In this document: in pieces, positions 1-64,000 of the stretch
How the letters are laid out: each line of letters starts with the position of its first letter
Position numbering within the stretch: position 1 is the stretch's first letter
DNA from: a virus
Lineage: Duplodnaviria > Caudoviricetes
Virus record (IMG/VR): IMGVR_UViG_3300021399_000111
Coordinates: 64,001 to 128,000 of that record
Reading direction: 5' to 3' (one strand)
DNA: 64,000 nucleotides
Position numbers and translations under genes: made by a program
Notes under the pieces: model-generated
Told to the model about the DNA's origin: nothing
The model's database searches: none
Seen by the model: only the letters and a program-made list of their open reading frames with translations

Positions 1-628
1 TATCTGCTTGTTCTTGTATTAAAGTTCTTTCTCTTATACCAATTAATCTTCCATGCATATCTCTATGAGGAATAACAATACCTTGATTTTTAGGATCAAA
101 ACAAATTTCATAATACTCCATTACATCTGGAGTTATATTATCTTGAATCCATGGTAAAATTAATGGATGAGGTAAATTTTTTAAAATTGTATCATCATAT
201 TCTTTTAATTCAACAATTTGTGTTTCTAGTTCTATATTTTTAATTCTATCATAATTCTCTATATATTCATTATCTTTACTAATACAATTTTCTTCTTCTT
301 CTATTTGAATAGGATTGTATCCAAAAAATCTTGCTACATAATCTATTGCTTGCGGCAACTGATAATCTATATTTAATTCTCTACTTTTAACTTTCCTTAC
401 TAATTCAAATATATCAAAAGATTCACCGCATTCAGTAAAACAATGAAATAAATGAGAATTATCATAATAATAAAGTTTTTTAGAATTTCCGCCATGACAA
501 ATTGTTTTAGATATTAAAAGATTTTCTTGGAGTTGGGGTTCTCCGCCCAACTCCGCAACAATTTCTTTCACTTGAGTAATATCAAGATTATTTTTAATCG
601 CGTCTTTGTCATACTCATAATTTATCAT
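1..628 (-). CDS. dnaG: DNA primase (N-terminal part; runs off window edge)
   Basis: Not in ORF track; manual translation MINYEYDKDAIKNNLDITQVKEIV...TICHGGNSKKLYYY..HLFHCFTECGESFDIFELV (Zn-binding domain) and VIPHRDMHGRLIGIR; AGGAG RBS; directly downstream of helicase. Confidence 0.85.
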   Translation of the reverse strand, partial: MINYEYDKDAIKNNLDITQVKEIVAELGGEPQLQENLLISKTICHGGNSKKLYYYDNSHLFHCFTECGESFDIFELVRKVKSRELNIDYQLPQAIDYVARFFGYNPIQIEEEENCISKDNEYIENYDRIKNIELETQIVELKEYDDTILKNLPHPLILPWIQDNITPDVMEYYEICFDPKNQGIVIPHRDMHGRLIGIRERTLIQEQAD

Positions 629-667
629 ATCTGAACTAACTCCTAGTTAGCTGTAGTTTAATAAAAA

Positions 668-2206
668 CTAGAAAGCTGATTCTTCCTCTATTTTAATTTT
701 CAAAAGCGGCAAATCAATTACATTATATGCCCAATCAGTTACAAAAATTCCTTCAAAAGAACAAGTACCTGTGTTGGCAACCATCCAGATATAAATTCCT
801 TTTTGCTTATTTCCTCTGTTTTTATATACACTCATTTTAACATTAGGAATAGGCAAATTGTTTTTATTACAAAAAGGAGATATTTTTTCAATGTCTTCTT
901 TTCTAACTTCAAGCATAATTGAACCAAAATCTATTCTATCAGCCATAGCTTTAGAACCTCTTAAAAGATTTTGATCTGGAGTCTCTGATACCTGATAATC
1001 AGAATTTAATTGTGTTGAACTTAATACAAAAACTCCATATTGAATAGCAATCTCTTTTAATTTTGAAGCCAAAAGAAAAAGAATATTATCTTCTCGAAGA
1101 TTCTTAACGCCACTCTTTCCGCCAATTTCAGTTAAAATTTTTGCAGAAGAATGAATATAATCAAAGAAAACATATTGAACTTGATTTTCTCTAATATGCT
1201 TTTTAATCATTGCTTCAATATCTTGCATTGAAAAATCTGGCATGCAAACAAATTGAATTTTACTTTGTTTTAATAAGAATTTTGCTTTTTCAATTCGTTC
1301 CCATTCTCCAGCATAATATTCATGCATTAAGATATGATCTTCTTCAACTCCCGCAAGAAATGCGATTGCAGAGGGTTGTATCTCTTGAAGATCTTGCTCT
1401 GTGGCTATGAATAAAGTAGATTGACGAGCACCTGTAGTTACCCATTTATTCTCTTTAGTATTAAATACTTGTGAACAACCAATATAACAAGCGTCACCTA
1501 TCATAGCACGGGTTTTACCAACATTAGTTGCGGCAGATCTTAAATAAAATTTACCTAATCTTGCTCCTCTTGATACTGTAGTTGTGTATATATCAAATAA
1601 AGGATAACCGACTGCGGGGACCTCGGCAAAAGAATCAATTAACTCATCAATGCCCTCCCCGACCTGGCAACCACATTCTTGCATATCCTCCACATACCGC
1701 ATTTTAATATCATCAATTTTATCATTGATTTTATTATAAATATCAGTAAGGGTTGCCGCATCTAACCAATCTTCTTGCTCTTGTTTTCTTTTAACATTAA
1801 GAATTTCATCTGGATCATAAATCCAAGATAAATCCATGCCCATACTTTCATAAGCCCGCAATAAAGACATTTTCTTCATACGATTATAATAGTAATCAAA
1901 AGTATTGGGATTTGCAATTTCTGCAGCTTTAAGTAAAACAGTCTGACCATTATTAGCTTTAAAATTTGCTAATGCTTTTGGTCTTTGAGTAAGATAATCT
2001 TCTATTGCGGGAAGTGTTATCTCTTTAGCCCCTAATTGCCAAAGATTATATATACAACCAAAAAGAAGTTTATGAAAATCATCATAAAAATCTTCTTCAT
2101 TAAATTTATATTTATCATCATTTTCAAATAATTTAGGATTTTTATATACGCATCCAATCACTTGAATTAAATTGGATATTTCACTATACTTACTACTCTT
2201 CATCAT
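668..2206 (-). CDS. dnaB: Replicative DnaB-like helicase
   Basis: Walker A-like SAATNVGKT, FFDYIH, STQLN, LRGSKAMADRID, KNR motifs. Confidence 0.9.
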   Translation of the reverse strand: MMKSSKYSEISNLIQVIGCVYKNPKLFENDDKYKFNEEDFYDDFHKLLFGCIYNLWQLGAKEITLPAIEDYLTQRPKALANFKANNGQTVLLKAAEIANPNTFDYYYNRMKKMSLLRAYESMGMDLSWIYDPDEILNVKRKQEQEDWLDAATLTDIYNKINDKIDDIKMRYVEDMQECGCQVGEGIDELIDSFAEVPAVGYPLFDIYTTTVSRGARLGKFYLRSAATNVGKTRAMIGDACYIGCSQVFNTKENKWVTTGARQSTLFIATEQDLQEIQPSAIAFLAGVEEDHILMHEYYAGEWERIEKAKFLLKQSKIQFVCMPDFSMQDIEAMIKKHIRENQVQYVFFDYIHSSAKILTEIGGKSGVKNLREDNILFLLASKLKEIAIQYGVFVLSSTQLNSDYQVSETPDQNLLRGSKAMADRIDFGSIMLEVRKEDIEKISPFCNKNNLPIPNVKMSVYKNRGNKQKGIYIWMVANTGTCSFEGIFVTDWAYNVIDLPLLKIKIEEESAF

Positions 2207-2717
2207 CAGAATCTCCTAAATTAAAGAATTGTTGTTTTGTACCTCTATATTGCGGAGGTTTAATTAAAATTTCTTTTATTTTTGACACAAGTGTTTTATT
2301 TTTATTCATTTCTTGTGCCATAAATAAATTATAATAATATTGGTAAGCATCATTATAACAAAATGGGACAATACCAATTCCGCCTTGTCCTTTAACAGGA
2401 TCTTTTGGATTGCCTTTTATATCATAAAAATATATTAATGATTTTAATATGCCTGATAAACTATAATTATTTTCATCTTGATATTTTTTTATTTGTTTAT
2501 TAACCAACGCCCAATTAGTTTTATCTCCAAATAATTCTTTAATATATTCTTTTAATTTTTGTAATTCTGGATCTGCTTCTGGCCCCAACGGGACTAACTC
2601 TCCTTCAGGGTAACATGAATAATGAGCATAGCGGCGAGCGCCATGCCTTACCCCTTGAATTAAATTAGTATCAAATTGTTCGCCACATATAGCACATTTA
2701 ACTAGATGTTTTGCCAT
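2193..2717 (-). CDS. Zn-finger protein beside helicase (possible loader); start revised to MAKHLVKC
   Basis: CxxC...HxxC; AAGGAG RBS before 2717. Confidence 0.55.
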   Translation of the reverse strand: MAKHLVKCAICGEQFDTNLIQGVRHGARRYAHYSCYPEGELVPLGPEADPELQKLKEYIKELFGDKTNWALVNKQIKKYQDENNYSLSGILKSLIYFYDIKGNPKDPVKGQGGIGIVPFCYNDAYQYYYNLFMAQEMNKNKTLVSKIKEILIKPPQYRGTKQQFFNLGDSDDEE

Positions 2718-2865
2718 CCTTGTCCAACTCCTTCCCGCACCAAGGACAATATTTAATACCATAAATTCTATAGTCTGGATCGTCGCATTCAGTTTCTTTT
2801 ATCTGAAAATACCATTCCTTAGTTAAAGGATACCACCAACATTTTGGATGCTGACATTTTTCCAT
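2698..2865 (-). CDS. Small Cys-rich protein, 55 aa (MEKCQHPKC...IKYCPWCGKEL)
   Basis: Manual translation; phage-typical YCPxCG motif; follows promoter and RBS. Confidence 0.65.
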   Translation of the reverse strand: MEKCQHPKCWWYPLTKEWYFQIKETECDDPDYRIYGIKYCPWCGKELDKDGKTSS

Positions 2866-2899
2866 AATTATATTTACCTTTCTATATTATTATACATAT

Positions 2900-2928
2900 A
2901 TTATATCATATTTTTATAAAAAAATCAA
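2900..2928 (-). promoter_or_regulatory. Sigma-A type early promoter (TTGATT-N17-TATAAT, extended -10 TG). Similar copies at e.g. 5147-5175, 24132-24160, 25305-25333, 29041-29069, 30251-30279, 36119-36147, 54202-54230 and many more intergenic sites
   Basis: Recurrent plus-strand pattern attata..(a/t-rich)..aatcaa/tgtcaa with 17-bp spacer. Confidence 0.85.
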
Positions 2929-2954
2929 GGGGAAGACATTTTTATCTTCCCCTT
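2927..2954 (-). terminator. Intrinsic terminator hairpin
   Basis: aaggggaaga...tcttcccctt inverted repeat after the ATPase gene. Confidence 0.7.
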
Positions 2955-2958
2955 AATA

Positions 2959-3987
2959 TTAACCTTTTACGAGATCTTTTAATTCTTCATTAATAAGACT
3001 AATTGCTTCAACCTGATCAATTGTAGCATCTTTAATCTTCTTCCCTTTGCCTAAAAACTTTTCAATAATGTGAGAAATTCTAGGCTGCCAATATTCTGCA
3101 AACTTAACTCCATCTTCTGTCTCTCCTGTCGTATCGGATGAGCCAGGAATATTTGCAACAATATTCATAAATTCTTTCATCAATTCATCAAAATCAAGAG
3201 TTGCAGTAGTATCAAGATGAACATTTTCTCTTTTATCAGTAAAAAGTTCTGCTCCATCTTCTTCCATTTGTTTATCAAGAGCATCTCCAATCGCTTTTAC
3301 AAGATTCTCATAACTAAGATCGATATAATCGGGTGTATATTTAAAGCGAGAACCTGCCTCATATCTTGATGTTCCACGCATAAACATTACAACTTTTTCA
3401 TTACCTTCCGCATCAGGTATTGAACGAGTATAACCTATAATATCACACATTCTAGCGAGAACATTATTAGCGCGCTTATCAAGTGTAGGAACGATTTTAT
3501 TGAATTCAGTTCCATTCTCATTCTTAAAAGTCTTATCTGTTTCATGTGAAATAACAACTAAACCATATCCCATCTGAACAATTTGACGAAGACATTCATC
3601 AAATTCTTTTTCAACAAGACCATATCCTTTACCATATCCAATATCACCGATAGCATCTACATTATTATTTGCACAAATATATTTTACACAATAATCATAT
3701 GCAATATCAGCGGTATCAATAATAATAGTCTCAAATTTTTCTTTCGCTTCATCAGTTTTTAACTGACGAAGAACTTGTCTGAACTCACTCCAAGAATTAA
3801 TAGGAAGCGCCATCGCTCCGGGAATTGCGGAATAACCTTTTTCAAATGCAAGAAGAAAATGCTTAGGGAATTTAACTGCTGTAGTAGTCTTACCAGTTTT
3901 CCATCCGCCATACATAAATACTGAATATCCTCTCATATCGCGGCTTACCTGGTGCGGAGCTACACTAAAAATATCAATACTTGCCAT
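2959..3987 (-). CDS. AAA_24/Sak4-like phage NTP-binding (recombination) protein
   Basis: GGWKTGKTT Walker A, IIIDT Walker B, GYGKGY, ISH motifs; next to SSB. Confidence 0.8.
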   Translation of the reverse strand: MASIDIFSVAPHQVSRDMRGYSVFMYGGWKTGKTTTAVKFPKHFLLAFEKGYSAIPGAMALPINSWSEFRQVLRQLKTDEAKEKFETIIIDTADIAYDYCVKYICANNNVDAIGDIGYGKGYGLVEKEFDECLRQIVQMGYGLVVISHETDKTFKNENGTEFNKIVPTLDKRANNVLARMCDIIGYTRSIPDAEGNEKVVMFMRGTSRYEAGSRFKYTPDYIDLSYENLVKAIGDALDKQMEEDGAELFTDKRENVHLDTTATLDFDELMKEFMNIVANIPGSSDTTGETEDGVKFAEYWQPRISHIIEKFLGKGKKIKDATIDQVEAISLINEELKDLVKG

Positions 3988-4135
3988 ATACTAAAATCTC
4001 CTTTAAAAAAATCTAAGAACATCTTTCATTTTTGAATCTCGACTGTCTGCGCTCCAGCAGACTATGCTTACTTTAATCTAAATAAAAAAGTTAAAAAAGT
4101 GGGGGAGTTTAAAAACTCCCCACTAGAAATTTTAT

Positions 4136-5098
4136 TTAAAAGTTAAATCCACCAAGTTTAGCAGAAGCACTTGCCGCAGCAGTGGGTGTTGCAGCGCCTC
4201 CCGCAGCCTTCTTTGCCTGATACTCATCCTGTCTCTTCTTGACATCTGCGAGATAAACTTCACGATCATTCATAGCCGTCTTAATCTCATCTTCAGTAAT
4301 TCCATTAGTAGCATCACCAATCTCATACATCTTATCTGGTGTAGAGGTTCCAGTGATAACCCACTCTCTTACAGTTCTGGTATATTCCTTAACTGCGGCC
4401 TCACCAAATGCAGACTCTTCTTCTCTCTTGTCAACAATAGTCTGGCTCTGAATATTACCCCAAACCTTAGTGAAAACAAGATTGGAAGGAGAAGCATCAA
4501 GACTAGTAAAATACTTAATTCCGCCTTCATTCTTTACAATAAGCTCAACCGGAAGAAAAGCACCATTAAACTTAAATACGACACCCTTTACAACAAGATA
4601 ATCGTTATTAATATGTCTTTCAGGATCTGCCTCAACGAGACGAGTTCCATTAATAAGCATATCAAATTCAAAAGTATTACGAGTTCCCTCTTCACCAAGC
4701 TTGTTAATAATCTTTACAAATCCGCCTTCATTTCTCTTGGCGGAAACAAGAGTTTCCTCTCCATTTCTATTGCTATAAAAATCATTAAGACCAAGAGCAG
4801 TATCAATATGAACACAAGTTGCATTCTCAAAGCCATCCTTGATAACAGTCTTGCCATTCTCAATGATATTCTTTAAAACATAATAAGTCTCATTTCTGGT
4901 TCCCTTAGAAGTTGTTCCCTTTACAAAAGTAAAATGAACAGTTACAACATTAAGACCCTCATCATCAGTTGCTACATCAATAGATCCAGCAATATAAGGT
5001 GTGCCAGGCATAGTTGACTCAGGTCCACATACCTTCTCTTCAAGGGCAAAATCATGAATTCTTCCTTCAATCTTCTCTTTATTAATTACCTTTCTCAT
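4136..5098 (-). CDS. Probable single-stranded DNA-binding protein
   Basis: Beta-rich body, low-complexity tail ending GGFNF, biased codon usage, replication context. Confidence 0.55.
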   Translation of the reverse strand: MRKVINKEKIEGRIHDFALEEKVCGPESTMPGTPYIAGSIDVATDDEGLNVVTVHFTFVKGTTSKGTRNETYYVLKNIIENGKTVIKDGFENATCVHIDTALGLNDFYSNRNGEETLVSAKRNEGGFVKIINKLGEEGTRNTFEFDMLINGTRLVEADPERHINNDYLVVKGVVFKFNGAFLPVELIVKNEGGIKYFTSLDASPSNLVFTKVWGNIQSQTIVDKREEESAFGEAAVKEYTRTVREWVITGTSTPDKMYEIGDATNGITEDEIKTAMNDREVYLADVKKRQDEYQAKKAAGGAATPTAAASASAKLGGFNF

Positions 5099-5177
5099 TG
5101 TAAATTCCTTTCTTAATAAAATTCTTATTTTTACATCTTATAATTTATTATATCATAATTTTTTAAAGATGTCAATA

Positions 5178-5552
5178 TTATTCTACATCAAGGTTAATAT
5201 CAATACCTTTTTGCGTAAGTGTATATACAACAGGAGATTCTCCAATCTTTTCAACATACCCATCAGATACTAATTTTCTTAAGCCACCTGATGCAGTTCT
5301 TGAGCTGATAGTAAGACCTTCTCCAATATCTTTTGCTTTAAAAAGATTATTGTAATTATCTCTATTGTCCTGCATATACTTCAATACAAGTTTCCCATTC
5401 TCAGTAAATGCGGGCTTGTCCTTGTCTTCAGTCATCTGAAGTCCATTCCAAAAATCAAGTGCATCAGATGAAAGAATTTCTTCCATTTTCTGTCCTGTCT
5501 GATTCTGAATGATACTACTTACTTCATTAATAAACATTTCTTTCTTAGTCAT
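5178..5552 (-). CDS. Winged-HTH DNA-binding protein
   Basis: AKDIGEGLTISSRTASGGLRKLVSDGYVEK. Confidence 0.7.
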   Translation of the reverse strand: MTKKEMFINEVSSIIQNQTGQKMEEILSSDALDFWNGLQMTEDKDKPAFTENGKLVLKYMQDNRDNYNNLFKAKDIGEGLTISSRTASGGLRKLVSDGYVEKIGESPVVYTLTQKGIDINLDVE

Positions 5553-5613
5553 TTGTAACTCCTCTTTAAAAATATAATTTATCTTTTATAATTATATTAT
5601 ATAATAATTTTTA

Positions 5614-6399
5614 TTATTTTTCAAGTGATTGATTATAAAAGAGAAGTTCATCTGCGTATGGAAGTTCTTTACACCAATCCACAAATTGATGCCACTCAGT
5701 AAGTTTATGATTAGAACGCCAATGAATTATATTGCGAAGAACCGCATAATTCGCAGTCCATGTTCTCGTTTGAAGCCATGATTCTGGAAGCCAGCGGATA
5801 AGCTCTTTCCAATATCTTTTATCTTTTGTTTCAAGATATTTTTGACGAAGTGTCTCTAAGAAACTTATAATACCTTGAATTTGAATTAAATATGGATCAT
5901 TTAATTGTTCTATTATATTATTATCGTAATCATCAGTTTCAAAACAATCTAATGTAATAGGTGTGCTGGCTAATTTATGCATTGTGCTAGTTGAGTTAGC
6001 TGTAGTGCCTACCTTGTAAGTATCTAGCTCTTTCCAAAAATATAACGGGGCAGTAATGTCAACAGACACAAAAATTTGACGAAGAAACTTATCATTAGGG
6101 CTTCCCGCTTTTATCATTCTTTGAGCAAGATCCATATCATTTTTCCCAATAAAAGCATATTCAGCAATGTATTTACCCCATTGAAGAATTCCTTTACCAT
6201 ATAACTTATCTCTTTCTTCAAAGATATCTTCAGGATCTTCATTATAAGAATATATTACTTCATTAGCGACTTCCTTTAACCATTCATCGCTCTCTGCAAT
6301 ACCAAAAGCACTATCAGATTTTGCGTAACTTTCCATTGGATGTCTTAATCCACGAAAAGCATTTTCAAAATTATAAACTCCTGTATTTTTAAATTTCAT
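5614..6399 (-). CDS. ThyX-like (FAD-dependent thymidylate synthase fold) protein
   Basis: KFLRQIFVSVDITAPLYFWKELDTY, STMHKL, LP.SW.QTR..TANY..LRNI...R..HKL.EW; canonical RHR motif absent. Confidence 0.6.
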   Translation of the reverse strand: MKFKNTGVYNFENAFRGLRHPMESYAKSDSAFGIAESDEWLKEVANEVIYSYNEDPEDIFEERDKLYGKGILQWGKYIAEYAFIGKNDMDLAQRMIKAGSPNDKFLRQIFVSVDITAPLYFWKELDTYKVGTTANSTSTMHKLASTPITLDCFETDDYDNNIIEQLNDPYLIQIQGIISFLETLRQKYLETKDKRYWKELIRWLPESWLQTRTWTANYAVLRNIIHWRSNHKLTEWHQFVDWCKELPYADELLFYNQSLEK

Positions 6400-7050
6400 T
6401 TATACAAATTCCTCAACTATTTCATCTATAAAACCTTTGTTTATACCATCTTGCGCATCATACCAAATATCCTCACGCTTAATTTCTGCATATTCTTCTG
6501 GAGTAATATTTGTATATTTTAATACAATATTTTTTACTTTTTCTAATAAACGCTTATAAAATTCAGTATAATTTTCAAATTGACCACTTGTTCCACCATT
6601 ACTGGTAGCACCTTCATGGAATAGAAAAGTACTGTTCGGATATGCAAATCTTTTATGACCAGCGATAAAAACAAAAAATCCCCCAGAATATGCACAACCT
6701 ATATTAATAGTATAAACAGGTGTTTTTGAAATTCTAATAGCATCTATAATTGTAAGGGCATCTCTCAAATACCCTCCATTAGAATCAATATAAATTTTAA
6801 TAGGCTTTCTGTCTTCTATAGGAATAGAATTTTTATTATCATAATTATTCCAAAAACGAATATATCCTTCAATAGAAGAACCAGTACCCGCATCAATATC
6901 TCCAAGATATAGTTCTCTATTTAAAGCACTTTGAAGAATAACTATATCTTCAAAACTTTTAGCGTCATCTTTTGTTTTTTTAGCAAGAGAAGATATTAAA
7001 TCATCTACATCATCAATCTCTATTTCATAGGTTTCATCATAATCTGACAT
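6400..7050 (-). CDS. clpP: ClpP-family protease
   Basis: IKIYIDSNGG, catalytic Ser in CAYSGG, His in FLFHEG, GFIDEI end. Confidence 0.85.
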   Translation of the reverse strand: MSDYDETYEIEIDDVDDLISSLAKKTKDDAKSFEDIVILQSALNRELYLGDIDAGTGSSIEGYIRFWNNYDNKNSIPIEDRKPIKIYIDSNGGYLRDALTIIDAIRISKTPVYTINIGCAYSGGFFVFIAGHKRFAYPNSTFLFHEGATSNGGTSGQFENYTEFYKRLLEKVKNIVLKYTNITPEEYAEIKREDIWYDAQDGINKGFIDEIVEEFV

Positions 7051-7057
7051 TTAATTC

Positions 7058-7981
7058 CTACTTTCCAACTCCTCGATTACTATTATATCCATAATCATAA
7101 GAGTTATATAATTCTATATAATATCTTTCTTTTTCATTAAGTTGATCTCTTGGACATTCTTCTAGAACTTCAAAAGAAAAATTCCATAAGCCGAAATCTT
7201 GCATGGCTTTATATAATTTATTCCCCGCGGGAGTGTCTATCCCAAGTCCACATTTTACATGTTCAGTCCAACGATCTTTAATATTAACCGCCTGTCCAAT
7301 ATAACACTCTTTTGTTTTAATATTTGTAATTTTATAAATACCCATTTTATCAGTTGTGCCAATAATATTTGCAACAAGTCCTTTTAAAGGATCTCTAAAC
7401 CAAGTTTGCCAAATTAGCATGCTAAGTACACGAGGTTTATTAAGTGAAGGTTTAAGAGCTTCAAGTTTTGCTATATCTGATTTATCAGCATCTGAAATAT
7501 TAAAACAATAGAAAGAAAGATTATTTTCTATTTCCCTTTCTCTTCGCTGTGCTTCGATTGCGGCGGCCCTGGTAGCACGAAGCTTGTCAAGATCCTCTTG
7601 ATACTCTTGAGTTTCTTGTATTAATTTAAGTTGAAGATTAGAATATGCTGTTTGCATTGCATCTGTATACATATCATATTCTTCTTCTTTTTCTTTATAT
7701 GAATTCTCAAGTACAAGAACATAATGTTCAAATGCTTCTTGAGAAAGTTGTTTTTGATTTTTTAAGGAATCTTTTAATTCTTGCTGAATTGTAGATAAAT
7801 GTTGTTTATCTTTATCAATAGATTGTATTAAATTTTCTTCTTCTAATAATAATCTTTCATTTTCTTGTTTTAAATTATTATTTTCTTCTTTAATTTTATT
7901 ATCAACTTTAATTTTATTTAATAAACAATAAATAGATACAAATACAGCAATTATAGTTATAATAAATAAAAGTGTATTCAT
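7058..7981 (-). CDS. Membrane-anchored coiled-coil protein with C-terminal GIY-YIG nuclease
   Basis: N-terminal TM helix, long E/K/Q coil, GIYKITN...YIGQA..IKDRW..H, GYN. Confidence 0.75.
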   Translation of the reverse strand: MNTLLFIITIIAVFVSIYCLLNKIKVDNKIKEENNNLKQENERLLLEEENLIQSIDKDKQHLSTIQQELKDSLKNQKQLSQEAFEHYVLVLENSYKEKEEEYDMYTDAMQTAYSNLQLKLIQETQEYQEDLDKLRATRAAAIEAQRREREIENNLSFYCFNISDADKSDIAKLEALKPSLNKPRVLSMLIWQTWFRDPLKGLVANIIGTTDKMGIYKITNIKTKECYIGQAVNIKDRWTEHVKCGLGIDTPAGNKLYKAMQDFGLWNFSFEVLEECPRDQLNEKERYYIELYNSYDYGYNSNRGVGK

Positions 7982-8039
7982 AATAATTTAAAATAAAATA
8001 AAAGGGCTAAGTTATAAAACTTAGCCCTTAAAACATTAT

Positions 8040-8348
8040 TTACTCAGCATCGGGCTTAGCTGCAGCTGCGGCATCCTCTGCCTGAGCTGCTGCATGATCA
8101 TAAGCAAGACCCTCGGCGGTAGCCTGGATAAACTTTACGGGCTTATGAGTGCCATCCTCAAGCTCGATCTCTGCAGGAATTCTCTCTGCGTATCCCTTTC
8201 TCTGAAGACCAGAGGTAACGATACCATTAACGCTCTTTGCTTCCATTCCAAGCGCCTCAGCAATATCAGCTGCTGTCATCTGGACGCCCTGATTCTCCTT
8301 AAGGTAATTCAAAACTACTAAACTCTTCTCAGAAACTGCCTTTGCCAT
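8040..8348 (-). CDS. Winged-HTH DNA-binding protein
   Basis: MTAADIAEALGMEAKSVNGIV; highly expressed codon bias. Confidence 0.7.
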   Translation of the reverse strand: MAKAVSEKSLVVLNYLKENQGVQMTAADIAEALGMEAKSVNGIVTSGLQRKGYAERIPAEIELEDGTHKPVKFIQATAEGLAYDHAAAQAEDAAAAAKPDAE

Positions 8349-8443
8349 AACTTTTGTTCTCCTTTTAATAATAAAATAATTTAAAATGTTACTATAAGTG
8401 ATAGATATTCACTTTTTATAATAATTATACTAGGAAGAAGAAT

Positions 8444-8620
8444 TTAATTTGTTAAGTATTTACTCATAATAATTTCATCTATTTCTAACAAATCATTAAT
8501 AGAACATTCAGATACTAAACGCTCAATTTTTTTCATACTTTCTAATATATTATTTTCATTTTGTTGAGATTCAAGTTCTGCTATCTGCTTAGCAATACTT
8601 TGTAATTTTTCTTTATTCAA
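8444..8620 (-). CDS. Small hypothetical protein (58 aa, TTG start)
   Basis: Manual translation MNKEKLQSIAKQIAELE...; AAGGAG RBS after promoter. Confidence 0.55.
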   Translation of the reverse strand: MNKEKLQSIAKQIAELESQQNENNILESMKKIERLVSECSINDLLEIDEIIMSKYLTN

Positions 8621-8844
8621 TTTTATCTATCTCCTTACATTAATAATTATACTAAAAATTTTTATAAAATTCAAGTTAATGCTTCTATATAATGTAAGGA
8701 AATTATAATAATAATGAATACTTATCTCTTATATGAATATATTATACTAAAAATTTTTATAAAATTCAAGTTAAGGTTTCATATAAGTGCGGAAGAAAAA
8801 TGTGGGTATCTCAATATATATAATTTTTACGGGTAGTCAATTAT

Positions 8845-10836
8845 TTACTTTTGCCCAAACGCGGCAATGAATTCAGCCTCAGTAATAATAGGGATACCCG
8901 CGGATTGTGCTGCTTTATTTTTTGCAGAAGTTGAAGTAGAATCATTATTAATTAAATAATTAACTTTAGAACTCATACTACCTACAACCTTTCCGCCAAT
9001 AGATTCTATATAATTTTTTAATTCATCTCTATTCTTCCAATTTGTAATTTTACCAGTGATACAAAATGTTAAATCTGCGGCGGTCTGTGGAACTTTATCC
9101 TGAACCATTGGCAGCGAGAAGTCAAGCATTCCCGCAATTTCATCTGCTTCTGTATAATCAAATGAATTAATAGCTTTGCTTATTTCTGGTCCAAAACCAT
9201 CAAATTCAGTCCAATCACCGCCAACCGCATTTCTAAAATCTTCCCATGTAGAATAATATTTAATTATTTCTTTGGAAACAGTTCTTCCAACAAGAGGTAT
9301 ACCGATTGCTGATATAAACGATTCAAGCGACGTTGAAGTTCTAGCGGATGTAATTGCTGACAAGATTTTTCCGACTGAAGCTTCTCCAAAGCCTGTTTTT
9401 GAAATCCATTCAGTTTTATGTTCATCAAGTTTAAATATGTCTCCAAGTCCATCAATCCAACCCCAATCTATTAACTTCTCTATTGTTTTTCTTGAAAGTC
9501 CTTTTATATCAAGTCCCTTTTTCCCACAAAAATGGTCAATTCTTTGAGCGAGCTTGCCGGGGCATTCTTCATTTTCACAATATAAAACTTCTACACCAGA
9601 TTCTGAAGTTTTAATACTAGTAAGTCCGCCGCATATAGGACAGAGAACTCCATAATCTCCACCTAGTCCAGTGGTTACTCCACCTGCCGCAATAATATCT
9701 CCATAATCTTTTTTATCTGCTTTTGTTATTTGTGGTATTATTTGATTACTTTTAATTACCCAAACCTTTTCTCCAACATAAGGGGTTTCACCAAGAATTT
9801 CCTTCATAATACTTATATTATGAAGGCTTGCTCGTTCAACAATAGACCCTTCAATTTCAATAGGATCAAATACAGCAACAGGAGTAAGGACACCATTACG
9901 AGAAACATCATAATCAATATATTTTAACTTAGTTTCGTATTCTTCATCATAAAATTTGAATGCGATACCATTATTCCAATGATGATCTGTACGACCTAGA
10001 CTTTTACCATATTTAACTGATTCAAATTTAAATACATATCCATCAATAGGAAAGAGCTTATGCTCGTCCATTTTATCAAGAATATCTATTGCATCTTCTA
10101 TTGTTTCTGCATCACCTACTCGTGGTACTGTAATGAAGCCCCAATCATCAAGTTTTTCTAATCTCCAGAAAAAGAAATCTTCATCAATTCCTTCAATTAA
10201 ATCCCAAGCAACAAAAGTAAGATTGCGGGAAGCGCATTCCGCAGAATCTAATAATCTGATACTTCCAGATGCAAAATTTCTTGGATTTTTATATCTATCT
10301 TTAAAAGGTTCAAAATCAGAATAAGTACAAATGATTTCTCCATCTATTACAACTTTGTCTTTAATATCATATAAATGACATCCTATATCTTTAGTAGGAA
10401 TTGTTTTTGGAATACTATCAATTACAAAAGCATTATGAGTTACATCTTCGCCCTCAACGCCATCCCCGCGGGTTTCCGCACGAATTAATTTACCATTTTC
10501 ATAAGTTAAAGAAACAGTAAGTCCATCCATTTTAAACATTCCAAGCCAATCATGACCTTTAACAAAAGAAACAATATCATTTGGATTTTTTGTTTTATCA
10601 AGTGATAACATTAAATGATTATGCTTTACTTTATTTAATTTCGAGACCTTCTTGAAATGTACTTTCTGAGTAGGGGAGTCAGCAAAGATAGCTCCTGTTT
10701 CTTTTTCCATTTCAACTAATTGAAAATACAATTCATCCCATTCTTTATCAGATATTTGTGGATGTCCTGCATCATATGCTTCTGTGTATTTATTTAATTT
10801 ATTAATTAATGCAGCAATTTCCCATTTATCACTCAT
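8845..10836 (-). CDS. ligA: NAD-dependent DNA ligase
   Basis: MLSLDK, KMDG adenylation motif, TRGDG, Zn finger, HhH, C-terminal BRCT. Confidence 0.95.
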   Translation of the reverse strand: MSDKWEIAALINKLNKYTEAYDAGHPQISDKEWDELYFQLVEMEKETGAIFADSPTQKVHFKKVSKLNKVKHNHLMLSLDKTKNPNDIVSFVKGHDWLGMFKMDGLTVSLTYENGKLIRAETRGDGVEGEDVTHNAFVIDSIPKTIPTKDIGCHLYDIKDKVVIDGEIICTYSDFEPFKDRYKNPRNFASGSIRLLDSAECASRNLTFVAWDLIEGIDEDFFFWRLEKLDDWGFITVPRVGDAETIEDAIDILDKMDEHKLFPIDGYVFKFESVKYGKSLGRTDHHWNNGIAFKFYDEEYETKLKYIDYDVSRNGVLTPVAVFDPIEIEGSIVERASLHNISIMKEILGETPYVGEKVWVIKSNQIIPQITKADKKDYGDIIAAGGVTTGLGGDYGVLCPICGGLTSIKTSESGVEVLYCENEECPGKLAQRIDHFCGKKGLDIKGLSRKTIEKLIDWGWIDGLGDIFKLDEHKTEWISKTGFGEASVGKILSAITSARTSTSLESFISAIGIPLVGRTVSKEIIKYYSTWEDFRNAVGGDWTEFDGFGPEISKAINSFDYTEADEIAGMLDFSLPMVQDKVPQTAADLTFCITGKITNWKNRDELKNYIESIGGKVVGSMSSKVNYLINNDSTSTSAKNKAAQSAGIPIITEAEFIAAFGQK

Positions 10837-10936
10837 TTTTAAGTTCCCCTTTATTTTTTCCTATAAATATTATATCAAAATTTTTATAAAAAATCAAAAA
10901 ATGGGGATTAAGCTAATACTTAATCCCCTTGTTAAT

Positions 10937-11524
10937 CTAATTTGTACTTGTACCAAACCAATGTCCTTGTATTTTAATATAATTAGTTGCATATGAATGT
11001 TGAACACCATCAAAATAGACATAATTTAAAGGATTTGTATCAAATCCTTTTTCTTCTAAATAAGGTATAAGAATTGATTCTTTTTCGTTTGCCACTAACT
11101 CTATTACTTCTAACATTTTTTCAATATTTTCTTGTGAAACCTTATTTCTTAAAGACCATGTTGAAAATTGTCCTTTTTGACTTAATACTTTATATACTGT
11201 ATCAGGCCATTTATCTGATAATACTCTATTTAAAATTACTTCAACTACTGCCATTTGACCATCGATATCTTGATTTCCAGCTTCTCTAAATGTAATTCTT
11301 GCAATTAATTCTTTTTCTTCATCTGTTAATGAATTAATTAAATCAGTATAATCATTTAAAGAATAATTATCAAATCCATTTTGAATAGCTTCTTCATTTA
11401 AAGTATTTAAAAGAATTGCTACTCCACCTTCAGTAATTTCTTCTTGAGCTGCTGCAGTATCAAAATTAAATAAAAATATAATAGTTGCTAAGCAAAGAAA
11501 AATAATGATTTTAATTTTATTCAT
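10937..11524 (-). CDS. SleB-like cell wall hydrolase (Hydrolase_2) with signal peptide
   Basis: LIARITFREAG...MAVVEVILNRV...P.TV..VL.QKGQFS...GHWF. Confidence 0.85.
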   Translation of the reverse strand: MNKIKIIIFLCLATIIFLFNFDTAAAQEEITEGGVAILLNTLNEEAIQNGFDNYSLNDYTDLINSLTDEEKELIARITFREAGNQDIDGQMAVVEVILNRVLSDKWPDTVYKVLSQKGQFSTWSLRNKVSQENIEKMLEVIELVANEKESILIPYLEEKGFDTNPLNYVYFDGVQHSYATNYIKIQGHWFGTSTN

Positions 11525-11700
11525 TTTAACCTCCTATAAGAGCGGCAAACTCTATATATATTAGGTTTTATTCTAAAATATATTTTTAGATATTGACCTA
11601 ATTGTTACAAAATGTAATAATTTTTTAACAATTTTGCAACAATTAATATTATAACAAAAATTTTATAAAAAGTAAAGGAGAGGTATTACCTCTCCTTAAT

Positions 11701-14046
11701 TTAAAATTTTGTTATAGAAATTACTTTATTATCTTTTATCATTATATTTCCAATAGCAACTCTACCTAGCGATGGGATTTCTGATGCGGAAATGCATATA
11801 TTACTTTTATTCCCACAAATTAAGATATTATCTTCATTAGAAACCATTGCCGCACCTACTAATTCACCATTTTGTGGAGATATTTTATATACTGAAGTTC
11901 CTTTTCCACCTTTAGCTTGAGTAGGAAAATCTGCAAGAGGAATTTTCTTTCCCATACCTGTACTTGAAAATACTGCAACTTCATCAGTTTCTTTATGAAC
12001 TGATAATGCAGAAATTACTTCATCGTTTTCTGCAAGTTTAATTCCTTTAACACCAAGGGCAACTCTTCCAACAACACCAATATCTTTCGTAGGAAATTTG
12101 ATACTCATTCCATTTTTTGTTAAGATAATAATATCTTCTTTATCCTGGAAAAGAATACTTGCTACAGAATCTCCATCTTTAACTTTAAGAGCCGCAATTC
12201 CCGCATTGCGCTTAGCTCCTGTATACTCAGATAAGAAAGACTTTTTTAACATACCCTGCTTCGTAATAAAAATTACAAATTCTGGTGTTGTTTTTCTATG
12301 TAAAGAAGTTACTGCAATAATTTTTTCATCAGATTCTAATTGGATAAGACTATTAATAGGTACTCCTTTTGTTGTGTTAGTTCCATCTGGAATATTATCT
12401 ACTACAGTTCGATACATTTTTCCCTTGTTAGAGAAAAACATCATATAATCTACTGTATTTGTTTTAATAGTAGATAAAATTGTATCATCATTTGATTTAA
12501 TACCCTTGCCGCCACGCTTTTGTACTTTAAAATTTGCGACAGGTACTTTTTTAATCAAACCAGACTGTGTAGTTACTACAACAACATCAACAGGAATAAC
12601 TTCAGCGATCTCTTTTTCTTCTTTAGGAACTTCAATCTGTACTAATTGAGTGCGTCTTGCATCACCATATTTCTTTACAATATCTTCAAGGCGTTTTTGA
12701 ATTTCTGCCATTTGAAGTTTTTTATCCTGAAGAAGAGTCATATAGTATGCAATAGAAGTCATTAATTCTTTTTGCTCATTTTCTAATTCAATTTTTTCCA
12801 AATGAGCTAAACTTGATAATCTCATAGCTAAAATCGCTTTAGCCTGAGCTTCTGAAATACCATACTTCTCAATTAATGCAATTTTAGCTGTTGCACTACT
12901 TTCAGATTTTTTAATTAATGCAATAACATTATCAATATCTTCAAGAGCAATAAGAAGCCCTTCAACAATATGTAATCTTTCTTTTGCTTTAATTAAATCA
13001 AAATTGATTTCTTTAACTAAACAATCAATATTATGATTAATATAAACTTCAATTGCCTGCTTAAGATTTAACTCAGTAGGAGTTTTATCAATAAGTGCAA
13101 CTTGATTATATGAAATTGAAGTCTGAAGATTAGTTTTATTATATAATTTATTTGCGATAACATCGGGGTTAATACCCTTCCCGCATTCAATTACAATTCT
13201 TAAACCTTTCTTATTACTTTCGTCGCGGACTTCTGTGATACCTTCAATTTCTTTAGCATCACAGACCTCTCCAATTTGAGAGATAATTCCTTCTACTGTT
13301 TCTCCATAAGGAATTTCATAGAATACAATATTATTCTTTTCAACTTTATAACAACCTCTAACCTTTACAGAACCATGACCGGTTCTCATAATGGCGGGAA
13401 TGTCATTTTTATTAATGATAATTCCGCCAGTAGGGAAATCCGGACCAGGTAATGTAGGCTCATTTCCGCTCATAACTGCATAAATCGCTTCCGCAACTTC
13501 TTTGAGATTATGCGGCAGCCAATTACAAGCCATAGCTACACCGATACCAGTATTAGGGTTGCACAAGAGGTTAGGAAAAATTGCGGGTAAAGTAACTGGC
13601 TCTTCAAGTGTTTCATCATAATTAGGAATAAAATCAACATTCTTTTTCTTTAAGCCTTGAAGAAGCCCATCTTCCGCAAGTTTACTAAGTCTTGCTTCTG
13701 TATAACGAGCTGCGGCAGGCCCATCGCCAATCTGGTTTCCATTACTACCATGCCAGTCAATAAGCGGATACCGCATAACCCACCATTGAGAAAGTCGTAC
13801 CATAGCTCCGTAGATTGATGAGTCACCATGCGGGTGGTACGCAGACATAGTATCACCTACAATACGAGCTGATTTAACATGAGGTTTAGAAAAAGTATAT
13901 CCTTTTTCATAGGCTGCCCATAAAATTCTTTTAGCAACTGGTTTTAATCCAGACTTAGCATCAGGTATTGCTCTATCTGAATTTACTGCATAACTATATT
14001 CAATAAAATTTATACCTAATTCATTTTTAATATCATTAGTTATCAA
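11701..14046 (-). CDS. gyrA: DNA gyrase subunit A
   Basis: GLKPV, KSARIVG, HPHGDS, AAARYTEARL active Tyr, GPDFPTGG, GyrA-box QKRGGKG, pinwheel repeats. Confidence 0.92.
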   Translation of the reverse strand: MITNDIKNELGINFIEYSYAVNSDRAIPDAKSGLKPVAKRILWAAYEKGYTFSKPHVKSARIVGDTMSAYHPHGDSSIYGAMVRLSQWWVMRYPLIDWHGSNGNQIGDGPAAARYTEARLSKLAEDGLLQGLKKKNVDFIPNYDETLEEPVTLPAIFPNLLCNPNTGIGVAMACNWLPHNLKEVAEAIYAVMSGNEPTLPGPDFPTGGIIINKNDIPAIMRTGHGSVKVRGCYKVEKNNIVFYEIPYGETVEGIISQIGEVCDAKEIEGITEVRDESNKKGLRIVIECGKGINPDVIANKLYNKTNLQTSISYNQVALIDKTPTELNLKQAIEVYINHNIDCLVKEINFDLIKAKERLHIVEGLLIALEDIDNVIALIKKSESSATAKIALIEKYGISEAQAKAILAMRLSSLAHLEKIELENEQKELMTSIAYYMTLLQDKKLQMAEIQKRLEDIVKKYGDARRTQLVQIEVPKEEKEIAEVIPVDVVVVTTQSGLIKKVPVANFKVQKRGGKGIKSNDDTILSTIKTNTVDYMMFFSNKGKMYRTVVDNIPDGTNTTKGVPINSLIQLESDEKIIAVTSLHRKTTPEFVIFITKQGMLKKSFLSEYTGAKRNAGIAALKVKDGDSVASILFQDKEDIIILTKNGMSIKFPTKDIGVVGRVALGVKGIKLAENDEVISALSVHKETDEVAVFSSTGMGKKIPLADFPTQAKGGKGTSVYKISPQNGELVGAAMVSNEDNILICGNKSNICISASEIPSLGRVAIGNIMIKDNKVISITKF

Positions 14047-14768
14047 TTTAGTTCTCCTTCTCTACAATATTGAAAAGTATATCCTTCTTGAGTCTTTCTT
14101 TTATTTTCTAATACTTCACTAATATGATTTGATTTAAGATTTAAAATTCTTTTACATTCTAATTTATTTGTAAATGGTCCAAATACTTCTCCAGTTTTTA
14201 TATTTCTTGCTATAAAAGGAGTAACTTTCATCTTTGCTACTCTAATACACTCTTGTAATCTTTCTTCAGTAAAAGTAGCTTTATCAATACAAATTACTCC
14301 ATTACAATAATACATTTGATTATGAAGCATTCGATATATATCACCTTTGCTCATATTATGCTCTCTAGCAAATTCTCTTTGATTAAGAAATTCTCCTAAT
14401 TTATTACCTTTTAAATCAAATGCATAAAATGGATAACTACCACATTGTTTTAAAAATTTATCTGTAATTATAATAGTTTCTCCACCATCTTTTGTATTAT
14501 AGCCTTCTTCAATACTATTATAATAAATTATCCATTTTTTTTCTTTTTCATCTAACTCTTCTTGAGAATTTGCTGTATCAATAATCTCCCAGATAAAAGA
14601 TTCTTCAGGGTACTTTCTTAAAGCATTTATAAAATGAGTATTATAATTTTTTTCTTGTCTTGCTTTATAATAATGTTTATTTTTTCTTTCTTGTAAAGTT
14701 TGAATTGTTTGACCAATATAAATTTTATTATTTTCTTTATTTGTTACTTTATAAATTATCCCATACAT
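14043..14768 (-). CDS. Free-standing GIY-YIG homing endonuclease
   Basis: GIIYKVTN...YIGQT, GYN...GG, NUMOD-like C-terminus; lies between gyrB and gyrA. Confidence 0.85.
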   Translation of the reverse strand: MYGIIYKVTNKENNKIYIGQTIQTLQERKNKHYYKARQEKNYNTHFINALRKYPEESFIWEIIDTANSQEELDEKEKKWIIYYNSIEEGYNTKDGGETIIITDKFLKQCGSYPFYAFDLKGNKLGEFLNQREFAREHNMSKGDIYRMLHNQMYYCNGVICIDKATFTEERLQECIRVAKMKVTPFIARNIKTGEVFGPFTNKLECKRILNLKSNHISEVLENKRKTQEGYTFQYCREGELN

Positions 14769-14800
14769 TTTTTTAAGAACCTCCTTTATTTGTTCTATTA

Positions 14801-14842
14801 TATATGAAAATAAAGGAAGATAATTTATCTACTTTTACCCAA
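14801..14842 (-). promoter_or_regulatory. Second-class (phage-specific, putative late) promoter TTRGRYAR...YAWATA (YAWATA at positions 37-42)
   Basis: Same spacing as copies at 50892-50933, 46689-46730, 53782-53823 and 25369-25410(+). Confidence 0.55.
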
Positions 14843-14891
14843 TTTGGGTAAAAAATTTTTAAAGATCATGGCAGTCTAGGTCAATGTTTTA

Positions 14892-15074
14892 TCAGCCTAA
14901 CTCCCGTGGCTTAAAATTAGGATCTATATTTTGTAATAGTTCTTCAAAATATTTTAATCTTTCCTTGTCATCTTCTTCATGATCTTCTGAAAATTCACTT
15001 TTAAGTATTAAAGAAAGCTCCTCAAGAACACTTTTAAATTCTTCATATATTTCACTTAATGTATTATTCTGCAT
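14892..15074 (-). CDS. Small acidic hypothetical protein
   Basis: ORF track; overlaps gyrB stop. Confidence 0.5.
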   Translation of the reverse strand: MQNNTLSEIYEEFKSVLEELSLILKSEFSEDHEEDDKERLKYFEELLQNIDPNFKPRELG

Positions 15075-16974
15075 TATATTTTCCAGCCTCCTGTGAATGT
15101 TCTTTAATATATACCTTCCTTGCGGTTACCCCAGTTCCCATTAACTGTTCAAATAAAATATCAGTTTCTCTTACATCTTCAACTGTAATTTGCTTAATAA
15201 TCCTATTATTAGGATCGGTTAAAGTTTCTTCAGTTTCTTCAACAGACATTTCACCGAGGCCTTTAAGTCTATTTACAGTATATTTCTTACCTTGATTAGC
15301 TCTCTTAAATTCTTCAAGTGCTTCATCATTTTTAAGATACTTATACTCTTTACCTATTGTAATCTTATAAAGAGGAGGAACTCCTGCATAAATATAACCA
15401 TCTTGAATTAACTGCGGACAAAAATTCCAAATGAAAGTATAGAAAAGATTCTTAATATGTGCTCCATCAACATCAGCATCGCTCATAATAATAATTTTTC
15501 CATATCTCAAATCTTCTTTATCATAGGTAACTTTCATTGTTTTTGGATCAATTCTTAAACCAAACGCTTCAATCATTGTCATAATCTCTGCATTTTTCTG
15601 AATTTGCGCTAAAGTTGCCTTTTGTGTATTAAGAATTTTTCCTCTAACAGGTAAAACTGCTTGTGTTGCGTTATTTCTTGCAAGTTTGATATTACCAGAA
15701 GCACTATCACCCTCTGTAATATAAATTTCACATTCCATTCTATTTTTGGAATTGCAATCGGCAAGTTTACTATCAAATTTAATTACTTTTTCTTTTTTCT
15801 TCTTTTCAGTTTCACGAGCTGCATCTCTAGCTTTTTTAGCCGCCTCCCGCGCTTTACGAGCGGAAATTGCTTTATCAAAAATTACCTTTATATCTTTTTC
15901 ATTAAAAGATAACCAATTTTGGATATTTTCTGTCAATTCAGAAGTAAATGGACTCATATCCAATTTTACAATTCTGCTTTTAGTCTGAGCATCATAAGAC
16001 ACTCCAGATGTTGTGATATTAAATGCAATTAACATTCCCTCTTGAATATCAGATCCATCAAGAGTTTCTTCTTTTTCTTTTAACCAACCTTTTTCTTTAA
16101 AGAATTTGTTAAATTCTCTTGTAATGGTTGATTTAATTTGTGTAATATGAGGTCCACTATCTGTTTCACCTGTATTAACATATGAAATAAGATTAAGTGA
16201 ATAATTAGTTGTATAAGTTAATACAAAATCTAATCTATTTTTCCCATTAGAATAATTAATATTTAATCTATTTTTAAGAATTTCATTATCTTTAACGATG
16301 TCATTAACTAAATCATTTAATCCATTATTAGAATGATATGTAATTAAATCTTTCCCATTATGAGTTAAATTAATAGTTAATCCTTTGCATAGGCAAGTTA
16401 AAGTATGAAATAATTTTTTAATTCTCTCTACATCAATCTGAGTGTGTGTAAAAAACTTTGCGCTAGGCTTCCATTCAACAATAGTACCAGTATGAAAATC
16501 GCCTTGTTTTCCGACTTCTCTTTTATTAAAAACTCCTTCAACAAAATGAATATGCTCACTTCTACCATCTCTATAGGTGTAAACATCAAGCCAATTACTT
16601 AAAAAATTAGTAAGTTTTGAACCAATACCGTTAAGACCAAGAGCAGTCCCTTCATAAACTCCATCATCAGAAAATTTTCCAGATGTATTTAAAACATCAA
16701 AAGAAGCCTGAAGAACAGTTTCTCCATCTTCACGCTTAACATTAACAGGAAATCCCTGAGCAAAGTCTTCTACTCTACAACAACCATCATCTTGATAATC
16801 TACATTAATAATATTTCCATGCCCTACCGACCATTCATCTATTGCATTAGAAACAATTTCAATAAGTAATTGAGTTGAATATTCTGTTGAACCGCAATAA
16901 ACTCCAGGACGAAGCCGAGTAAATTCAAGAGGTGATAATGATTCAATTGATTTATCATTATATAAATTACTCAT
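15064..16974 (-). CDS. gyrB: DNA gyrase subunit B
   Basis: EIVSNAIDE, GLNGIG, EGDSA, PVRGKILN, DADVDGAHI, KGLGEM. Confidence 0.93.
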   Translation of the reverse strand: MSNLYNDKSIESLSPLEFTRLRPGVYCGSTEYSTQLLIEIVSNAIDEWSVGHGNIINVDYQDDGCCRVEDFAQGFPVNVKREDGETVLQASFDVLNTSGKFSDDGVYEGTALGLNGIGSKLTNFLSNWLDVYTYRDGRSEHIHFVEGVFNKREVGKQGDFHTGTIVEWKPSAKFFTHTQIDVERIKKLFHTLTCLCKGLTINLTHNGKDLITYHSNNGLNDLVNDIVKDNEILKNRLNINYSNGKNRLDFVLTYTTNYSLNLISYVNTGETDSGPHITQIKSTITREFNKFFKEKGWLKEKEETLDGSDIQEGMLIAFNITTSGVSYDAQTKSRIVKLDMSPFTSELTENIQNWLSFNEKDIKVIFDKAISARKAREAAKKARDAARETEKKKKEKVIKFDSKLADCNSKNRMECEIYITEGDSASGNIKLARNNATQAVLPVRGKILNTQKATLAQIQKNAEIMTMIEAFGLRIDPKTMKVTYDKEDLRYGKIIIMSDADVDGAHIKNLFYTFIWNFCPQLIQDGYIYAGVPPLYKITIGKEYKYLKNDEALEEFKRANQGKKYTVNRLKGLGEMSVEETEETLTDPNNRIIKQITVEDVRETDILFEQLMGTGVTARKVYIKEHSQEAGKYNAE

Positions 16975-17030
16975 TTTTTATCCTTTCCTTATTATTATAA
17001 TATATATTATAACATATTTTTTATAAAAAA

Positions 17031-17549
17031 TCAAATTATTATATCATAATTCTTAACTAATTTATTAAATTTTCCTTGATTATTTGCGGCAACCGCATCT
17101 GCTAATTCATTTTCTAAAAATCCAACATGACCAACACATTTTTTTATTGAATAATTAGTAGAATTATTTAATAAATTATATAATTCTTTTATTAAATCTA
17201 AATTTTTAATTGGCTTTCCTTTTGCTCTTGTCCATCCATTTTTTGCCCATTCCCAAATCCATGTGGAACATAATTGTACTACATATGCAGAATCAGAATA
17301 AATAATATAGAAATAATTTTTATCTTCTTGAGCCTTTTTGAGAACATGTATTACCGCCATTAATTCCATTCTATTGTTTGTTGTATTTTCAAATCTTTCT
17401 GAATAACAATAGGCTAAATGAGTTTCTGGAAGCTTATTTTGTTTAAATACAGTTGATAATCTTATAACACCAAAACCGCCAGGTCCTGGATTCCCAGAAC
17501 AGGCTCCATCAGTATAATATTTTAATAAAGGTTTTTTTAACTTTTCCAT
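17031..17549 (-). CDS. rnhA: Ribonuclease HI
   Basis: YTDGACSGNPGPGGFG, TTNNRMEL, SDSAY, GH...NELAD. Confidence 0.93.
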   Translation of the reverse strand: MEKLKKPLLKYYTDGACSGNPGPGGFGVIRLSTVFKQNKLPETHLAYCYSERFENTTNNRMELMAVIHVLKKAQEDKNYFYIIYSDSAYVVQLCSTWIWEWAKNGWTRAKGKPIKNLDLIKELYNLLNNSTNYSIKKCVGHVGFLENELADAVAANNQGKFNKLVKNYDIII

Positions 17550-17731
17550 TTTTTCCGCCCTCTAAAAAATCATTTCTGTATTCATAACTCTTATTCATTC
17601 TATTATAATTATAACAAAATTTTCGATAAAAGTCAAGCCTTTTTTATTTTTATTTTACTAGAAAAGAACAAGAAGATTTTTACAATAAAAAAAATGGCTG
17701 CGGAGGACTTTCGCCTTCTGCAGCCATAGAA

Positions 17732-18721
17732 TTAAAGTTTTTTAGTATATTTTAAATTAATCCATCCACCAGCTTTTAACTCACCCCAATTATTTTGTTC
17801 ATTAATAATAGTATAAACACCTTTATCTTTAATAGAACCAATAATTGCATATGTTACACCTGGGCCTTTTCTAATATTTAAAGAAGATGCAGTAACTTGT
17901 ATTTTATATTCATTGCTTGTAATTGCTGGGGTAGATTGATTGATAATGGTAACATAATTAGGATTATTTATATAAATCCAGCCTGCACCGCTTTTTAATT
18001 TACCCCAACCATTTTGTTCTGCAACAATTGTATAAACACTATTTTTTGGAACAACAGTAGTAATGGCGTATGAGTTTCCAGGGCCAGAACGAACATTTAA
18101 TTCATTAACTTTAATTTTGACTTGATAATTTACTATAGATGCCTCAGAAGTAGGAGTATCTTGTGCAGCTACTTTATTTAAAAAACTTCTCCAATTAACT
18201 AATGCTGTTTCATTTTTACACCATGGTTGAGGACAAGGTTTTCCAGTTACCATATGATGCATAATAACATGATCAATATCAATATTATATTTTTTCATAA
18301 GATATTTAGTTAATTCAATAGCATTATTAATGGTAGCCTCAGTTAAATACCAATCATCATCATTAACACTTAATGAGGTTGTATTTTTTTTATTACTACA
18401 CATTTCAATACTAATGGAATTAGCATTTGTGCAGATTTTATAAAATTTAGCACCTAAGGAAGTTTTACTACTTAATTTGCTTCCACCTACTGCCCATGTA
18501 TAGCGATTTTCAATATTTCCATTATATTGAACAATTTCAAAATCATCTACAATAAAATCTGCTGATGCCTCTCTAGAACTAGTGGCAAACATATTTGCAG
18601 CTGCAATAGCTTTGCCTCTAGAAGAAGAGGTTCCCGCAGTATAATGTAACACTATAAACTCAATTTTTCTTTTACTTTTAGCTGAAGTATTATGAGTGCT
18701 ATTTCTTTGGATAATGTTCAT
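17732..18721 (-). CDS. Endolysin: Amidase_2 plus two SH3b domains
   Basis: IVLHYT, NANSISIEMC, HHMVTGKPCP; two LNVRSGPG...WGKLK.G.GWI repeats. Confidence 0.9.
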   Translation of the reverse strand: MNIIQRNSTHNTSAKSKRKIEFIVLHYTAGTSSSRGKAIAAANMFATSSREASADFIVDDFEIVQYNGNIENRYTWAVGGSKLSSKTSLGAKFYKICTNANSISIEMCSNKKNTTSLSVNDDDWYLTEATINNAIELTKYLMKKYNIDIDHVIMHHMVTGKPCPQPWCKNETALVNWRSFLNKVAAQDTPTSEASIVNYQVKIKVNELNVRSGPGNSYAITTVVPKNSVYTIVAEQNGWGKLKSGAGWIYINNPNYVTIINQSTPAITSNEYKIQVTASSLNIRKGPGVTYAIIGSIKDKGVYTIINEQNNWGELKAGGWINLKYTKKL

Positions 18722-19020
18722 CTTAAACTTTCCTCCTCATCATTTTCTAAATTTCTCATAGCAGTTTCATATACAATTCCATCTTTAGTATTTTCTGCTT
18801 TTGATTTAGAACAATAAATTCCATAAGATAATGTTTCTCCAATAACTGCGCCTAATAAGGTAATTAAAGGAGTGAAATCAGGCATTGTTTCAATTGCATA
18901 AGCAAGTGAAAATGATTTAATTGTAACCCAACCTGTAAAAATTTCTAATAAAAAGAAATTTATAAATAATAGAGTTAATAATAATTTACTATAAGATATT
19001 TTTTTCTCTTTCTTTTTCAT
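18718..19020 (-). CDS. Probable holin
   Basis: Two TM segments, KSKAEN, overlaps endolysin start. Confidence 0.65.
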   Translation of the reverse strand: MKKKEKKISYSKLLLTLLFINFFLLEIFTGWVTIKSFSLAYAIETMPDFTPLITLLGAVIGETLSYGIYCSKSKAENTKDGIVYETAMRNLENDEEESLR

Positions 19021-19061
19021 TGGCTCTCCTTTATAAAAAAAGAGAAGCTAATGCTTCTCTT

Positions 19062-20297
19062 TTACATTTGTTCTGCAATTTGGGCTATTTGACTACGATA
19101 AATATTTTGTAATTCAATTTCTCCATAAAAAGGTTGTCCTTTAAATACTTCTGATACCCTTCTCATTCCATTACTTGAGCCAGCATAAGAACTCATATCT
19201 ACTTGATGAGCATAATCACCATCAATAATACAAATACTATCTTCTCCGATTCTTTGTAAAGCTAATCTCATTAATTCAATATCAAGATTTTGAGCTTCAG
19301 AAATATACACTGCGGCATTCATATTTGTAGTATCATATCCGCGGATATCAGACATAGGTAATAAAATTAATTGACCATCATCAATTAATCTTTCTACAGC
19401 AATTCTATCACCTAATTTACTTTCCAATAAATTACCAATTTGTGAATCTAAAAGTTTTTCTGTTCTAGATCCTGGATAAAATCCTAATCTTGCTGATCCT
19501 TTAGTTGCAACTGTGTTACAAAAAATAACTATCTTATCAATTTTGCCACGTTCGAGTAGAGAAAACATATATCCAAAAGCTAAATATGTTTTTCCAGTTC
19601 CCGCCCTTCCGCGCAGCATAGTAATTTGATTATTATTTAAACTATCTAAAGCGCATTGCTGGAATACATCACCATGTTTAGGAGCTATTTTTCCAAACAT
19701 TTTAGATTCTGCTTTTTGAAATTGAACTGCTTCATAATGTTCGTTTTTCCATTTATATTTATCAATTAATTCACCATTGCACTTAATAATAATATATTGA
19801 TTTTCTAATAAATTATAGCTATTTTTATTATCCACATAATGAGTATAAAAATCAGCTAATCCTGTTTCATCTAATTCTAGGATTTTAAATCCTGTATATT
19901 CATTTGTTTCTTGCTGTCCTAATAGAGTGGCATCTAATCCAACTATATCTTTTGCAATTTTATAACATAATAAATCTTGAGTAATAAATTCTACATCTTT
20001 ATTAAGTGCGGAAATAATTATTTTATTATCCGCATTTAAAGGTAAAGAATAAGAAGATAAAAGTGGATCTAAATCTGTTGTGTAAGGGATTACTTCATAT
20101 TTATTTTGGTTGTTGGCTAAGAGACGAATTATAGTACGAGCATTATACTTTATTTCTTCATCTCTTGTACTTGAAGTTTTAATATTTTCTAATTCATTTA
20201 TTGTAATTCCAGATATATAAAATTTTTCTTCTTCATTAAAAGCTTTTTCTTGTAAAGCAAGCAAACTACAAGTGTCATAAAATTTAATTTTACTCAC
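19062..20297 (-). CDS. phoH: PIN-domain PhoH-family ATPase
   Basis: N-terminal YDTCSLL/ADNKII/FITQD PIN motifs; GRAGTGKT, LGFYPG, IRG, EAQN, RIGE, GD..QVD. Confidence 0.9.
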   Translation of the reverse strand: MSKIKFYDTCSLLALQEKAFNEEEKFYISGITINELENIKTSSTRDEEIKYNARTIIRLLANNQNKYEVIPYTTDLDPLLSSYSLPLNADNKIIISALNKDVEFITQDLLCYKIAKDIVGLDATLLGQQETNEYTGFKILELDETGLADFYTHYVDNKNSYNLLENQYIIIKCNGELIDKYKWKNEHYEAVQFQKAESKMFGKIAPKHGDVFQQCALDSLNNNQITMLRGRAGTGKTYLAFGYMFSLLERGKIDKIVIFCNTVATKGSARLGFYPGSRTEKLLDSQIGNLLESKLGDRIAVERLIDDGQLILLPMSDIRGYDTTNMNAAVYISEAQNLDIELMRLALQRIGEDSICIIDGDYAHQVDMSSYAGSSNGMRRVSEVFKGQPFYGEIELQNIYRSQIAQIAEQM

Positions 20298-20362
20298 ACT
20301 AAAGTCATCCTTTCTTTAAGTAATAATTTTTACAATATTACTTAATTTTTTAAATAAGATAA

Positions 20363-20776
20363 TTAACCTTTTTTGTCATTTAGTTTCTTGAGTATCTTAT
20401 CTTTTGCGGAAATGCTTGCTTTTAATTGAAGTTCTATCATAGTAATTTCAGCAGCTAATTTATTAACTTCTTTAATGCGTCTATTTAATTGTCTAAACAT
20501 TGCTTTAGCACTAGGATCTTCAGGATTAAAATTTTTATATTGCTGTACTGCAACAACAAATTTTCTACATTCTTCACATTTTTCCTTTTTTAATTTATGC
20601 TCATATTTTAATGCAGAAATTTGTGCTCTGGTTTCTGCGATGCGGCAACCAGTTAATTCAGACCATGCATCATCTGGATGGCACCAAGCTAATCCAACAA
20701 ATTTTTTTCCTTTATGGCTTACAGTAACCGCAGATTTTTTTAACCCAGGCTCTGTATGACTGTATACAAATTTCAT
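20363..20776 (-). CDS. Hypothetical protein
   Basis: GLAWCHPDD...GC.IAE.RA; own promoter. Confidence 0.6.
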   Translation of the reverse strand: MKFVYSHTEPGLKKSAVTVSHKGKKFVGLAWCHPDDAWSELTGCRIAETRAQISALKYEHKLKKEKCEECRKFVVAVQQYKNFNPEDPSAKAMFRQLNRRIKEVNKLAAEITMIELQLKASISAKDKILKKLNDKKG

Positions 20777-20926
20777 AAAATTACCTACCTTTACATTTTT
20801 TCTTTTATTATATCATAATTTTTTAAAAAAGACAATTTTATGCGGAAAATATCTAGCGTATGTGCGAAAATTCGTCCCCGTTATCCTAATTAAAAACCCT
20901 GGCATATGTAAGCCAGGGTTTTTTAA

Positions 20927-21172
20927 TTAATCATTATTTATTTTGAATTGATAAAAAAAGCTTCCAATCCAAGAAAGTGTTCCTGCAAGTAATGGAATCT
21001 GATTAAGGGCTATCGAGATATGAACTAAACTCAATCCTTCAATAAGCACTTTACCTATTGTAATTTTAGCAATCCAGCCTACAAAATAACCAAACCAGAA
21101 GAAAAGAAATGGCTCAATTAAAAAGAATATAATGAAAAATATTAATACTTTATATAAATTATCTCTTTTCAT
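20927..21172 (-). CDS. Small membrane protein
   Basis: Hydrophobic; coupled to phosphoesterase gene. Confidence 0.6.
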   Translation of the reverse strand: MKRDNLYKVLIFFIIFFLIEPFLFFWFGYFVGWIAKITIGKVLIEGLSLVHISIALNQIPLLAGTLSWIGSFFYQFKINND

Positions 21173-21716
21173 TTATTTTATTTTTTATCCTTTCAATAAT
21201 ATCATCAAGAGACCATGGAGTACAATTATTAGTATCCATTTCACAATGAAAAATAAGTCCTTTATCCCAATCAGCAAATGGATCTTGTGTATGACTATGT
21301 CCACAAAGACTAATCATTTTTGCGGAAAGTGGTTTATCATCATCAAAATTGGAAGTAATACAAGGATAATGTGAAAGATAAAAATGATATTTACCATATT
21401 GAAGAAATTTACCTTCACAAATTTCAACAACATTCCAACAATGATTATAGAGTTTCATTCTATTATCACCATCATGGTTTCCGCGGATAATATGAATATT
21501 GCCTTTAAGCTGCTTAATACAATATAGTCCTTCTATATCATCATTAAGCATCATATCTCCAAGACAATAAATATCATCATCTGGATTTACAATATTATTC
21601 CAATTATGTATAATAGCATTATTCATTTCATATACAGAATCAAATCCGCGTGGGCGCCAAAGGAACTCGCGAGCATGACAAAAATGTGGATCACTAGACA
21701 TAAAAATTCTACCCAT
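21159..21716 (-). CDS. Calcineurin-like metallophosphoesterase
   Basis: SDPHFCH, LGD, GNHD, SHYP, GHSH. Confidence 0.88.
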   Translation of the reverse strand: MGRIFMSSDPHFCHAREFLWRPRGFDSVYEMNNAIIHNWNNIVNPDDDIYCLGDMMLNDDIEGLYCIKQLKGNIHIIRGNHDGDNRMKLYNHCWNVVEICEGKFLQYGKYHFYLSHYPCITSNFDDDKPLSAKMISLCGHSHTQDPFADWDKGLIFHCEMDTNNCTPWSLDDIIERIKNKINEKR

Positions 21717-22245
21717 TTGAAGTCTCCTTATTATTTACTTTGAATAAATGCTTTCTTTCTTGATCTGTATCGTCTATAATGTGAATAATATCAAAACCCT
21801 CTTCGAAAGTTGGCATAGTGATTTGTGTTGCCATTCTTCGGATTACCTGCTCAGGAACATAAAATCGAGTGTTAATACGATTTTCATTTCTGTGAAGAGC
21901 CCTCCATACAGGAACTTTAAAAAATACAATTTCAACACAACAATCTTTTAAAGACATTCCTAATGCACGAAGAAGTTTTGTACGGGATGCTTCATTAATA
22001 TGAGTGGCATCCGCAATAACAGTTTGTCCATTATCAAGAGCTTTTTTAATTTCAGATACAAAAATATCATAAACTTGTTTTTCTTTATGAAAATAATCTT
22101 CTCCATCTTCGAGTAAAGAAAATCGAATTTGATCACGAGAAACTAACTTATCAATATTTGCTGTTGGATGCTCATAAAGCTCATTTGCATAAGTAGATTT
22201 GCCCGAGCCGGGGATTCCACTCATCATAATCAATCTTTTGCTCAT
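21709..22245 (-). CDS. P-loop kinase (AAA_33, polynucleotide 5'-kinase-like)
   Basis: GIPGSGKST, SRDQIR, DATH, RNENR, VPEQVIRRM. Confidence 0.8.
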   Translation of the reverse strand: MSKRLIMMSGIPGSGKSTYANELYEHPTANIDKLVSRDQIRFSLLEDGEDYFHKEKQVYDIFVSEIKKALDNGQTVIADATHINEASRTKLLRALGMSLKDCCVEIVFFKVPVWRALHRNENRINTRFYVPEQVIRRMATQITMPTFEEGFDIIHIIDDTDQERKHLFKVNNKETSNG

Positions 22246-22533
22246 TTAAATAACACCTTCTTTCTTCATTTTGTCTTTAAAGATACCATAAGGAAGGATT
22301 CTGTTTTGTTGTTCATCAAAATTATGGTGTTCAAATTCAAATAGAAAATCATCATGGCTATATTTAGAACCAGGAATGCATTCGACATGATTAATTGTGT
22401 CATTGCAAGTTAAACACCAAAGTCGTTTAAGGTGCCCCGGTGCTCGTTCTTTTCCCTTAACTCTAACTATTGGCAAACCGCGGCTGCCGCATTTACAACA
22501 ATAAAATTCATGATCAAGTATTAATGTTCCCAT
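22246..22533 (-). CDS. Zn-ribbon hypothetical protein
   Basis: YCCKCG...GHLKRLWCLTC. Confidence 0.6.
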   Translation of the reverse strand: MGTLILDHEFYCCKCGSRGLPIVRVKGKERAPGHLKRLWCLTCNDTINHVECIPGSKYSHDDFLFEFEHHNFDEQQNRILPYGIFKDKMKKEGVI

Positions 22534-22611
22534 AAAATATCACTCCTTTATTTGATTTTCTATATATATTATAATATATTTTTTATAGAAAATCAAATAA
22601 AGAAAATTTAA

Positions 22612-22836
22612 TTAAACAAATTGATTTAAAAAAGTATCAAATTCTATTGCATCACTAGGATATTCAACAGTAACACCTTGAGAAACATCAATGGACATAA
22701 TTCCCATTAAACTTTTTCCATCAATTACATATTTACCTCTTTTAAGAGTTACATCTCCTTCTACTCTTGTTGCTTCTTGGATAAAATTAGTTACATCAGC
22801 GAGTCCATAAATTTTAATATATTTAGTTGCTATCAT
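22612..22836 (-). CDS. HPr-like protein (Ser46 motif kept, His15 absent)
   Basis: VIDGKSLMGIMSID; no His in sequence. Confidence 0.8.
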   Translation of the reverse strand: MIATKYIKIYGLADVTNFIQEATRVEGDVTLKRGKYVIDGKSLMGIMSIDVSQGVTVEYPSDAIEFDTFLNQFV

Positions 22837-22905
22837 AATATACCTCCTTTTTATACAACAACTAGAGCGAGTTTTTCTCGCTCTAGTTTATTAATTTTAT
22901 TTAAA

Positions 22906-24090
22906 TTACTGGTGGTAACGAACTAGAAACTCATTAGATACTGCCTTGAAACTTCTAGTCCCATCTGGAGATCTAAATACGAGCCCTTCTCTCATACCTT
23001 CATCAATAACAGAAGTGCCAGTTGCAATTTTGAGTAACTCGTCAACAGTATCGGGAAGAATAAAATGCTCATTGACGATAGGAACCCAATGGATGCCATA
23101 TCTTTCAAGGAACTCTTTTGCTTCAATAGAATTCCATCTTCCATCCTGTGAAGTAATGAAATTAAAAGCACGGAAATCATGGTCAGCCATTCCATAGTAT
23201 CTTCTCTGAATGCCCGCGCCGAAAGTTTCTCCCTGGATAGTTACCCATTTAAGAGATTTATTGTTTTTAAGAATATCCTTAAGTACATTCTCAATATTGT
23301 ACTTTTTAGCCATTTCAAGATAAACATTAGTATCATAGAAACAAGCTTTGTCAGGAGTATCAAAAACTACATTTCGAGAGCAAACATAGAAATCATACTT
23401 TCCAAACTTATCTCTTTTCATAGTGAAAGTAGTGCTTGTACCATCTATCTTCTCAGTTGCAATCCACTCAGACTTATCTTCAAGAATCCAAGTCATGTTC
23501 TGGACTCTCTCTTCGTCAGTCTTTACAACCCAAGCAGGCCAGTTTCGTACATCTCTCTTCTTACCAAAAAGAAGAATAAATACTCTCCGCAGAAACTTAT
23601 TTCTCTTAATTACTTTACCCCATTTTCTTGCAATCTTAGGATGACGAGCAAGAGCTGCATTAATTCTAGCATCAGGGTTAGATTTAGCCTTTCTCTTATT
23701 ATCCTCTGGCTCAGCATAGGTTACGCCAAGCTTTTCAGTAAGGAAGTCTCCTTCTACAAGAGAAGTAGCATCCCAACCAAAGTCCTTTGCGCTCATAAGA
23801 AGACCCTGAGAATAAAAACCAGGATTTTTTCCACCAAAAGTATACTTTTGAGTTTTTACATTACCATGTTTCTTTTCAAGAAATGCAAACTCAGGCTTAG
23901 TAGTGTCTACATGAGAGTCGATTTCAAAATAAATTGCAAGATCTCCAGCATTGAAAGTCCCTTTTCTAACCATGACCTTCCAACCGCCAACTACAGCAGC
24001 TTCGCAGTTGTCAGAACCAACAATAGGCTCAATAGCATCAATTTTTACTACATAAGCGAGTTCTCTTACATTAGTATTAGGATTAAGCAT
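22906..24090 (-). CDS. ATP-dependent RNA ligase (DRB0094/Rnl2-like) with N-terminal OB-type domain
   Basis: YFEIDS, SQGLL, KTDEERVQN, motif I TEKIDGTS, QGE, EGLV, FKAVSNEFL. Confidence 0.88.
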   Translation of the reverse strand: MLNPNTNVRELAYVVKIDAIEPIVGSDNCEAAVVGGWKVMVRKGTFNAGDLAIYFEIDSHVDTTKPEFAFLEKKHGNVKTQKYTFGGKNPGFYSQGLLMSAKDFGWDATSLVEGDFLTEKLGVTYAEPEDNKRKAKSNPDARINAALARHPKIARKWGKVIKRNKFLRRVFILLFGKKRDVRNWPAWVVKTDEERVQNMTWILEDKSEWIATEKIDGTSTTFTMKRDKFGKYDFYVCSRNVVFDTPDKACFYDTNVYLEMAKKYNIENVLKDILKNNKSLKWVTIQGETFGAGIQRRYYGMADHDFRAFNFITSQDGRWNSIEAKEFLERYGIHWVPIVNEHFILPDTVDELLKIATGTSVIDEGMREGLVFRSPDGTRSFKAVSNEFLVRYHQ

Positions 24091-24213
24091 TTTTTACACC
24101 TCTTTTCTTTTCTCTTTCATTTTCTATAAATATTATAACAAATATTTTAATAAAAATCAAATAAAATGCGGCGGTCCAGTCTTTGAGATCTCTTAAGCTA
24201 GCCCGCCGCATAA

Positions 24214-24489
24214 TTATTTCACAGGAACAATATTATCTGAATCTGAAGGAATAATATCTTCACCAATTTGTCCATTGGGACCGAATTCCTTAATTCTTAC
24301 AATAGTGTTCTTTCGCAATCCGCCAAAGGTATTGATAAAAACTCCTAATGCAGCTTTAGCATCTACTGCAGTTACACCACGCGCTTTTGATAATCTAATT
24401 GTTGTTTTAGTATGAACAGGATCTCCATATTTTGCTTCTTTTGTTGGATACCATTCAAATTCATAACTTCTAAAAATTTGATTAGCCAT
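24214..24489 (-). CDS. Hypothetical protein (start revised to MANQIF)
   Basis: GGAGG RBS upstream of 24489. Confidence 0.55.
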   Translation of the reverse strand: MANQIFRSYEFEWYPTKEAKYGDPVHTKTTIRLSKARGVTAVDAKAALGVFINTFGGLRKNTIVRIKEFGPNGQIGEDIIPSDSDNIVPVK

Positions 24490-24511
24490 TATTAATATCT
24501 TCCTCCATTGA

Positions 24512-25285
24512 TTAATCAAAATATATTTCTTCAAAAGTGTCTAAGTCAAGAAGAGCGATACGATTAGATACAGCGGTACACATGTCTATACAAAACTTAT
24601 GTCCATCACAGTAACGAATAATTGTAGGTTTAGGATATGATGTATCATCTCCATATAACCAATTATGCGCTTTTTTTATATCTTCTTTTGTTTTAGGCGG
24701 TTGACCTTTATATCCGAATTCATATTCCAGAAATTGAACTGGAGTATGCCCATGAACTAAATAAATAGTATTAGGGTCTTCTTTTGTGAAAAAATCATCC
24801 TCTACCCAATTATCATAGAAATGACTTCTATCCCAAAGGGGGTCATGGGGACGGTGTGAAGCTATTAAAGAATGCCCGGCGTGTTCCAAAATTACAGTAT
24901 GAGATCCTTTAACAGAATAATATACTAATTGTTTAGGTAATTTAGAAATAATATTAATATAATGATCTTGAATAAATCTAGGGAATTTAAGTAATTGATT
25001 TACTGTTAAATTCTCACTATCATCAAAAATTTCCCAGCGGTTAGGCTTGCGTCTATGGTTTATTTCTTCCACCATCATATCTTCGTGATTACCACAAAGA
25101 AAGTGTACTCTAGGATCATCTATTAATACATTAAATAATTCTAAGCCATGCGGGCCTCGATCAACTGCATCACCAATAAAATAAAGTGTATCATCAGGCT
25201 GCAACCAATTTAAAACTTTTTTGCCTAATTCAAGTTGAGCATGCCAATCTGAACTTGCAAAAACTCTTCCCATAAAAAACACCAC
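24512..25285 (-). CDS. Ser/Thr protein phosphatase-type metallophosphoesterase
   Basis: SDWH, GDAVDRGP, GNHE, HAG, LWDR, HGHTP, CID. Confidence 0.88.
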   Translation of the reverse strand: MVFFMGRVFASSDWHAQLELGKKVLNWLQPDDTLYFIGDAVDRGPHGLELFNVLIDDPRVHFLCGNHEDMMVEEINHRRKPNRWEIFDDSENLTVNQLLKFPRFIQDHYINIISKLPKQLVYYSVKGSHTVILEHAGHSLIASHRPHDPLWDRSHFYDNWVEDDFFTKEDPNTIYLVHGHTPVQFLEYEFGYKGQPPKTKEDIKKAHNWLYGDDTSYPKPTIIRYCDGHKFCIDMCTAVSNRIALLDLDTFEEIYFD

Positions 25286-25335
25286 TTCCTTTCTTTTATA
25301 ATTAATTATATCATAATTTTTTTAAGATTTCAAAT

Positions 25336-25364
25336 TTGCGTTTTTTAAAAAATTATGATATAAT
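25336..25364 (+). promoter_or_regulatory. Sigma-A promoter of fliD (TTGCGT-N17-TATAAT with TG), back-to-back with a minus-strand promoter at 25305-25333
   Basis: Direct motif match. Confidence 0.75.
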
Positions 25365-25458
25365 AAAATTAGACAGAAATGTATAATTTTTTTAGAGAGA
25401 AAATTATATATTATGAGAAGAAGGATTTTCTCAATATTTTACAAGGAGGTAAAAAAGT

Positions 25459-26832
25459 ATGGGTATGAAATTAACAGGACTTGTTTCTGGAATGGATACT
25501 GATGCAGTTATTAAACAAATGACATTAGCATACACAGCAAAAAAAGATAAAGTCTGGAAAGCTAAAGAAACTTTAACTTATAAACAAGATGCTTGGAAAA
25601 ATCTTAATAAAGAAGTTTATGATATGTTTACAAAACTTTCTAAACTAAGATTAACTTCTACTTATCAAAGAAGTGAAGCCTCTTCATCAAATGAAAATAT
25701 TGTAACGGTTGCGGGAGATAAAATTCAAGGGCAGCATGATGTAACAGTGAAACAAATTGCTACTCAAACTTATCTTACTGGAAATATTGTTAATCAAAGT
25801 CAACCTATTAATGTTTCTGGTAATTTGACTGTTACAATAGGCGGGAAAGAAAAAGAATTAAATATTACTCCAGATATGTCAATGGAACAAGTTGCTAGAA
25901 AATTAACCGAAGCGGGAATTATTGCTAATTTTGATGAAAATAATGCAAGATTATTTTTAGCGTCAAAAACAACAGGAGCAAGTAGTGATTTTAATATAAG
26001 CGGAGATGCAAGCTTACTAGATGCCATAGGGCTAGGGTCTTCCGCAATAAAACAAGTTGGTAAAGATTCTATTATTAATGTAAATGGAGTGGATTTTGTA
26101 TCTTCTTCAAATAAATTTAATATTAATAATATGACAATTACCGCAAAATCATTAGGTTCTGCTACTGTTGGAATGAAAACAGATGAACATATTTTTGATA
26201 CTGTTAAATCTTTTATTAAAGATTATAATGCTTTAATTAAAAAAATTGATAGTTCTTATAATAACACTGCCGCAAAGGGATTATCTCCATTAACCGATGA
26301 AGAAAAAGATGCTTTAACAGATAAACAAATTGAAGAATGGGAAAGTAAATTAAAAGAGAGTGCTTTAAGCAAAGATGAAACTTTATCCTCTTTAAGTTCT
26401 TTGTTAAAAACTACAATGAGTTCTATTTCTGTTGATGGAATTAATTTAACTTCTATGGGTATTACTCTTGGAGGATATTTCACAACAGAGAAAGATGAAA
26501 GAGGCGTTTATAATATTGATGAAGATAAACTCCAAAAAATAATTGCAGAGAACCCTGATAAAGTAATAAATTTTGTTACTAAACTTGCGGGAACCTTATA
26601 TGATAAATTAAATACAAAGATGAAATCATCTTCTTTAAATAGCATTTATAGTATCTATAATGATAAGCAAATTAAAAATAATCTTGCAAATTATGATAAG
26701 AAAATTGCTGAATGGGAAGATAAGATTGTAAAAATGGAAGATAAGTGGTATAAGCAATTTGCAAGAATGGAAAGCGTATTAAGTAAAACGCAGAGCCAAG
26801 CAAATTATTTATCAAATTTCTTTGGAATATAA
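25459..26832 (+). CDS. fliD: Flagellar filament cap protein (HAP2)
   Basis: GLVSGMDTDAVIKQM, KQDAWK, V.VKQIA, GKDSIINVNG..FVSSSNKF, FIKDYNALI, PLTDEEK, QFARMESVLSK.QSQ.NYL; AAGGAGG RBS; only credible plus-strand gene. Confidence 0.92.
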   Translation: MGMKLTGLVSGMDTDAVIKQMTLAYTAKKDKVWKAKETLTYKQDAWKNLNKEVYDMFTKLSKLRLTSTYQRSEASSSNENIVTVAGDKIQGQHDVTVKQIATQTYLTGNIVNQSQPINVSGNLTVTIGGKEKELNITPDMSMEQVARKLTEAGIIANFDENNARLFLASKTTGASSDFNISGDASLLDAIGLGSSAIKQVGKDSIINVNGVDFVSSSNKFNINNMTITAKSLGSATVGMKTDEHIFDTVKSFIKDYNALIKKIDSSYNNTAAKGLSPLTDEEKDALTDKQIEEWESKLKESALSKDETLSSLSSLLKTTMSSISVDGINLTSMGITLGGYFTTEKDERGVYNIDEDKLQKIIAENPDKVINFVTKLAGTLYDKLNTKMKSSSLNSIYSIYNDKQIKNNLANYDKKIAEWEDKIVKMEDKWYKQFARMESVLSKTQSQANYLSNFFGI

Positions 26833-26834
26833 AA

Positions 26835-26866
26835 AAGGAGAAGGTTTTAAACCTTCCCCAATTTTT
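26835..26866. terminator. Bidirectional terminator between convergent fliD and DUF2828 genes
   Basis: A-tract, ggagaagg-tttt-aaa-ccttcccc hairpin, T-tract. Confidence 0.65.
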
Positions 26867-28318
26867 TTAGTATACAGCTAAATATCTCTCAGAAAGAAGA
26901 ATATCAAGCATAAGTTCCATTCCATTCTTCCCTGTTGCCACCTGTTTAAAAATCAGCGGAGAAGATCCACTAACAAAAGAGACATTAGGGCCGAGATCAA
27001 GGAATGTATCATTACGAGCATCTACATTCCAATAAACCAACCGAGGCATTTTAAGCCCAACTGCTTCCCACTCTTTCCGCATGATTTCCATTTCTGTGGC
27101 AGTTCTTTCCTCGCTCCAGCTTCCCACAGTCATAGCATTAATTTCCATATCGGAAATAACTACAACAGTATCAAGGCGGTCTTCAGGCTTTGCCGCAAGA
27201 CTTGCTTGCTTAAGAAGTCTGAAGGTTTTTACAAGGTCTGTATCTTCACAGAGATTAGTGCGATAAATGCGGCGAACCTTATCTACAAAATCAACACCTT
27301 CAATTTTGATTAATTGAGGGCGAGAACTAAAACTAATGTAGTGGTTCTTAAAAGGACCTCCAATGCGTTCCGCACAATACATGCCAAGCCCAATAGCCAT
27401 ATCAATAGGAGTTCCATGCATTGAACCAGAAGTATCAACGACACAGATCATCTTACAAGGTTCGCCCTGTAAAACATCAATTTGATTCTCCCAATACTTT
27501 TCAAGCATTAATCTATCTGTATCACTGATATTGTAAGGGTAAGCCTTATGAACAATTTCATAAGGATAAAGCGCTCCAGCGTTCACCTTAGAATTCTTAT
27601 CCTGCGCGAATGCTTCATATTTCTTTGCAATAATATCTCTACGAGCAAAAGCATTGCGATAAATAAGACCCGCCTTAGAAGGGATTTTATCAAATTCAAT
27701 TTCATCCCAACGATTTTCACTCATAAGTTTTTCAATAATATTGATGCGAGAGCGCAGAGTAGAAAGTACTTTTCTATACTCTTTGTGAGTAAAACCAAGT
27801 GCTTCCCGCACGGCATTACCAGCCCTTTTAGTTTCTGCGGAAGATGCATTTTCAGAAGGAAGCCATTTTGCAAGTAAGCTAGGTGTCTTGCAATCTGCAT
27901 CAAGAGCAAGCTGATGAGTAATAATCAGCATAGCCTCATTCCATACGGGAGTATCAAGAGTAGTATAAATTAAGTCATCCCATCTACCATATTCAGACAC
28001 ATTTTCAAGATTGCGGCGGGCTGCCTCAGGGAAATTCTTGGCAAGCCAATTAAAGCACACACGAAAGAACCTACGCTCCCCCTGCCCGCCGCGAATATCA
28101 CGAAGATAAAATAAACACTTTAAAGCAATAGATTCATTCTCTTCAAAAGCATTTTTAAATGCAAGAATACAATCTTCATCAGAGCGTTTTCTATATGCTC
28201 CGCAAAGTGCAAACATATCCAAAATCGCACTTCTAGTTGTATTATGCTTCAATCCGCCATTCTCAGTATATCCAAAATTAGTAGTTTCAATTAAAGCATC
28301 AAGTAATGAATTCATCAT
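26867..28318 (-). CDS. DUF2828 family TROVE-like helical protein with C-terminal vWA domain (Ro60-related)
   Basis: YTENG, LFYLRDIRGGQGERRFF, EYGRWDD, AKWLPSE, LYPYEIV, MIDAS VDTSGSM, ISDME, YWNV. Confidence 0.85.
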   Translation of the reverse strand: MMNSLLDALIETTNFGYTENGGLKHNTTRSAILDMFALCGAYRKRSDEDCILAFKNAFEENESIALKCLFYLRDIRGGQGERRFFRVCFNWLAKNFPEAARRNLENVSEYGRWDDLIYTTLDTPVWNEAMLIITHQLALDADCKTPSLLAKWLPSENASSAETKRAGNAVREALGFTHKEYRKVLSTLRSRINIIEKLMSENRWDEIEFDKIPSKAGLIYRNAFARRDIIAKKYEAFAQDKNSKVNAGALYPYEIVHKAYPYNISDTDRLMLEKYWENQIDVLQGEPCKMICVVDTSGSMHGTPIDMAIGLGMYCAERIGGPFKNHYISFSSRPQLIKIEGVDFVDKVRRIYRTNLCEDTDLVKTFRLLKQASLAAKPEDRLDTVVVISDMEINAMTVGSWSEERTATEMEIMRKEWEAVGLKMPRLVYWNVDARNDTFLDLGPNVSFVSGSSPLIFKQVATGKNGMELMLDILLSERYLAVY

Positions 28319-28417
28319 TTTCCTTTTTCTCCTTTTTCCTATTGGAAGGCTATTTTCATAACCAAAAAAAATAAGGGATAAAATATTAAAACAATAGTAA
28401 TATTTTCTAGATTATTT

Positions 28418-28529
28418 CTAGGGGCAAATCTGTTTTGAAAATATTTTCTTGTTTTAATATTATCCCAAAATGGCGCCAAATACTGTTAATTTTCTTTATC
28501 CCAACAATAAGAATTGCAGTAAGCCCCTT
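28418..28529 (-). ncRNA. Y-RNA-like motif copy 1 (in DUF2828 leader)
   Basis: AGGGGC-TTACTGCAA...GCCCCT-AG closing stem. Confidence 0.55.
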
Positions 28530-28545
28530 TTAAAACAATATAAAA

Positions 28546-28612
28546 CAAGACACAAAAATAATAATATTATCAAAAAAATATTTGTTATTTATAATTTTGC
28601 TGTATGTGTCTT
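28546..28612 (-). ncRNA. Y-RNA-like motif copy 2
   Basis: AAGACAC-ATACAGCAA...GTGTCTT-G. Confidence 0.6.
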
Positions 28613-28615
28613 AAT

Positions 28616-28688
28616 AGCCGCCAGAGGGACTTGAACCCCCAACCCTTTCATTACAAGTGAAATGCTCTACCAATTGAGCCATGGCGGC
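28616..28688 (-). tRNA. tRNA-Thr(UGU)
   Basis: Cloverleaf, TTTCA-CT-TGT-AA-TGAAA. Confidence 0.95.
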
Positions 28689-28701
28689 AAATGGATTAGA
28701 C

Positions 28702-29001
28702 TTATTCAGTCTTTTCCGTTTTAGCAGACTTTTCCTCTGCCTTAGCTCGCTCAGCCTTAATCTTTTCAGCCTTTGCGATGAGAGCTTTATTAGTGCATCT
28801 TTTGTTATCTACGGCGTCAATAAGATGATCTTCCGCCATAAGACGCTCCTGATAAAGCTGTTCACTATGCTTTGTCATTTCTGGCACGGAAAGAGATTTC
28901 ATACTCCGTACCATATTCTGAAATCTACGAAAAGTATCCGCAGAAGGCATTACATGCTTTACATCATTTACTGTTGAAATTTTAACTTCATTCTTTGCCA
29001 T
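28702..29001 (-). CDS. Hypothetical basic/helical protein
   Basis: Own promoter and RBS. Confidence 0.6.
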   Translation of the reverse strand: MAKNEVKISTVNDVKHVMPSADTFRRFQNMVRSMKSLSVPEMTKHSEQLYQERLMAEDHLIDAVDNKRCTNKALIAKAEKIKAERAKAEEKSAKTEKTE

Positions 29002-29106
29002 TTTTCTTTTCCTTTTTCTTTTGTTTCATTTTCTATAAATATTATAACAAAAATTTTATTAAAAATCAACTTTATGTTACTACACTCCCCACAAGAGTAT
29101 AAAGAA

Positions 29107-29457
29107 TGGAGATGACGGGAGTCGAACCCGTGTCTTGAAACCTTACTAATTATCAACCTTTTACGCAATAGTGTTTTTAAAGTGTTCTCTCACTTTTCGA
29201 GCTTTTCCTACTTCCACCACTTTATTTTGAGAAAATAAAGAAAACAATGTGTTTTTTATTCATAAAATCAAGCATTGACCAAACACGAGGAATAACTTGA
29301 AGTTCCATTAAAGAACTCAAGCAGCTGCCTGAGCAAGTCTTCTAGGAAAGTTTACAATTTTCTTGTCGTTTAAATTTATAGGTTGGTTGCATAACGCGCA
29401 TACCATTTCGTGCGAGTTAATAATATTCAAGCCCCAATCGATAGCCATTTCATCCCC
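29107..29457 (-). ncRNA. ssrA: tmRNA; tag (A)DKKIVNFPRRLAQAAA* at 29317-29367
   Basis: 5' GGGGATG pairs with 3' CATCTCC-A (G3.U), T-arm ACGGG-TTCGACT-CCCGT, 351 nt, internal ORF ending AAA-stop. Confidence 0.93.
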
Positions 29458-29609
29458 TTAACATCTCGGTTTGTCGATAACCGAAAACGCCAATGGTGTA
29501 GCTATATGCTCAAAGAACCTAGGCTCACTCTTTAAAAGTTAGATCTGCTCTACCCAAGCGACTTCCCATTGGATTAATCATTCTGCGGAAATTGCTAACT
29601 CCCGCATAG

Positions 29610-29680
29610 CAGCGGATACAGGAGTCGGACCTGTACGACATGAGTCAAAGTCATGTGTCCTACCATTAGACTAATCCGCC
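29610..29680 (-). tRNA. tRNA-Gln(UUG), T-loop TCC variant
   Basis: CATGA-CT-TTG-AC-TCATG. Confidence 0.9.
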
Positions 29681-29775
29681 ATAAGGGCTTTAAAAAAATG
29701 TTCACGATTTCACGCGGATCTAGTTTACGCACCCCTGCCTTGTTCTAGAATTGACAGGTTTCTACTAGATCCGCA

Positions 29776-29850
29776 TCGGGGTAGCGGGATTCGAACCCAC
29801 GACCTCGTGTACCCAAAACACGCGCTCTAGCCAAACTGAGCCATACCCCG
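29776..29850 (-). tRNA. tRNA-Pro(UGG)
   Basis: CGTGT-TT-TGG-GT-ACACG. Confidence 0.95.
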
Positions 29851-30131
29851 AGATACTCTAAGTAGATATAATGTATCGCGACCCATCATTTATTTTAAGA
29901 TTTGTAGCTCTCAAACCTCATTATATCTGAACTTAAAGTATAGAACAATTCATGCCGCATCTATCTGAAACTTGCCACGATATTTCCCTTTTGTAAGAGC
30001 TATAATATGCAAAAAGGAAAATAAAAAAGTTATTTATTCTATTGCTATGCTTTTGCATTTATAAAAACAAATAACTTTCTTTATCTATAAATAATTATAA
30101 CAAAAATTTTGAAAAATGTCAAAAATTTTAA

Positions 30132-30202
30132 CAGGCTCTGTAGGAATCGAACCCACATCTAAGGATTTGGAGTCTATTATGTTACCATTACACCAAGAGC
30201 CC
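30132..30202 (-). tRNA. tRNA-Trp(CCA), weak anticodon stem
   Basis: ATAGA-CT-CCA-AA-TCCTT (2 mismatches). Confidence 0.85.
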
Positions 30203-30286
30203 ATAATTAACGCATATTTTATGCGTTAATTTATTTTTTATTGTATATATATTATAACAAATATTTTTTATAATGTCAAAAATTTT

Positions 30287-32647
30287 TTATGGACAATTAT
30301 TATATAATCTAATATGGTAACCAGTATTAGTATAACCATTTGTTATTGTTGTCCAAGTAATAGCGGTGCCTCTACCTACCATACGATTATCAGAATTTCT
30401 AAAAGGTGTTAAATCATTACAATAAATAGTAAACCAACCTAATCTTGAAGATTGTGTATTAAATATGTTTTCTAATGCAGATGGCCTGTTCAATCCATTT
30501 TTAAAGAAAAGATTACAGTTAAGATAAGAACTGCAGTTAGAAAACATATATTGTGTATTATATATATTATTTTGGATATACATATTTACTTGTCTTAAAT
30601 TACTGCAATTACGAAACATATAAGCGGTATTGTTAATAAAAGTGTCTTCTGGAATGTCGATTGGATAATTTAATTTTTTACATTGTGCAAATAATAATTG
30701 AGCATCTATTAATGTGACATTATTACCAAAAGTTATGCTTGTATTAAAATTGTTACAATTATTAAACATCATTGCCGCATTATTTATATAGACATTATCA
30801 AATATAATTGGTTGATTAAAGGAAAGGCAATTATTAAATGCAATATTTGCATAGTTAATTATACAATTTGAGAAATTAACTGGAGCATTATAAATGCTAC
30901 TTTGAAATAAAGCTGTTATACTACTTATTGTAGAATTATAAAAATTAAAATTAAAATTTTTATTCAAAGTAATTAAAGACCCTTGAAAATTTGTATTAAT
31001 TATATTTAAATTAGTAATGTATCCAGGGATTCTAAGATGTGTATATGTAAATAATGAATTACTAATATTAATCATTTTTAAATTATTACAATTATAAAAC
31101 ATATCAGTTACACCATCACTATGAGAATCAATATTAATATTTTCAATATTGATAGATATTAATTGATTGCAATTAGCAAACATATAATTAGGATACATTA
31201 TATTTATATTATTTAAATTTAATTGTTGAATGTTACTACAATTAGTAAACATACCTAGAGCATTTTGAATGTTTAAATTATTAATATCTATTTGAAATAA
31301 TGAAGTGCAATTATTAAACATCCGAGCTGCTGAAGTAAAAGTGGTTTGATCAGCAAAATTTATTTGTTCTAATTTTGTGCATTGATTAAACATGTTTTCA
31401 GCAATTATTCTGGCTTTATTATTTAAAGTAAAATGACTTAAGTTAGAACAACCACTAAACATTTCATGCATATCAATTAATTCATTTTCTTCTTCATTTA
31501 TAATAAAATTAATATTTGCATTTAAATTATTGCAATAGTCAAACATATAAGAGTAGTTAGTCCCTGTCATTTTAATATTTATATCGGTATTAAAATTAGA
31601 AAAACTAAACATACTACCCCCATCATTTATTGATAATATGTTTATTTCTTCTCCAAGATCAGTAAAGCAATGAATATTTCCATTAAAATTATAACAACCA
31701 TAAAACATACTATATGCAAAAATATTCGTTTCATTGGATATTCCATAAAAATTAATAGGACTGTTTAATGAATGACAACTAGCAAACATACCATTGCAAA
31801 ATAATGCATTTACTTTAGTCGTAGTACCCTCCATTTTAATTATATTAATTGGTGAATTTAAATTACTACAATCTACAAACATATTTTCACCATAAAAATG
31901 TAAATCTGTTGCTACAGATGGTAAAAATACGAAATTACTATTAACTGTTGTAAGTCGATTGCAATAACCAAACATGCCATTATACCATCCACCAGATGAT
32001 ATATAGTTTTTTGTACTAAATTTAGAAAGACTAGATCCATAAAACATATTTTCACAACTTGATTCATAAGAATTCATTAGCATATTTTGATTACAATAAA
32101 AATCAGTTATTTCTTGACTTTGGAAAGACCCTACTAAATTATTAAAACAAATATCATCGATTGCATAGAAATTAATTGATTTAAACATATAATATGATGG
32201 TCGATAGGTTGTTGCAAAAGAATAGGCTAAATTTATACCATCTTTATCAAATGCTTGTGATGCATTCGCAGTATGATTATTACCAAAATAAAATTTTTTA
32301 CTATAAAGATAATGATTAAACATAACATAACTTAAATCTGTTATATTGTTTCCAATATAAATACTTCCGCCATTCTCCCCAAATATGAATGGCATTAAAG
32401 AAACACTTTCAGTTGACATTCCAGGGACTGCTGTCACATTATATTGATACTCAACATAATCAGAAATACTTGGTAAAGTATTATTCATTAAACAAAAATA
32501 ATCTCGTTCAGTATTTAATAATGTATTTTGAATAAATATTGAATTGATAGCATCTGGAAATTCATAAGGAGTATAATAATTATCTACATTTAATCTATCT
32601 CTAATCGCATTTGCTATATCGCTAAAAATTGATTGTATATTTTGCAT
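30287..32647 (-). CDS. DUF285/BspA-type Asn-rich repeat protein (putative virion adhesin)
   Basis: Repeated MF.NC.NLN.PI units; N-terminal IANAIR...TP.EFPDAINSI module. Confidence 0.8.
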   Translation of the reverse strand: MQNIQSIFSDIANAIRDRLNVDNYYTPYEFPDAINSIFIQNTLLNTERDYFCLMNNTLPSISDYVEYQYNVTAVPGMSTESVSLMPFIFGENGGSIYIGNNITDLSYVMFNHYLYSKKFYFGNNHTANASQAFDKDGINLAYSFATTYRPSYYMFKSINFYAIDDICFNNLVGSFQSQEITDFYCNQNMLMNSYESSCENMFYGSSLSKFSTKNYISSGGWYNGMFGYCNRLTTVNSNFVFLPSVATDLHFYGENMFVDCSNLNSPINIIKMEGTTTKVNALFCNGMFASCHSLNSPINFYGISNETNIFAYSMFYGCYNFNGNIHCFTDLGEEINILSINDGGSMFSFSNFNTDINIKMTGTNYSYMFDYCNNLNANINFIINEEENELIDMHEMFSGCSNLSHFTLNNKARIIAENMFNQCTKLEQINFADQTTFTSAARMFNNCTSLFQIDINNLNIQNALGMFTNCSNIQQLNLNNINIMYPNYMFANCNQLISINIENINIDSHSDGVTDMFYNCNNLKMINISNSLFTYTHLRIPGYITNLNIINTNFQGSLITLNKNFNFNFYNSTISSITALFQSSIYNAPVNFSNCIINYANIAFNNCLSFNQPIIFDNVYINNAAMMFNNCNNFNTSITFGNNVTLIDAQLLFAQCKKLNYPIDIPEDTFINNTAYMFRNCSNLRQVNMYIQNNIYNTQYMFSNCSSYLNCNLFFKNGLNRPSALENIFNTQSSRLGWFTIYCNDLTPFRNSDNRMVGRGTAITWTTITNGYTNTGYHIRLYNNCP

Positions 32648-32659
32648 TATTTTACCTCC

Positions 32660-34888
32660 TTATATATTATTATATACATAAATATTACCATAGTAGACAC
32701 CATATTCAAAAGGAGTCCATGAAATATAGGTTCCAGTAATAGAAGTATAATAGCCCCCTTGAGATTGCACATTAATAATTTTGTTAAAACAATTATTGAC
32801 ATCATTAACATGAATATTAATTCTTTTTGAAGAATCATATCCCGCAATAAAACTATCCACTCCTATAAGATTAGGGCAATAATTTAAATAAATATCTGAT
32901 GGAATATTGGATTTCATATTAGCAAACATCCCATTTATCATTTGAAGATTTTCTGCCATAGCAAAATTAAAAGGAGATGTTAAAATTAAATTAGAGCAAT
33001 TATAAAAAGCCCAAGATAAATCTATACAGTTATTATCTGAAACTCTGTTCATAGGCCCTGATTGTAAATTAGTACAATTATAAAAAATTCTACTAGCATT
33101 TTGATATTTTGACCATGGGAAAGGTTGATTTAACATGATTAAATTATTACATTCTTCAAACATGCTAACTGCATTTTTAAAATGATTTCCATATGTTGAT
33201 AAAAAACGAAAATTAAAATATTGCAAGTTAGTGCAATAATGGAACATATTATTGCCAGTAGTTATGTAACATTCTTCATAAGGATTTAATATTACACTTT
33301 GTAATTTAGTGCAGTATTCAAAAGCTGATTCTGCATTTCCACTAATCTGACAATTAATTTCTAATATTTGATTAAAATTTTCGCACCCATAAAACATCCA
33401 TGACATATTTCTAATTATAGCATTTGCATTATTAGAAGGAAAAATAATAGGTTGATTTAAATTATAACAATTTATAAACATATTATTCATATAAAGATTT
33501 ACTGGGTATCTTCTTTTGTACGAATTATAATAATTTGAATGTAATATTGACATTGGACTATTATAATTTTCACAATTGCAAAACATAGAGGAAAAATCTA
33601 TAAAATCTCCTTTAGATGTAGAATTATTGCATCTAATGTAATCAACATTAATAGATGAATTAAAATTATAACAATTTTCAAACATATTTGAAAAATTAAA
33701 ACTATTACCAAAAAATATAGAATAAGTATAATCATCAGTATTTTCTGCATCAAACATATTTATCCATTGTATTGTTCTTAAATTCTGACAATTTCTAAAT
33801 AGCTCAGTATAATTTCTTGTAAAACAATTATTAAAAACTACTGTAGTATTTAAATTATTACACTCAGCAAAAACTCCTATTAATGAATTAACAATTATAT
33901 TTTCAGATGTAAAATATAAAGGCTGATTTAAATTATAACAGCCTGCAAACATATAATCCATTCTAATTGGATAGTATGTTTGAGCAGATGTTGTTGCTGT
34001 TCTGGTATGAATATTAAAAGTAATTGGAGAATTTAAATTTTCACAATGAGAAAACATTCCTCTCATACTTCCCGCATAGTCTCCTTGTGGTTCAAAATTA
34101 TCCGTATAATATGAATTTCCAGAAAGAATCATGTTATTTGGTATATATAAAGGTTGATTAAAACTATAACATTCTGCAAACATATTTTCAGCATTTCCTG
34201 TAGCAAAATTTTGAAAATTTATTGGTTGATTGAAAGAAATGCATCGACGAAAACTATTAGAAGTATTACTAAAAATATATTCATTTAAATAAGATGGAAG
34301 CTGTACTATATCAGGGAAAATTAAAGGTTGATTAAAACTATATTGCATTCCTACTGAATGCAAAAATAAACCATATAAATTTTTAAGATGTGGTGTATTT
34401 TTAAAGTTTAATGGATAATTGTATGTTTCTTGCATTCGAAACATATTTGATATGCTAACTAAATTATTACAGTTTTGACTAAAATATACTGGACAAGAAT
34501 TATAAGTATCCTCCCAATATAAATTATGGACTTCACTTATTTTTGGTCCAATAGTAATATAATCTACTCCTGCGTTTGCGGGAATCGTATAACCATTTAT
34601 AATAACATCATTACATTCATTGATTATAGCATCATGCATTTTATATAATACTTTTTCAGATGATGGTTCAAAAGATTGTATTTGCATTAATCCTTCTGTG
34701 GGATATTCCATTTCAACAATACGCGGAGATCCAGAAAATGGCACTATTGAATTTATCATAGGAGCCATTTGTTCTGGTGTAAAATTTGTATTTATACTTA
34801 AAGTTTCTCTTAAAGCTACAGCTACATTATGAAAAATTTGAGGTATATTTATATTAAGAGGATTTTCCCAATTTGGTATTATAGACAT
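32660..34888 (-). CDS. DUF285/BspA-type Asn-rich repeat protein, paralogue
   Basis: Repeated MF.EC..FNQPL units; VAVALR...TPEQMAPMINSI module. Confidence 0.8.
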   Translation of the reverse strand: MSIIPNWENPLNINIPQIFHNVAVALRETLSINTNFTPEQMAPMINSIVPFSGSPRIVEMEYPTEGLMQIQSFEPSSEKVLYKMHDAIINECNDVIINGYTIPANAGVDYITIGPKISEVHNLYWEDTYNSCPVYFSQNCNNLVSISNMFRMQETYNYPLNFKNTPHLKNLYGLFLHSVGMQYSFNQPLIFPDIVQLPSYLNEYIFSNTSNSFRRCISFNQPINFQNFATGNAENMFAECYSFNQPLYIPNNMILSGNSYYTDNFEPQGDYAGSMRGMFSHCENLNSPITFNIHTRTATTSAQTYYPIRMDYMFAGCYNLNQPLYFTSENIIVNSLIGVFAECNNLNTTVVFNNCFTRNYTELFRNCQNLRTIQWINMFDAENTDDYTYSIFFGNSFNFSNMFENCYNFNSSINVDYIRCNNSTSKGDFIDFSSMFCNCENYNSPMSILHSNYYNSYKRRYPVNLYMNNMFINCYNLNQPIIFPSNNANAIIRNMSWMFYGCENFNQILEINCQISGNAESAFEYCTKLQSVILNPYEECYITTGNNMFHYCTNLQYFNFRFLSTYGNHFKNAVSMFEECNNLIMLNQPFPWSKYQNASRIFYNCTNLQSGPMNRVSDNNCIDLSWAFYNCSNLILTSPFNFAMAENLQMINGMFANMKSNIPSDIYLNYCPNLIGVDSFIAGYDSSKRINIHVNDVNNCFNKIINVQSQGGYYTSITGTYISWTPFEYGVYYGNIYVYNNI

Positions 34889-34953
34889 ATTAAAACCTCC
34901 TTTTCTTTCTATATATAAAAAGAAGGGTAAGATTTTATCTTACCCTTCCTAAT

Positions 34954-36075
34954 TTATTCAAATAAACAATCAGGACCACTTACTCCACATTTTATATCAT
35001 TATCTAATATTTCTTGCGGGAGACGGCTTCTAATATCTTTAAATTCTTCATCGCTGCCATAAGGTTCGTTTTTTACCTTTTCCATAAATTCAAAAAAAGT
35101 AACCTGTGGAATAATATTAATTAAATCTTGAGCCTTTCCCGCTAACTGCATTGTATAAAGTCCTTTGAGAATATCATCACTAATTTGACTTTCAATTTCT
35201 TTATAACATTCATTATAAAATTTCTTTGCATTAAAGAAATTTTGTTCTGCAAAAACAGGCTTCCGCTCAAGGCATTCAATATATGTAAAATAATGACCTA
35301 CCATCATTTCTGCGGTAAATCTCGCAATAGAACCATTAAAAGGATTTTTCTTTCTACAAAATTTAATAGCATTAATAGATGCAATAGTAGCTCCCCATTG
35401 ACAAAGATCAAAATTATATTGCGGCATTCCATCTTCATCTTGCCCAATTCTAGTAATAGAATGCTCAGAGCCAATCCGCCATAAATAAACAGGAGTATCT
35501 TGAATCACATTGATCATTAAAGGGCTCCCTTCAATGGTCATGCGGATCTTCCAATTTAGCTCACCATCCTCCATAGCGCGCAATTGAGTGAAACCAATTC
35601 CATTCTTGCGAAGAAAAGCTACATTGTAGAGTCTCCCGAATACCCATGGGTGTCCCACATCGCCGCGAGGAATAAACCGAACACCTTGAGGATTATTTTG
35701 CACTTCTTGGCAAAAAGGAGCTTGAACTTCAATAACTTCAGGTTTATTTACTCCTCTGAGTAAAAATTCAATAGAAAATGGAGTAAAGAATACATCATCC
35801 GCATCAATAAAAGTAATCCAATCTGTCTTGCATGCATCTAAACATCTTTGTCTTGCAAGCCCAGGGCCTGTATTTTTTTCACATTCAAGAATTGTAATAT
35901 CTAACTGCGGGAATGCTTTTTTCACAAAATCATAATCATCATTTGGGTTGTCTTTCGCAATAATAACTGAAATCATATCTTTTACAGTTTGAATATTAAT
36001 TGAAGAAAGACAATCTATAATATGAGCTTCCGCTTTAAAAGCGGGAATACCAACAGTTACTTTCTTTTCATTCAT
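34954..36075 (-). CDS. Glycosyltransferase family 2
   Basis: VGIPAFK, NTGPGLARQ, WITFIDADD, ED motif. Confidence 0.9.
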   Translation of the reverse strand: MNEKKVTVGIPAFKAEAHIIDCLSSINIQTVKDMISVIIAKDNPNDDYDFVKKAFPQLDITILECEKNTGPGLARQRCLDACKTDWITFIDADDVFFTPFSIEFLLRGVNKPEVIEVQAPFCQEVQNNPQGVRFIPRGDVGHPWVFGRLYNVAFLRKNGIGFTQLRAMEDGELNWKIRMTIEGSPLMINVIQDTPVYLWRIGSEHSITRIGQDEDGMPQYNFDLCQWGATIASINAIKFCRKKNPFNGSIARFTAEMMVGHYFTYIECLERKPVFAEQNFFNAKKFYNECYKEIESQISDDILKGLYTMQLAGKAQDLINIIPQVTFFEFMEKVKNEPYGSDEEFKDIRSRLPQEILDNDIKCGVSGPDCLFE

Positions 36076-36328
36076 ATAAATATTTCTCCTTGTGTCTCAT
36101 TTATATCTCTATATAATAATTATACTATAAATTTTTTTAGATGTCAAGAGATATTTATTTCTAAATATAATAAAAAAAAAGGAGGATAGATTAAACAAAT
36201 CTATCCTCCAATTTTTAATATTAAATTATAAAAATTATGGCGCAGTAGGAGCTGTCATAGCAGTTCGCATAACGGGTGGAGTTGCTTTCTAGGGGGCAGA
36301 TATTCTTCTGCCCCCTATTTCTTTATTA

Positions 36329-36538
36329 TTAATCATTGCTTGTGTCTATTTTTACATTGATGTTATAAAGATTTGTAATTTCTAATTTTAAAACTTCATC
36401 ATCTAAAAGAAAATCATCTAAGCAATCATACCCTGGAAGTCCAAATGTAATTAATAATAAATCATTTTCACTATAGAGATTAACTGTAATTACTTTCTCT
36501 GAAGCAATTACTTTAAGTAATCCTTCTAATGTAATCAT
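36329..36538 (-). CDS. Small hypothetical protein
   Basis: ORF with GAGGT RBS after tail fibre gene. Confidence 0.55.
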   Translation of the reverse strand: MITLEGLLKVIASEKVITVNLYSENDLLLITFGLPGYDCLDDFLLDDEVLKLEITNLYNINVKIDTSND

Positions 36539-36568
36539 GATGTGTTACCTCTCTTAATTATTCTATTT

Positions 36569-38533
36569 TTATTCTTTTGTTTCAAGAGCTTCTATTCTTT
36601 TAGTAAGATTATTTATCTCCTGTTGTTGCATTTGACAAAGCTTGATCAAGTACGGTGTAAATTGTTCATAAGCAACAGATCTAGGAACAAGTTTATTCTT
36701 ATCTTCTTCACTAGGTTCATGTATAATTAAATCTGGTAATATTTTTTCTACTTCTTCTGCAATTACACCAACTTTATCATTTAATCTAGTATTAGATACT
36801 TGATCATCATTATAATCAAAAGTAATTGTACGGATATCTAAGATTTTCTTTGCTCTTTCTTCAGTTAAATCTTCTATATTATGTTTATATCTTCTGGATG
36901 ATGTACCTGTGCTCCAAATAACAGTAGAACCAATGGCATAAACGAGATTTTTGTCGGTTTGCATAGTAAGAGTGCACTTCGTATTAGGAACGCCAAATGC
37001 TACCATAGTTGATTTATCCTCACTACCTATAGAGACAGCATAAGCGCGCCCTTCATTATCCCTTTGGACAATCGTAGCTCCAGAAGAAGTGCCTTGAGTG
37101 GCATTTAAAAAGGCTGCAGATTTAAGACCCTTAACACTTACATCTGCAGATGTACCGTTAGTATTAACTGAGATAGTACCATTAGCACTACCTGTACCAA
37201 TACTTCTAACTCCACTATTACTAAATTTAGTACCAGAAAGAGATATTCCATCACCCGCAGAATAAGTAGTATCAGTAGTAGGGGGTGTGTATCCTAATGC
37301 ACCAGTCACATTAGCCTTGGTTAAACTAAATGTAGTACCATTAAGTGTGATATTGCTACCCGCAGAATAGGTAGTATCAGTAGTGGGAGGAGTATATCCT
37401 AGTGCTCCAGTTACATTGGCTTTAGTCAAGCTAAATGTTGTTCCATTAAGTGTTATGTTACTACCAGCAGAATAAGTGGTGTTAGTGGTAGGTGGTGTGT
37501 ATCCTAATGCACCAGTTACATTGGCTTTTGTTAAGCTAAATGTAGTACCGTTAAGTGTTATATTATTTCCTGCGGAATAAGTTGTGTTATTGTCAGGAGG
37601 AACAACCCATTTTCCGTCTTGCCTTAAATACTTAGTAGTAGTAGTTTCATTAGGTAATTGTGGTGCTAAGCCATTTGCTGTTTTAGATACTACTCCTGGC
37701 TTATTAGAAAGATCACTATATGATCCACTAAATGCTACCGTTTTGAGATCAGCAAAATATTTCTTAATTTTACCAAATAATGTAGCTATAGTTTCTCCGC
37801 TATCAATATTAGTTCTACTAGCGGCTGCTGTAAATGTAGGAGTTTGATTATTAGTAGTTACATTAGGTACATTACCTAATCCAACATCACTAGCAGTAGT
37901 TCCATGAGGGTTAGTCCCCGCGGGATGCGTATATACATTAGTTTCAGTTCCATTAATAATTACATTACCATTTGTAGTACTAGCTTCTACTTTAGTAGCA
38001 TCAGTTCGAGCATGAGCAGATTGTGAGTGATCATAAGCGGTTTTACCTCTATCACCGCGGTAAGCGGTAGTAGAAGTTTCACCTAAAGCAAGATCAGTTC
38101 CAACAATTGCATAAGTAGTGCCACCCCAACGATAAGTTACATTATTTGGAATATCAATATAAATTTTACCATTTTCTGGAGTTATTTCTTTTGTTTTAGC
38201 AGAATCTTCATAAAATTTTCCGCTTGCTTTATCAAAATAACCTTCAATTACATCATCCACATAAGAAGGAAGTTGTGCGGTAGGCACATGACCATATTCA
38301 TCTAATGTGGCGATACCTGGAATTGGGTTACTAGGATCTGTTTTATCAGTAGGTTTCCCAATCATCTTAAAGAATTTATTTTCTACCTCAGTAAAATATT
38401 TTTTTATTTTTCCAAGAATTGTAGAATGTGATTCTTTGCTATTTATATTTGCCCTTGTGGAGGCTTCAGTGAACGTAGGATTGAGAAGTTCCCTAGTATC
38501 ACTACTATCATAAATATTATCTTGTGCTCTCAT
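36569..38533 (-). CDS. Tail fibre protein with C-terminal intramolecular chaperone (peptidase S74)
   Basis: SSRRYKHNIEDL, GVIAEEVE, coiled-coil end; Thr/Gly-rich repeats. Confidence 0.85.
   Translation of the reverse strand: MRAQDNIYDSSDTRELLNPTFTEASTRANINSKESHSTILGKIKKYFTEVENKFFKMIGKPTDKTDPSNPIPGIATLDEYGHVPTAQLPSYVDDVIEGYFDKASGKFYEDSAKTKEITPENGKIYIDIPNNVTYRWGGTTYAIVGTDLALGETSTTAYRGDRGKTAYDHSQSAHARTDATKVEASTTNGNVIINGTETNVYTHPAGTNPHGTTASDVGLGNVPNVTTNNQTPTFTAAASRTNIDSGETIATLFGKIKKYFADLKTVAFSGSYSDLSNKPGVVSKTANGLAPQLPNETTTTKYLRQDGKWVVPPDNNTTYSAGNNITLNGTTFSLTKANVTGALGYTPPTTNTTYSAGSNITLNGTTFSLTKANVTGALGYTPPTTDTTYSAGSNITLNGTTFSLTKANVTGALGYTPPTTDTTYSAGDGISLSGTKFSNSGVRSIGTGSANGTISVNTNGTSADVSVKGLKSAAFLNATQGTSSGATIVQRDNEGRAYAVSIGSEDKSTMVAFGVPNTKCTLTMQTDKNLVYAIGSTVIWSTGTSSRRYKHNIEDLTEERAKKILDIRTITFDYNDDQVSNTRLNDKVGVIAEEVEKILPDLIIHEPSEEDKNKLVPRSVAYEQFTPYLIKLCQMQQQEINNLTKRIEALETKE
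37255..37583 (-). repeat. Three ~105-bp in-frame tandem repeats plus a partial fourth (TYSAGSNITLNGTTFSLTKANVTGALGYTPPTTDT)
   Basis: Protein repeats near-identical, DNA diverged at synonymous sites. Confidence 0.9.
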
Positions 38534-38627
38534 TCCTTCGAGACCTCCTCTTTTATTTAAAAAATCAAGACAAAAGGGAGGCGGAAATGCCTCCCTTTAT
38601 GGATGCGAGTGACCAAGGGCCGCCGCA

Positions 38628-38846
38628 TTAATTCGAAACAACTTTAACCATACCTTCAATAGTTACATTACCATCAGCATTTGGAACACCAGAGACGAGG
38701 TATTTCCCCGTCTCCCGCTCCTCTTCGGTCATCGCTAACCATTCTTCATATGTTTTATTTGTAAATCTATTTTCTTTTATTGCCCCAGCATATTCTGTGA
38801 GGACTTCTTCAGCGTCTTCATAAGACATAAAATTTTTATCGCTCAT
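38628..38846 (-). CDS. Small tail-fibre module protein
   Basis: KTYEEWLAMTEEE resembles the GTxxEWxAL module of neighbours. Confidence 0.55.
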   Translation of the reverse strand: MSDKNFMSYEDAEEVLTEYAGAIKENRFTNKTYEEWLAMTEEERETGKYLVSGVPNADGNVTIEGMVKVVSN

Positions 38847-38867
38847 TTTTATTTAGTCCTCCTAAAA

Positions 38868-40292
38868 TTATCCTTCAGTAAATAATCCAATGGCAAAACC
38901 ACGACCCCAGTTTCCACCACCAGTAATGCCGTTAATTATAATATTGTTACCGTCATACTCATAAGTAGCATTTGTTAATTGAGTTGACATATCAGATGAA
39001 TAGAATCTTAATGTTGCATCCCATCCAGTACTTTGTCCAGTCCAGATATAAAAAACTGCACCAGAACCATTCTGATTGGCATATACACATTGAATAATAT
39101 TTCTATATCCACTAAAGATTTTCTTAAATCCAGGGATGATTATTCTATTAGCATTTGTAGTAAGATATGCCATTCTTATTTTAGGATCGAATCCAATAAC
39201 ATTTCCTAAGACATCGGTAATCTCTGGGTTAGTCATAGAGCAACGAGTATATTCAGTTTCTGGATCATTTGCTATTCTTACAAGAGGATAATATGTTACT
39301 CCAGAACTAATATCTACTCCATTTTCAGCAATCATTCTTACTTCAACATTATTAATTGTTTCTGTAACTCTGAATATCTTAGGAACTTCTCCTGCTTTTT
39401 TATCTATCGCTGGAGAGCTTCCTTTATAAAGTTGGACATAATATGTATGAGGATTTCCACCAGCTACTCCGGAAAGAATATAAGTTCCAGGTTTAAGATT
39501 AACTCTACCAAAACTAAAAATGGCAGCACTACTGCTACTATTAACACCAGTTGCAGAAATTGACATATTAGAATTAACTGTATATGTTATTCCATTATGC
39601 GTATAAGTATCTCCAGGATAATTATACCAAGGCTTAACCATATTTCTAGCACCTAGCATCTTATTTGCTTCCCAATCCATCTTGTTTTTGCTAAGATCCT
39701 GATTGGTTGCTCCGTAAGATTCAAATGTATCGTCCATATCTTCAATATGACGAATCATAGGCTTAAATGTAATATCAATATTACTTTCTTTAAGCCAATA
39801 GCCAGTTCCGCCTCTAATATATTTAAGATTATCTTTTACTTCAAATATAATACCATTGCCTTCATCGTAGTATATCTCAGAAATATCTGCAGAACCAGAT
39901 GGATTTTTATAATATAATATTATCCAGCAATAATATTTACTATTAGAAAGGGTATCCGGATCATAATATCCACCTTCTGGGCAACCTGTTAGTATATATT
40001 TCCCTTTTGGTAATATAAAATCTTTTTTGCGATCTTTAAATCTTATAGATGTATCACCTGTTGCCAATGATCTATCACCAGTAAGAGTAAATGAACCATC
40101 TCCATTATCAGTCCAATCTATTGATCCTTTAGCACTAGATGAAGAATCATCTTCTGGCTGTTCCCAAGGATAAGGAATAAGATTCTTAGCACCATTATTT
40201 TCTTGAATATCTTTTATACTTTTAATTACATCATAAGGAGTCCCAGCGATTCCTTGTTCTACGCCATTGGCGTCTCTATATTTCAAACTCAT
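38868..40292 (-). CDS. Tail fibre/receptor-binding protein
   Basis: Two GAKNL/GARNM...GKYILTG beta-sandwich units. Confidence 0.65.
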   Translation of the reverse strand: MSLKYRDANGVEQGIAGTPYDVIKSIKDIQENNGAKNLIPYPWEQPEDDSSSSAKGSIDWTDNGDGSFTLTGDRSLATGDTSIRFKDRKKDFILPKGKYILTGCPEGGYYDPDTLSNSKYYCWIILYYKNPSGSADISEIYYDEGNGIIFEVKDNLKYIRGGTGYWLKESNIDITFKPMIRHIEDMDDTFESYGATNQDLSKNKMDWEANKMLGARNMVKPWYNYPGDTYTHNGITYTVNSNMSISATGVNSSSSAAIFSFGRVNLKPGTYILSGVAGGNPHTYYVQLYKGSSPAIDKKAGEVPKIFRVTETINNVEVRMIAENGVDISSGVTYYPLVRIANDPETEYTRCSMTNPEITDVLGNVIGFDPKIRMAYLTTNANRIIIPGFKKIFSGYRNIIQCVYANQNGSGAVFYIWTGQSTGWDATLRFYSSDMSTQLTNATYEYDGNNIIINGITGGGNWGRGFAIGLFTEG

Positions 40293-40307
40293 TTCGCTTT
40301 ACCTCCT

Positions 40308-40865
40308 TTATACTGGGGTTACTGTAATAGTACTACTATGTCTAATTGGCATTATAATGGTTCCATAGTATCTCTTTACTTGTGCAGTAAAACTAGTATC
40401 GGTTATATTTGTGATTATCGTACCGCTATGGTCACCAACAATATCCGTTATAGCATCTGACCCGCCTCTAAATACGTATACATTTGGAATGCCCGTTCCA
40501 TATCCTTCAAAACACAAGAAAAATTCTCCCATTTTATTGAACGAGACATTATAAGTTTTGCCATTTGGACCTGCATCACCTGATAAAGTAATACTTTTAT
40601 TTTGTTTATTCGCAAGATTATTAACTATATTTGCTACTGAATCATAGACTGCATTACTGGTTACAGGATTCATATTGCCATTCTCTACTGCATCCACTAC
40701 ACCAGTAATATCACCATCATCAGTGATGGCTATAAGACAGTTTGTCGGGAGGGTCCCGGCAGCCGCAGCAGCATCATGAGCTGCCTTGGTGCCGAGCCAG
40801 ATACGCTGTCCGTTAGCCAGAGTTGTGAGAGTCCCTGTTAAGGGATCATATTTATTTAAACTCAT
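40308..40865 (-). CDS. Tail fibre-associated protein
   Basis: WLGTKAAHDA and VENGNMNPVTSNAVY modules. Confidence 0.6.
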   Translation of the reverse strand: MSLNKYDPLTGTLTTLANGQRIWLGTKAAHDAAAAAGTLPTNCLIAITDDGDITGVVDAVENGNMNPVTSNAVYDSVANIVNNLANKQNKSITLSGDAGPNGKTYNVSFNKMGEFFLCFEGYGTGIPNVYVFRGGSDAITDIVGDHSGTIITNITDTSFTAQVKRYYGTIIMPIRHSSTITVTPV

Positions 40866-40884
40866 TTATCTGTTTCCTCCTTTA

Positions 40885-43800
40885 TTATACTGGGGTTATA
40901 TTTTGAAGTAAATTATATCTGGTCATATTGCCATTAGTATCATATTTGAGCCAATATAACGTTCCGGAGACAACTCCTAAAATATAAATGTTATTGGTCG
41001 TTTTATCTTTAAATTTTATAAGAGATAATAATGATTCATCCATTGCATGAGATATAGTATAAGCACAGCCTACATCTCGTCCACCAGCCCATGATGAGGT
41101 ACCAGTTGCAGTTTCTTTGAATGGATATAACGCACACTTCCATGTATGTGTATGACCACACCATGAATATACATATCCATTAAGATCTGTCATGGCTGCA
41201 GTATTATAACTGTTATTACCTGTTTTTACAATCACTAGTGTTCCATAATGAGCAGAAGGTAAATCAGTAGGCTCATTACTATCATTAACTAATACTACAG
41301 TATAATGACCATTAGGCAAAGTTTCCACTAATTCTTTAGTAGTTCTAGATATACCTTTTTCAATATTTGCATAATTGAGAAGCTGTGTTATATTGACAAA
41401 ATTTTGAACTGGTCTTGTATAATTATAAACAGCTCCACCGCTGACAGCATTCATATCACCCTCAACAACTGATCCGGCAATATAAGCATCGCCATCAGCA
41501 CAAAGGTCATCCGTAAAAGCTACTAAATCATATTTAGCCTTTTCTTCAGTTGTCAAAGCTTCCCATTCTGTATGAGTTCCACGGAAAATATAATCCTGTT
41601 TTTTATCAATTGCTTCTTTTACTACTTTATTTTGAACAGGATTGATTGATTCATCATCTAATTCATCATCTATAACAATATTAATAGTAGGAACCCAACT
41701 ATAAGTTACATCACCAGTATCTGGATCAGTTTCACTCTTACATTCATAAATATATCCTTTAGTAAGAGTAGATGTTGTAGCTCCTTTATAATGAATTAAT
41801 TTACCAAGATAAGTAGCAGATGCGACAGGAAGATTAACTAAACTATCTAATTTATCTTCTAATGCAGATTTAATACTAGTTATTTCAACATTAGTGCCAA
41901 CTGTGACAGTATCACCAATAGCAATTGGAGAAGTTACTTTGTAAAGTTGGTCATTTACAATAATTAAATCGTCAATAGCATGAGCAGATTCTGCAATAGG
42001 TTTATCAACAGTTGCAATATCAGCTAAAATTTTAGCGATAGTGGCTTTGTTAGATTGTGAATCATCATAAGCGATTTTACCTCTATCACCTCTATAGGCG
42101 GTTTCGGCAGTTTCGCCAAGAGCAAGAGAAGAACCAATATTAATAAAAGTACTTCCGCTCCATCTGTAACTCTTTTCAGTAAGAAGATCTACATAAATTT
42201 TACCAGTTTCACCAGTAATTTCATCTTCCCATGTCCGTACAAACTCATAATAGGTCTTGCCAGCGTCTACAGTAATATCAGTAGTAAGAATATAATCAGT
42301 ACCATCAAATTCATACCAACCTTCTTCTGAAGGGTTCTCAGTTCCAACAGGAGTTACTGCATCAAAAGATTCAGTATATGTTTCATAGAACTTACCATCA
42401 TCTTCATTATAATATCCTTCTATTACATCATCAACATAAGAAGGAAGCTGAGATGCGGGAACCTTTCCGCTTTCATTAAGTTCTGCAAGACCTTTAGCAG
42501 CACCTTTAAGAGAAACATTAAGTTTCTTCTGATTAAGAAGTCCTAATGCACCTTCAACTGTTGTAGCATTTGCAGTTTCACTATCAATTTTTAAAGGTGT
42601 ATCAAGAACTTTATTTTGTTTAAGTTTAAGAAGATCTTCAATAGTTATTGCGGAAATGTTTGTTCCAACAACAAATGTATCACCTGTATCAATTGCCGCA
42701 ATTACTTTATAAAGAACATCTTCTCTAATAAGAAGATCATTAACTGCATAAGCTTTAGATGCAGTTGTACCATTTTCAAGTCCAGTAATATCCTTTTCAA
42801 GTTGCTCAATAACATCATCTCTATCACCAAGAAGACTGTTTACCCATTCTTCTACTGTAATAGATTCAATATTAGTATCTACAACAAGAGGATCATTAAT
42901 TGCAATAGCTACTTTGACTTTGTAAAGTGCATCTTCTAAGATAAGCAAATCTCCTACAGAGTAGGCTTTAGATGCGGCTGCCGCATCTTCCTCGACGCCA
43001 GTGATCATGCTTTCCGCAGTATAAACGTCAAGGTCAGTTTTAAGAGCCTCTTTAAGAGTGTTGCTTAATGTAATTTTGGTAGCATTAACTTTAAAATCAG
43101 TAACTTTACTACCAGATGCCTGGTGAGAAACTTCAATATCTGCGGGAGTTACATTTACATTTTGATTTGTATTATGTAAATGGATACCATCTTTAGAAAC
43201 CCCTATATATTTATTTCCGCTATCATCAACGAACATCATGTTGTTGTTATTGCCAGAAACAACTTGTGCGGGATTGCTATTAAAAATATCTTGTAAACTA
43301 GAAACACTATTGAAACTTCTAATATCATCAATTTTTGCGAGCTGGTCTGCGGTTTGTTTTGCTTTATTACCAACCCAATATGTTACAGCAGACGCAGAAG
43401 TAAAAGTATATGCACCATCAACAATTATTGCATCATAGAAAGCAACATCTTGTTCGTCATACATCTTCATATTTCCATCTGTTGAAGTAACAATAATTTT
43501 AGAAATTTGATGTCCATCATATTTAAATCTCTTAGCCGCGGGAATGTAAGTATAATGAACATTGTCTGTAGAAGAACTAAATCCATTATTCGTAAAAGCT
43601 TCAGTATTTGCATCCATATCTGTATGAGATAAAAGGATATTTACTGTAGACCATTTTTCAGAATAATAGAAAGGATATAACATACCAGAACTTATTACCC
43701 CAATAAAAAGAGGTTCAAGTGCAGTATTATATATATTCATTTCTCCTGTTGTGCTATTGATTACAATAGTAGAAATACTATAATCAGCTTCATTATGTAA

Positions 43801-44076
43801 ATATCGAATATTAGCAGTAGCAGGAGTAAAAGTGTATTCATCGCCATCAACATTAGTTGCAAAACCAATAGCCTCAAGATTTGTAGTATTGATAGTCATA
43901 TCAGAAGCAGACAATTCAATACTATTAAATACCCAGTTATCAGAAGCAACTCTATAAATTGCATCAACAAGGTACTGGCTAGGTAATGTCGCTACATCAA
44001 TAATTGGGAGATTCGCAAATGCTGATGTTAATGGATTAAGTTCATCCGTAATAGGATTATAAACATTAACACTCAT
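40885..44076 (-). CDS. Large modular tail fibre protein
   Basis: QLPSYVDDVIEGY/LALGET..TAYRGDRGK shared with 36569 gene; 3 ASKAY.V.DL.I..D.LYKV repeats. Confidence 0.7.
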   Translation of the reverse strand: MSVNVYNPITDELNPLTSAFANLPIIDVATLPSQYLVDAIYRVASDNWVFNSIELSASDMTINTTNLEAIGFATNVDGDEYTFTPATANIRYLHNEADYSISTIVINSTTGEMNIYNTALEPLFIGVISSGMLYPFYYSEKWSTVNILLSHTDMDANTEAFTNNGFSSSTDNVHYTYIPAAKRFKYDGHQISKIIVTSTDGNMKMYDEQDVAFYDAIIVDGAYTFTSASAVTYWVGNKAKQTADQLAKIDDIRSFNSVSSLQDIFNSNPAQVVSGNNNNMMFVDDSGNKYIGVSKDGIHLHNTNQNVNVTPADIEVSHQASGSKVTDFKVNATKITLSNTLKEALKTDLDVYTAESMITGVEEDAAAASKAYSVGDLLILEDALYKVKVAIAINDPLVVDTNIESITVEEWVNSLLGDRDDVIEQLEKDITGLENGTTASKAYAVNDLLIREDVLYKVIAAIDTGDTFVVGTNISAITIEDLLKLKQNKVLDTPLKIDSETANATTVEGALGLLNQKKLNVSLKGAAKGLAELNESGKVPASQLPSYVDDVIEGYYNEDDGKFYETYTESFDAVTPVGTENPSEEGWYEFDGTDYILTTDITVDAGKTYYEFVRTWEDEITGETGKIYVDLLTEKSYRWSGSTFINIGSSLALGETAETAYRGDRGKIAYDDSQSNKATIAKILADIATVDKPIAESAHAIDDLIIVNDQLYKVTSPIAIGDTVTVGTNVEITSIKSALEDKLDSLVNLPVASATYLGKLIHYKGATTSTLTKGYIYECKSETDPDTGDVTYSWVPTINIVIDDELDDESINPVQNKVVKEAIDKKQDYIFRGTHTEWEALTTEEKAKYDLVAFTDDLCADGDAYIAGSVVEGDMNAVSGGAVYNYTRPVQNFVNITQLLNYANIEKGISRTTKELVETLPNGHYTVVLVNDSNEPTDLPSAHYGTLVIVKTGNNSYNTAAMTDLNGYVYSWCGHTHTWKCALYPFKETATGTSSWAGGRDVGCAYTISHAMDESLLSLIKFKDKTTNNIYILGVVSGTLYWLKYDTNGNMTRYNLLQNITPV

Positions 44077-44094
44077 TAATGATTCCTCCTTATA

Positions 44095-44703
44095 TTAATC
44101 TTTTATAAACATTATATCACATATAACATCAGCAGCAGGAGCAGCTTGTGCAGTAAAAACAATCTTACCCGCATCAGTATCTGCGTCTATTTTAGCTGTT
44201 CTTGCTATACTAGGATTGTTATAAAAAATTTGTGCATGTGTATTAGCAGAAATGCGTGAATCAATCACTTCCGCAATTAAAGTAGTTGAATCAAAAACTA
44301 AAGGAACATTTTTTATAATAATTAAATCTTGCATATCTTTAATAGCTTGATAAACGCCATTACTGGTAACAGGATTCATGTTGCCATCTTCGACAATATT
44401 GGCTAAAAACCATTCTTCGCCAGCAAGGTCATCTGTTAAACAAACTAAAAGATATTTCTTTTTTTCATCTATTTCTAAAGCATGCCATTCAGCTCTTGTA
44501 CCTGTGAATATATTAGGATGCCTAGGATCTTCTTGATTTAGATCATCCAAAAAATTAACTATTTTATATAATACTTTTCTTTCTGGAGGAAGAGCGGCCC
44601 AGGCCTCCCGAGTACCAGTAAAAGTACTTGGATGTCTATATTCGAGGTCTATAGATAATCGCTCAAGACCCGCGTCATCTAAATACTTAATTTTATCATT
44701 CAT
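44095..44703 (-). CDS. Tail fibre-associated protein
   Basis: YLDDAGL, 2x FTGTR..W.AL, EDGNMNPVTSNGVY. Confidence 0.6.
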   Translation of the reverse strand: MNDKIKYLDDAGLERLSIDLEYRHPSTFTGTREAWAALPPERKVLYKIVNFLDDLNQEDPRHPNIFTGTRAEWHALEIDEKKKYLLVCLTDDLAGEEWFLANIVEDGNMNPVTSNGVYQAIKDMQDLIIIKNVPLVFDSTTLIAEVIDSRISANTHAQIFYNNPSIARTAKIDADTDAGKIVFTAQAAPAADVICDIMFIKD

Positions 44704-44777
44704 TATGTATTAACCTCCAAGTATATAATTAGGGGCCTGATATAGAATTTTATACCAGGCCCCTATATATTTAAAAG

Positions 44778-45869
44778 TTAGATAAAGAGATCATCAATTT
44801 CCTTTTCTGTTATTCTAACCATATCATCAGTACCGCCATTAGACTGGGCAACCCACTCTTTTTCAGTAGCATCATACTGATAAATAACAGCCTTCTTGTA
44901 ATGATCTGCTTCAGTATAGTAAACTTTTGCAGGATCAACAGTAGTATCTTCAGAAGCTACAAAAGCACACTCATAATATGTCTTACCTGCATCTGCTGTA
45001 ATATCTGTGCTAAGTACATAAAAGACTGCGCTAGGATCAGTAGCATCTTCCTCATAAAGACCTTGCTGCTTAGGATTGTAAATTGTAGCAGGATCAGCAA
45101 CAGGAGTTGCAGAATCTAATTCAAAATATCCATTCTCATTAGGTCTTCCTTCAGGGGTCTCAACCTTAACATAAATCTTAGAAGTTTCACCCATATAAAG
45201 GAATGTTCTACCATCAACTAATCTAGATGCGGGTCCCTGAGGGAACGTATCACCAAACTCAAGATATCTATCTTCAAGGTCGAATACTCCACCAAGAAGA
45301 TCCCACTTCATAACAGTGCCAGCTTCAAAATAATCCTTACCAGCTACTGCAAGTCTATCTTGAGAAAGCTTATAAGTAACTTCAGTTTCCTTCTCATACC
45401 AACCTAAAGCAGAAGGATCTTCAGTACCAACAGGAGTTACTTCAGTATAAGTTTCAGGATCTGTTCCATTTGCTTGATAATATGTTTTGCTAGGATCAAC
45501 ACTAGTGTCAGTAGAAAGTGTATAAACATCAGTTGTAGTATCAACTTCATACCAACCTCTAGCCTTAGGATCATCATCCGCCGCAACAGTAGCAACTTTA
45601 GTATATTCACCAGTAAGTAATTCTACTGCGGCAATGTTTTCACCATCAGCTACGATGTGACCAGCACCTTCAACGAAATCATCAGTTGTAAGACCGCCAG
45701 TTTTAATATTATACATCCAACCAGCTTTTACAGTATTAAGCGCAGGAAGTGCTTCAATGTTTTCTACGGTACTCTTAAATACGATAGCTTGAATTGGAGC
45801 ATACTTTTTGTCAATATTTTCAACTAAACGCTGAAGACCCGCATAATCGAGGTATTGTTTTTGTGCCAT
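44778..45869 (-). CDS. Structural repeat protein (tail-associated)
   Basis: YLDYAGL; repeated P...GWYE...Y.LS.D..V...K.YY units. Confidence 0.6.
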   Translation of the reverse strand: MAQKQYLDYAGLQRLVENIDKKYAPIQAIVFKSTVENIEALPALNTVKAGWMYNIKTGGLTTDDFVEGAGHIVADGENIAAVELLTGEYTKVATVAADDDPKARGWYEVDTTTDVYTLSTDTSVDPSKTYYQANGTDPETYTEVTPVGTEDPSALGWYEKETEVTYKLSQDRLAVAGKDYFEAGTVMKWDLLGGVFDLEDRYLEFGDTFPQGPASRLVDGRTFLYMGETSKIYVKVETPEGRPNENGYFELDSATPVADPATIYNPKQQGLYEEDATDPSAVFYVLSTDITADAGKTYYECAFVASEDTTVDPAKVYYTEADHYKKAVIYQYDATEKEWVAQSNGGTDDMVRITEKEIDDLFI

Positions 45870-45903
45870 TTGTTTAATTTCCTTTCTTTAAAATTTTTTA
45901 GTT

Positions 45904-46422
45904 TTAAAAACCAAATAAAGAATCAATGTCATCATCACTGATGACAGCTGGGTATTGAGGAACCCATTCTGTACCATCCCATAAATAAAAAATTCCTTCG
46001 TCTATGACATAGTACATTTTTCTGTCAGCACTTGTAAATCTGACAGGAAGGTCATCAACTGTTTCAACTAAATCATAATTACCATCTGGAGTACCTATGG
46101 CATTCCAATGACTTTCAATAAAAGTAGGATCTGAATTAGCAGTAATACAGCGATAAAAACACGAAGTATAGATTACTAAATCTCCATATTCATAATGATT
46201 ACCCGCTTCCCAGGTATATATTGGAGTACCATCATCGACAGCAAATTGTGTTTCTCTTGTATCACCTTCATCATTTTTCCATTCAAGAGTAATTATATTT
46301 TGTCCATCTTTTTTTATAACAGATTTGACCTTACAAGGAGCGCCTTTAAGTCCACCAAATTGAATTGCGGTTTCATTAGTGTACTTTTTACATAAGGCAT
46401 ATGTTTCTGCACTGAAAGCCAT
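45904..46422 (-). CDS. Structural protein with CBM5/12-like motif
   Basis: WEAGNHYEYGDLVIY...Y.C. Confidence 0.55.
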   Translation of the reverse strand: MAFSAETYALCKKYTNETAIQFGGLKGAPCKVKSVIKKDGQNIITLEWKNDEGDTRETQFAVDDGTPIYTWEAGNHYEYGDLVIYTSCFYRCITANSDPTFIESHWNAIGTPDGNYDLVETVDDLPVRFTSADRKMYYVIDEGIFYLWDGTEWVPQYPAVISDDDIDSLFGF

Positions 46423-46436
46423 TTATTTGCACCTCC

Positions 46437-46622
46437 TTATAATTCATGCCAAGTGTAATCATTACCCAGCATCCATACGGAGGAATCTTCAAGGATGATG
46501 CAAGTGCTTCCTGGCAACCATGCAGTAGTAGGAAGAGTTTCTATATCAGCAAGAGTATCAGCTACGGTATCATATTTATCATATTGTACTGTATCACCTT
46601 GCTGGATAATGGTGTATGCCAT
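46437..46622 (-). CDS. Small structural protein
   Basis: First gene after putative late promoter; AAGGAGG RBS. Confidence 0.6.
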   Translation of the reverse strand: MAYTIIQQGDTVQYDKYDTVADTLADIETLPTTAWLPGSTCIILEDSSVWMLGNDYTWHEL

Positions 46623-46826
46623 GTATTTTTCCTCCTTCTTTTTATTTCCTCTTCTTAAGAAAAAGTAACCAATACTTCTCTCTCTATATATTTAGATTTT
46701 TTTACTGATTAAATTTAGGGATTTGCCCAAGAAAGTAAAAGTGAAAATAGAAAATTGCGGGCGTCCTTTGGTTTTGGGAAGACGATGTTCTTGACCATTA
46801 GCCGCCCAAGCATCACAACGCAAAAA

Positions 46827-46854
46827 ATGGCAGAGAGTACATGCTCTCTGCCAT
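46827..46854 (-). terminator. Terminator closing the tRNA island transcript
   Basis: ATGGCAGAGAG-catgta-CTCTCTGCCAT followed by T-tract. Confidence 0.75.
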
Positions 46855-46893
46855 AGCAGCCCAGAACTGAACTTATAAATTCATCCCTAGACA

Positions 46894-46975
46894 CGCTGCA
46901 CACAGGATTCGAACCTGCAAAGCCTTTCAGCTCAACGGTTTTCAAGACCGCTCCCTCACCGCCCGGACATGCAGC
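46894..46975 (-). tRNA. tRNA-Ser(UGA)
   Basis: GCGGT-CT-TGA-AA-ACCGT, long variable arm. Confidence 0.9.
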
Positions 46976-47025
46976 ATTATTATTCACTTATCTGACTATA
47001 TTGCGCTTTATAGCGACGATTTCCG

Positions 47026-47135
47026 CAAGACACAATTAAAGCGTGGATTCGAACCACGATTACTTGACTTCCATCAAGCGTCCTTCCCCTTAGACGACTC
47101 TGGCTAGGAGCCAGTATGTTTGCTGTTTATGTCTT
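47026..47135 (-). ncRNA. Y-RNA-like motif copy 3 with embedded tRNA mimic (D, 6-nt-loop anticodon arm, T)
   Basis: AAGACAT-AAACAGCAA...CGTGG-TTCGAAT-CCACG...GTGTCTT-G. Confidence 0.7.
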
Positions 47136-47145
47136 TCTTTTGTAG

Positions 47146-47235
47146 CGGAGCCTGAAGGACTCGAACCTTCACACCAGATTTCTCTGGTCTAATTGATTAG
47201 CAATCAATCCTCGTCACCAATTTGAGTAAGACTCC
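47146..47235 (-). tRNA. tRNA-Ser(GCU)
   Basis: ATTGA-TT-GCT-AA-TCAAT. Confidence 0.93.
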
Positions 47236-47341
47236 ATTTGTGAGGACTAGGGCCTACCTCACTGTACCCGAAGCCTGAAACGGGCTTTCTCTTAATGTCG
47301 AGCCACAGCACATTTTTTTATTTCTTGATTTGCTTTGAAAA

Positions 47342-47417
47342 AGATATCGGTAGGATTCGAACCTACGACTACGAGTTTTGCAGACTCGCCTCTTTAGCCA
47401 GACTTGAGTACGATATC
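47342..47417 (-). tRNA. tRNA-Cys(GCA)
   Basis: CGAGT-CT-GCA-AA-ACTCG. Confidence 0.93.
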
Positions 47418-47425
47418 AACTAGTG

Positions 47426-47509
47426 TGGGCGAAGAGGGAGTCGAACCCACTCGAACCCGAAGATAGCAGATTTACAGTCTGCCCAGCCTCCGTAGCCGTT
47501 TACTCGCCC
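47426..47509 (-). tRNA. tRNA-Tyr(GUA)
   Basis: GCAGA-CT-GTA-AA-TCTGC. Confidence 0.9.
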
Positions 47510-47665
47510 AAAATCGCGGAGCGCAACCTCCGCCCGCAGAGGAGTTCCCCTGGAATTCCCAATCTTGACGAAATTGGTGGTGGACCTCTATACGGTATTA
47601 TCATTGGTGACCTCTTCTGAGGAACCGCATCCGGCCTCGGGTGTTAATGACTTTTCCTTGTCAAG

Positions 47666-47745
47666 TATCCGAGGAGGGACTCGAACCCTCACGCCTTCGC
47701 ACTGCATCCTTAGTGCAGCCTGTCTACCAATTCCAGCACTCGGAC
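47666..47745 (-). tRNA. tRNA-Leu(AAG)
   Basis: CTGCA-CT-AAG-GA-TGCAG, Leu-type D arm. Confidence 0.92.
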
Positions 47746-47750
47746 ATAAA

Positions 47751-47824
47751 TACTCAAGGTAGGAATCGAACCTACAAGACTTTGATTTTGAATCAAATAT
47801 GTCTACCAATTGCATCACTTGAGC
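47751..47824 (-). tRNA. tRNA-Leu(CAA), short variable arm
   Basis: TTTGA-TT-CAA-AA-TCAAA. Confidence 0.9.
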
Positions 47825-47831
47825 CTAGATG

Positions 47832-47904
47832 TCGAGATGATAGGACTTGAACCTACAGCTTCTTCCTTGTAGGGGAAGCACTCTCCCAGTTGAGTTACAT
47901 CTCG
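47832..47904 (-). tRNA. tRNA-Val(UAC), C33
   Basis: CTTCC-CC-TAC-AA-GGAAG. Confidence 0.9.
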
Positions 47905-47911
47905 AAATTCT

Positions 47912-47976
47912 TGCAACATTAGGATTCGAACCTAAACCTCCGCAGTCAGTGTGCTCCTCCAATTACACCATGTTGC
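47912..47976 (-). ncRNA. 65-nt tRNA-like RNA with truncated anticodon arm
   Basis: Perfect acceptor GCAACAT/ATGTTGC, D and T arms, anticodon arm reduced to CTG-ACTG-CGG. Confidence 0.75.
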
Positions 47977-48130
47977 TAACGATTATTCATACTTTCACAT
48001 CTGTTTAGCTATTTGCGCAATATAGCTCCGCTTATATTTCTTCCACCAATAAGTTGTTGCAACAACTTATTATCACCCTTGATGCTATCTCTTTGAATAA
48101 CCGTTGATTGTACTTGCAATTACAATCAAG

Positions 48131-48260
48131 AGGGAAGGTGAGGATTTGCACCCCTACATGATATAGCCCATTATGACCAAACACAATTCATCGAACGCGC
48201 TTTACGCTCCTTATCGCTATATCTTCCCAAGCCCGCGTCTACCTATTCCGCCACATCCCA
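48131..48260 (-). ncRNA. tRNA-like RNA (Leu-type D arm, TGCAAAT T-loop) with large stem in place of the anticodon arm
   Basis: GTGGCGGAATAGGTAGACGC; GATATAGC/GCTATATC stem; GGTGCAAATCC. Confidence 0.65.
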
Positions 48261-48284
48261 CTTACTCTGAATTGGTTTATAAAT

Positions 48285-48808
48285 AGTTAATAATGAGACG
48301 ATACCACCGCTCTACCTGAGGATAACTTTCCCAACCTACAGAATATACTCTGTTTTCCAGATAATATACTCTGCTGCATGCTAGGTTGCTCAGGCCCCCG
48401 ACATTAGTCGTTCAGAAGGTTTCTACGCACCTACAACAAATAGATAGCTTACCGCAAGAGGCGAATTCATTTTTGTTCTTGTCTCTGATTCAAGGATATA
48501 AGGGGTGGCTTCGCCTAGTATCCCTTGTTCCTCTCTCGCCCATTTCAGCTAACAACCCTGGTCCTCGTGCTTCCACTTGTCTCGAACCTTTACCTGTAGG
48601 AGAACTGATCAGGTCCTCGTTCGCAGGCTTTTCCCCCGAAATCTGCGGGTCTGTTTGGGGACTTAGTGGTCAGCACAGCACATAGGTGGCAACATTTTAG
48701 GGTCCGTCGCCCAGACCGCTTGAGACGGGTTTTATGTCTCCGTTCCGACAGATGATTATTTGTGCCCCTTATCCAAGGTTTTGCGTATGCATCCGCCACA
48801 AATAATCT
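48285..48808 (-). ncRNA. Candidate large structured ncRNA (~520 nt)
   Basis: GC-rich, no credible ORF, many hairpins, between tRNA genes. Confidence 0.5.
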
Positions 48809-48809
48809 A

Positions 48810-48893
48810 TGCTGATGGTGGGACTCGAACCCACACGAGCTTTCGCTCAACGGATTTTAAGTCCGTTGCGTCTACCTATTCCGCCACACCAGC
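48810..48893 (-). tRNA. tRNA-Leu(UAA)
   Basis: ACGGA-CT-TAA-AA-TCCGT. Confidence 0.95.
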
Positions 48894-48900
48894 GAAGAAC

Positions 48901-48971
48901 TGTGCCCTACAGGAGTTGAACCTGCCTAGTTAGATTAAAAGTCTAATGCATAACCGATTTGCTAAGGGCAC
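48901..48971 (-). tRNA. tRNA-Lys(UUU)
   Basis: TTAGA-CT-TTT-AA-TCTAA. Confidence 0.92.
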
Positions 48972-48979
48972 TGAATCTA

Positions 48980-49114
48980 TCAGACTAGCTTTTCAAGATT
49001 GCGGATTTCGCGTTTCAGCCGCCTAACAACTCCGCCCGCCTTGATATCCTTAGGATCATTTACCAACTTATTCAGTCTATCTCTTTTCAGTGCCAACTTT
49101 TCATTAATAGTCAT
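48980..49114 (-). CDS. Small basic protein, 44 aa (MTINEKLALKRDRLNKL...RRLKREIRNLEKLV)
   Basis: Manual translation; AAGGAG RBS. Confidence 0.6.
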   Translation of the reverse strand: MTINEKLALKRDRLNKLVNDPKDIKAGGVVRRLKREIRNLEKLV

Positions 49115-49131
49115 TTCTCTCTTCTCCTTTT

Positions 49132-49488
49132 TCAATCATCTTCCCACATAACAGTATCATGCATTGGAGCAAAGGTCTTAATACGATTATGTTCTACAAT
49201 ACCAAGCAACTTTTCATTATCATCTTCTTCTAAGATATAAATACGAGCAGTATCAGAAGTAAATGCTTTCCTTCCTTTTGGTTGAGTACACAACTTGGCA
49301 CATTTTTCTATCCTTGCCATATCAGTTGTATTTAACTCCATACGACCACCACCGCCAACAACGATAAAGATTGGTTTACCATTTTTAAACTTAGGTTTTG
49401 TATCAAGAATTCTACCAATCCATTTAATATGATATTCGCTATGGACATCCTTAACTATTAAATGAGTTTTAATGAGAATCTCTTCCAT
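49132..49488 (-). CDS. Hypothetical protein
   Basis: ORF track; coupled to upstream gene. Confidence 0.6.
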   Translation of the reverse strand: MEEILIKTHLIVKDVHSEYHIKWIGRILDTKPKFKNGKPIFIVVGGGGRMELNTTDMARIEKCAKLCTQPKGRKAFTSDTARIYILEEDDNEKLLGIVEHNRIKTFAPMHDTVMWEDD

Positions 49489-49693
49489 TGTTTATCCTTT
49501 CAAAGAAATCCATAATATCATTGTTAACTTGTCTAGTCACTATATCAGAACTGGCTACTGATTTAGATGGCGGAGGATTAGGATTATGTTCTTTCCAACA
49601 TTTTAAATAGTGCTTTTGAATAAGTTCCTCTGTTTTAAACTTCTTAAAACAAGTAGGACAAATAAACAATATATTTATTCTCCTTTTCTCCAT
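49469..49693 (-). CDS. Small C2H(C)-type zinc-finger protein
   Basis: FICPTCFKKF....LIQKHYLKC; starts just after a promoter (possibly leaderless). Confidence 0.6.
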   Translation of the reverse strand: MEKRRINILFICPTCFKKFKTEELIQKHYLKCWKEHNPNPPPSKSVASSDIVTRQVNNDIMDFFERINNGRDSH

Positions 49694-49859
49694 TTGATAT
49701 ATATATTATATCATAAATTTTAATAAAAATCAAATGGTGTTTGCGGGCGCCGCCTCGGGAACTATTAAACGGAACATCAGGCGCTTTATATCCACGCCCG
49801 CCGCACCTCCAATATAAAAACGGGTTTTTGATTATGCTAGAACCCCTTAAAACTAGCGA

Positions 49860-49933
49860 TAGCGAGGGCAAGATTTGAACTTGCGACCTTCTGGGCATGA
49901 GCCAGATGAGCTTCCGGACTGCTCCACCTCGCG
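49860..49933 (-). tRNA. tRNA-Met(CAU), initiator-like
   Basis: C1:U72 mismatch, TCTGG-CT-CAT-GC-CCAGA. Confidence 0.88.
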
Positions 49934-49953
49934 ATATAGCATAGGGATAATTA

Positions 49954-50075
49954 CAAGACACTCAAGTTTTTGCTACCATTACACCATACAACCCCTAAAT
50001 TGCACTGGGATTCGAACCCAGACCAAAAAATTTGCAGTTTTCTTTTATTCTTGAAAAATTTGCTGTATGTGTCTC
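49954..50075 (-). ncRNA. Y-RNA-like motif copy 4 with circularly permuted tRNA domain (YrlA-like)
   Basis: GAGACAC-ATACAGCAA; then anticodon-like hairpin, T arm, loop-closed acceptor TGCAAT/GTTGTA, D arm; GTGTCTT-G. Confidence 0.75.
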
Positions 50076-50077
50076 AA

Positions 50078-50996
50078 TCACCTGACCGGGACTCGAACCC
50101 GGATTTGCAGCGTGAAGCTGATTATGAGTCTTGCACTCATATTTTTGACCAATCATCGTCAGAATATTTATTTATGTCAACTTTCTTTCGAGGAAGATTA
50201 AATTTATCGCACCATTTCCTTATAGCATTATCAGTTACTCCATATTGTAAACCTATCTGAGTAAAAGGCAAAGTACGAATTAATTTTTTTAATTCTTCTC
50301 TTGTAACAGGTAAATCTGTACAAGGAATAATTTGTTTTTTAGAAGAACATTCTCTACATCTTTGACTTTCTTTAGAAATTTCTTTCCCACAATCAATACA
50401 AAAATTCTTTTTTATATATTGTTTTCTATTTTTCCCATTTGTAGTATCTAATTGTTGATTACAATTAGGACAAACCCAACGAAGATTCTCTAATCTATCA
50501 TCATGATTTGAACCATTAATATGATCGAGAATTAGAATTAATTCTTTTCCTTGCCATATTGGTTCTTGTCCACAGATACTACATACATATGGAACATAAT
50601 TTCCTTTTACAAACCAATTTCTTAATGTTTTTTGATCAGCAGTTGAATTTTCTACAAAAACATTTTCTACTGTTCTTTTAATTGGTTCCTTTTTTTGTCC
50701 AAAATGTGAATAATCAAATTTTTCAATTTTTTCTTCTAAAAAATTTTTTAAATCTCCTGAGAAAGCTGTATATCCCAACTTTCTTGCTAATTCTCTAAAA
50801 GAATTAGACTGTTCAACAATTTGTTGTAATTCATTTTCATTATAATTATCAATTAAAGAACTCATATATTTCTCTCCTTTTTTTGATATTATATATGAAA
50901 ATTGAACTTACATAATTGAATTCGATTGTCCAAAAGTTTTCCTTTTAAACTAAAATCAACAAGGCTGCTGTCCTAGACCTGTTAGACGACCAGGCG
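50078..50996 (-). tRNA. tRNA-Glu(UUC) interrupted in the anticodon by an 845-nt insertion (exons 50996-50961 and 50115-50078, +/-1 nt)
   Basis: Joining the halves gives a full cloverleaf: acceptor CGCCTGG/TCAGGTG, GCAGC-CT-TTC-AC-GCTGC, CCGGG-TTCGAGT-CCCGG. Confidence 0.88.
50137..50865 (-). CDS. HNH homing endonuclease inside the tRNA-Glu insertion
   Basis: CSICG...LDHINGSNHDDRLENLRWVCPNC; second Zn motif; C-terminal HTH. Confidence 0.9.
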   Translation of the reverse strand: MSSLIDNYNENELQQIVEQSNSFRELARKLGYTAFSGDLKNFLEEKIEKFDYSHFGQKKEPIKRTVENVFVENSTADQKTLRNWFVKGNYVPYVCSICGQEPIWQGKELILILDHINGSNHDDRLENLRWVCPNCNQQLDTTNGKNRKQYIKKNFCIDCGKEISKESQRCRECSSKKQIIPCTDLPVTREELKKLIRTLPFTQIGLQYGVTDNAIRKWCDKFNLPRKKVDINKYSDDDWSKI

Positions 50997-51352
50997 AGAA
51001 TCGATTTTAGAGGATAATCGAGAACCCGTGCTCCCTATACGCCGAGTCAGCGGTTTTTGTTATGATTTATATACCGGTAGCAAACAGGTTTTCTCCGCAA
51101 AGCCCGGTTAAAAAGACAATACCTTAACTACTTGGTTATGACCGCATTAACACCTAGTGTCTGCCGCCACTCGGATTTGCACCGAGGATTTTGTCTTATT
51201 CTCCACGATAGCCTGCCGATACAGCGCGCCCACATCTGTTACTCTCTAGCTACTAGAGCGAGATTCGGACTATCCTCCAATCGGTTATCTACCCTTTGTG
51301 GAAATGAAGTCGTCCTGCCCCACTCCGAAGAGGTTGCGTGTCCTGACTTCAA

Positions 51353-51425
51353 TGACGGATGCGAGATTCGAACACGCGTTCCCCGACTGAGAATCGGGAG
51401 TCCTGAGCCACTAGACGAATCCGCC
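51353..51425 (-). tRNA. tRNA-Glu(CUC)
   Basis: CCCGA-TT-CTC-AG-TCGGG. Confidence 0.9.
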
Positions 51426-51665
51426 AGCTAATGCGTTTGCTTTATTTTTTACGAGTAATCAAGACGCTAATGGAAACTCGGTTCTTTTAACGAGGTTGTC
51501 TCCTCAATGAAGATAGGAAGAGTTGTGGGTTACTACCGACCTCTTTCTGCAAGCCTTTTCAACTAAAAAGTATGCTAACTATCTTCTTAAAAAATATATA
51601 CAAGTGTTTTTCATTTGTTATATATATTATAACATATTTTTTATAAAAAATCAAATTATTTTCAA

Positions 51666-51741
51666 TGGAGCTTATGAGAATCGAACTCATCTGCTTTCCG
51701 CATTGCAGGTGCGGTGACCACTCCTTGCAGTCCCAAACCCC
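51666..51741 (-). tRNA. tRNA-Ala(UGC), C33
   Basis: G3.U70; CCGCA-CC-TGC-AA-TGCGG. Confidence 0.88.
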
Positions 51742-51746
51742 AATCT

Positions 51747-51871
51747 CTAGGCACACCACTCTTTTTTTATTATTTTAAGTGGGAAAAATCTGTTGTTCAA
51801 AAAATCCACCGCGCTTTACTTTAAAAACAGTTAGCTTGATATTTTGTTAAAGTTTGCTGAACTTGTGCCTA
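51747..51871 (-). ncRNA. Y-RNA-like motif copy 5
   Basis: TAGGCAC-AAGTTCAGCAA...GTGCCTA-G. Confidence 0.6.
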
Positions 51872-51938
51872 TATATTTTCTTTTTCCTTAACTTTCTATA
51901 AATATTATAATATAATTTTTATAAAAAATCAAATTGGA

Positions 51939-52011
51939 AGCACCATGTGAGACTCGAACTCGCATTTCAGACTTGGCAAGCCTGTATATTAACCACTTAT
52001 ACGAATGGTGC
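51939..52011 (-). tRNA. tRNA-Gly(GCC)
   Basis: CAGGC-TT-GCC-AA-GTCTG. Confidence 0.92.
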
Positions 52012-52017
52012 AAAATA

Positions 52018-52167
52018 CAAAACTCTAAATAATCTTTCTTAAAACATTTTACTTCCTCGCCTAGACATTGTTAAGGGGTCTGCGGGGCCACACCTCTTCC
52101 ATAAATCCAGAATATTCCTCAAACATTTTAAAATTAATTATCTAAAAGTTTTGCTAAAATAGTTTTA
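52018..52167 (-). ncRNA. Y-RNA-like motif copy 6
   Basis: AAAACT-ATTTTAGCAA..TTAGATAATT/GATTATTTAG-AGTTTT-G. Confidence 0.5.
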
Positions 52168-52515
52168 TAAGCAATTCGTTGGGCTACATTAGTGTATTTC
52201 ATGTTCACTTATAAAAATATTTTTTAATATAGTTTTCCCATCTATTATTTAACTCCTAATACACATTCCCCTGTTTGACGTACAGGTAGAGTTATAACGC
52301 ACATACAGTCATCTCTACGAAGTAGCTCGGCTATTCAGATATATCGTTTCACTGAAATAGCAGGATGGAGTATCCTTTTTCTATATGTGATGTAAGAAAA
52401 GAGCCTTCAGCTATAGGAGCAGCTCTCATGCATATTCCCTAACGAGGATTTGGGACATCTATTTTAGATGCTTCCTACCCCGCCTATATTCACATCTTCT
52501 TACATTCAATTTAAA

Positions 52516-52588
52516 AGCACCATGTGAGATTCGAACTCACATAGCAGGCGTGGAAGACCTGCGTACTAAACCGTTATACGAATGGTGC
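52516..52588 (-). tRNA. tRNA-Gly(UCC)
   Basis: CAGGT-CT-TCC-AC-GCCTG. Confidence 0.93.
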
Positions 52589-52589
52589 A

Positions 52590-53153
52590 TTTAGGATTGC
52601 TTTATTCTCACGCTCGTACAATCCTGCCGATGTACCCCATCGGACGCCGTCGCATCTCATTATTTTTCATCTGCCCTTTGCGAGGAGCAGGCGATCTCGT
52701 TTACTGTCTATGGATCCTCGACAACTAAAGCCTACCTCCGCCGTAGAATTTCAGCAGACGCTCAACCCTGTCTACTTCAGGACCACCCAGCACTTAAAGT
52801 GATCAAGAGCCATGGTCTCCAACGAGAACTTTTGCCCGTGTTAGCCGCCATCTGCCTAGCCTTTCGACTTGCCGAAATTAAATTAAAGAAGGACTCGACC
52901 AACATCCTACTTCGTTTGCAAACTAGCTTACTTCATTTCGAGGCTTAGGCGAACACCTCAGGTAGCAACATAGCTTAATTAGACCTACCGCATTTTCTTG
53001 GCATCTTTTTACCATTCTCGTTGGTGGGTGAGGAAAGACAATGCTCTGCAAGATCCCCTACGATTAGCTTCCCTCTGGTCGCTAACTAACCACTGGTTTG
53101 TTCCTGTTCAACTCCAGCATCAAGCCACTCTAACGCTTTGTCTGCCTTAGAGA
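52590..53153 (-). ncRNA. Candidate large structured ncRNA (~565 nt, ROOL/GOLLD-class context)
   Basis: GC-rich ORF-free block filling the gap between tRNA-Asn and tRNA-Gly; multiple stems. Confidence 0.55.
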
Positions 53154-53155
53154 AA

Positions 53156-53227
53156 CGGGAGTGTAGGGACTTGAACCCCAATACTACGGTTAACAGCCGC
53201 ATGTCCTGACCATTGGACGACACTCCC
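53156..53227 (-). tRNA. tRNA-Asn(GUU)
   Basis: TGCGG-CT-GTT-AA-CCGTA. Confidence 0.93.
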
Positions 53228-53388
53228 TATTTAGGATTTTCCATACAAGAAAGACCCTAAACTTTCATGTATGAGGTGAGATTTCTCTAAATCTCCGCAC
53301 TCTCAAAAGCATCACCATAGCCTTTTATTATTCCTCGGTTTTAGTACGAGGTGGGATTAGAGAGGTGACAAGGAACCCTTACTTCGAG

Positions 53389-53461
53389 CGACCCCAGCGA
53401 GAATCGAACTCGCGACACGGATGTGACAGACCCGCATTTTAACCATCTAAACTATGGAGCC
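53389..53461 (-). tRNA. tRNA-Asp(GUC)
   Basis: CGGGT-CT-GTC-AC-ATCCG. Confidence 0.93.
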
Positions 53462-53864
53462 AATTGCGGAGCCCATCCCGCATTTGTTGGGCAAAAAGAA
53501 AGAGAGGGGATATAAGATAAAGGAAAGACCTCAAAGGGAAAAATGTCAAAGCACTTCACATCCCCTTACCTTATATAAATATTATAACAAAAATTTTGAA
53601 AGAAATCAAGTAAATGGAACTCGGTTACATTTATCCACCGAAAAGTTAAACCCCGAGGGCCACAGGTGGTCGCCACTTGCTTTGAACAACTAGAATTTGT
53701 AAGAAATAAGATTTTTCTTTTTCAACTTTCTTACAAATATATTATAACAAAATTTTTATTAAAAATCAAATTGAGATATTTTATTTAAAATTTTGTTATT
53801 TCCGTTTCATACATTTTGTCCAATAACTTTATAATTTTTCTTGTATGTAAGATGGAACCTTATC

Positions 53865-53936
53865 TAGGCTACCTGGGAATCGGACCCAGATCTACAGTTC
53901 CGTAGACTGTTGTTCTGTCCATTATACTAGTAGCCT
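53865..53936 (-). tRNA. tRNA-Arg(ACG), T-loop TCC variant
   Basis: ACAGT-CT-ACG-GA-ACTGT. Confidence 0.9.
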
Positions 53937-53942
53937 AAGAGA

Positions 53943-54016
53943 TCGGGAAGAGGGGACTTGAACCCCCAGCCTTTGGTTTATAAGACCACTGCGCTAACCT
54001 GTTGCGCCACTTCCCA
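53943..54016 (-). tRNA. tRNA-Ile(UAU)
   Basis: GTGGT-CT-TAT-AA-ACCAA. Confidence 0.88.
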
Positions 54017-54019
54017 GTA

Positions 54020-54090
54020 TTGGGCATAATGGAATCGAACCATTATTACCTCCTTATCAGAGAGGCTTCCTACCTTTGAAAGAATGCCCA
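54020..54090 (-). tRNA. tRNA-Ile(GAU)
   Basis: CCTCT-CT-GAT-AA-GGAGG. Confidence 0.9.
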
Positions 54091-54091
54091 G

Positions 54092-54163
54092 TCAAGCGTC
54101 TGGGAATCGAACCCAGATTAACAGATTAGAAGTCTATTGTTCTTTCCATTAGACTAACGCTTG
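54092..54163 (-). tRNA. tRNA-Arg(UCU)
   Basis: ATAGA-CT-TCT-AA-TCTGT. Confidence 0.92.
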
Positions 54164-54226
54164 ATTACAAAGTAAATATCATTCATTCACTTTGTATATA
54201 TATTATATCAAAATTTTTATTAAAAA

Positions 54227-54517
54227 TCAAATAAGGAAATTTTTATTTCGAGCAATCTTGTTTATATATAAAACAAAAGCATGCATATTAGAATAATGGT
54301 TTTTGTCCCAGTGATATAACAAAGTTTTTCCATCAAAACTAATATGATCTGGTTTATAGTTCTCAATAAGCCACTTAATAAAATCTACTGGTGCCATATT
54401 AAGAAGCCTTGCGGGAACCCACCAATAACCGCTGATTCCCGCTAAATCATTAACATCATTACAATGCCAGCCAGATGCACTCTCCCATTCTGTATACTTT
54501 AGGATATGTTTGCTCAT
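54227..54517 (-). CDS. Hypothetical protein
   Basis: ORF track, start moved to MSKHIL. Confidence 0.55.
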   Translation of the reverse strand: MSKHILKYTEWESASGWHCNDVNDLAGISGYWWVPARLLNMAPVDFIKWLIENYKPDHISFDGKTLLYHWDKNHYSNMHAFVLYINKIARNKNFLI

Positions 54518-54518
54518 T

Positions 54519-54821
54519 TTAAATTCCCAATGCATTCATAAAATTTCTTACAGTTTCTAACTCTTCATCTGTTGGTGCTGTCACATTCTGCGGCGGCGCA
54601 TCACTAAAATCGATTCTCCCAGAACTAACCTGAGGAGCTACAGGGCTGCCGCCTCCCACATTTTCCTTTGCACAAGTTAATGCAATTTTGATTTCAATAG
54701 GCTCACCATTCTCCACGATTGGAATTCGAATCTCTTTACCATCATTCCAAACAAAAGCACCATCAAAAGTATCTAAAATCTTCTGCGTAATAATCTGCTT
54801 ACTTTCTGCGCCCTTTGCCAT
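54519..54821 (-). CDS. Hypothetical protein
   Basis: Promoter and GAGG RBS upstream. Confidence 0.6.
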   Translation of the reverse strand: MAKGAESKQIITQKILDTFDGAFVWNDGKEIRIPIVENGEPIEIKIALTCAKENVGGGSPVAPQVSSGRIDFSDAPPQNVTAPTDEELETVRNFMNALGI

Positions 54822-54875
54822 GTCTTATCTTTTCCTCACTTTCTATATATATTATAACAAAAATTTTATAAAAAA

Positions 54876-55727
54876 TCAAAAGCATTGCCTGAGGCAATCC
54901 GTACAAACATAATAATCTCCATACATATCTTTTACATGATGTTTGTCATTATGATTAAGAGAACTTCCGCATATTGCACATTTTGTACTATCACCGCGGG
55001 AAGGGAAAATATTATAGTAAATTGCAGAGCGATCCGCTATATACTCAAACTTAGGAATTCCTGATGCAGCAAATTCAAGAATTCCGCAAACTCTATCGAA
55101 AGTACTTTCTAACCAATCTGTATGTAATAATTCAATATTCTGATGTTCATTTTCATAGCCAACAGAAAGATTAACTGCCGCAATATTCCATGCGGGAGCC
55201 AAAAAACTAATATCTGAATAACTACCCCATGCAGATTTAAAACCAAATGACTCGATAAATTGTGTAAATGATGCATTATTACAATTATAAAAAACGCAAT
55301 CATTTTTACCGCGTCTATCTAACTGAATTATTGCATGCAAATTTTCCAAAGGGCATTTTGGTTTTTCTGAGACGAGGTTCTGGGCCCCCAGCGCCCCAAG
55401 CTCCTCATCACAAGTAAAAATAATTGAAGGTCTATATCCTTGTTCAATTATTTGCACAATAAGATAAACACCAGCTCGATCATCTGCTCCTAATAACTGC
55501 GGAGACCACATTACCTTTTTACTTTTGTCATAATAAATATCAGTAGGCGGAATGGATTCTACTGTGTCTAAGTGAGCCACTAAAGCAATTTGTAATTCAC
55601 CTTGTGCATAAATATAATCTTCACCATCAACAACTGTATTATAGTATCTTTGTAAAAAATTCTTAAGTGTCGCTTTCAGTTGTTCCTGAGTCATCTTGCA
55701 AATTGTTTCCATCAAGGTCGTGTTCAT
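54876..55727 (-). CDS. M28/M20-family Zn peptidase-like protein with C-terminal Zn finger
   Basis: AHLDTV, LGADDRAG, DEE, DRRG, SDIS, NLSVGY..EH. Confidence 0.8.
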   Translation of the reverse strand: MNTTLMETICKMTQEQLKATLKNFLQRYYNTVVDGEDYIYAQGELQIALVAHLDTVESIPPTDIYYDKSKKVMWSPQLLGADDRAGVYLIVQIIEQGYRPSIIFTCDEELGALGAQNLVSEKPKCPLENLHAIIQLDRRGKNDCVFYNCNNASFTQFIESFGFKSAWGSYSDISFLAPAWNIAAVNLSVGYENEHQNIELLHTDWLESTFDRVCGILEFAASGIPKFEYIADRSAIYYNIFPSRGDSTKCAICGSSLNHNDKHHVKDMYGDYYVCTDCLRQCF

Positions 55728-56529
55728 ATACTCTTTTCTTCCTCTTTAATTTAAGTTCTTTTACTTCTAAAGTAGCTGCCGCACTTTTAATGTGATCACA
55801 AATATGGCATTGATCATATGCACATTCTTTTCTACAGCGAGTCCTCGCTGCTCCAAAGATTGGCATAATTCGAGTATTATCAATGTCATCATTTAACTCA
55901 AGAATAATATCTTGAAGTCTTCCTTGCCAACGACCATCGTGATAAATATCGTACAAAACAGGTTGTTTATCAATTGGACCCCAAAATTCTAACACATCAA
56001 CATAAGGTTCATAAACCACAACATCATCGGGACGAATAAAGAATGTCTTTAAATTCGGTGTTAAAAATTTGCTACTAGATTGCGCCACATTAGGATAAAC
56101 TCTAATAGCAATTCCTTTTGCTTTGCAAATAGGAGAAATTCTTTCAAGATAAAAACCTAATTCATTGGCGACATAGATATCACTTACACCACAATTAATA
56201 ACGCCTTCAAAATCATCAAGAGAAGAAATGGGTTCAATAAAAAAATATGGAAGATTGCATTCATAGAAATCAAATTTACGCTGAGGATGTAATGTTCTAG
56301 ATATTATAAATGCAATGTTTTTATGTGCGGAGGCCGCCGCATTAAAGATTTCATAATCGAGGTATTCTAAATCAACTTCACAAGTATTTACAATTAATCT
56401 CTGCTCTTGTGGAAGCTCTTGCGCAAATCGAATAAGATCTTTTTCTCCACTTTCAGTATATTTAATTATAATTTCGTCTGCCTTAGGCAAGACTCTACAA
56501 TTCCTATAAAAATTTATAGCGTATTTCAT
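55663..56529 (-). CDS. Peptidase U32-like TIM-barrel protein with Cys cluster
   Basis: GVSDIYV, FFIRPDDV..YE..VD, CxxxCxxxxCxxC. Confidence 0.5.
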   Translation of the reverse strand: MKYAINFYRNCRVLPKADEIIIKYTESGEKDLIRFAQELPQEQRLIVNTCEVDLEYLDYEIFNAAASAHKNIAFIISRTLHPQRKFDFYECNLPYFFIEPISSLDDFEGVINCGVSDIYVANELGFYLERISPICKAKGIAIRVYPNVAQSSSKFLTPNLKTFFIRPDDVVVYEPYVDVLEFWGPIDKQPVLYDIYHDGRWQGRLQDIILELNDDIDNTRIMPIFGAARTRCRKECAYDQCHICDHIKSAAATLEVKELKLKRKKRVYEHDLDGNNLQDDSGTTESDT

Positions 56530-56630
56530 GTATATAAAACTCCTTTTTATTTCTTAATAATATTATAACAAAAAATTGGCGGAAAGTCAACCCGACCTTC
56601 CGCCAACCTTTATGTTCAATACTATTTATA

Positions 56631-57023
56631 TTACTCCTCGGGGAGCTTATAAACCATTCTCTTCTTGCCATCCTCGGTCTTGGCAGGGCTCTTCACGATA
56701 GAGCCGTCCTTCTCAAGCTGGGTCAGCCGAGCGATAACCTTGGCACGAGTCACTTCCTCGTCGTTGATTGCGGCAACGATGTCATCCGCAGTCTGCCACT
56801 CGTCAGTTACCTGAGCAAGCACATTAGCCTTCAGCTCATCACCAGCCGCCTTCTTCTTCGCAGCCTGCTCCTTTGCCTTCACCGCCTTAGCATCGATCTG
56901 CGCGACCTGCTTATCAATGAACTCCAGGACCTCGTCGGCAGTGAACTCACCAACCGCATCAGAATTCTCGACCATTACTCTCAGTGCATTGAAATAATCT
57001 CTCTTAGTTGCCTTCTTTTCCAT
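56631..57023 (-). CDS. HTH-containing protein
   Basis: TADDIV...TRAKVIARLTQLEKDG; GC-rich highly expressed codon bias. Confidence 0.6.
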   Translation of the reverse strand: MEKKATKRDYFNALRVMVENSDAVGEFTADEVLEFIDKQVAQIDAKAVKAKEQAAKKKAAGDELKANVLAQVTDEWQTADDIVAAINDEEVTRAKVIARLTQLEKDGSIVKSPAKTEDGKKRMVYKLPEE

Positions 57024-57178
57024 TTTCTTTTCTCCTTTTTACTATTGTTTTTTGTTTTTTCTTTACTTTCTATATATATTATAGCAAAATCTTTTTTAAA
57101 AGTCAAGGAATTTTTTATTTTTATTTTTTATTTTAAAAACTTCCTTTCCTTTCTTACAAATACATTATATCAAAATTT

Positions 57179-58918
57179 TTATTGAAAATCAAATATTGGT
57201 TCTGCAAGATTACGAGTTGCGGGTTTCAATCCAGTTGTAATATGCTGTTTAACAAAATCACTAGTTGGTGAATAGACTTCTTTACTAAAAACCCCATCAT
57301 AATCATCATCAAAACAATCTGTGTATGTCATTTTTTGAAAAAGATCATTAGGAGTTTTAAGTAACTTTTCAGCGCAAGCAGGACAGCATTGATATGCAAC
57401 CATTGAATTTTCAACAAAATTAGAACCTCCTCTTACATAGAGTAATTCTCCATAATGATATTCACTTTCATTATAGCGTCTCTCTGCGGTAAGGCAATCT
57501 TCTGTTAAGCGAATAAAAGGCGTTTTTTGCGGAGTCCATCTTGTTTTTTGAATAAAAGGCTTCCCGCAATCAGGACAAATTTTTACTAACTTATCCCAAC
57601 ACTCTTGACAGATTTTTCTCCCATTAAGATGTCCGACTAATAAATCTTTAGACACACAATTGCATACATCACAGATAAAATACTCTAGGCAATCTTCGCA
57701 TACTAACTGACTAGTATCGGTATATCTTTCATTATAGTCATCTTCTTCGTAAAAATCTGAACTTCGCTTAAGTGCTTCTTTTCCACAACAAAGACAGGGT
57801 GCTTTGCCAGAATATCTAATAATAGTATTCTTTTTAACCTTATTTCTTACGCAGTAATAGTGGGTAGCCGCATGATCATTAAGCATATCATTATACATAC
57901 CTCTTGTATCGAAGATAATGTTATGCTTCTTAACATTACCATACCTAATCCAACGGCGGTTTTGCTCCATACGATAATTAGTACCAATGTGCGCCATATC
58001 TTGATACTCTTCAATACCATATTCATAAGTATGGTTCCAATTCACTTCTGCAAGATGGCGGAGTTCTTTTAAAATGGTTTCAGTCATTTGATAGTTCTGA
58101 AATGGATATGCCTTCCCGCTTACAATGATTTCTTTAGTGCAATAAAAAAGCTGCCGCCATTTCTTATTATTCCATGTATCTTCATAACCAGGCTTACCAA
58201 ATGAAAAATCAGAACTACTTTCGAGATAGGCACAAATAACATTATTAGAATTCATCATTTCTACAGTGCCAATTCTATAGCATCCATCCTCCATCCAGCT
58301 CATACAAGATTGCCAAGAACTATCATTGTCACTCATTGTTAAAAAGTCTAAAGGATGAATAGATAAGCATAAATCCCCATGGAGCGTTTTTTCATTCAAA
58401 ATCATTGAATGTTTAATGCGGATTCGCTCAAACTCTTTCTGTATTTCTTGGTCATCTGGGAGAAGGTAGTTAATTACTTTTGAAATTGCTCTTATAGGCT
58501 TCATCCCAATTTGGATTTGAAGAGTTCTATTTCTTGAAGGCAATTTAATTTTAATAGGATATTCTACTTTATCATTCACAAAAGTGGAAACATTATACAA
58601 TCTATTTATAAGTCTCTTTTCTTCATCAGAAAGAGCATCTATCTTAGCTATAGCTAAAACTAATTTATCCCAAAAGCCATCTCCCGCCAATCCCGTAAGT
58701 AATGTATCTAATTCATCATTAGAAAACTCATAGGTAAAAGGAATCTTATGAATTAATTTACCGCCCAATAAATGAAATAACTTCTTATTAGATTCCGCCC
58801 AACATTTTAAATATTCATCATTTCCGATATATACCTGTTCAGGAACTCCATAAGAACATATAAAATTTTTAATTTTTCTATTATCTTCTTCTGTTAAATA
58901 ATCAAAAAGATTAAGCAT
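57179..58918 (-). CDS. Phage hypothetical protein with multiple Zn fingers
   Basis: SIHPLDFLTMS..W.SC motif; several CxxC pairs. Confidence 0.65.
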   Translation of the reverse strand: MLNLFDYLTEEDNRKIKNFICSYGVPEQVYIGNDEYLKCWAESNKKLFHLLGGKLIHKIPFTYEFSNDELDTLLTGLAGDGFWDKLVLAIAKIDALSDEEKRLINRLYNVSTFVNDKVEYPIKIKLPSRNRTLQIQIGMKPIRAISKVINYLLPDDQEIQKEFERIRIKHSMILNEKTLHGDLCLSIHPLDFLTMSDNDSSWQSCMSWMEDGCYRIGTVEMMNSNNVICAYLESSSDFSFGKPGYEDTWNNKKWRQLFYCTKEIIVSGKAYPFQNYQMTETILKELRHLAEVNWNHTYEYGIEEYQDMAHIGTNYRMEQNRRWIRYGNVKKHNIIFDTRGMYNDMLNDHAATHYYCVRNKVKKNTIIRYSGKAPCLCCGKEALKRSSDFYEEDDYNERYTDTSQLVCEDCLEYFICDVCNCVSKDLLVGHLNGRKICQECWDKLVKICPDCGKPFIQKTRWTPQKTPFIRLTEDCLTAERRYNESEYHYGELLYVRGGSNFVENSMVAYQCCPACAEKLLKTPNDLFQKMTYTDCFDDDYDGVFSKEVYSPTSDFVKQHITTGLKPATRNLAEPIFDFQ

Positions 58919-59178
58919 TAGTTTTTAGCTCCTTGCTGTTCCCAGATTTCTGATACTCTTGTTTGGATTCTCCTTTTGTCATAATCAGTGAGATCTCCAG
59001 GATTGATCCCTGTTTCTAGGTATACTGTTTGTTCAATATCATTAGGATGATACCCACAAGCAATATAATCAGCGAAAGTTTTGATAATTTTATCTGCTGC
59101 TTCATCACTATTCATTACATAATAGTCAAAAGCAGGACCTAATCCAGTGATATTAAACATGACATTCTCTCTCCTCAT
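58918..59178 (-). CDS. Hypothetical protein
   Basis: ORF track; likely start MFNITG. Confidence 0.55.
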   Translation of the reverse strand: MRRENVMFNITGLGPAFDYYVMNSDEAADKIIKTFADYIACGYHPNDIEQTVYLETGINPGDLTDYDKRRIQTRVSEIWEQQGAKN

Positions 59179-59246
59179 TTTCTATAAATATTATATCATA
59201 ATTTTTATAAAAAATCAAAAAAGTGCGGCGGGCCAGCCTTGGGATC

Positions 59247-59426
59247 TCACTGGCTGCCGCCACCTTCTTTTTTAACAATAGGAATAAAGAATTCACATTC
59301 CTTAATATTTGGATTATAGAATTCACTAACGGTGTAGATACCGGGGCCGTGAGACCGGCCCCTCTCACACTCCTCTTTATGAGGACAGTTGGTTGAATTA
59401 CAAAGACAAATATCATATTCAAACAT
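59247..59426 (-). CDS. Small Cys-rich protein, 59 aa (MFEYDICLCNSTNCPHKEECER...)
   Basis: Manual translation; DIxxC...CP.K..C.R pattern; replaces track ORF 59153-59422. Confidence 0.65.
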   Translation of the reverse strand: MFEYDICLCNSTNCPHKEECERGRSHGPGIYTVSEFYNPNIKECEFFIPIVKKEGGGSQ

Positions 59427-59430
59427 TATA

Positions 59431-60348
59431 TTATCCTTCTCTCATTTTGCATCTAGTCATAACAGTTACATGAGCATTATCTTCATACTTATCTTCGATT
59501 AAATCCTTAATCGTACCAGATAAGAGTAATTTCTCTCCTTCCTCAAAAGGGATCTGCACTGCGGTAAACCATTTAATAATTGAGCCTTCTTCGGTTTCAA
59601 AAACAACAATTTGAGAATACCCAAATTTGCTAGTAAAACCAATCACTTTGTTAAGAGTGACAGGAAGGTCAGTGATTTTATCTTTGACTTCACCAATCCA
59701 CTGAGATTCATGCTCAGGACGCGGGCGGGCTGCTTTCATGATGCTAGCAACCTTGTCTTTTGCACCCTCAATATAGTGTGCATCTCCCCAAGCAGACACT
59801 TCCGCAATATCACGAAGTGCAATTTCAACAACCTTATCTTCATATCCTTCAGGGACTTCCGCAATATGCCAAAGTAGAGTGTAATCAAAGACAAAACCGA
59901 CTTCTTTGAGCTGCTCTTTGACATTAAAGCTATCCGCAGGAAAATATGCAAAAGTAGTTTCATTCTGGTTGAAGCCATGCTCATTAAGCCATTTCTTATG
60001 CTTTTCCGCAAACTCTTTCTTCATCTTCTCTTCACGCTCTTGTTCTTTCTTTTCAGAAGCTCGTGCATTTGCCTGTTCCATCTTTTCATACTCGGTATCG
60101 GTGTAGAGGCGAATTTCCTTGGTAATATATTTTGCCCCTTTACATTGATAACAAATTCCTTGATCTACAGGAATTGGAATTAATCTATCATTTTCAACTC
60201 TAGCAACAATAATTCCAAGACCGCCACATCTAGGACATTTTGTTCTTGCTTTTGTATAAAGTTTTCCACTCTTTTCAAAAGGCTCTCCAATTCTTTCCCA
60301 ATTTTTATAAGTTTTTGCGGTCATTAATTTTCTTTCCATAAAAATCAC
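59431..60348 (-). CDS. Zn-finger plus C-terminal OB-fold-like protein
   Basis: CPRCGG.G, CYQCKG; SQWIGEV...FG.. Confidence 0.6.
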   Translation of the reverse strand: MIFMERKLMTAKTYKNWERIGEPFEKSGKLYTKARTKCPRCGGLGIIVARVENDRLIPIPVDQGICYQCKGAKYITKEIRLYTDTEYEKMEQANARASEKKEQEREEKMKKEFAEKHKKWLNEHGFNQNETTFAYFPADSFNVKEQLKEVGFVFDYTLLWHIAEVPEGYEDKVVEIALRDIAEVSAWGDAHYIEGAKDKVASIMKAARPRPEHESQWIGEVKDKITDLPVTLNKVIGFTSKFGYSQIVVFETEEGSIIKWFTAVQIPFEEGEKLLLSGTIKDLIEDKYEDNAHVTVMTRCKMREG

Positions 60349-60427
60349 CCCTCTCTTTATCTTACATATATATTATATCAAAAATTTTATAAAAAATAAA
60401 GTGGGCGGTATATACCGCCCACCCGCA

Positions 60428-60922
60428 TCAATAGGAATCTTCAAAATAAATATTAAAATCGTTGATGGTGATAGGATCTTCTTCATCCTCTTCCTCTTCC
60501 GTAAGCGCAATAAGGAATTCCCTGATAAGGAAGATCTGATTAGCAAGAGAACGAATTGCTACATGCCAATCCCAAATACAACCACCATCATAAAAACCAT
60601 TATTTTCAAGGACTTCGTTCCAATTATCTTCATTAAGGAAGAACTTAAGAACATTAATAACCCGCTCAAGATCCTCTTTGGAGTCAAAATACATTTCTCC
60701 ACCCTGACCATCGTATTCTTTGTCTTTGAAAGTGTCAAGGATCATTCTGCGGATATTATAGCATTTCCGCCAATAGGCAAATTCATATGCAGTAATACCT
60801 TCTGCATTTACATAACTATCCATATTCGGATAAATAGCATTAACAAACTCCTCAAGCCACTCTTCAGCACGATGATTCTTAGCTTCCACATAAATACCAT
60901 TATCAAGTCCCATATTTATCAA
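60428..60922 (-). CDS. Hypothetical protein
   Basis: MGLD...YWRK pattern; GGAGG RBS. Confidence 0.65.
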   Translation of the reverse strand: MINMGLDNGIYVEAKNHRAEEWLEEFVNAIYPNMDSYVNAEGITAYEFAYWRKCYNIRRMILDTFKDKEYDGQGGEMYFDSKEDLERVINVLKFFLNEDNWNEVLENNGFYDGGCIWDWHVAIRSLANQIFLIREFLIALTEEEEDEEDPITINDFNIYFEDSY

Positions 60923-60935
60923 CCTCCCTCTTTAC

Positions 60936-61136
60936 TTAAATGCTCATCATGCGGTGAACTTCATAATCAGTATGAAGGTCTCCCGCATTAACGAAATCCT
61001 GGATCAGACCCATATCCACGATAGTGGTGGAGCCTCCATTGTCAGAAGGGATCCGCATACCAATATCAAGGATTGCCAGAGATTCAAAACTGGTTTTAGT
61101 TCCCATGTCATCAATGCACCAATAAATAAAAGTCAT
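60936..61136 (-). CDS. Hypothetical protein
   Basis: Promoter and RBS. Confidence 0.5.
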   Translation of the reverse strand: MTFIYWCIDDMGTKTSFESLAILDIGMRIPSDNGGSTTIVDMGLIQDFVNAGDLHTDYEVHRMMSI

Positions 61137-61191
61137 AAAACAAATCCCTCCCTTTTCTTTATCTTATATATATATTATAATATATATTTTA

Positions 61192-61416
61192 TTAATTTTC
61201 AAGTCCGAGTTCTATAATCGCCGCAAGTGTAATTATAACGACTACATCAGAAGCAATAAAGAACAATAATGCAAAAATGGATTGAGTAGGAGTAAGAGCT
61301 ATTCCGCCGTTTTGAATAGCCATTACAAGTACACCTGTAATAAAGGGGAAAAACATTAATATTAATGCGGCAGTGTATCTTCCTATTCGTGCATAAAATT
61401 TTTCCATGTCATTCAT
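61192..61416 (-). CDS. Two-TM membrane protein
   Basis: Hydrophobic segments. Confidence 0.6.
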   Translation of the reverse strand: MNDMEKFYARIGRYTAALILMFFPFITGVLVMAIQNGGIALTPTQSIFALLFFIASDVVVIITLAAIIELGLEN

Positions 61417-61427
61417 ATTTTTCTCTC

Positions 61428-62153
61428 CTAGTCCTCCCTATAGCCGCTGAAGTCAAGTAATACAGGGCGGCCATCTTCCGCAAATCCAATATTTCCAGTA
61501 TGGAGATCCTGACTGAGATTAAAATCTCGTAAAAAAGCACAAAATTCAATTACCTTTTCAAGTCCATACCACTCAATAGCAAGAGCCATCCAATCCTTAT
61601 TAATATAGACAAGTTTGCTTCTATTATCTTCATATTTCTTTTTAGAGTCTTCTGAAGGAGTTACTTCTGTCGTTGCTTTATCAACAAATGCGGTGACCTT
61701 TTCCTGGATATAAAATTTTCGTCCATGAAAAGTCCCAAGAAGTGCGGTTTCCGCAAAGAACTCTTCAAAGCCAGCCTCTACCGCCATATTATATTTAATT
61801 AATTCATTCTCGCAATAGTCCCACTCACTAGCGAAAGAATTATAAAGATCATTTGCATATTCAAAAGGTTGAAAACTATCCTCCTCTTCATCACAATCGT
61901 AAGTCCACATGCCAGAAAAAGGGATCTTAATAACTGCATTGAGAGAATTAGGAATGATAACATATTTGGTGCATCCTTCACCAATAAAAAAGTTCTCATT
62001 GCCCATGATTTTTTCTACTTGATCGCGGACATCTTCAAATTGTGCGCAATCATCGCTATCATCATAAGGACCGAATCCCGCAGGAATATTCAGTCGAGAA
62101 GCAATTTTCTCCAGAGCAGTAATATCTTCTTTTTTAATTCTCATATTAATCAC
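61428..62153 (-). CDS. Protein-kinase-like fold protein
   Basis: IGEG.TK, VIKIP, NE, QEKV, DLHTGNIG, LLDFSG. Confidence 0.75.
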   Translation of the reverse strand: MINMRIKKEDITALEKIASRLNIPAGFGPYDDSDDCAQFEDVRDQVEKIMGNENFFIGEGCTKYVIIPNSLNAVIKIPFSGMWTYDCDEEEDSFQPFEYANDLYNSFASEWDYCENELIKYNMAVEAGFEEFFAETALLGTFHGRKFYIQEKVTAFVDKATTEVTPSEDSKKKYEDNRSKLVYINKDWMALAIEWYGLEKVIEFCAFLRDFNLSQDLHTGNIGFAEDGRPVLLDFSGYRED

Positions 62154-62451
62154 CCCTTTTTTCTTTCTTTCCTTACTTTCTATAAATATTATATCATAAA
62201 TTTTTATAAAAATAAAGGGGGCGCTAAGGCGCCCGCCATCAAGTTAAAAATTTTACTGTATTATTTCGCCTTTTGATTGTTGGATGATTCAAATATTGTA
62301 TATTGTATTATTTTGTTGATTTCACGGCACATTCTTCCTCGTTCGGAATCTTCTGCTTTGTACTTATCAATTATTTTTGCGATTTCTACTACAGCGGTTT
62401 CGTATGGGTTTTTTACCATGTGTGTTTCTCCTTAATTTAATGACATTAGCC

Positions 62452-62724
62452 TTAGCGTCCGCCATCAGTATTGTCAGGGTCTTCCACTACATAAATAGTA
62501 AGATAATTTTTATTTTGATTAAGGAAAATGGCTTCACCATTCTCATTCACATGAAGATACATGTCAGCGATCCACCAAGGAATATCGAGAGGAGTTCCAT
62601 TAAAAACCACTTCCTCTTTCTCTTTGTCAATGTACGCATCCATCTGGACAACTTTTACATTACAAATGAAATCAATATAAGGAATTAATTCTCTTAAAGT
62701 CATTTTATGATTTTCTTTTCTCAT
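62452..62724 (-). CDS. Hypothetical protein
   Basis: Early small-gene array. Confidence 0.5.
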   Translation of the reverse strand: MRKENHKMTLRELIPYIDFICNVKVVQMDAYIDKEKEEVVFNGTPLDIPWWIADMYLHVNENGEAIFLNQNKNYLTIYVVEDPDNTDGGR

Positions 62725-62894
62725 GTTTATTTATTCCTCCTCACCTTTTTTCTGTGGTTTAATCCATTTTTTATAGCACTCTTGAAATATCTCTTTAGTC
62801 ATTACAAGTTGTATTGCATATATTCCATCACCGTATTGCGGCAATGGTGTATAAAGAAATAATTTATCATCATCAAATCTTAATTCTGCCTCAT

Positions 62895-63224
62895 TCATTT
62901 CTCTTTCTCTCTTTTTGCTTTTTCATATCTATATCGTTCAAAGATTTCTTCTTTGAACGCATCAACTAAGGTTTCAATATCTATATAATCGTGTAAAGTT
63001 TCCAACATTTCATAAGAGTATGCACGATTATATCTATATATGTCATAATTAGTTAAGGATAGGTCGAGCCAACCCTTTAATACCATTTCAAATCTATTAA
63101 ATTCGAACTCGATTGTCAATCCTTTATCAGCATATTTGAGAGACAACTCTCCCAATTTACTATAGATTTTTGAGTCTTTCATATTATTTCCCACTTTCTG
63201 TCTTACATATATTGCATTTGCCAT
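62895..63224 (-). CDS. Hypothetical protein
   Basis: Early small-gene array. Confidence 0.5.
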   Translation of the reverse strand: MANAIYVRQKVGNNMKDSKIYSKLGELSLKYADKGLTIEFEFNRFEMVLKGWLDLSLTNYDIYRYNRAYSYEMLETLHDYIDIETLVDAFKEEIFERYRYEKAKREKEK

Positions 63225-63439
63225 GCACTTGGTTCGTTCATTCCCCTATCTTCATGTTGCACTACAGGCTTCCATTTTGATATAAAATCTGAATAGGCTT
63301 GCTTGGTAAACTCTTTAGGCAAGTCTTGGCACGCTCTTTGTGCAAGATATGTGGCATATTCAATTTGCTTTTCAGTTGGTTTTATATTCCTCATAATGCT
63401 CCTTATACTTGTCCATATACCCTTCAATAACATCGTCAT
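63203..63439 (-). CDS. Hypothetical protein (likely start MRNIKPTEKQ)
   Basis: PTEKQ motif. Confidence 0.5.
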   Translation of the reverse strand: MTMLLKGIWTSIRSIMRNIKPTEKQIEYATYLAQRACQDLPKEFTKQAYSDFISKWKPVVQHEDRGMNEPSAWQMQYM

Positions 63440-63605
63440 AGACCCACTCTAATGCTTCAATCCGCCCATCGTTGTAATCGCTATTTCTCCATGGAATACT
63501 GTCATATTCGGCCTTTATCTTAGATCTTATCTCTCCAAGCACTTCATAGACCTCTTGTCTAACTATATTTTTTACTGCGATTTCTAAGTATATCATTCCT
63601 TTCAT
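63372..63605 (-). CDS. Hypothetical protein
   Basis: Overlapping gene array. Confidence 0.5.
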   Translation of the reverse strand: MKGMIYLEIAVKNIVRQEVYEVLGEIRSKIKAEYDSIPWRNSDYNDGRIEALEWVYDDVIEGYMDKYKEHYEEYKTN

Positions 63606-63841
63606 ACTATTTCTCTCCTTCTACCTTGCAAATCAAAATTGGTATAATTAAATACTAAATATCCAAAACAAATAAAGAAATCAAAACATTTATCTCCATT
63701 TTTTCTTTTGCCGCCATTTGATCTTATTTCCCATGCTGGTTTATAACCAGCTTCTTTCCAAGGCTTTTTATAATTAACTAAACCAATGTGTTTTGTGCCT
63801 TTACCCCACCATATATTTAAATAAACTTTATGTGTTGCCAT
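63602..63841 (-). CDS. Hypothetical protein
   Basis: GAGG RBS; overlapping array. Confidence 0.5.
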   Translation of the reverse strand: MATHKVYLNIWWGKGTKHIGLVNYKKPWKEAGYKPAWEIRSNGGKRKNGDKCFDFFICFGYLVFNYTNFDLQGRRREIV

Positions 63842-64000
63842 ATTATTCCTCGCTTTCTACCTTCCTCTAAAAGAAGTCTTTGTATCAAAGCCATGCATAA
63901 TGATTTTGTCATTGTTCGTGGCTCCTTCCGGCTCAGTTTTTTCAGCTTCGGTCTTTTTCATAGAGAAATGCTCCTCAATGGCACTAAAGACTTCTACTGG

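Follow-up and report, generated by a model that had tools for sequence, protein, structure and literature searches.

What use could a phage have for the protein that caps the bacterial flagellum? FliD (HAP2) caps the tip of the filament as a pentamer or hexamer, promotes flagellin polymerisation and is exported by the flagellar type III system. The window analysed here, a 64,000-nucleotide stretch of a Caudoviricetes genome (positions 64,001 to 128,000 of IMG/VR record IMGVR_UViG_3300021399_000111), carries a plus-strand coding sequence at 25459-26832 that specifies 457 amino acids plus stop with the D0-D1-D2-D3 architecture of this cap. Pfam identified FliD_N (PF02465) at residues 10-103 (E 2.7e-17; 63.6 bits against a cut-off of 24.8; 96 of 97 model positions) and FliD_C (PF07195) at residues 201-445 (E 8.7e-29; 101 bits against 25.4; 235 of 236 positions). 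A profile of the phage FliD family aligned end to end with Salmonella FliD (9m6i/9gnz; E ~1e-18; profile 6-481 with chain 7-461). The AF2 model (pLDDT 89.7) has the coiled-coil D0 termini, helical D1 and D2-D3 beta head of solved caps, with helices at residues 14-63 and 402-454 and beta domains at 70-243; its best Foldseek matches were FliD caps (6sih, 1.7e-20; 9gnz, 9e-20), and its TM score against D2-D3 crystal structures was 0.65-0.70. Because Pfam, the PDB profile search and the predicted fold agree, the reading frame is a full-length canonical FliD, intact with both D0 segments as the preliminary description had claimed. Conservation across the domains, D0 termini included, was 0.62-0.69 in the phage clade versus 0.63-0.73 in bacteria. 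Relative to FliD (HAP2) of Salmonella and Campylobacter (9gnz, 9m6i, 6sih), the phage protein shares length class, domain order, fold and D0 helices, but it is at most 40% identical to bacterial FliD, its gene lies away from flaG, fliS and fliT, and it belongs to a compact clade in which loop deletions have removed about 40 residues and zero domains have been added. A PHROG search with the protein matched no family.

The gene resides in a complete phage genome of 141,935 bp with direct terminal repeats. It sits in a minus-strand replication and RNA-repair region, away from the plus-strand structural module (3.4-46.6 kb), and is flanked by a minus-strand metallophosphoesterase gene and a convergent DUF2828/TROVE-like gene (-); the order metallophosphoesterase/fliD(+)/DUF2828 is repeated in independent assemblies. 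The earlier statement that fliD is the only credible plus-strand gene roughly holds within the window but fails genome-wide, where the structural module is also plus-stranded. In relatives, fliD lies either beside the flagellin gene within a split dnaE region or directly upstream of dnaE. As in phage morons, a single gene in opposite orientation thus has a predicted promoter and terminator of its own and a site that differs among related phages. Classical morons are expressed from prophages, whereas no lysogeny genes were found in the present phage and its cassette appears ancient rather than sporadic. A search of the phage genome for a tyrosine integrase or a serine recombinase/resolvase found neither, and the lineage is apparently virulent. 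The closest isolates by DnaE (40% identity) are temperate SPbeta-like phages, and the phage may have a carrier or plasmid-like lifestyle despite the missing integrase.

Direct reading of the upstream region confirmed the previously proposed sigma-A-type promoter of fliD (25336-25364, +), which comprises TTGCGT (25336-25341), a 17-nt spacer and an extended -10 element, TGaTATAAT (25356-25364). A generic promoter scan overlooked it because the -35 element fits only 3 of 6 consensus positions. The same TTGC..-17-TGnTATAAT arrangement was found in five relatives, including L003, L007, L008 and L092; in a sixth leader extract, that of L093, the -10 TGnTATAAT alone is visible. Upstream, the divergent promoter of the metallophosphoesterase gene (25305-25333, -; TTGAAA-17-TATAAT with TG; 11/12 consensus) forms the left edge of the cassette. 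At the opposite end, the terminator noted earlier is a bidirectional intrinsic one (26837-26859; 10-bp stem, T-runs on both strands) common to fliD (+) and the DUF2828/TROVE-like gene (-). A conserved block 3′ of the -10 element (25369-25411, +) is kept in part in the leaders of relatives. The case for it as a second class of promoter, as it had been described, is weak: the pattern TTRGRYAR-N32-TAW matched 8 times where 3.5 matches were expected, and 8 was also reached in 2 of 100 shuffles.

Downstream of this block, the leader presents two GGA motifs. The first, at 25423-25425 and 36 nt before the start codon, occupies the AGGA tetraloop of a hairpin with an 8-bp stem (25414-25433, +; putative CsrA site 1), and the second is contained in the Shine-Dalgarno sequence AAGGAGG (25443-25449, +; putative CsrA site 2). 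In nine phage fliD leaders, ACAAGGAGG was kept in most, with CAAGGAGG in L010 and ACAGGGATG in L011, and the GGA at the Shine-Dalgarno sequence was kept in all nine. When the nine leaders were aligned as 29-nt windows centred on GGA, 88.9% of cells were paired versus 71.9% in shuffles (0 of 500 shuffles as high), compensatory changes occurred in 6 of 7 pairs, and pairing fell to 44-63% once the register was slid. The two-site architecture was present in 8/9 fliD and 5/5 flagellin leaders of phages and in 37/49 bacterial flagellin leaders, versus only 8/78 bacterial fliD leaders; among other ORFs of the present phage it appeared in 7/130. Moreover, the GGA of flagellin leaders lies 30-42 nt before the start codon, a geometry that the phage fliD leader fits. 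The fliD leader is therefore probably a flagellin-type two-site CsrA leader with putative binding; alternatively, the 5′ GGA hairpin may be an mRNA stabiliser rather than a CsrA site. A leader of this type was absent from the preliminary description.

Two stem-loops with the motif ANGGA constitute the proven CsrA site in Campylobacter jejuni flaA, for which the FliW partner switch has also been described (PMC4894983). The phage leader shares its two-GGA layout and geometry with the Hag/FlaA-FliW-CsrA switch of B. subtilis and C. jejuni (PMC4894983, PMC6529632), but here the architecture belongs to phage genes and is carried by the mRNA of fliD, and CsrA and FliW would have to be supplied by the host. 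A CsrA gene is present in all four candidate-host Lachnospiraceae genomes, namely those with the closest flagellar genes, whereas CsrA and FliW were sought in the phage genome and neither was found. The combination of a sigma-A-type promoter with a flagellin-type CsrA leader also distinguishes the phage gene from most Lachnospiraceae fliD genes.

A second flagellar gene of the phage encodes a 270-aa flagellin (G000:C1:54999-55811(-)) and lies outside the window, 8.2 kb before its start and 33.6 kb from fliD. The description of fliD as a stand-alone gene with no other flagellar gene nearby is thus correct inside the window but not for the genome. Flagellin and fliD were both present in the three large IMG/VR relatives (146, 122 and 147 kb; 3/3) and likewise in L004 and L008; fliC and fliD form a conserved pair. 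In a comparison of 80 bacterial flagellar loci, ORF by ORF, with the phage genome, flagellin and FliD were the sole matches. For FliS, the phage genome gave only a sub-threshold match inside fliD itself, and a FlaG-like ORF was not found. Phage fliD therefore lies outside the usual late-operon setting (flaG-fliD-fliS-fliT), a setting that is context and does not define the FliD protein family.

Phylogenetic analysis placed 29 phage-type FliDs in a single clade (SH-aLRT 99 for the split), and all members examined, nine in addition to the window's own, had a phage context. Their identity to Lachnospiraceae and other bacterial FliDs was 32-40%, even where the flagellins were 70-90% identical; in bacterial pairs whose flagellins share 70-75% identity, FliD identities were 42-76%. 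Far from being a near-identical copy of a host gene without phage homologues, fliD thus belongs to a phage-only set as far as its members were examined. Close relatives in IMG/VR were recovered by an alignment-based search (four) and not by a single-protein search (none). The GenBank phage collection yielded 6 weak matches only, including Listeria 'phage' fragments with 26% identity to FliD; the best match, MT836129.1, was discarded as a mislabelled complete bacterial flagellar locus. The composition of fliD is phage-like (29% GC, 15% GC3), and the eight GCGG sites counted earlier were recovered as 5 + 3 GCGG/CCGC tetramers, which account for 8 of its 15 CG dinucleotides; genome-wide, these tetramers occur ~1.8-fold above Markov expectation.

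Comparison with relative L003 revealed strong constraint on both genes. FliD was 86% identical (dN/dS 0.16, dS 0.49), against 56-70% for flanking genes. At the DNA level, a block of 81-91% identity extended from ~25335 through the end of fliD (stop codon, 26832), and the promoter and leader part, which includes the fliD promoter, was 77% identical. The flagellin was 99% identical (dN/dS 0.013, compared with 0.13 for DnaE; dS 0.64), and its promoter and leader were 95% identical, above the conservation of synonymous sites. By these estimates, fliD and the flagellin gene are under purifying selection that is stronger than in their neighbours. The sharp edges of the identity block had raised the idea of a recent transfer of fliD between phages. 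The remaining dS (0.49 for fliD, 0.64 for flagellin) led us to give this idea less weight; strong constraint accounts for most of the contrast between the block and its flanks. Judged from its phage-context clade, phage-like composition and purifying selection, fliD is a gene long held in the phage lineage, in agreement with its earlier portrayal as long domesticated.

The history of the flagellin is less uniform. A first tree suggested at least four origins for the phage flagellins, a claim we cut back after AU tests: a single phage-flagellin clade was rejected only with the long G002 flagellin included (p = 1.9e-6), and the four short phage flagellins, at p = 0.21, may form one clade. Because the rejection hinges on the G002 flagellin, we claim only that at least one replacement took place. 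We infer that the hosts are gut or rumen Lachnospiraceae, for the one reason that the closest flagellar proteins come from there. For the relatives, the names of samples and MAGs suggest a rumen habitat.

On balance, we lean towards reading fliD as a moron-like cassette: the host flagellar secretion system would export its product, which would then top a filament of phage flagellin so as to regrow or replace it. Under this proposal, fliD and the flagellin gene would constitute a two-gene filament kit kept by a lineage of large Lachnospiraceae phages. Each gene would be transcribed in the infected cell from its own sigma-A-type promoter and hence independently of the host late flagellar sigma factor. 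Each mRNA would bear a flagellin-style leader, with GGA motifs in a hairpin loop and in the Shine-Dalgarno sequence, so that translation would proceed only once the host FliW-CsrA switch signals an open export gate. Phage FliD would then leave through existing host hook-basal bodies, cap their distal tips and chaperone the polymerisation of phage flagellin, possibly of host flagellin too, such that infection would be accompanied by filament regrowth or replacement. What the phage would probably gain is a cell that stays motile once host gene expression wanes, an altered filament surface, or both. Of the functions suggested in the preliminary description, remodelling of host flagella fits best; nothing supports titration of FliT, given the constrained D0 termini and flagellar-style translational control.

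A more specific version, which we advance only tentatively, is that lytic phages of motile gut or rumen Clostridia carry a minimal repair kit, made up of a vertically inherited cap and a flagellin replaced at least once (in the G002 lineage), with housekeeping promoters and FliW-CsrA gating. The kit would comprise exactly the two proteins needed for filament regrowth on an existing hook-basal body, and the infected cell would thereby stay motile, or alter the surface of its filament, after host shut-off.

The same cap could also be harmful to the host. Exported phage FliD might act as a dominant-negative cap at filament tips or hook junctions, stopping or altering the growth of host filaments, so that the infected cell is immobilised or no working receptor is left for flagellotropic competitors (or for the progeny of the phage itself). 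The divergence of phage FliD from known host FliDs (32-40% identity where the flagellins would predict 42-76%) could equally fit such a changed, for example inhibitory, function, and the small loop deletions of the compact clade and a promoter independent of the host flagellar programme point the same way. A blocker, however, needs no flagellin, and the phage keeps one at a dN/dS of 0.013; in addition, constraint is as strong as in bacteria across every FliD domain, D0 and D1, which face flagellin, among them, and the leader logic ties synthesis to active export, as expected of a productive filament protein. We therefore consider a blocking cap unlikely, if worth keeping in view.

Alternatively, the leaders themselves could be the active agents, with their GGA motifs titrating CsrA, or the phage flagellin titrating FliW, and filament assembly being secondary; the host CsrA regulon would be reprogrammed or host flagellin synthesis shut down. 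This idea draws on the conserved two-site GGA leaders of two unlinked genes, on the flagellin promoter and leader being more conserved than synonymous sites, and on C. jejuni, where the mRNA of flagellin antagonises CsrA (PMC4894983). A sponge, however, needs neither a 457-aa ORF constrained from end to end (dN/dS 0.16) nor a near-frozen flagellin protein sequence. Furthermore, we know of no binding of FliD to FliW or CsrA, which also counts against a regulatory role, and we regard such a hijack as quite improbable.

That FliD, with or without flagellin, serves in the particle as a fibre or adhesin for the ends of flagellar filaments seems very improbable. Binding to filament tips is natural to FliD, and weak secondary Foldseek matches to phage baseplate and sheath chains were observed (E ~1e-3), but the gene lies far from the structural module, stands alone on the opposite strand as a cassette with a promoter of housekeeping type and a leader of CsrA type, and shifts between non-structural sites in relatives; the protein has no added domains and no PHROG family, and both its D0 termini are constrained. 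The virion-adhesin role proposed earlier thus found no support. Finally, the prospect of an assembly chimera, bacterial contamination or a recent functionless host gene, which the bacterial origin of other 'phage' database matches such as MT836129.1 had made worth checking, is effectively refuted by the complete genome with its direct terminal repeats, the identical gene order in independent assemblies, the phage surroundings of the examined clade members, the identity of at most 40% to any bacterial FliD, purifying selection and phage-like composition.

To our knowledge, experimental proof that a phage manipulates the flagellum has come so far from one system, the Enterobacter prophage flagellin combined with TldR. 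In this closest known case, the phage likewise carries its own filament protein: the prophage flagellin FliC_P is assembled on the host flagellar machinery and replaces host flagellin, and together with the RNA-guided repressor TldR it remodels the filament (10.1101/2023.11.30.569447; PMC13418256). That system, however, belongs to a temperate phage of Gammaproteobacteria, has flagellin only, without a phage fliD, and silences host fliC through the TnpB-derived TldR. In the present phage, with its presumed Lachnospiraceae host, a search of the genome for OrfB_IS605/TnpB-like (TldR) proteins gave no match, as had that for an integrase; flagellin comes together with a cap gene whose clade occurs in phage contexts, and control appears translational, via a CsrA-type leader. 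The same two genes, fliC and fliD, have appeared among the auxiliary genes of lytic viruses on rumen viral contigs (PMC11740651), in a catalogue entry without genome context, phylogeny, selection or regulatory analysis.

Collectively, our findings suggest that a lineage of uncultured Lachnospiraceae phages of 120-147 kb, unrelated to the Enterobacter system, has long carried both distal filament proteins under strong selection, with a distinctive wiring of sigma-A-type promoters and CsrA-type leaders on both genes. They raise the questions of whether a virus can supply not only the subunit of a bacterial flagellum but also its cap, whether CsrA control reaches fliD, and whether motility kept or altered is a gain for a lytic gut phage. 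If the repair-kit reading is true, the pair would be the motility counterpart of cyanophage psbA, and fliD would be a direct CsrA target. Lachnospiraceae flagellins are major gut immune antigens, and a phage-driven change of the filament could therefore matter for host-microbiome interactions.

The window covers bases 64001-128000 of the record of a large phage; this record, 141,935 bp long with direct terminal repeats, is rated 100% complete. The minus strand of the window encodes topoisomerase II subunits, an NAD ligase, a DnaB-type helicase, PhoH, an endolysin, an RNA-repair island, 25 tRNAs and a tmRNA, and the fliD ORF at 25459-26832(+), 457 aa, is the single plus-strand ORF within this block. 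Pfam analysis of its product identified FliD_N (E 2.7e-17) and FliD_C (E 8.7e-29), both models being covered nearly in full, and the FliD family profile aligned end to end with the solved Salmonella FliD. An AF2 model of the phage protein (pLDDT 89.7) displayed terminal D0 helices, a helical D1 and a beta-rich D2-D3 head, with the Campylobacter and Salmonella caps as the best structural matches. Together, the profiles and the predicted structure identify the product as a filament cap protein that is both complete and canonical.

The preliminary description had assigned fliD two promoters and a terminator. A TTGCGT-17-TGaTATAAT promoter was confirmed at 25336-25364, and the same layout recurs in relatives; a bidirectional terminator was likewise present at 26837-26859, and the ATG is preceded by a good Shine-Dalgarno sequence. 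The motif proposed as a second promoter class did not hold up, occurring at a frequency only marginally above chance. The count of eight GCGG/CCGC sites in fliD was exact; genome-wide, these tetramers account for 30% of CG contexts, approximately 1.8-fold over the second-order Markov expectation, at 33% GC. An assembly chimera, raised as a concern, was excluded by the order metallophosphoesterase / fliD(+) / DUF2828, which is the same in independent metagenome assemblies, and an artefact explanation of the phage fliD was effectively excluded.

The RNA-repair/translation-rescue island surrounding fliD (21159-30203) comprises two metallophosphoesterases, a PNK-like kinase, an RNA ligase, a DUF2828/TROVE-like protein tRNA-Thr, -Gln, -Pro and -Trp, and the phage tmRNA (29107-29457), whose tag ends in LAQAAA. 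Within a 21-tRNA island (46.9-54.2 kb), ARAGORN assigned a four-base anticodon (ggaa) to a tRNA at 47033-47105(-); the call may be erroneous or may denote a frameshift-suppressor-like tRNA.

It had also been stated that no other flagellar gene lies nearby. A 270-aa flagellin (Flagellin_N, E 5e-46; Flagellin_C, E 9e-26) is in fact encoded 33.6 kb from fliD, at 54999-55811(-) of the phage genome (9000-9812 of the flagellin-bearing stretch L009), 8.2 kb before the window start and directly upstream of dnaE; the statement is correct for the window itself, and the phage has no further flagellar genes. When all phage ORFs were matched against those of 80 bacterial fliD loci, hits were confined to flagellin, FliD and, at a weak level, a GT2 glycosyltransferase, and profile searches of the phage genome detected no FliS, FliW or CsrA. 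As judged from these searches, flagellin and FliD are the full set of flagellar genes of the phage. The GT2 glycosyltransferase (34954-36075(-)), conserved in the nearest relative phage (L003), weakly resembles glycosyltransferases of bacterial flagellar loci (E 2e-7) and could modify flagellin by glycosylation, although its gene adjoins those of two giant BspA-LRR/DUF285 proteins (30287-34888).

Both genes were present in 3/3 IMG/VR relatives (146, 122 and 147 kb), and the pair is a lineage trait. In a 122-kb bioreactor phage (L004, 6021-14739), they are adjacent and lie between intein-like split dnaE pieces; this dnaE is in several pieces with LAGLIDADG endonuclease genes in between, and an IS200-type Y1 transposase is nearby. 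An RNA ligase gene adjoins flagellin in one relative, and fliD holds the slot upstream of dnaE in another. In the 147-kb relative (G004; loci L096 and L102), a single in-frame TAG interrupts the frame for flagellin, and that for FliD spans just 328 aa, matching FliD_C positions 49-236; these frames could reflect stop-codon recoding or decaying copies.

Each gene was compared with its counterpart in the nearest relative phage. FliD is 86% identical (dN 0.079, dS 0.49, dN/dS 0.16), six genes neighbouring fliD are 36-70% identical (dN 0.23-0.65, dS 0.64-2.55, dN/dS 0.14-0.36), flagellin is 99% identical (dN 0.008, dS 0.64, dN/dS 0.013) and DnaE is 83% identical (dN 0.119, dS 0.91, dN/dS 0.13). 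DNA identity was 81-91% over the fliD coding sequence, 77% over its promoter and leader (25335-25433), 37-65% in the flanks and 95% over the flagellin promoter and leader. Thus, fliD and flagellin, together with their control regions, rank with the most constrained sequences in these genomes.

A homologue search of the fliD product over 5.8 billion proteins recovered a graded series of FliDs (452-463 aa, 86% down to 44% identity), with phage genes around every member whose context was examined. The nearest bacterial FliDs, from Lachnospiraceae and Acetatifactor MAGs of mostly rumen/gut samples, reached at most 40% identity, and in an unrooted maximum-likelihood tree, the 29 FliDs grouped as phage type formed one split (SH-aLRT 99). 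For the phage flagellin, identity was 73-75% with the Lachnospiraceae flagellins of the fetched loci and 81-83% with the best metagenomic ones. FliD identity was 42-76% in bacterial pairs at 70-75% flagellin identity and only 32-40% in phage-bacterium pairs, indicating that flagellin and FliD divergence is decoupled. The FliD divergence extends over all domains, with per-domain conservation as high in the phage clade as within bacteria. A single clade for 5/5 phage flagellins was rejected (AU p = 1.9e-6) because the long flagellin of the G002 relative belongs to another bacterial type; the remaining four, all short, may share a clade (AU p = 0.21). At least one replacement of a phage flagellin has thus taken place.

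Between promoter and start, the fliD leader contains a hairpin (25414-25433) with an 8-bp stem and an AGGA tetraloop. The GGA of this loop is positioned 36 nt ahead of the ATG, and the Shine-Dalgarno AAGGAGG follows the hairpin. This layout recurred in 8/9 phage fliD leaders with differing stem sequences; in the loop-centred alignment, 88.9% of cells were paired, against 71.9% in shuffles and 44-63% in slid registers, and 6/7 stem pairs showed compensatory changes. The flagellin gene is preceded by a perfect TTGACA-17-TATAAT promoter, and its leader contains the hairpin CCACA-AGGA-TGTGG. Two-GGA leaders were found for 5/5 phage flagellins, 37/49 Lachnospiraceae flagellins, 8/78 Lachnospiraceae fliD genes and 7/130 other ORFs of the phage. 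In flagellin mRNA, the CsrA site established by experiment comprises two ANGGA motifs, located in a stem-loop and at the ribosome-binding site, and FliW, freed by flagellin export, antagonises CsrA (PMC4894983). All four candidate-host genomes checked encode csrA, in one case just upstream of fliD. Among the bacterial fliD leaders with a GGA-loop hairpin, the two from Acetatifactor MAGs (L020, L027) carry a GAGAAA-CGGA-TTTCTC hairpin similar to that of the phage. Some Lachnospiraceae may natively place fliD under CsrA control, and the phage leader may derive from such a leader.

The nearest studied system is the Enterobacter prophage fliC_P-tldR, which provides a flagellin without a cap and depends on a TnpB-derived repressor, whereas the present phage encodes both filament proteins and a search of its genome revealed no such repressor. 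A rumen virome survey listed fliC and fliD as lytic-virus-specific genes, without analysis (PMC11740651). No PHROG family matches FliD, and, Listeria fragments matching at 26% identity set aside, 50,697 deposited phage records contained no convincing FliD. The best phage-collection match (L105; GenBank MT836129.1, 'Bacteriophage sp.') was rejected as a mislabelled bacterial flagellar locus encoding FlgK, FlgL, FliW, FlaG, FliD, FliS, FlgN and pyruvate formate lyase. On these comparisons, we class this as a probable case of phage flagellar remodelling, here involving a FliD clade so far encountered solely among phage genes and putative CsrA-type control of fliD.

Regrowth of a filament that has lost its distal part, cap included, requires two proteins, the cap protein and flagellin. 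The simplest explanation of the observed features is a functional filament kit acting on the host's pre-existing basal bodies. These features comprise an intact cap and an intact flagellin without further flagellar genes, promoters of housekeeping type, putative export-sensing leaders, purifying selection that is very strong, and a genome in which no lysogeny genes were found. Rival explanations are that phage FliD acts as a blocking cap, that the phage provides a CsrA/FliW sponge, or that FliD is a virion component. If the phage does supply a filament kit, the benefit may be that the infected cell stays motile, that its filament surface is changed, excluding flagellotropic phages or altering recognition, or both.

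Follow-up and report, generated by a model that had tools for sequence, protein, structure and literature searches.

Can a phage obtain a working tRNA from a gene whose anticodon is interrupted by an endonuclease gene, and how would the interruption be removed? The question is raised by a tRNA-Glu(UUC) gene in the 64,000-nt stretch of phage DNA analysed here (the window). Group I introns, which share a conserved P3-P9 core, follow a 5' exon ending in U (U-G in P1) and end in G, are found in bacterial tRNA anticodon loops, as in the cyanobacterial and plastid tRNA-Leu(UAA) and in the tRNA-fMet that carries I-Ssp6803I. Group II introns start with GUGYG, have six domains and usually contain a reverse-transcriptase ORF. 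Archaeal bulge-helix-bulge (BHB) introns present two bulges of 3 nt, with a 4-bp helix between them, to an endonuclease of the EndA family; more generally, archaeal and eukaryal tRNA introns are excised by EndA/Sen endonucleases and the halves sealed by RtcB or Trl1.

The split tRNA gene and its codon context

The locus comprises the following features, all on the minus strand:

50961..50996, minus: exon 1 of the outer tRNA-Glu(UUC), from ARAGORN on the joined halves
50078..50115, minus: exon 2 of the outer tRNA-Glu(UUC), from ARAGORN on the joined halves
50116..50960, minus: putative tRNA-shaped intron, 845 nt, from inner G1 (50960) to inner tail U73 (50116)
50954..50960, minus: inner acceptor stem, 5' strand GTTGATT, pairing 7/7 with 50117-50123
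50117..50123, minus: inner acceptor stem, 3' strand AATCAGC, followed by tail base T (50116)
50936..50950, minus: inner D-arm GTTT-AAAAGGA-AAAC, with GG in the loop
50928..50935, minus: inner anticodon-like stem, 5' strand TTTTGGAC, pairing with GTCAAAA (50143-50149)
50866..50927, minus: leader of the HNH gene, within the inner 'anticodon loop', with a TATATAAT box and GGAG
50137..50865, minus: HNH homing-endonuclease gene, 242 aa, PHROG 10822
50124..50140, minus: inner T-arm ATGAG-TGCAAGA-CTCAT, paired across relatives and including the stop codon

Deletion of 50116-50960 restores a tRNA-Glu(UUC). An earlier reading of the DNA (the sequence-only reading) had described such a gene, split by 845 nt, and ARAGORN agrees with it, calling tRNA-Glu(ttc) at its default threshold on the joined halves, with either 50116-50960 or 50117-50961 removed, and in intron mode reporting c[50077,50997] as Glu(ttc) with an 845-nt intron. 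The boundaries 50116-50960 are those set by the requirement for a 7-nt loop together with the inner cloverleaf. Exon 1 thus contains the 5' strand of the acceptor stem, the D-arm, the 5' strand of the anticodon stem (GCAGC) and C32 U33 U34, ending at 50961 in ...GCAGC-CTT; exon 2 opens at 50115 with TCAC-GCTGC, that is, U35 C36 A37 C38 and the 3' strand of the anticodon stem, and continues with a 4-nt variable loop, the T-arm, the 3' strand of the acceptor stem and discriminator A, CCA not being encoded. That both halves are undecayed, as had also been claimed, is weak evidence by itself because any clean insertion gives the same result.

The split gene is the sole UUC copy in the complete phage genome (141,935 bp). 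The only other Glu tRNA has the anticodon CUC, an observation previously confined to the window which extends to the whole genome, where long ORFs use GAA 1910 times and GAG 429 times (82% GAA). This sole GAA reader goes unseen by default ARAGORN and by Rfam; standard tRNA finders miss such genes, which biases phage tRNA repertoires and the inferences on codon usage drawn from them. Phe and His tRNAs are also missing from the genome. The lack of a tRNA is thus tolerable, which counts against splicing and favours a different view, in which a selfish HNH element has killed the tRNA-Glu gene and the halves are never rejoined. We consider such a never-spliced insertion rather unlikely: the phage would have given up its only reader of the dominant Glu codon while keeping a tRNA for the rare one.

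The insert is predicted to fold as a complete tRNA

The ORF at 50137-50865 matches PHROG 10822 'HNH endonuclease' (1.1e-38), whereas Pfam HNH and HNH_3 match its product below cut-off. The protein has an HNH motif with flanking CxxC zinc ligands, and the residues of this CxxC...DH..N...CxxC arrangement are invariant in relatives (C95, C98, D114, H115, N117, N127, C132, C135 and N136 in six of them). A PDB sequence search with the protein gave nothing useful, and BLAST of the region against a phage collection returned only tRNA fragments and matches to the HNH core, with no close relative. Upstream of the gene, the sequence-only reading had placed a leader with its own promoter and ribosome-binding site. 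The leader's total length of 95 nt holds, as does the GGAG at 50874-50877, 9 nt ahead of the ATG, and its AT-rich box is conserved in relatives; the promoter was left unconfirmed by a simple sigma-70 scan of the leader, which found no consensus.

Around the HNH gene and its leader, the insert appears to form a full cloverleaf, with acceptor stem, D-arm, anticodon-like stem, T-arm and a single tail base, so that the gene and leader are housed in the inner 'anticodon loop', itself nested in the anticodon loop of a tRNA gene that is otherwise complete. Two pairings noted earlier fall into place in this fold: the GTTGATT/AATCAGC helix joining the ends of the insertion (7/7 bp) corresponds to the inner acceptor stem, and the hairpin over the stop codon (TGA, 50137-50139) to the inner T-arm. 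The tail base T occupies the discriminator position, and the last HNH codons (W-S-K-I-stop) also supply one strand to each of two stems, the 3' one in the anticodon-like stem and the 5' one in the T-stem. The former description of the element as a 'minimal' intron must accordingly be abandoned for that of a full tRNA-shaped shell, with ends at tRNA positions +1 and 73.

The shell of the window is degenerate, with a T-loop TGCAAGA and 6/7 pairs in the anticodon-like stem, and once trimmed of its ORF it is called by ARAGORN at a relaxed threshold only, not at default. Default calls were obtained for 7/17 ORF-trimmed shells of the family against 0/140 shuffles. Single-sequence MFE folding recovers the acceptor stem and T-arm and mis-pairs the D region. 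The idea of a tRNA shape originated in the first search pattern for the leader, whose matches were mostly due to chance: true tRNAs matched it through their own D-arm.

Conservation and covariation of the shell

We assembled a family of 17 relatives that carry an HNH gene, all within tRNA-Glu or tRNA-Asp genes, and about ten versions lacking the ORF. An automatic scan for nested stems at 6/7 pairs gave mostly noise, and only matches with both D-arm and T-arm were kept. In the HNH-bearing relatives, all acceptor (119/119), D-stem (68/68) and T-stem (85/85) positions are paired. For the 16 of 17 that could be aligned, 98.8% of stem positions pair, compared with 84.6% in shuffles (0/500) and at most 58% in slid controls, and 9 of 16 pairs have changed on both sides where 3.5 are expected (0/500). 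Covariation of the terminal stem had been proposed as a check, and it is seen: pair 4 of the inner acceptor occurs as four pair types across the 17 relatives. G1-C72 is present in all of them. In the T-stem, TGA or TAA in the stop codon tracks C or T on the opposite strand. The anticodon-like stem, fully paired (7/7) in 14/17 relatives and with compensatory changes, is a fourth covarying stem, although one of its strands is protein-coding.

Found in Glu, Asn, Lys and suppressor tRNAs, the ORF-less versions (46-101 nt) have retained the shell, with a compensatory change at one pair; one still has the last codons of the lost ORF. These forms bear on the never-spliced alternative. The shell might, in that case, serve the element itself, for instance if it allowed RNase P and RNase Z to free the HNH mRNA from a tRNA polycistron and to stabilise it, a doubtful role for shells that have no mRNA to serve and yet maintain their cloverleaf in intact tRNAs. 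Decay of the tRNA halves across relatives would also be expected of dead genes; after removal of the intron, the outer tRNA is called at default threshold in 16/17 cases, though identity among the HNH proteins is no higher than 50-65%. The exception, L129, sits in a decayed outer tRNA and fits a never-spliced insertion. An exact 28-nt pattern of the spliced junction, which an intron-less allele would contain, had no match in IMG/VR.

The element belongs to no established intron class

The sequence-only reading had excluded group I, group II and BHB introns and expected covariance-model searches to return nothing. Both points hold. No Rfam intron or ribozyme family matched positions 49700-51400 even at E<=10, or three relative loci (L094, L095, L085) at E<=1, and no Intron_gpI P3-P9 core was thus found at any of the four. 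The window intron ends in ...CAGCU and its relatives in A or U, never in the G of group I, and the last base of exon 1 is G34 in Asp members and C36 in Glu members split at 36/37, where group I would require U. For group II, the 5' end is GUUGA rather than GUGYG, Rfam is silent, and the ORF encodes an HNH nuclease, not a reverse transcriptase. As to BHB introns, the splice sites here are opposed to one another at the foot of the inner acceptor stem (7 bp), and EndA (PF01974), which was detected in control genomes, is absent from this one.

Self-splicing could still be imagined if a group I core were hidden in the ORF or if the shell were itself a small ribozyme of a new kind, all the more as no class of intron is established in bacterial tRNAs other than group I, whose members often carry HNH genes. 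Given the blank Rfam searches and the terminal bases, and with ORF-less members of 46-77 nt being too small for a P3-P9 core, we hold this to be very improbable.

Junctions follow the inner tRNA, and 3' tails follow local CCA style

With a 7-nt outer loop, the exon 1 boundary always lies directly 5' of inner G1, while the register of the junction in the outer tRNA varies across relatives (34/35, 35/36 or 36/37). The link drawn earlier between the wobble base and the sites of anticodon nucleases is therefore not general. At the 3' end, the intron terminates exactly in NCCA in 9/17 relatives, and hence spans a tRNA from +1 to 76. The window intron has a 1-nt tail, the length required for a cut after the discriminator. 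Two relatives end in NCAA, and five carry 2-nt tails (TA, AT, AA), one base more than a cut after N73 would need; these five depart from the rule that insert ends coincide with tRNA +1 and with 73 or CCA76.

Tail type follows the CCA style of the neighbouring tRNA genes: CCA is encoded by 3/48 neighbours at loci with 1-2-nt tails and by 44/50 at loci with 4-nt tails, and the window's own tRNA array is devoid of it (0/21). An exact cut after A76 of CCA-containing precursors is described for the tRNase Z of T. maritima (PMC1540738). No one 3' rule accounts for all members. The 1-, 2- and 4-nt tails and the three registers led us to reject a ruler of fixed distance, whether it measured from the inner tRNA or the outer, and a -1:73 pair that would lengthen the inner helix and account for the 2-nt tails does not work in the window.

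Shell ends at tRNA +1 and 73 point to RNase P and RNase Z, and not to cuts of the anticodon-nuclease type. Such cuts, or those of a toxin-type enzyme, made at both junctions and leaving 2',3'-cyclic phosphate and 5'-OH ends for a kinase and phosphoesterase to heal and a ligase to seal, would nevertheless provide a second route to splicing, and a 3' cut by an enzyme other than RNase Z could accommodate all three tail lengths. We regard this route as improbable, since the junction is fixed to inner G1 and not to the outer anticodon, and since it predicts neither the link between tail and CCA nor the exact +1-to-CCA form.

Mobility of the element

The intron is more conserved than the tRNAs that host it, at 94.8% versus 81% identity between L106 and L082 and at 82% versus 65% between L137 and L152, which indicates recent horizontal homing. 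The element is shared between diverged host genes and thus appears to be mobile, with cleavage by its endonuclease predicted. For the same reason, compensatory changes between the two outer halves were rejected as a sign of selection after insertion: the intron is more alike than the exons, as homing would make it. Such spread is equally expected of a never-spliced insertion, and an element of this kind could persist by homing alone.

Close relatives of the HNH gene also occur free-standing, directly after an intact tRNA-Glu(UUC) (L073, L081, L093). At L089, a related HNH gene fills an insert in tRNA-Gln that lacks any shell, and the genome, which is complete, encodes no PF09414 ligase, a situation that again favours the never-spliced alternative.

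A candidate ligase and a proposed route of excision

Three adjacent genes (21159-24090), whose presence the sequence-only reading had correctly noted, could act on a broken anticodon loop:

21159-21716, minus: calcineurin-type phosphoesterase gene
21709-22245, minus: P-loop polynucleotide-kinase-like gene
22906..24090, minus: ATP-dependent RNA ligase of the NgrRnl/DraRnl (Rnl5) type, PF09414 (6e-24) and PF21189

The ligase combines an N-terminal OB domain with a nucleotidyltransferase domain, and is assigned to the Rnl5 type from its PF09414/PF21189 matches and from its match to PDB 5cot (NgrRnl, 2.8e-29); against TIGR02306 it scores 99 bits, under the equivalog cut-off of 151. The Rnl1 profile PF09511 found no match in the genome, nor in the control genomes. 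We consider the ligase a candidate sealing enzyme. An RNA ligase was found in G000, G001, G003, G004 and G008, a co-occurrence that says little, since such a ligase is often present in large phages with tRNA arrays.

Our preferred reading, to which we give a probability of about 0.55, is that of a mobile intron which RNase P and RNase Z excise, after which the phage Rnl5-type ligase closes the break. At the DNA level, the HNH endonuclease would carry the element from one tRNA-Glu or tRNA-Asp gene to another among related phages. In the precursor RNA, the shell would resemble an ordinary tRNA to the end-maturation enzymes of the host: the cut of RNase P would fall directly 5' of inner G1 and give U34 of tRNA-Glu a 3'-OH, and that of RNase Z would fall between the inner discriminator U73 and U35, which would receive a 5'-phosphate. 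The outer tRNA fold would hold the two halves together while the ligase seals the nick in the anticodon loop, giving a GAA-reading tRNA. The anatomy of the element, its covariation and mobility, the ligase gene and the link of tail type to CCA style are observed; the nucleases involved, the ligation and the production of mature tRNA we infer.

The protein-dependent mobile intron originally suggested is thereby retained in part: the lack of ribozyme signal and a ligase able to seal the loop both support it, but not the anticodon-nuclease-type cuts healed by Pnk. Kinase and phosphoesterase are needed only for cyclic-phosphate and 5'-OH ends and would be unnecessary after RNase P and RNase Z. Their adjacency to the ligase gene is what anticodon-nuclease cleavage would lead one to expect; a healing-and-sealing cassette is nonetheless expected anyway, as a counter to host anticodon nucleases, and no candidate nuclease emerged, homologues of EndA, RtcB and metallo-beta-lactamases being absent from the genome. 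The never-spliced alternative meets a difficulty of its own here, as this phage encodes a ligase that seals nicks, and cuts at both ends of the shell would leave exactly such a substrate, an anticodon loop with a nick and ligatable ends.

Comparison with known systems

The chances seem to us evenly balanced that these elements constitute a third kind of tRNA intron in phages, a mimic of a whole tRNA, excised by RNase P/Z, rejoined by a ligase and bearing a 3' tail (CCA or none) adapted to the host. The window element would then be, with equal reservation, a mobile, HNH-carrying member of this nested-tRNA family. If so, bacteria and phages would possess a protein-only pathway of tRNA splicing put together from an RNA ligase and the universal enzymes of tRNA maturation. 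The existence of introns in bacterial tRNA genes would have a new explanation, and phage RNA ligases would gain a role beyond repair of anticodon-nuclease damage. The family, with its ORF-less and ORF-bearing forms, three registers and CCA or CCA-less tails, offers a ready test system.

The closest precedent is in Lak megaphages, whose 'enigmatic' tRNA introns include one in tRNA-Thr(TGT) that could, as the authors note, code for a tRNA itself and fits no Rfam class (Devoto et al. 2019, PMC6784885); in the literature we found no description of a nested-tRNA intron class beyond this remark. Both systems break phage tRNA genes in the anticodon region. Lak introns are short and ORF-less and were described without a family, covariation or mechanism, whereas the window element has an HNH gene in its inner anticodon loop and a family with Glu/Asp targets, three registers and tails that track local CCA style.

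Like group I tRNA introns, the element combines an anticodon-loop site, a shell for removal with a losable homing-endonuclease passenger, and mobility between alleles. It differs in having no P1-P10 ribozyme, terminal G or Rfam match and, in many members, no 5' U, and its removal would rely on host proteins instead of RNA catalysis. The proposed protein-dependent cutting and ligation in the anticodon region recalls archaeal and eukaryal tRNA introns, from which it is distinguished by opposed sites at one 7-bp helix in place of two 3-nt bulges 4 bp apart, by the lack of an EndA or RtcB gene, and by expected 3'-OH and 5'-phosphate ends rather than cyclic phosphate and 5'-OH.

An embedded tRNA-shaped module recruits RNase P and RNase Z in mitochondrial 'tRNA punctuation' and in MALAT1 mascRNA. 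We propose similarly precise cuts at both ends of a module within a longer RNA; the flanks are not rejoined in those systems, while here they are tRNA halves with a ligase on hand. In T4, anticodon loops broken by the PrrC nuclease are repaired by Pnkp and Rnl1. This phage likewise encodes kinase/phosphatase functions and an RNA ligase able to reseal such a loop, but the ligase is of NgrRnl/DraRnl type, and the break would stem from intron excision rather than host attack. T4 also provides a parallel for the endonuclease in SegB, a free-standing homing endonuclease in a phage tRNA cluster (PMC2330249). The HNH relatives standing beside an intact tRNA-Glu(UUC) resemble it; the HNH gene of the window, unlike SegB, lies inside the tRNA, within a tRNA-shaped shell.

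The split tRNA-Glu gene

The virus record that holds the window is complete, with a length of 141,935 bp, direct terminal repeats and a G+C content of 33%. Default ARAGORN finds 25 tRNA genes and a tmRNA in this genome, all on the window's minus strand. Its tRNA-Glu(UUC) gene is interrupted by an insert, with the following features.

Features of the split gene and its insert
ends at 50961, minus strand: tRNA 5' half (exon 1), 3' end ...GCAGC-CTT
50954-50960 with 50117-50123, minus strand: inner acceptor stem, 7 bp, GTTGATT/AATCAGC
minus strand, 2-3 linker bases past the acceptor 5' strand: inner D-arm, GTTT-AAAAGGA-AAAC
minus strand: anticodon-like stem, TTTTGGAC/GTCAAAA (the latter being W-S-K codons)
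50137-50865, minus strand: HNH ORF, 242 aa, PHROG 10822
minus strand, over the stop codon: inner T-arm, ATGAG-TGCAAGA-CTCAT, 7-nt loop
50116, minus strand: tail of one base, T, between inner acceptor stem and exon 2
from 50115, minus strand: tRNA 3' half (exon 2), start TCAC-GCTGC

When 50116-50960 (or, equivalently, 50117-50961) is removed, ARAGORN under default settings recognises the joined halves as tRNA-Glu(ttc); its intron mode places an 845-nt intron in c[50077,50997]. The rejoined body has a U13-G22 pair and a 4-nt variable loop, both typical features of tRNA-Glu. A split tRNA-Glu with an HNH insert had been proposed in the sequence-only reading, and that observation stands, with the insert's 'own promoter' no more than putative.

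An Rfam search at the split tRNA returned no intron or ribozyme family even at E<=10, and the element lacks what defines a group I, group II or BHB intron. The literature searches turned up a single published hint of such an element: in Lak megaphages, Devoto et al. 2019 (PMC6784885) describe tRNA introns as 'enigmatic', note of one that it 'itself may encode a tRNA', and assign neither class nor mechanism. We regard the present element as a new HNH-bearing form of a barely described kind. We conclude with high confidence that the insert is tRNA-shaped, mobile and intron-like, and that it carries an HNH homing endonuclease.

A cloverleaf shell around the HNH gene

The tRNA shape of the insert came to light when a pattern built on the leaders of three copies hit true tRNA genes as well, by way of their D-arm and anticodon stem. 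From the order of the inner stems, leader and ORF are located in the inner 'anticodon loop'. Across 17 distinct HNH-bearing members, the acceptor stem, D-stem and T-stem consist entirely of standard pairs (119/119, 68/68 and 85/85 cells, respectively), and acceptor pair 4 occurs as G-C, A-U, C-G and U-A. When 16 whole introns are aligned with MAFFT, pairing reaches 98.8% of cells, against 84.6 +/- 1.3% in shuffles (0/500); both sides change at 9 of 16 pairs, against 3.5 expected (0/500), and a partner-sliding control gave pairing of at most 58%. The stop codon is TGA in some members and TAA in others, matched by C or T on the opposite T-stem strand, and the anticodon-like stem covaries despite having one coding strand (CTAGGAC/GTCTTAG in locus L163, TTTGGTC/GACTAAA in L136). 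Once trimmed of the ORF, 7 of the 17 shells are called as tRNAs by default ARAGORN, and none of 140 shuffles is; the shell in the window is called at a relaxed threshold only, which makes it a degenerate member.

The shell also occurs without an ORF. Locus L094 has a 77-nt shell in tRNA-Glu and, in a second tRNA, a 53-nt insert made of a minihelix plus CCA; a 59-nt shell splits tRNA-Asn in the genome of L111, and additional ones lie in Glu, Lys and Asn tRNAs and in an amber-suppressor tRNA. L155 and L158 differ by a compensatory T-stem change (A-U to G-C), and a 101-nt copy in L163 retains the last codons of its lost ORF (DDWKKI-stop). The shell is thus kept even without an mRNA to serve. A ribozyme of group I size is excluded by these small copies.

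Mobility of the element

The insert comprises a 95-nt leader with GGAG ahead of the ATG, the 242-aa ORF and 21 nt past the stop codon. The ORF matches PHROG 10822, 'HNH endonuclease' (1.1e-38), with invariant residues CxxC...DH.N...N...CxxC. Among relatives of the protein collected from IMG/VR and metagenomes, those of L073, L081 and L093 stand alone, immediately behind an intact tRNA-Glu(UUC); many others sit within tRNA-Glu or tRNA-Asp genes, splitting them. Members resemble one another more closely in the intron than in the host tRNA (94.8% versus 81% for L106/L082; 82% versus 65% for L137/L152). The element thus travels among diverged alleles, in keeping with its homing endonuclease. This same disparity makes complementary changes between outer-tRNA halves unusable as a sign of post-insertion selection.

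In the alignment, in-frame TAG codons occur in the HNH ORFs of L137, L152, L126, L127, L129, L163, L123 and L132. Arrays of TAG-containing relatives hold CUA-anticodon tRNAs (labelled 'Pyl' by ARAGORN in L005 and L095), so these phages seem to have recoded TAG. The suppressor tRNA(CUA) of L161/L145 itself holds an ORF-less tRNA-shaped intron.

Junctions and tails

With the 5' boundary placed by requiring a 7-nt outer anticodon loop, it always falls directly before inner G1 (G1-C72 in 17/17). The outer register is 34/35 in the window, L085 and the Asp group, 35/36 in L082 and L106, and 36/37 in seven Glu members. A boundary fixed at inner G1 with a variable outer position is what RNase P would be expected to produce if it acted on the inner tRNA shape. 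Tails past the inner acceptor stem measure 1 nt in the window, 2 nt in 5 members and 4 nt in 11; the 4-nt tails read NCCA (9/11) or NCAA (2/11), and in most members the intron is thus a tRNA from +1 to CCA76.

Tail type tracks the 3'-end style of local tRNA genes, a relation that is new here: in raw counts, uncorrected for phylogeny, CCA is encoded by 3 of 48 neighbouring tRNA genes at loci with 1-2-nt tails (window: 0/21) and by 44 of 50 at loci with 4-nt tails. Both tail states occur within the Asp subgroup, so one clade alone does not account for the link, which is expected if the inner 3' end comes from the machinery that also makes the 3' ends of ordinary tRNAs. T. maritima tRNase Z cleaves after A76 where CCA is encoded (PMC1540738). 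We found no one 3' rule covering all tails: the 2-nt tails (TA, AT, AA) have one base beyond the need of an RNase Z cut after N73, and ACCT tails are seen besides NCAA. A tRNA-like gene at 47033-47105 (minus strand) has an 8-nt anticodon loop ('ggaa') and two acceptor-stem mismatches; L005 ('atca') and L095 ('tgtt') likewise have calls with a 4-base anticodon. These could be Phe/Asn-type tRNAs with one extra loop base, and may bear on the extra base of the 2-nt-tail introns.

Proposed excision and sealing

The most likely reading of these sequences, at a probability of about 0.55, is that RNase P and RNase Z excise the element and the phage ligase reseals the tRNA. RNase P would cut directly 5' of inner G1, and RNase Z after the discriminator if CCA is a later addition, or after A76 if the gene encodes it; the window's junctions fit the predicted cuts exactly (between U34 and G1, and between U73 and U35). 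Both enzymes leave 3'-OH and 5'-phosphate ends. This would leave the tRNA folded but nicked in its anticodon loop, for the phage RNA ligase to reseal. This ligase (394 aa, N-terminal OB domain plus PF09414 domain) has as its nearest solved relative the Naegleria gruberi RNA ligase (2.8e-29), a nick-sealing enzyme that acts on 3'-OH and 5'-phosphate ends; genes for a Pnkp-like kinase and a metallophosphoesterase adjoin it. The same ligase family is present in the genomes of L082, L084/L087, L111 and L095, with weak matches in three others. No homologue of EndA, RtcB or metallo-beta-lactamase occurs in the window's genome, which would leave the host to supply the nucleases.

The main rival, a selfish insertion that is never spliced, is less likely. 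Phe and His tRNAs are missing from the phage too, so that loss of one more may be tolerable. The genome's sole other Glu tRNA is CUC, and its long ORFs use GAA 1910 times versus 429 for GAG. The host tRNA-Glu of L129 (~1060-2010) has a broken T-arm and acceptor stem, gives no call after intron removal and is apparently a pseudogene, one among 17 hosts. HNH-family ORFs also fill inserts in tRNA-Gln(UUG) (L089, ~1450-2263) and tRNA-Met(CAU) (L078, genome G005, ~990-1830), which are almost wholly coding, have no tRNA-shaped shell, and are either plain gene disruptions or removed by a different mechanism. Together with the missing shell, the absence of a PF09414 match in L089's complete genome suggests that HNH genes of this family also enter tRNA genes as plain disruptions.

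Other RNAs of the window and its relatives

Between exon 1 and tRNA-Glu(CUC), ~350 nt at 51000-51350 (minus strand) are G+C-richer than the ORFs, show no notable ORF or Rfam match, and may be further structured array RNA. The phage tmRNA lies at 29104-29457 (minus strand; 71.9 bits, tag peptide DKKIVNFPRRLAQAAA), and L003 has one too. Sub-threshold matches include YrlA (Y RNA-like) near split tRNAs in L094 (3464-3562, 40.6 bits) and L085 (2776-2886, 31.5 bits), and a type-P1 twister ribozyme between tRNA genes in L095 (2763-2821; 40.2 bits versus a gathering score of 67.2, E 4e-6). Directly 3' of exon 2, the stretch 49954-50075 (minus strand) has an AT-rich body and a perfect T-arm, with a weak tRNA-model match at 50001-50063 (30.9 bits).
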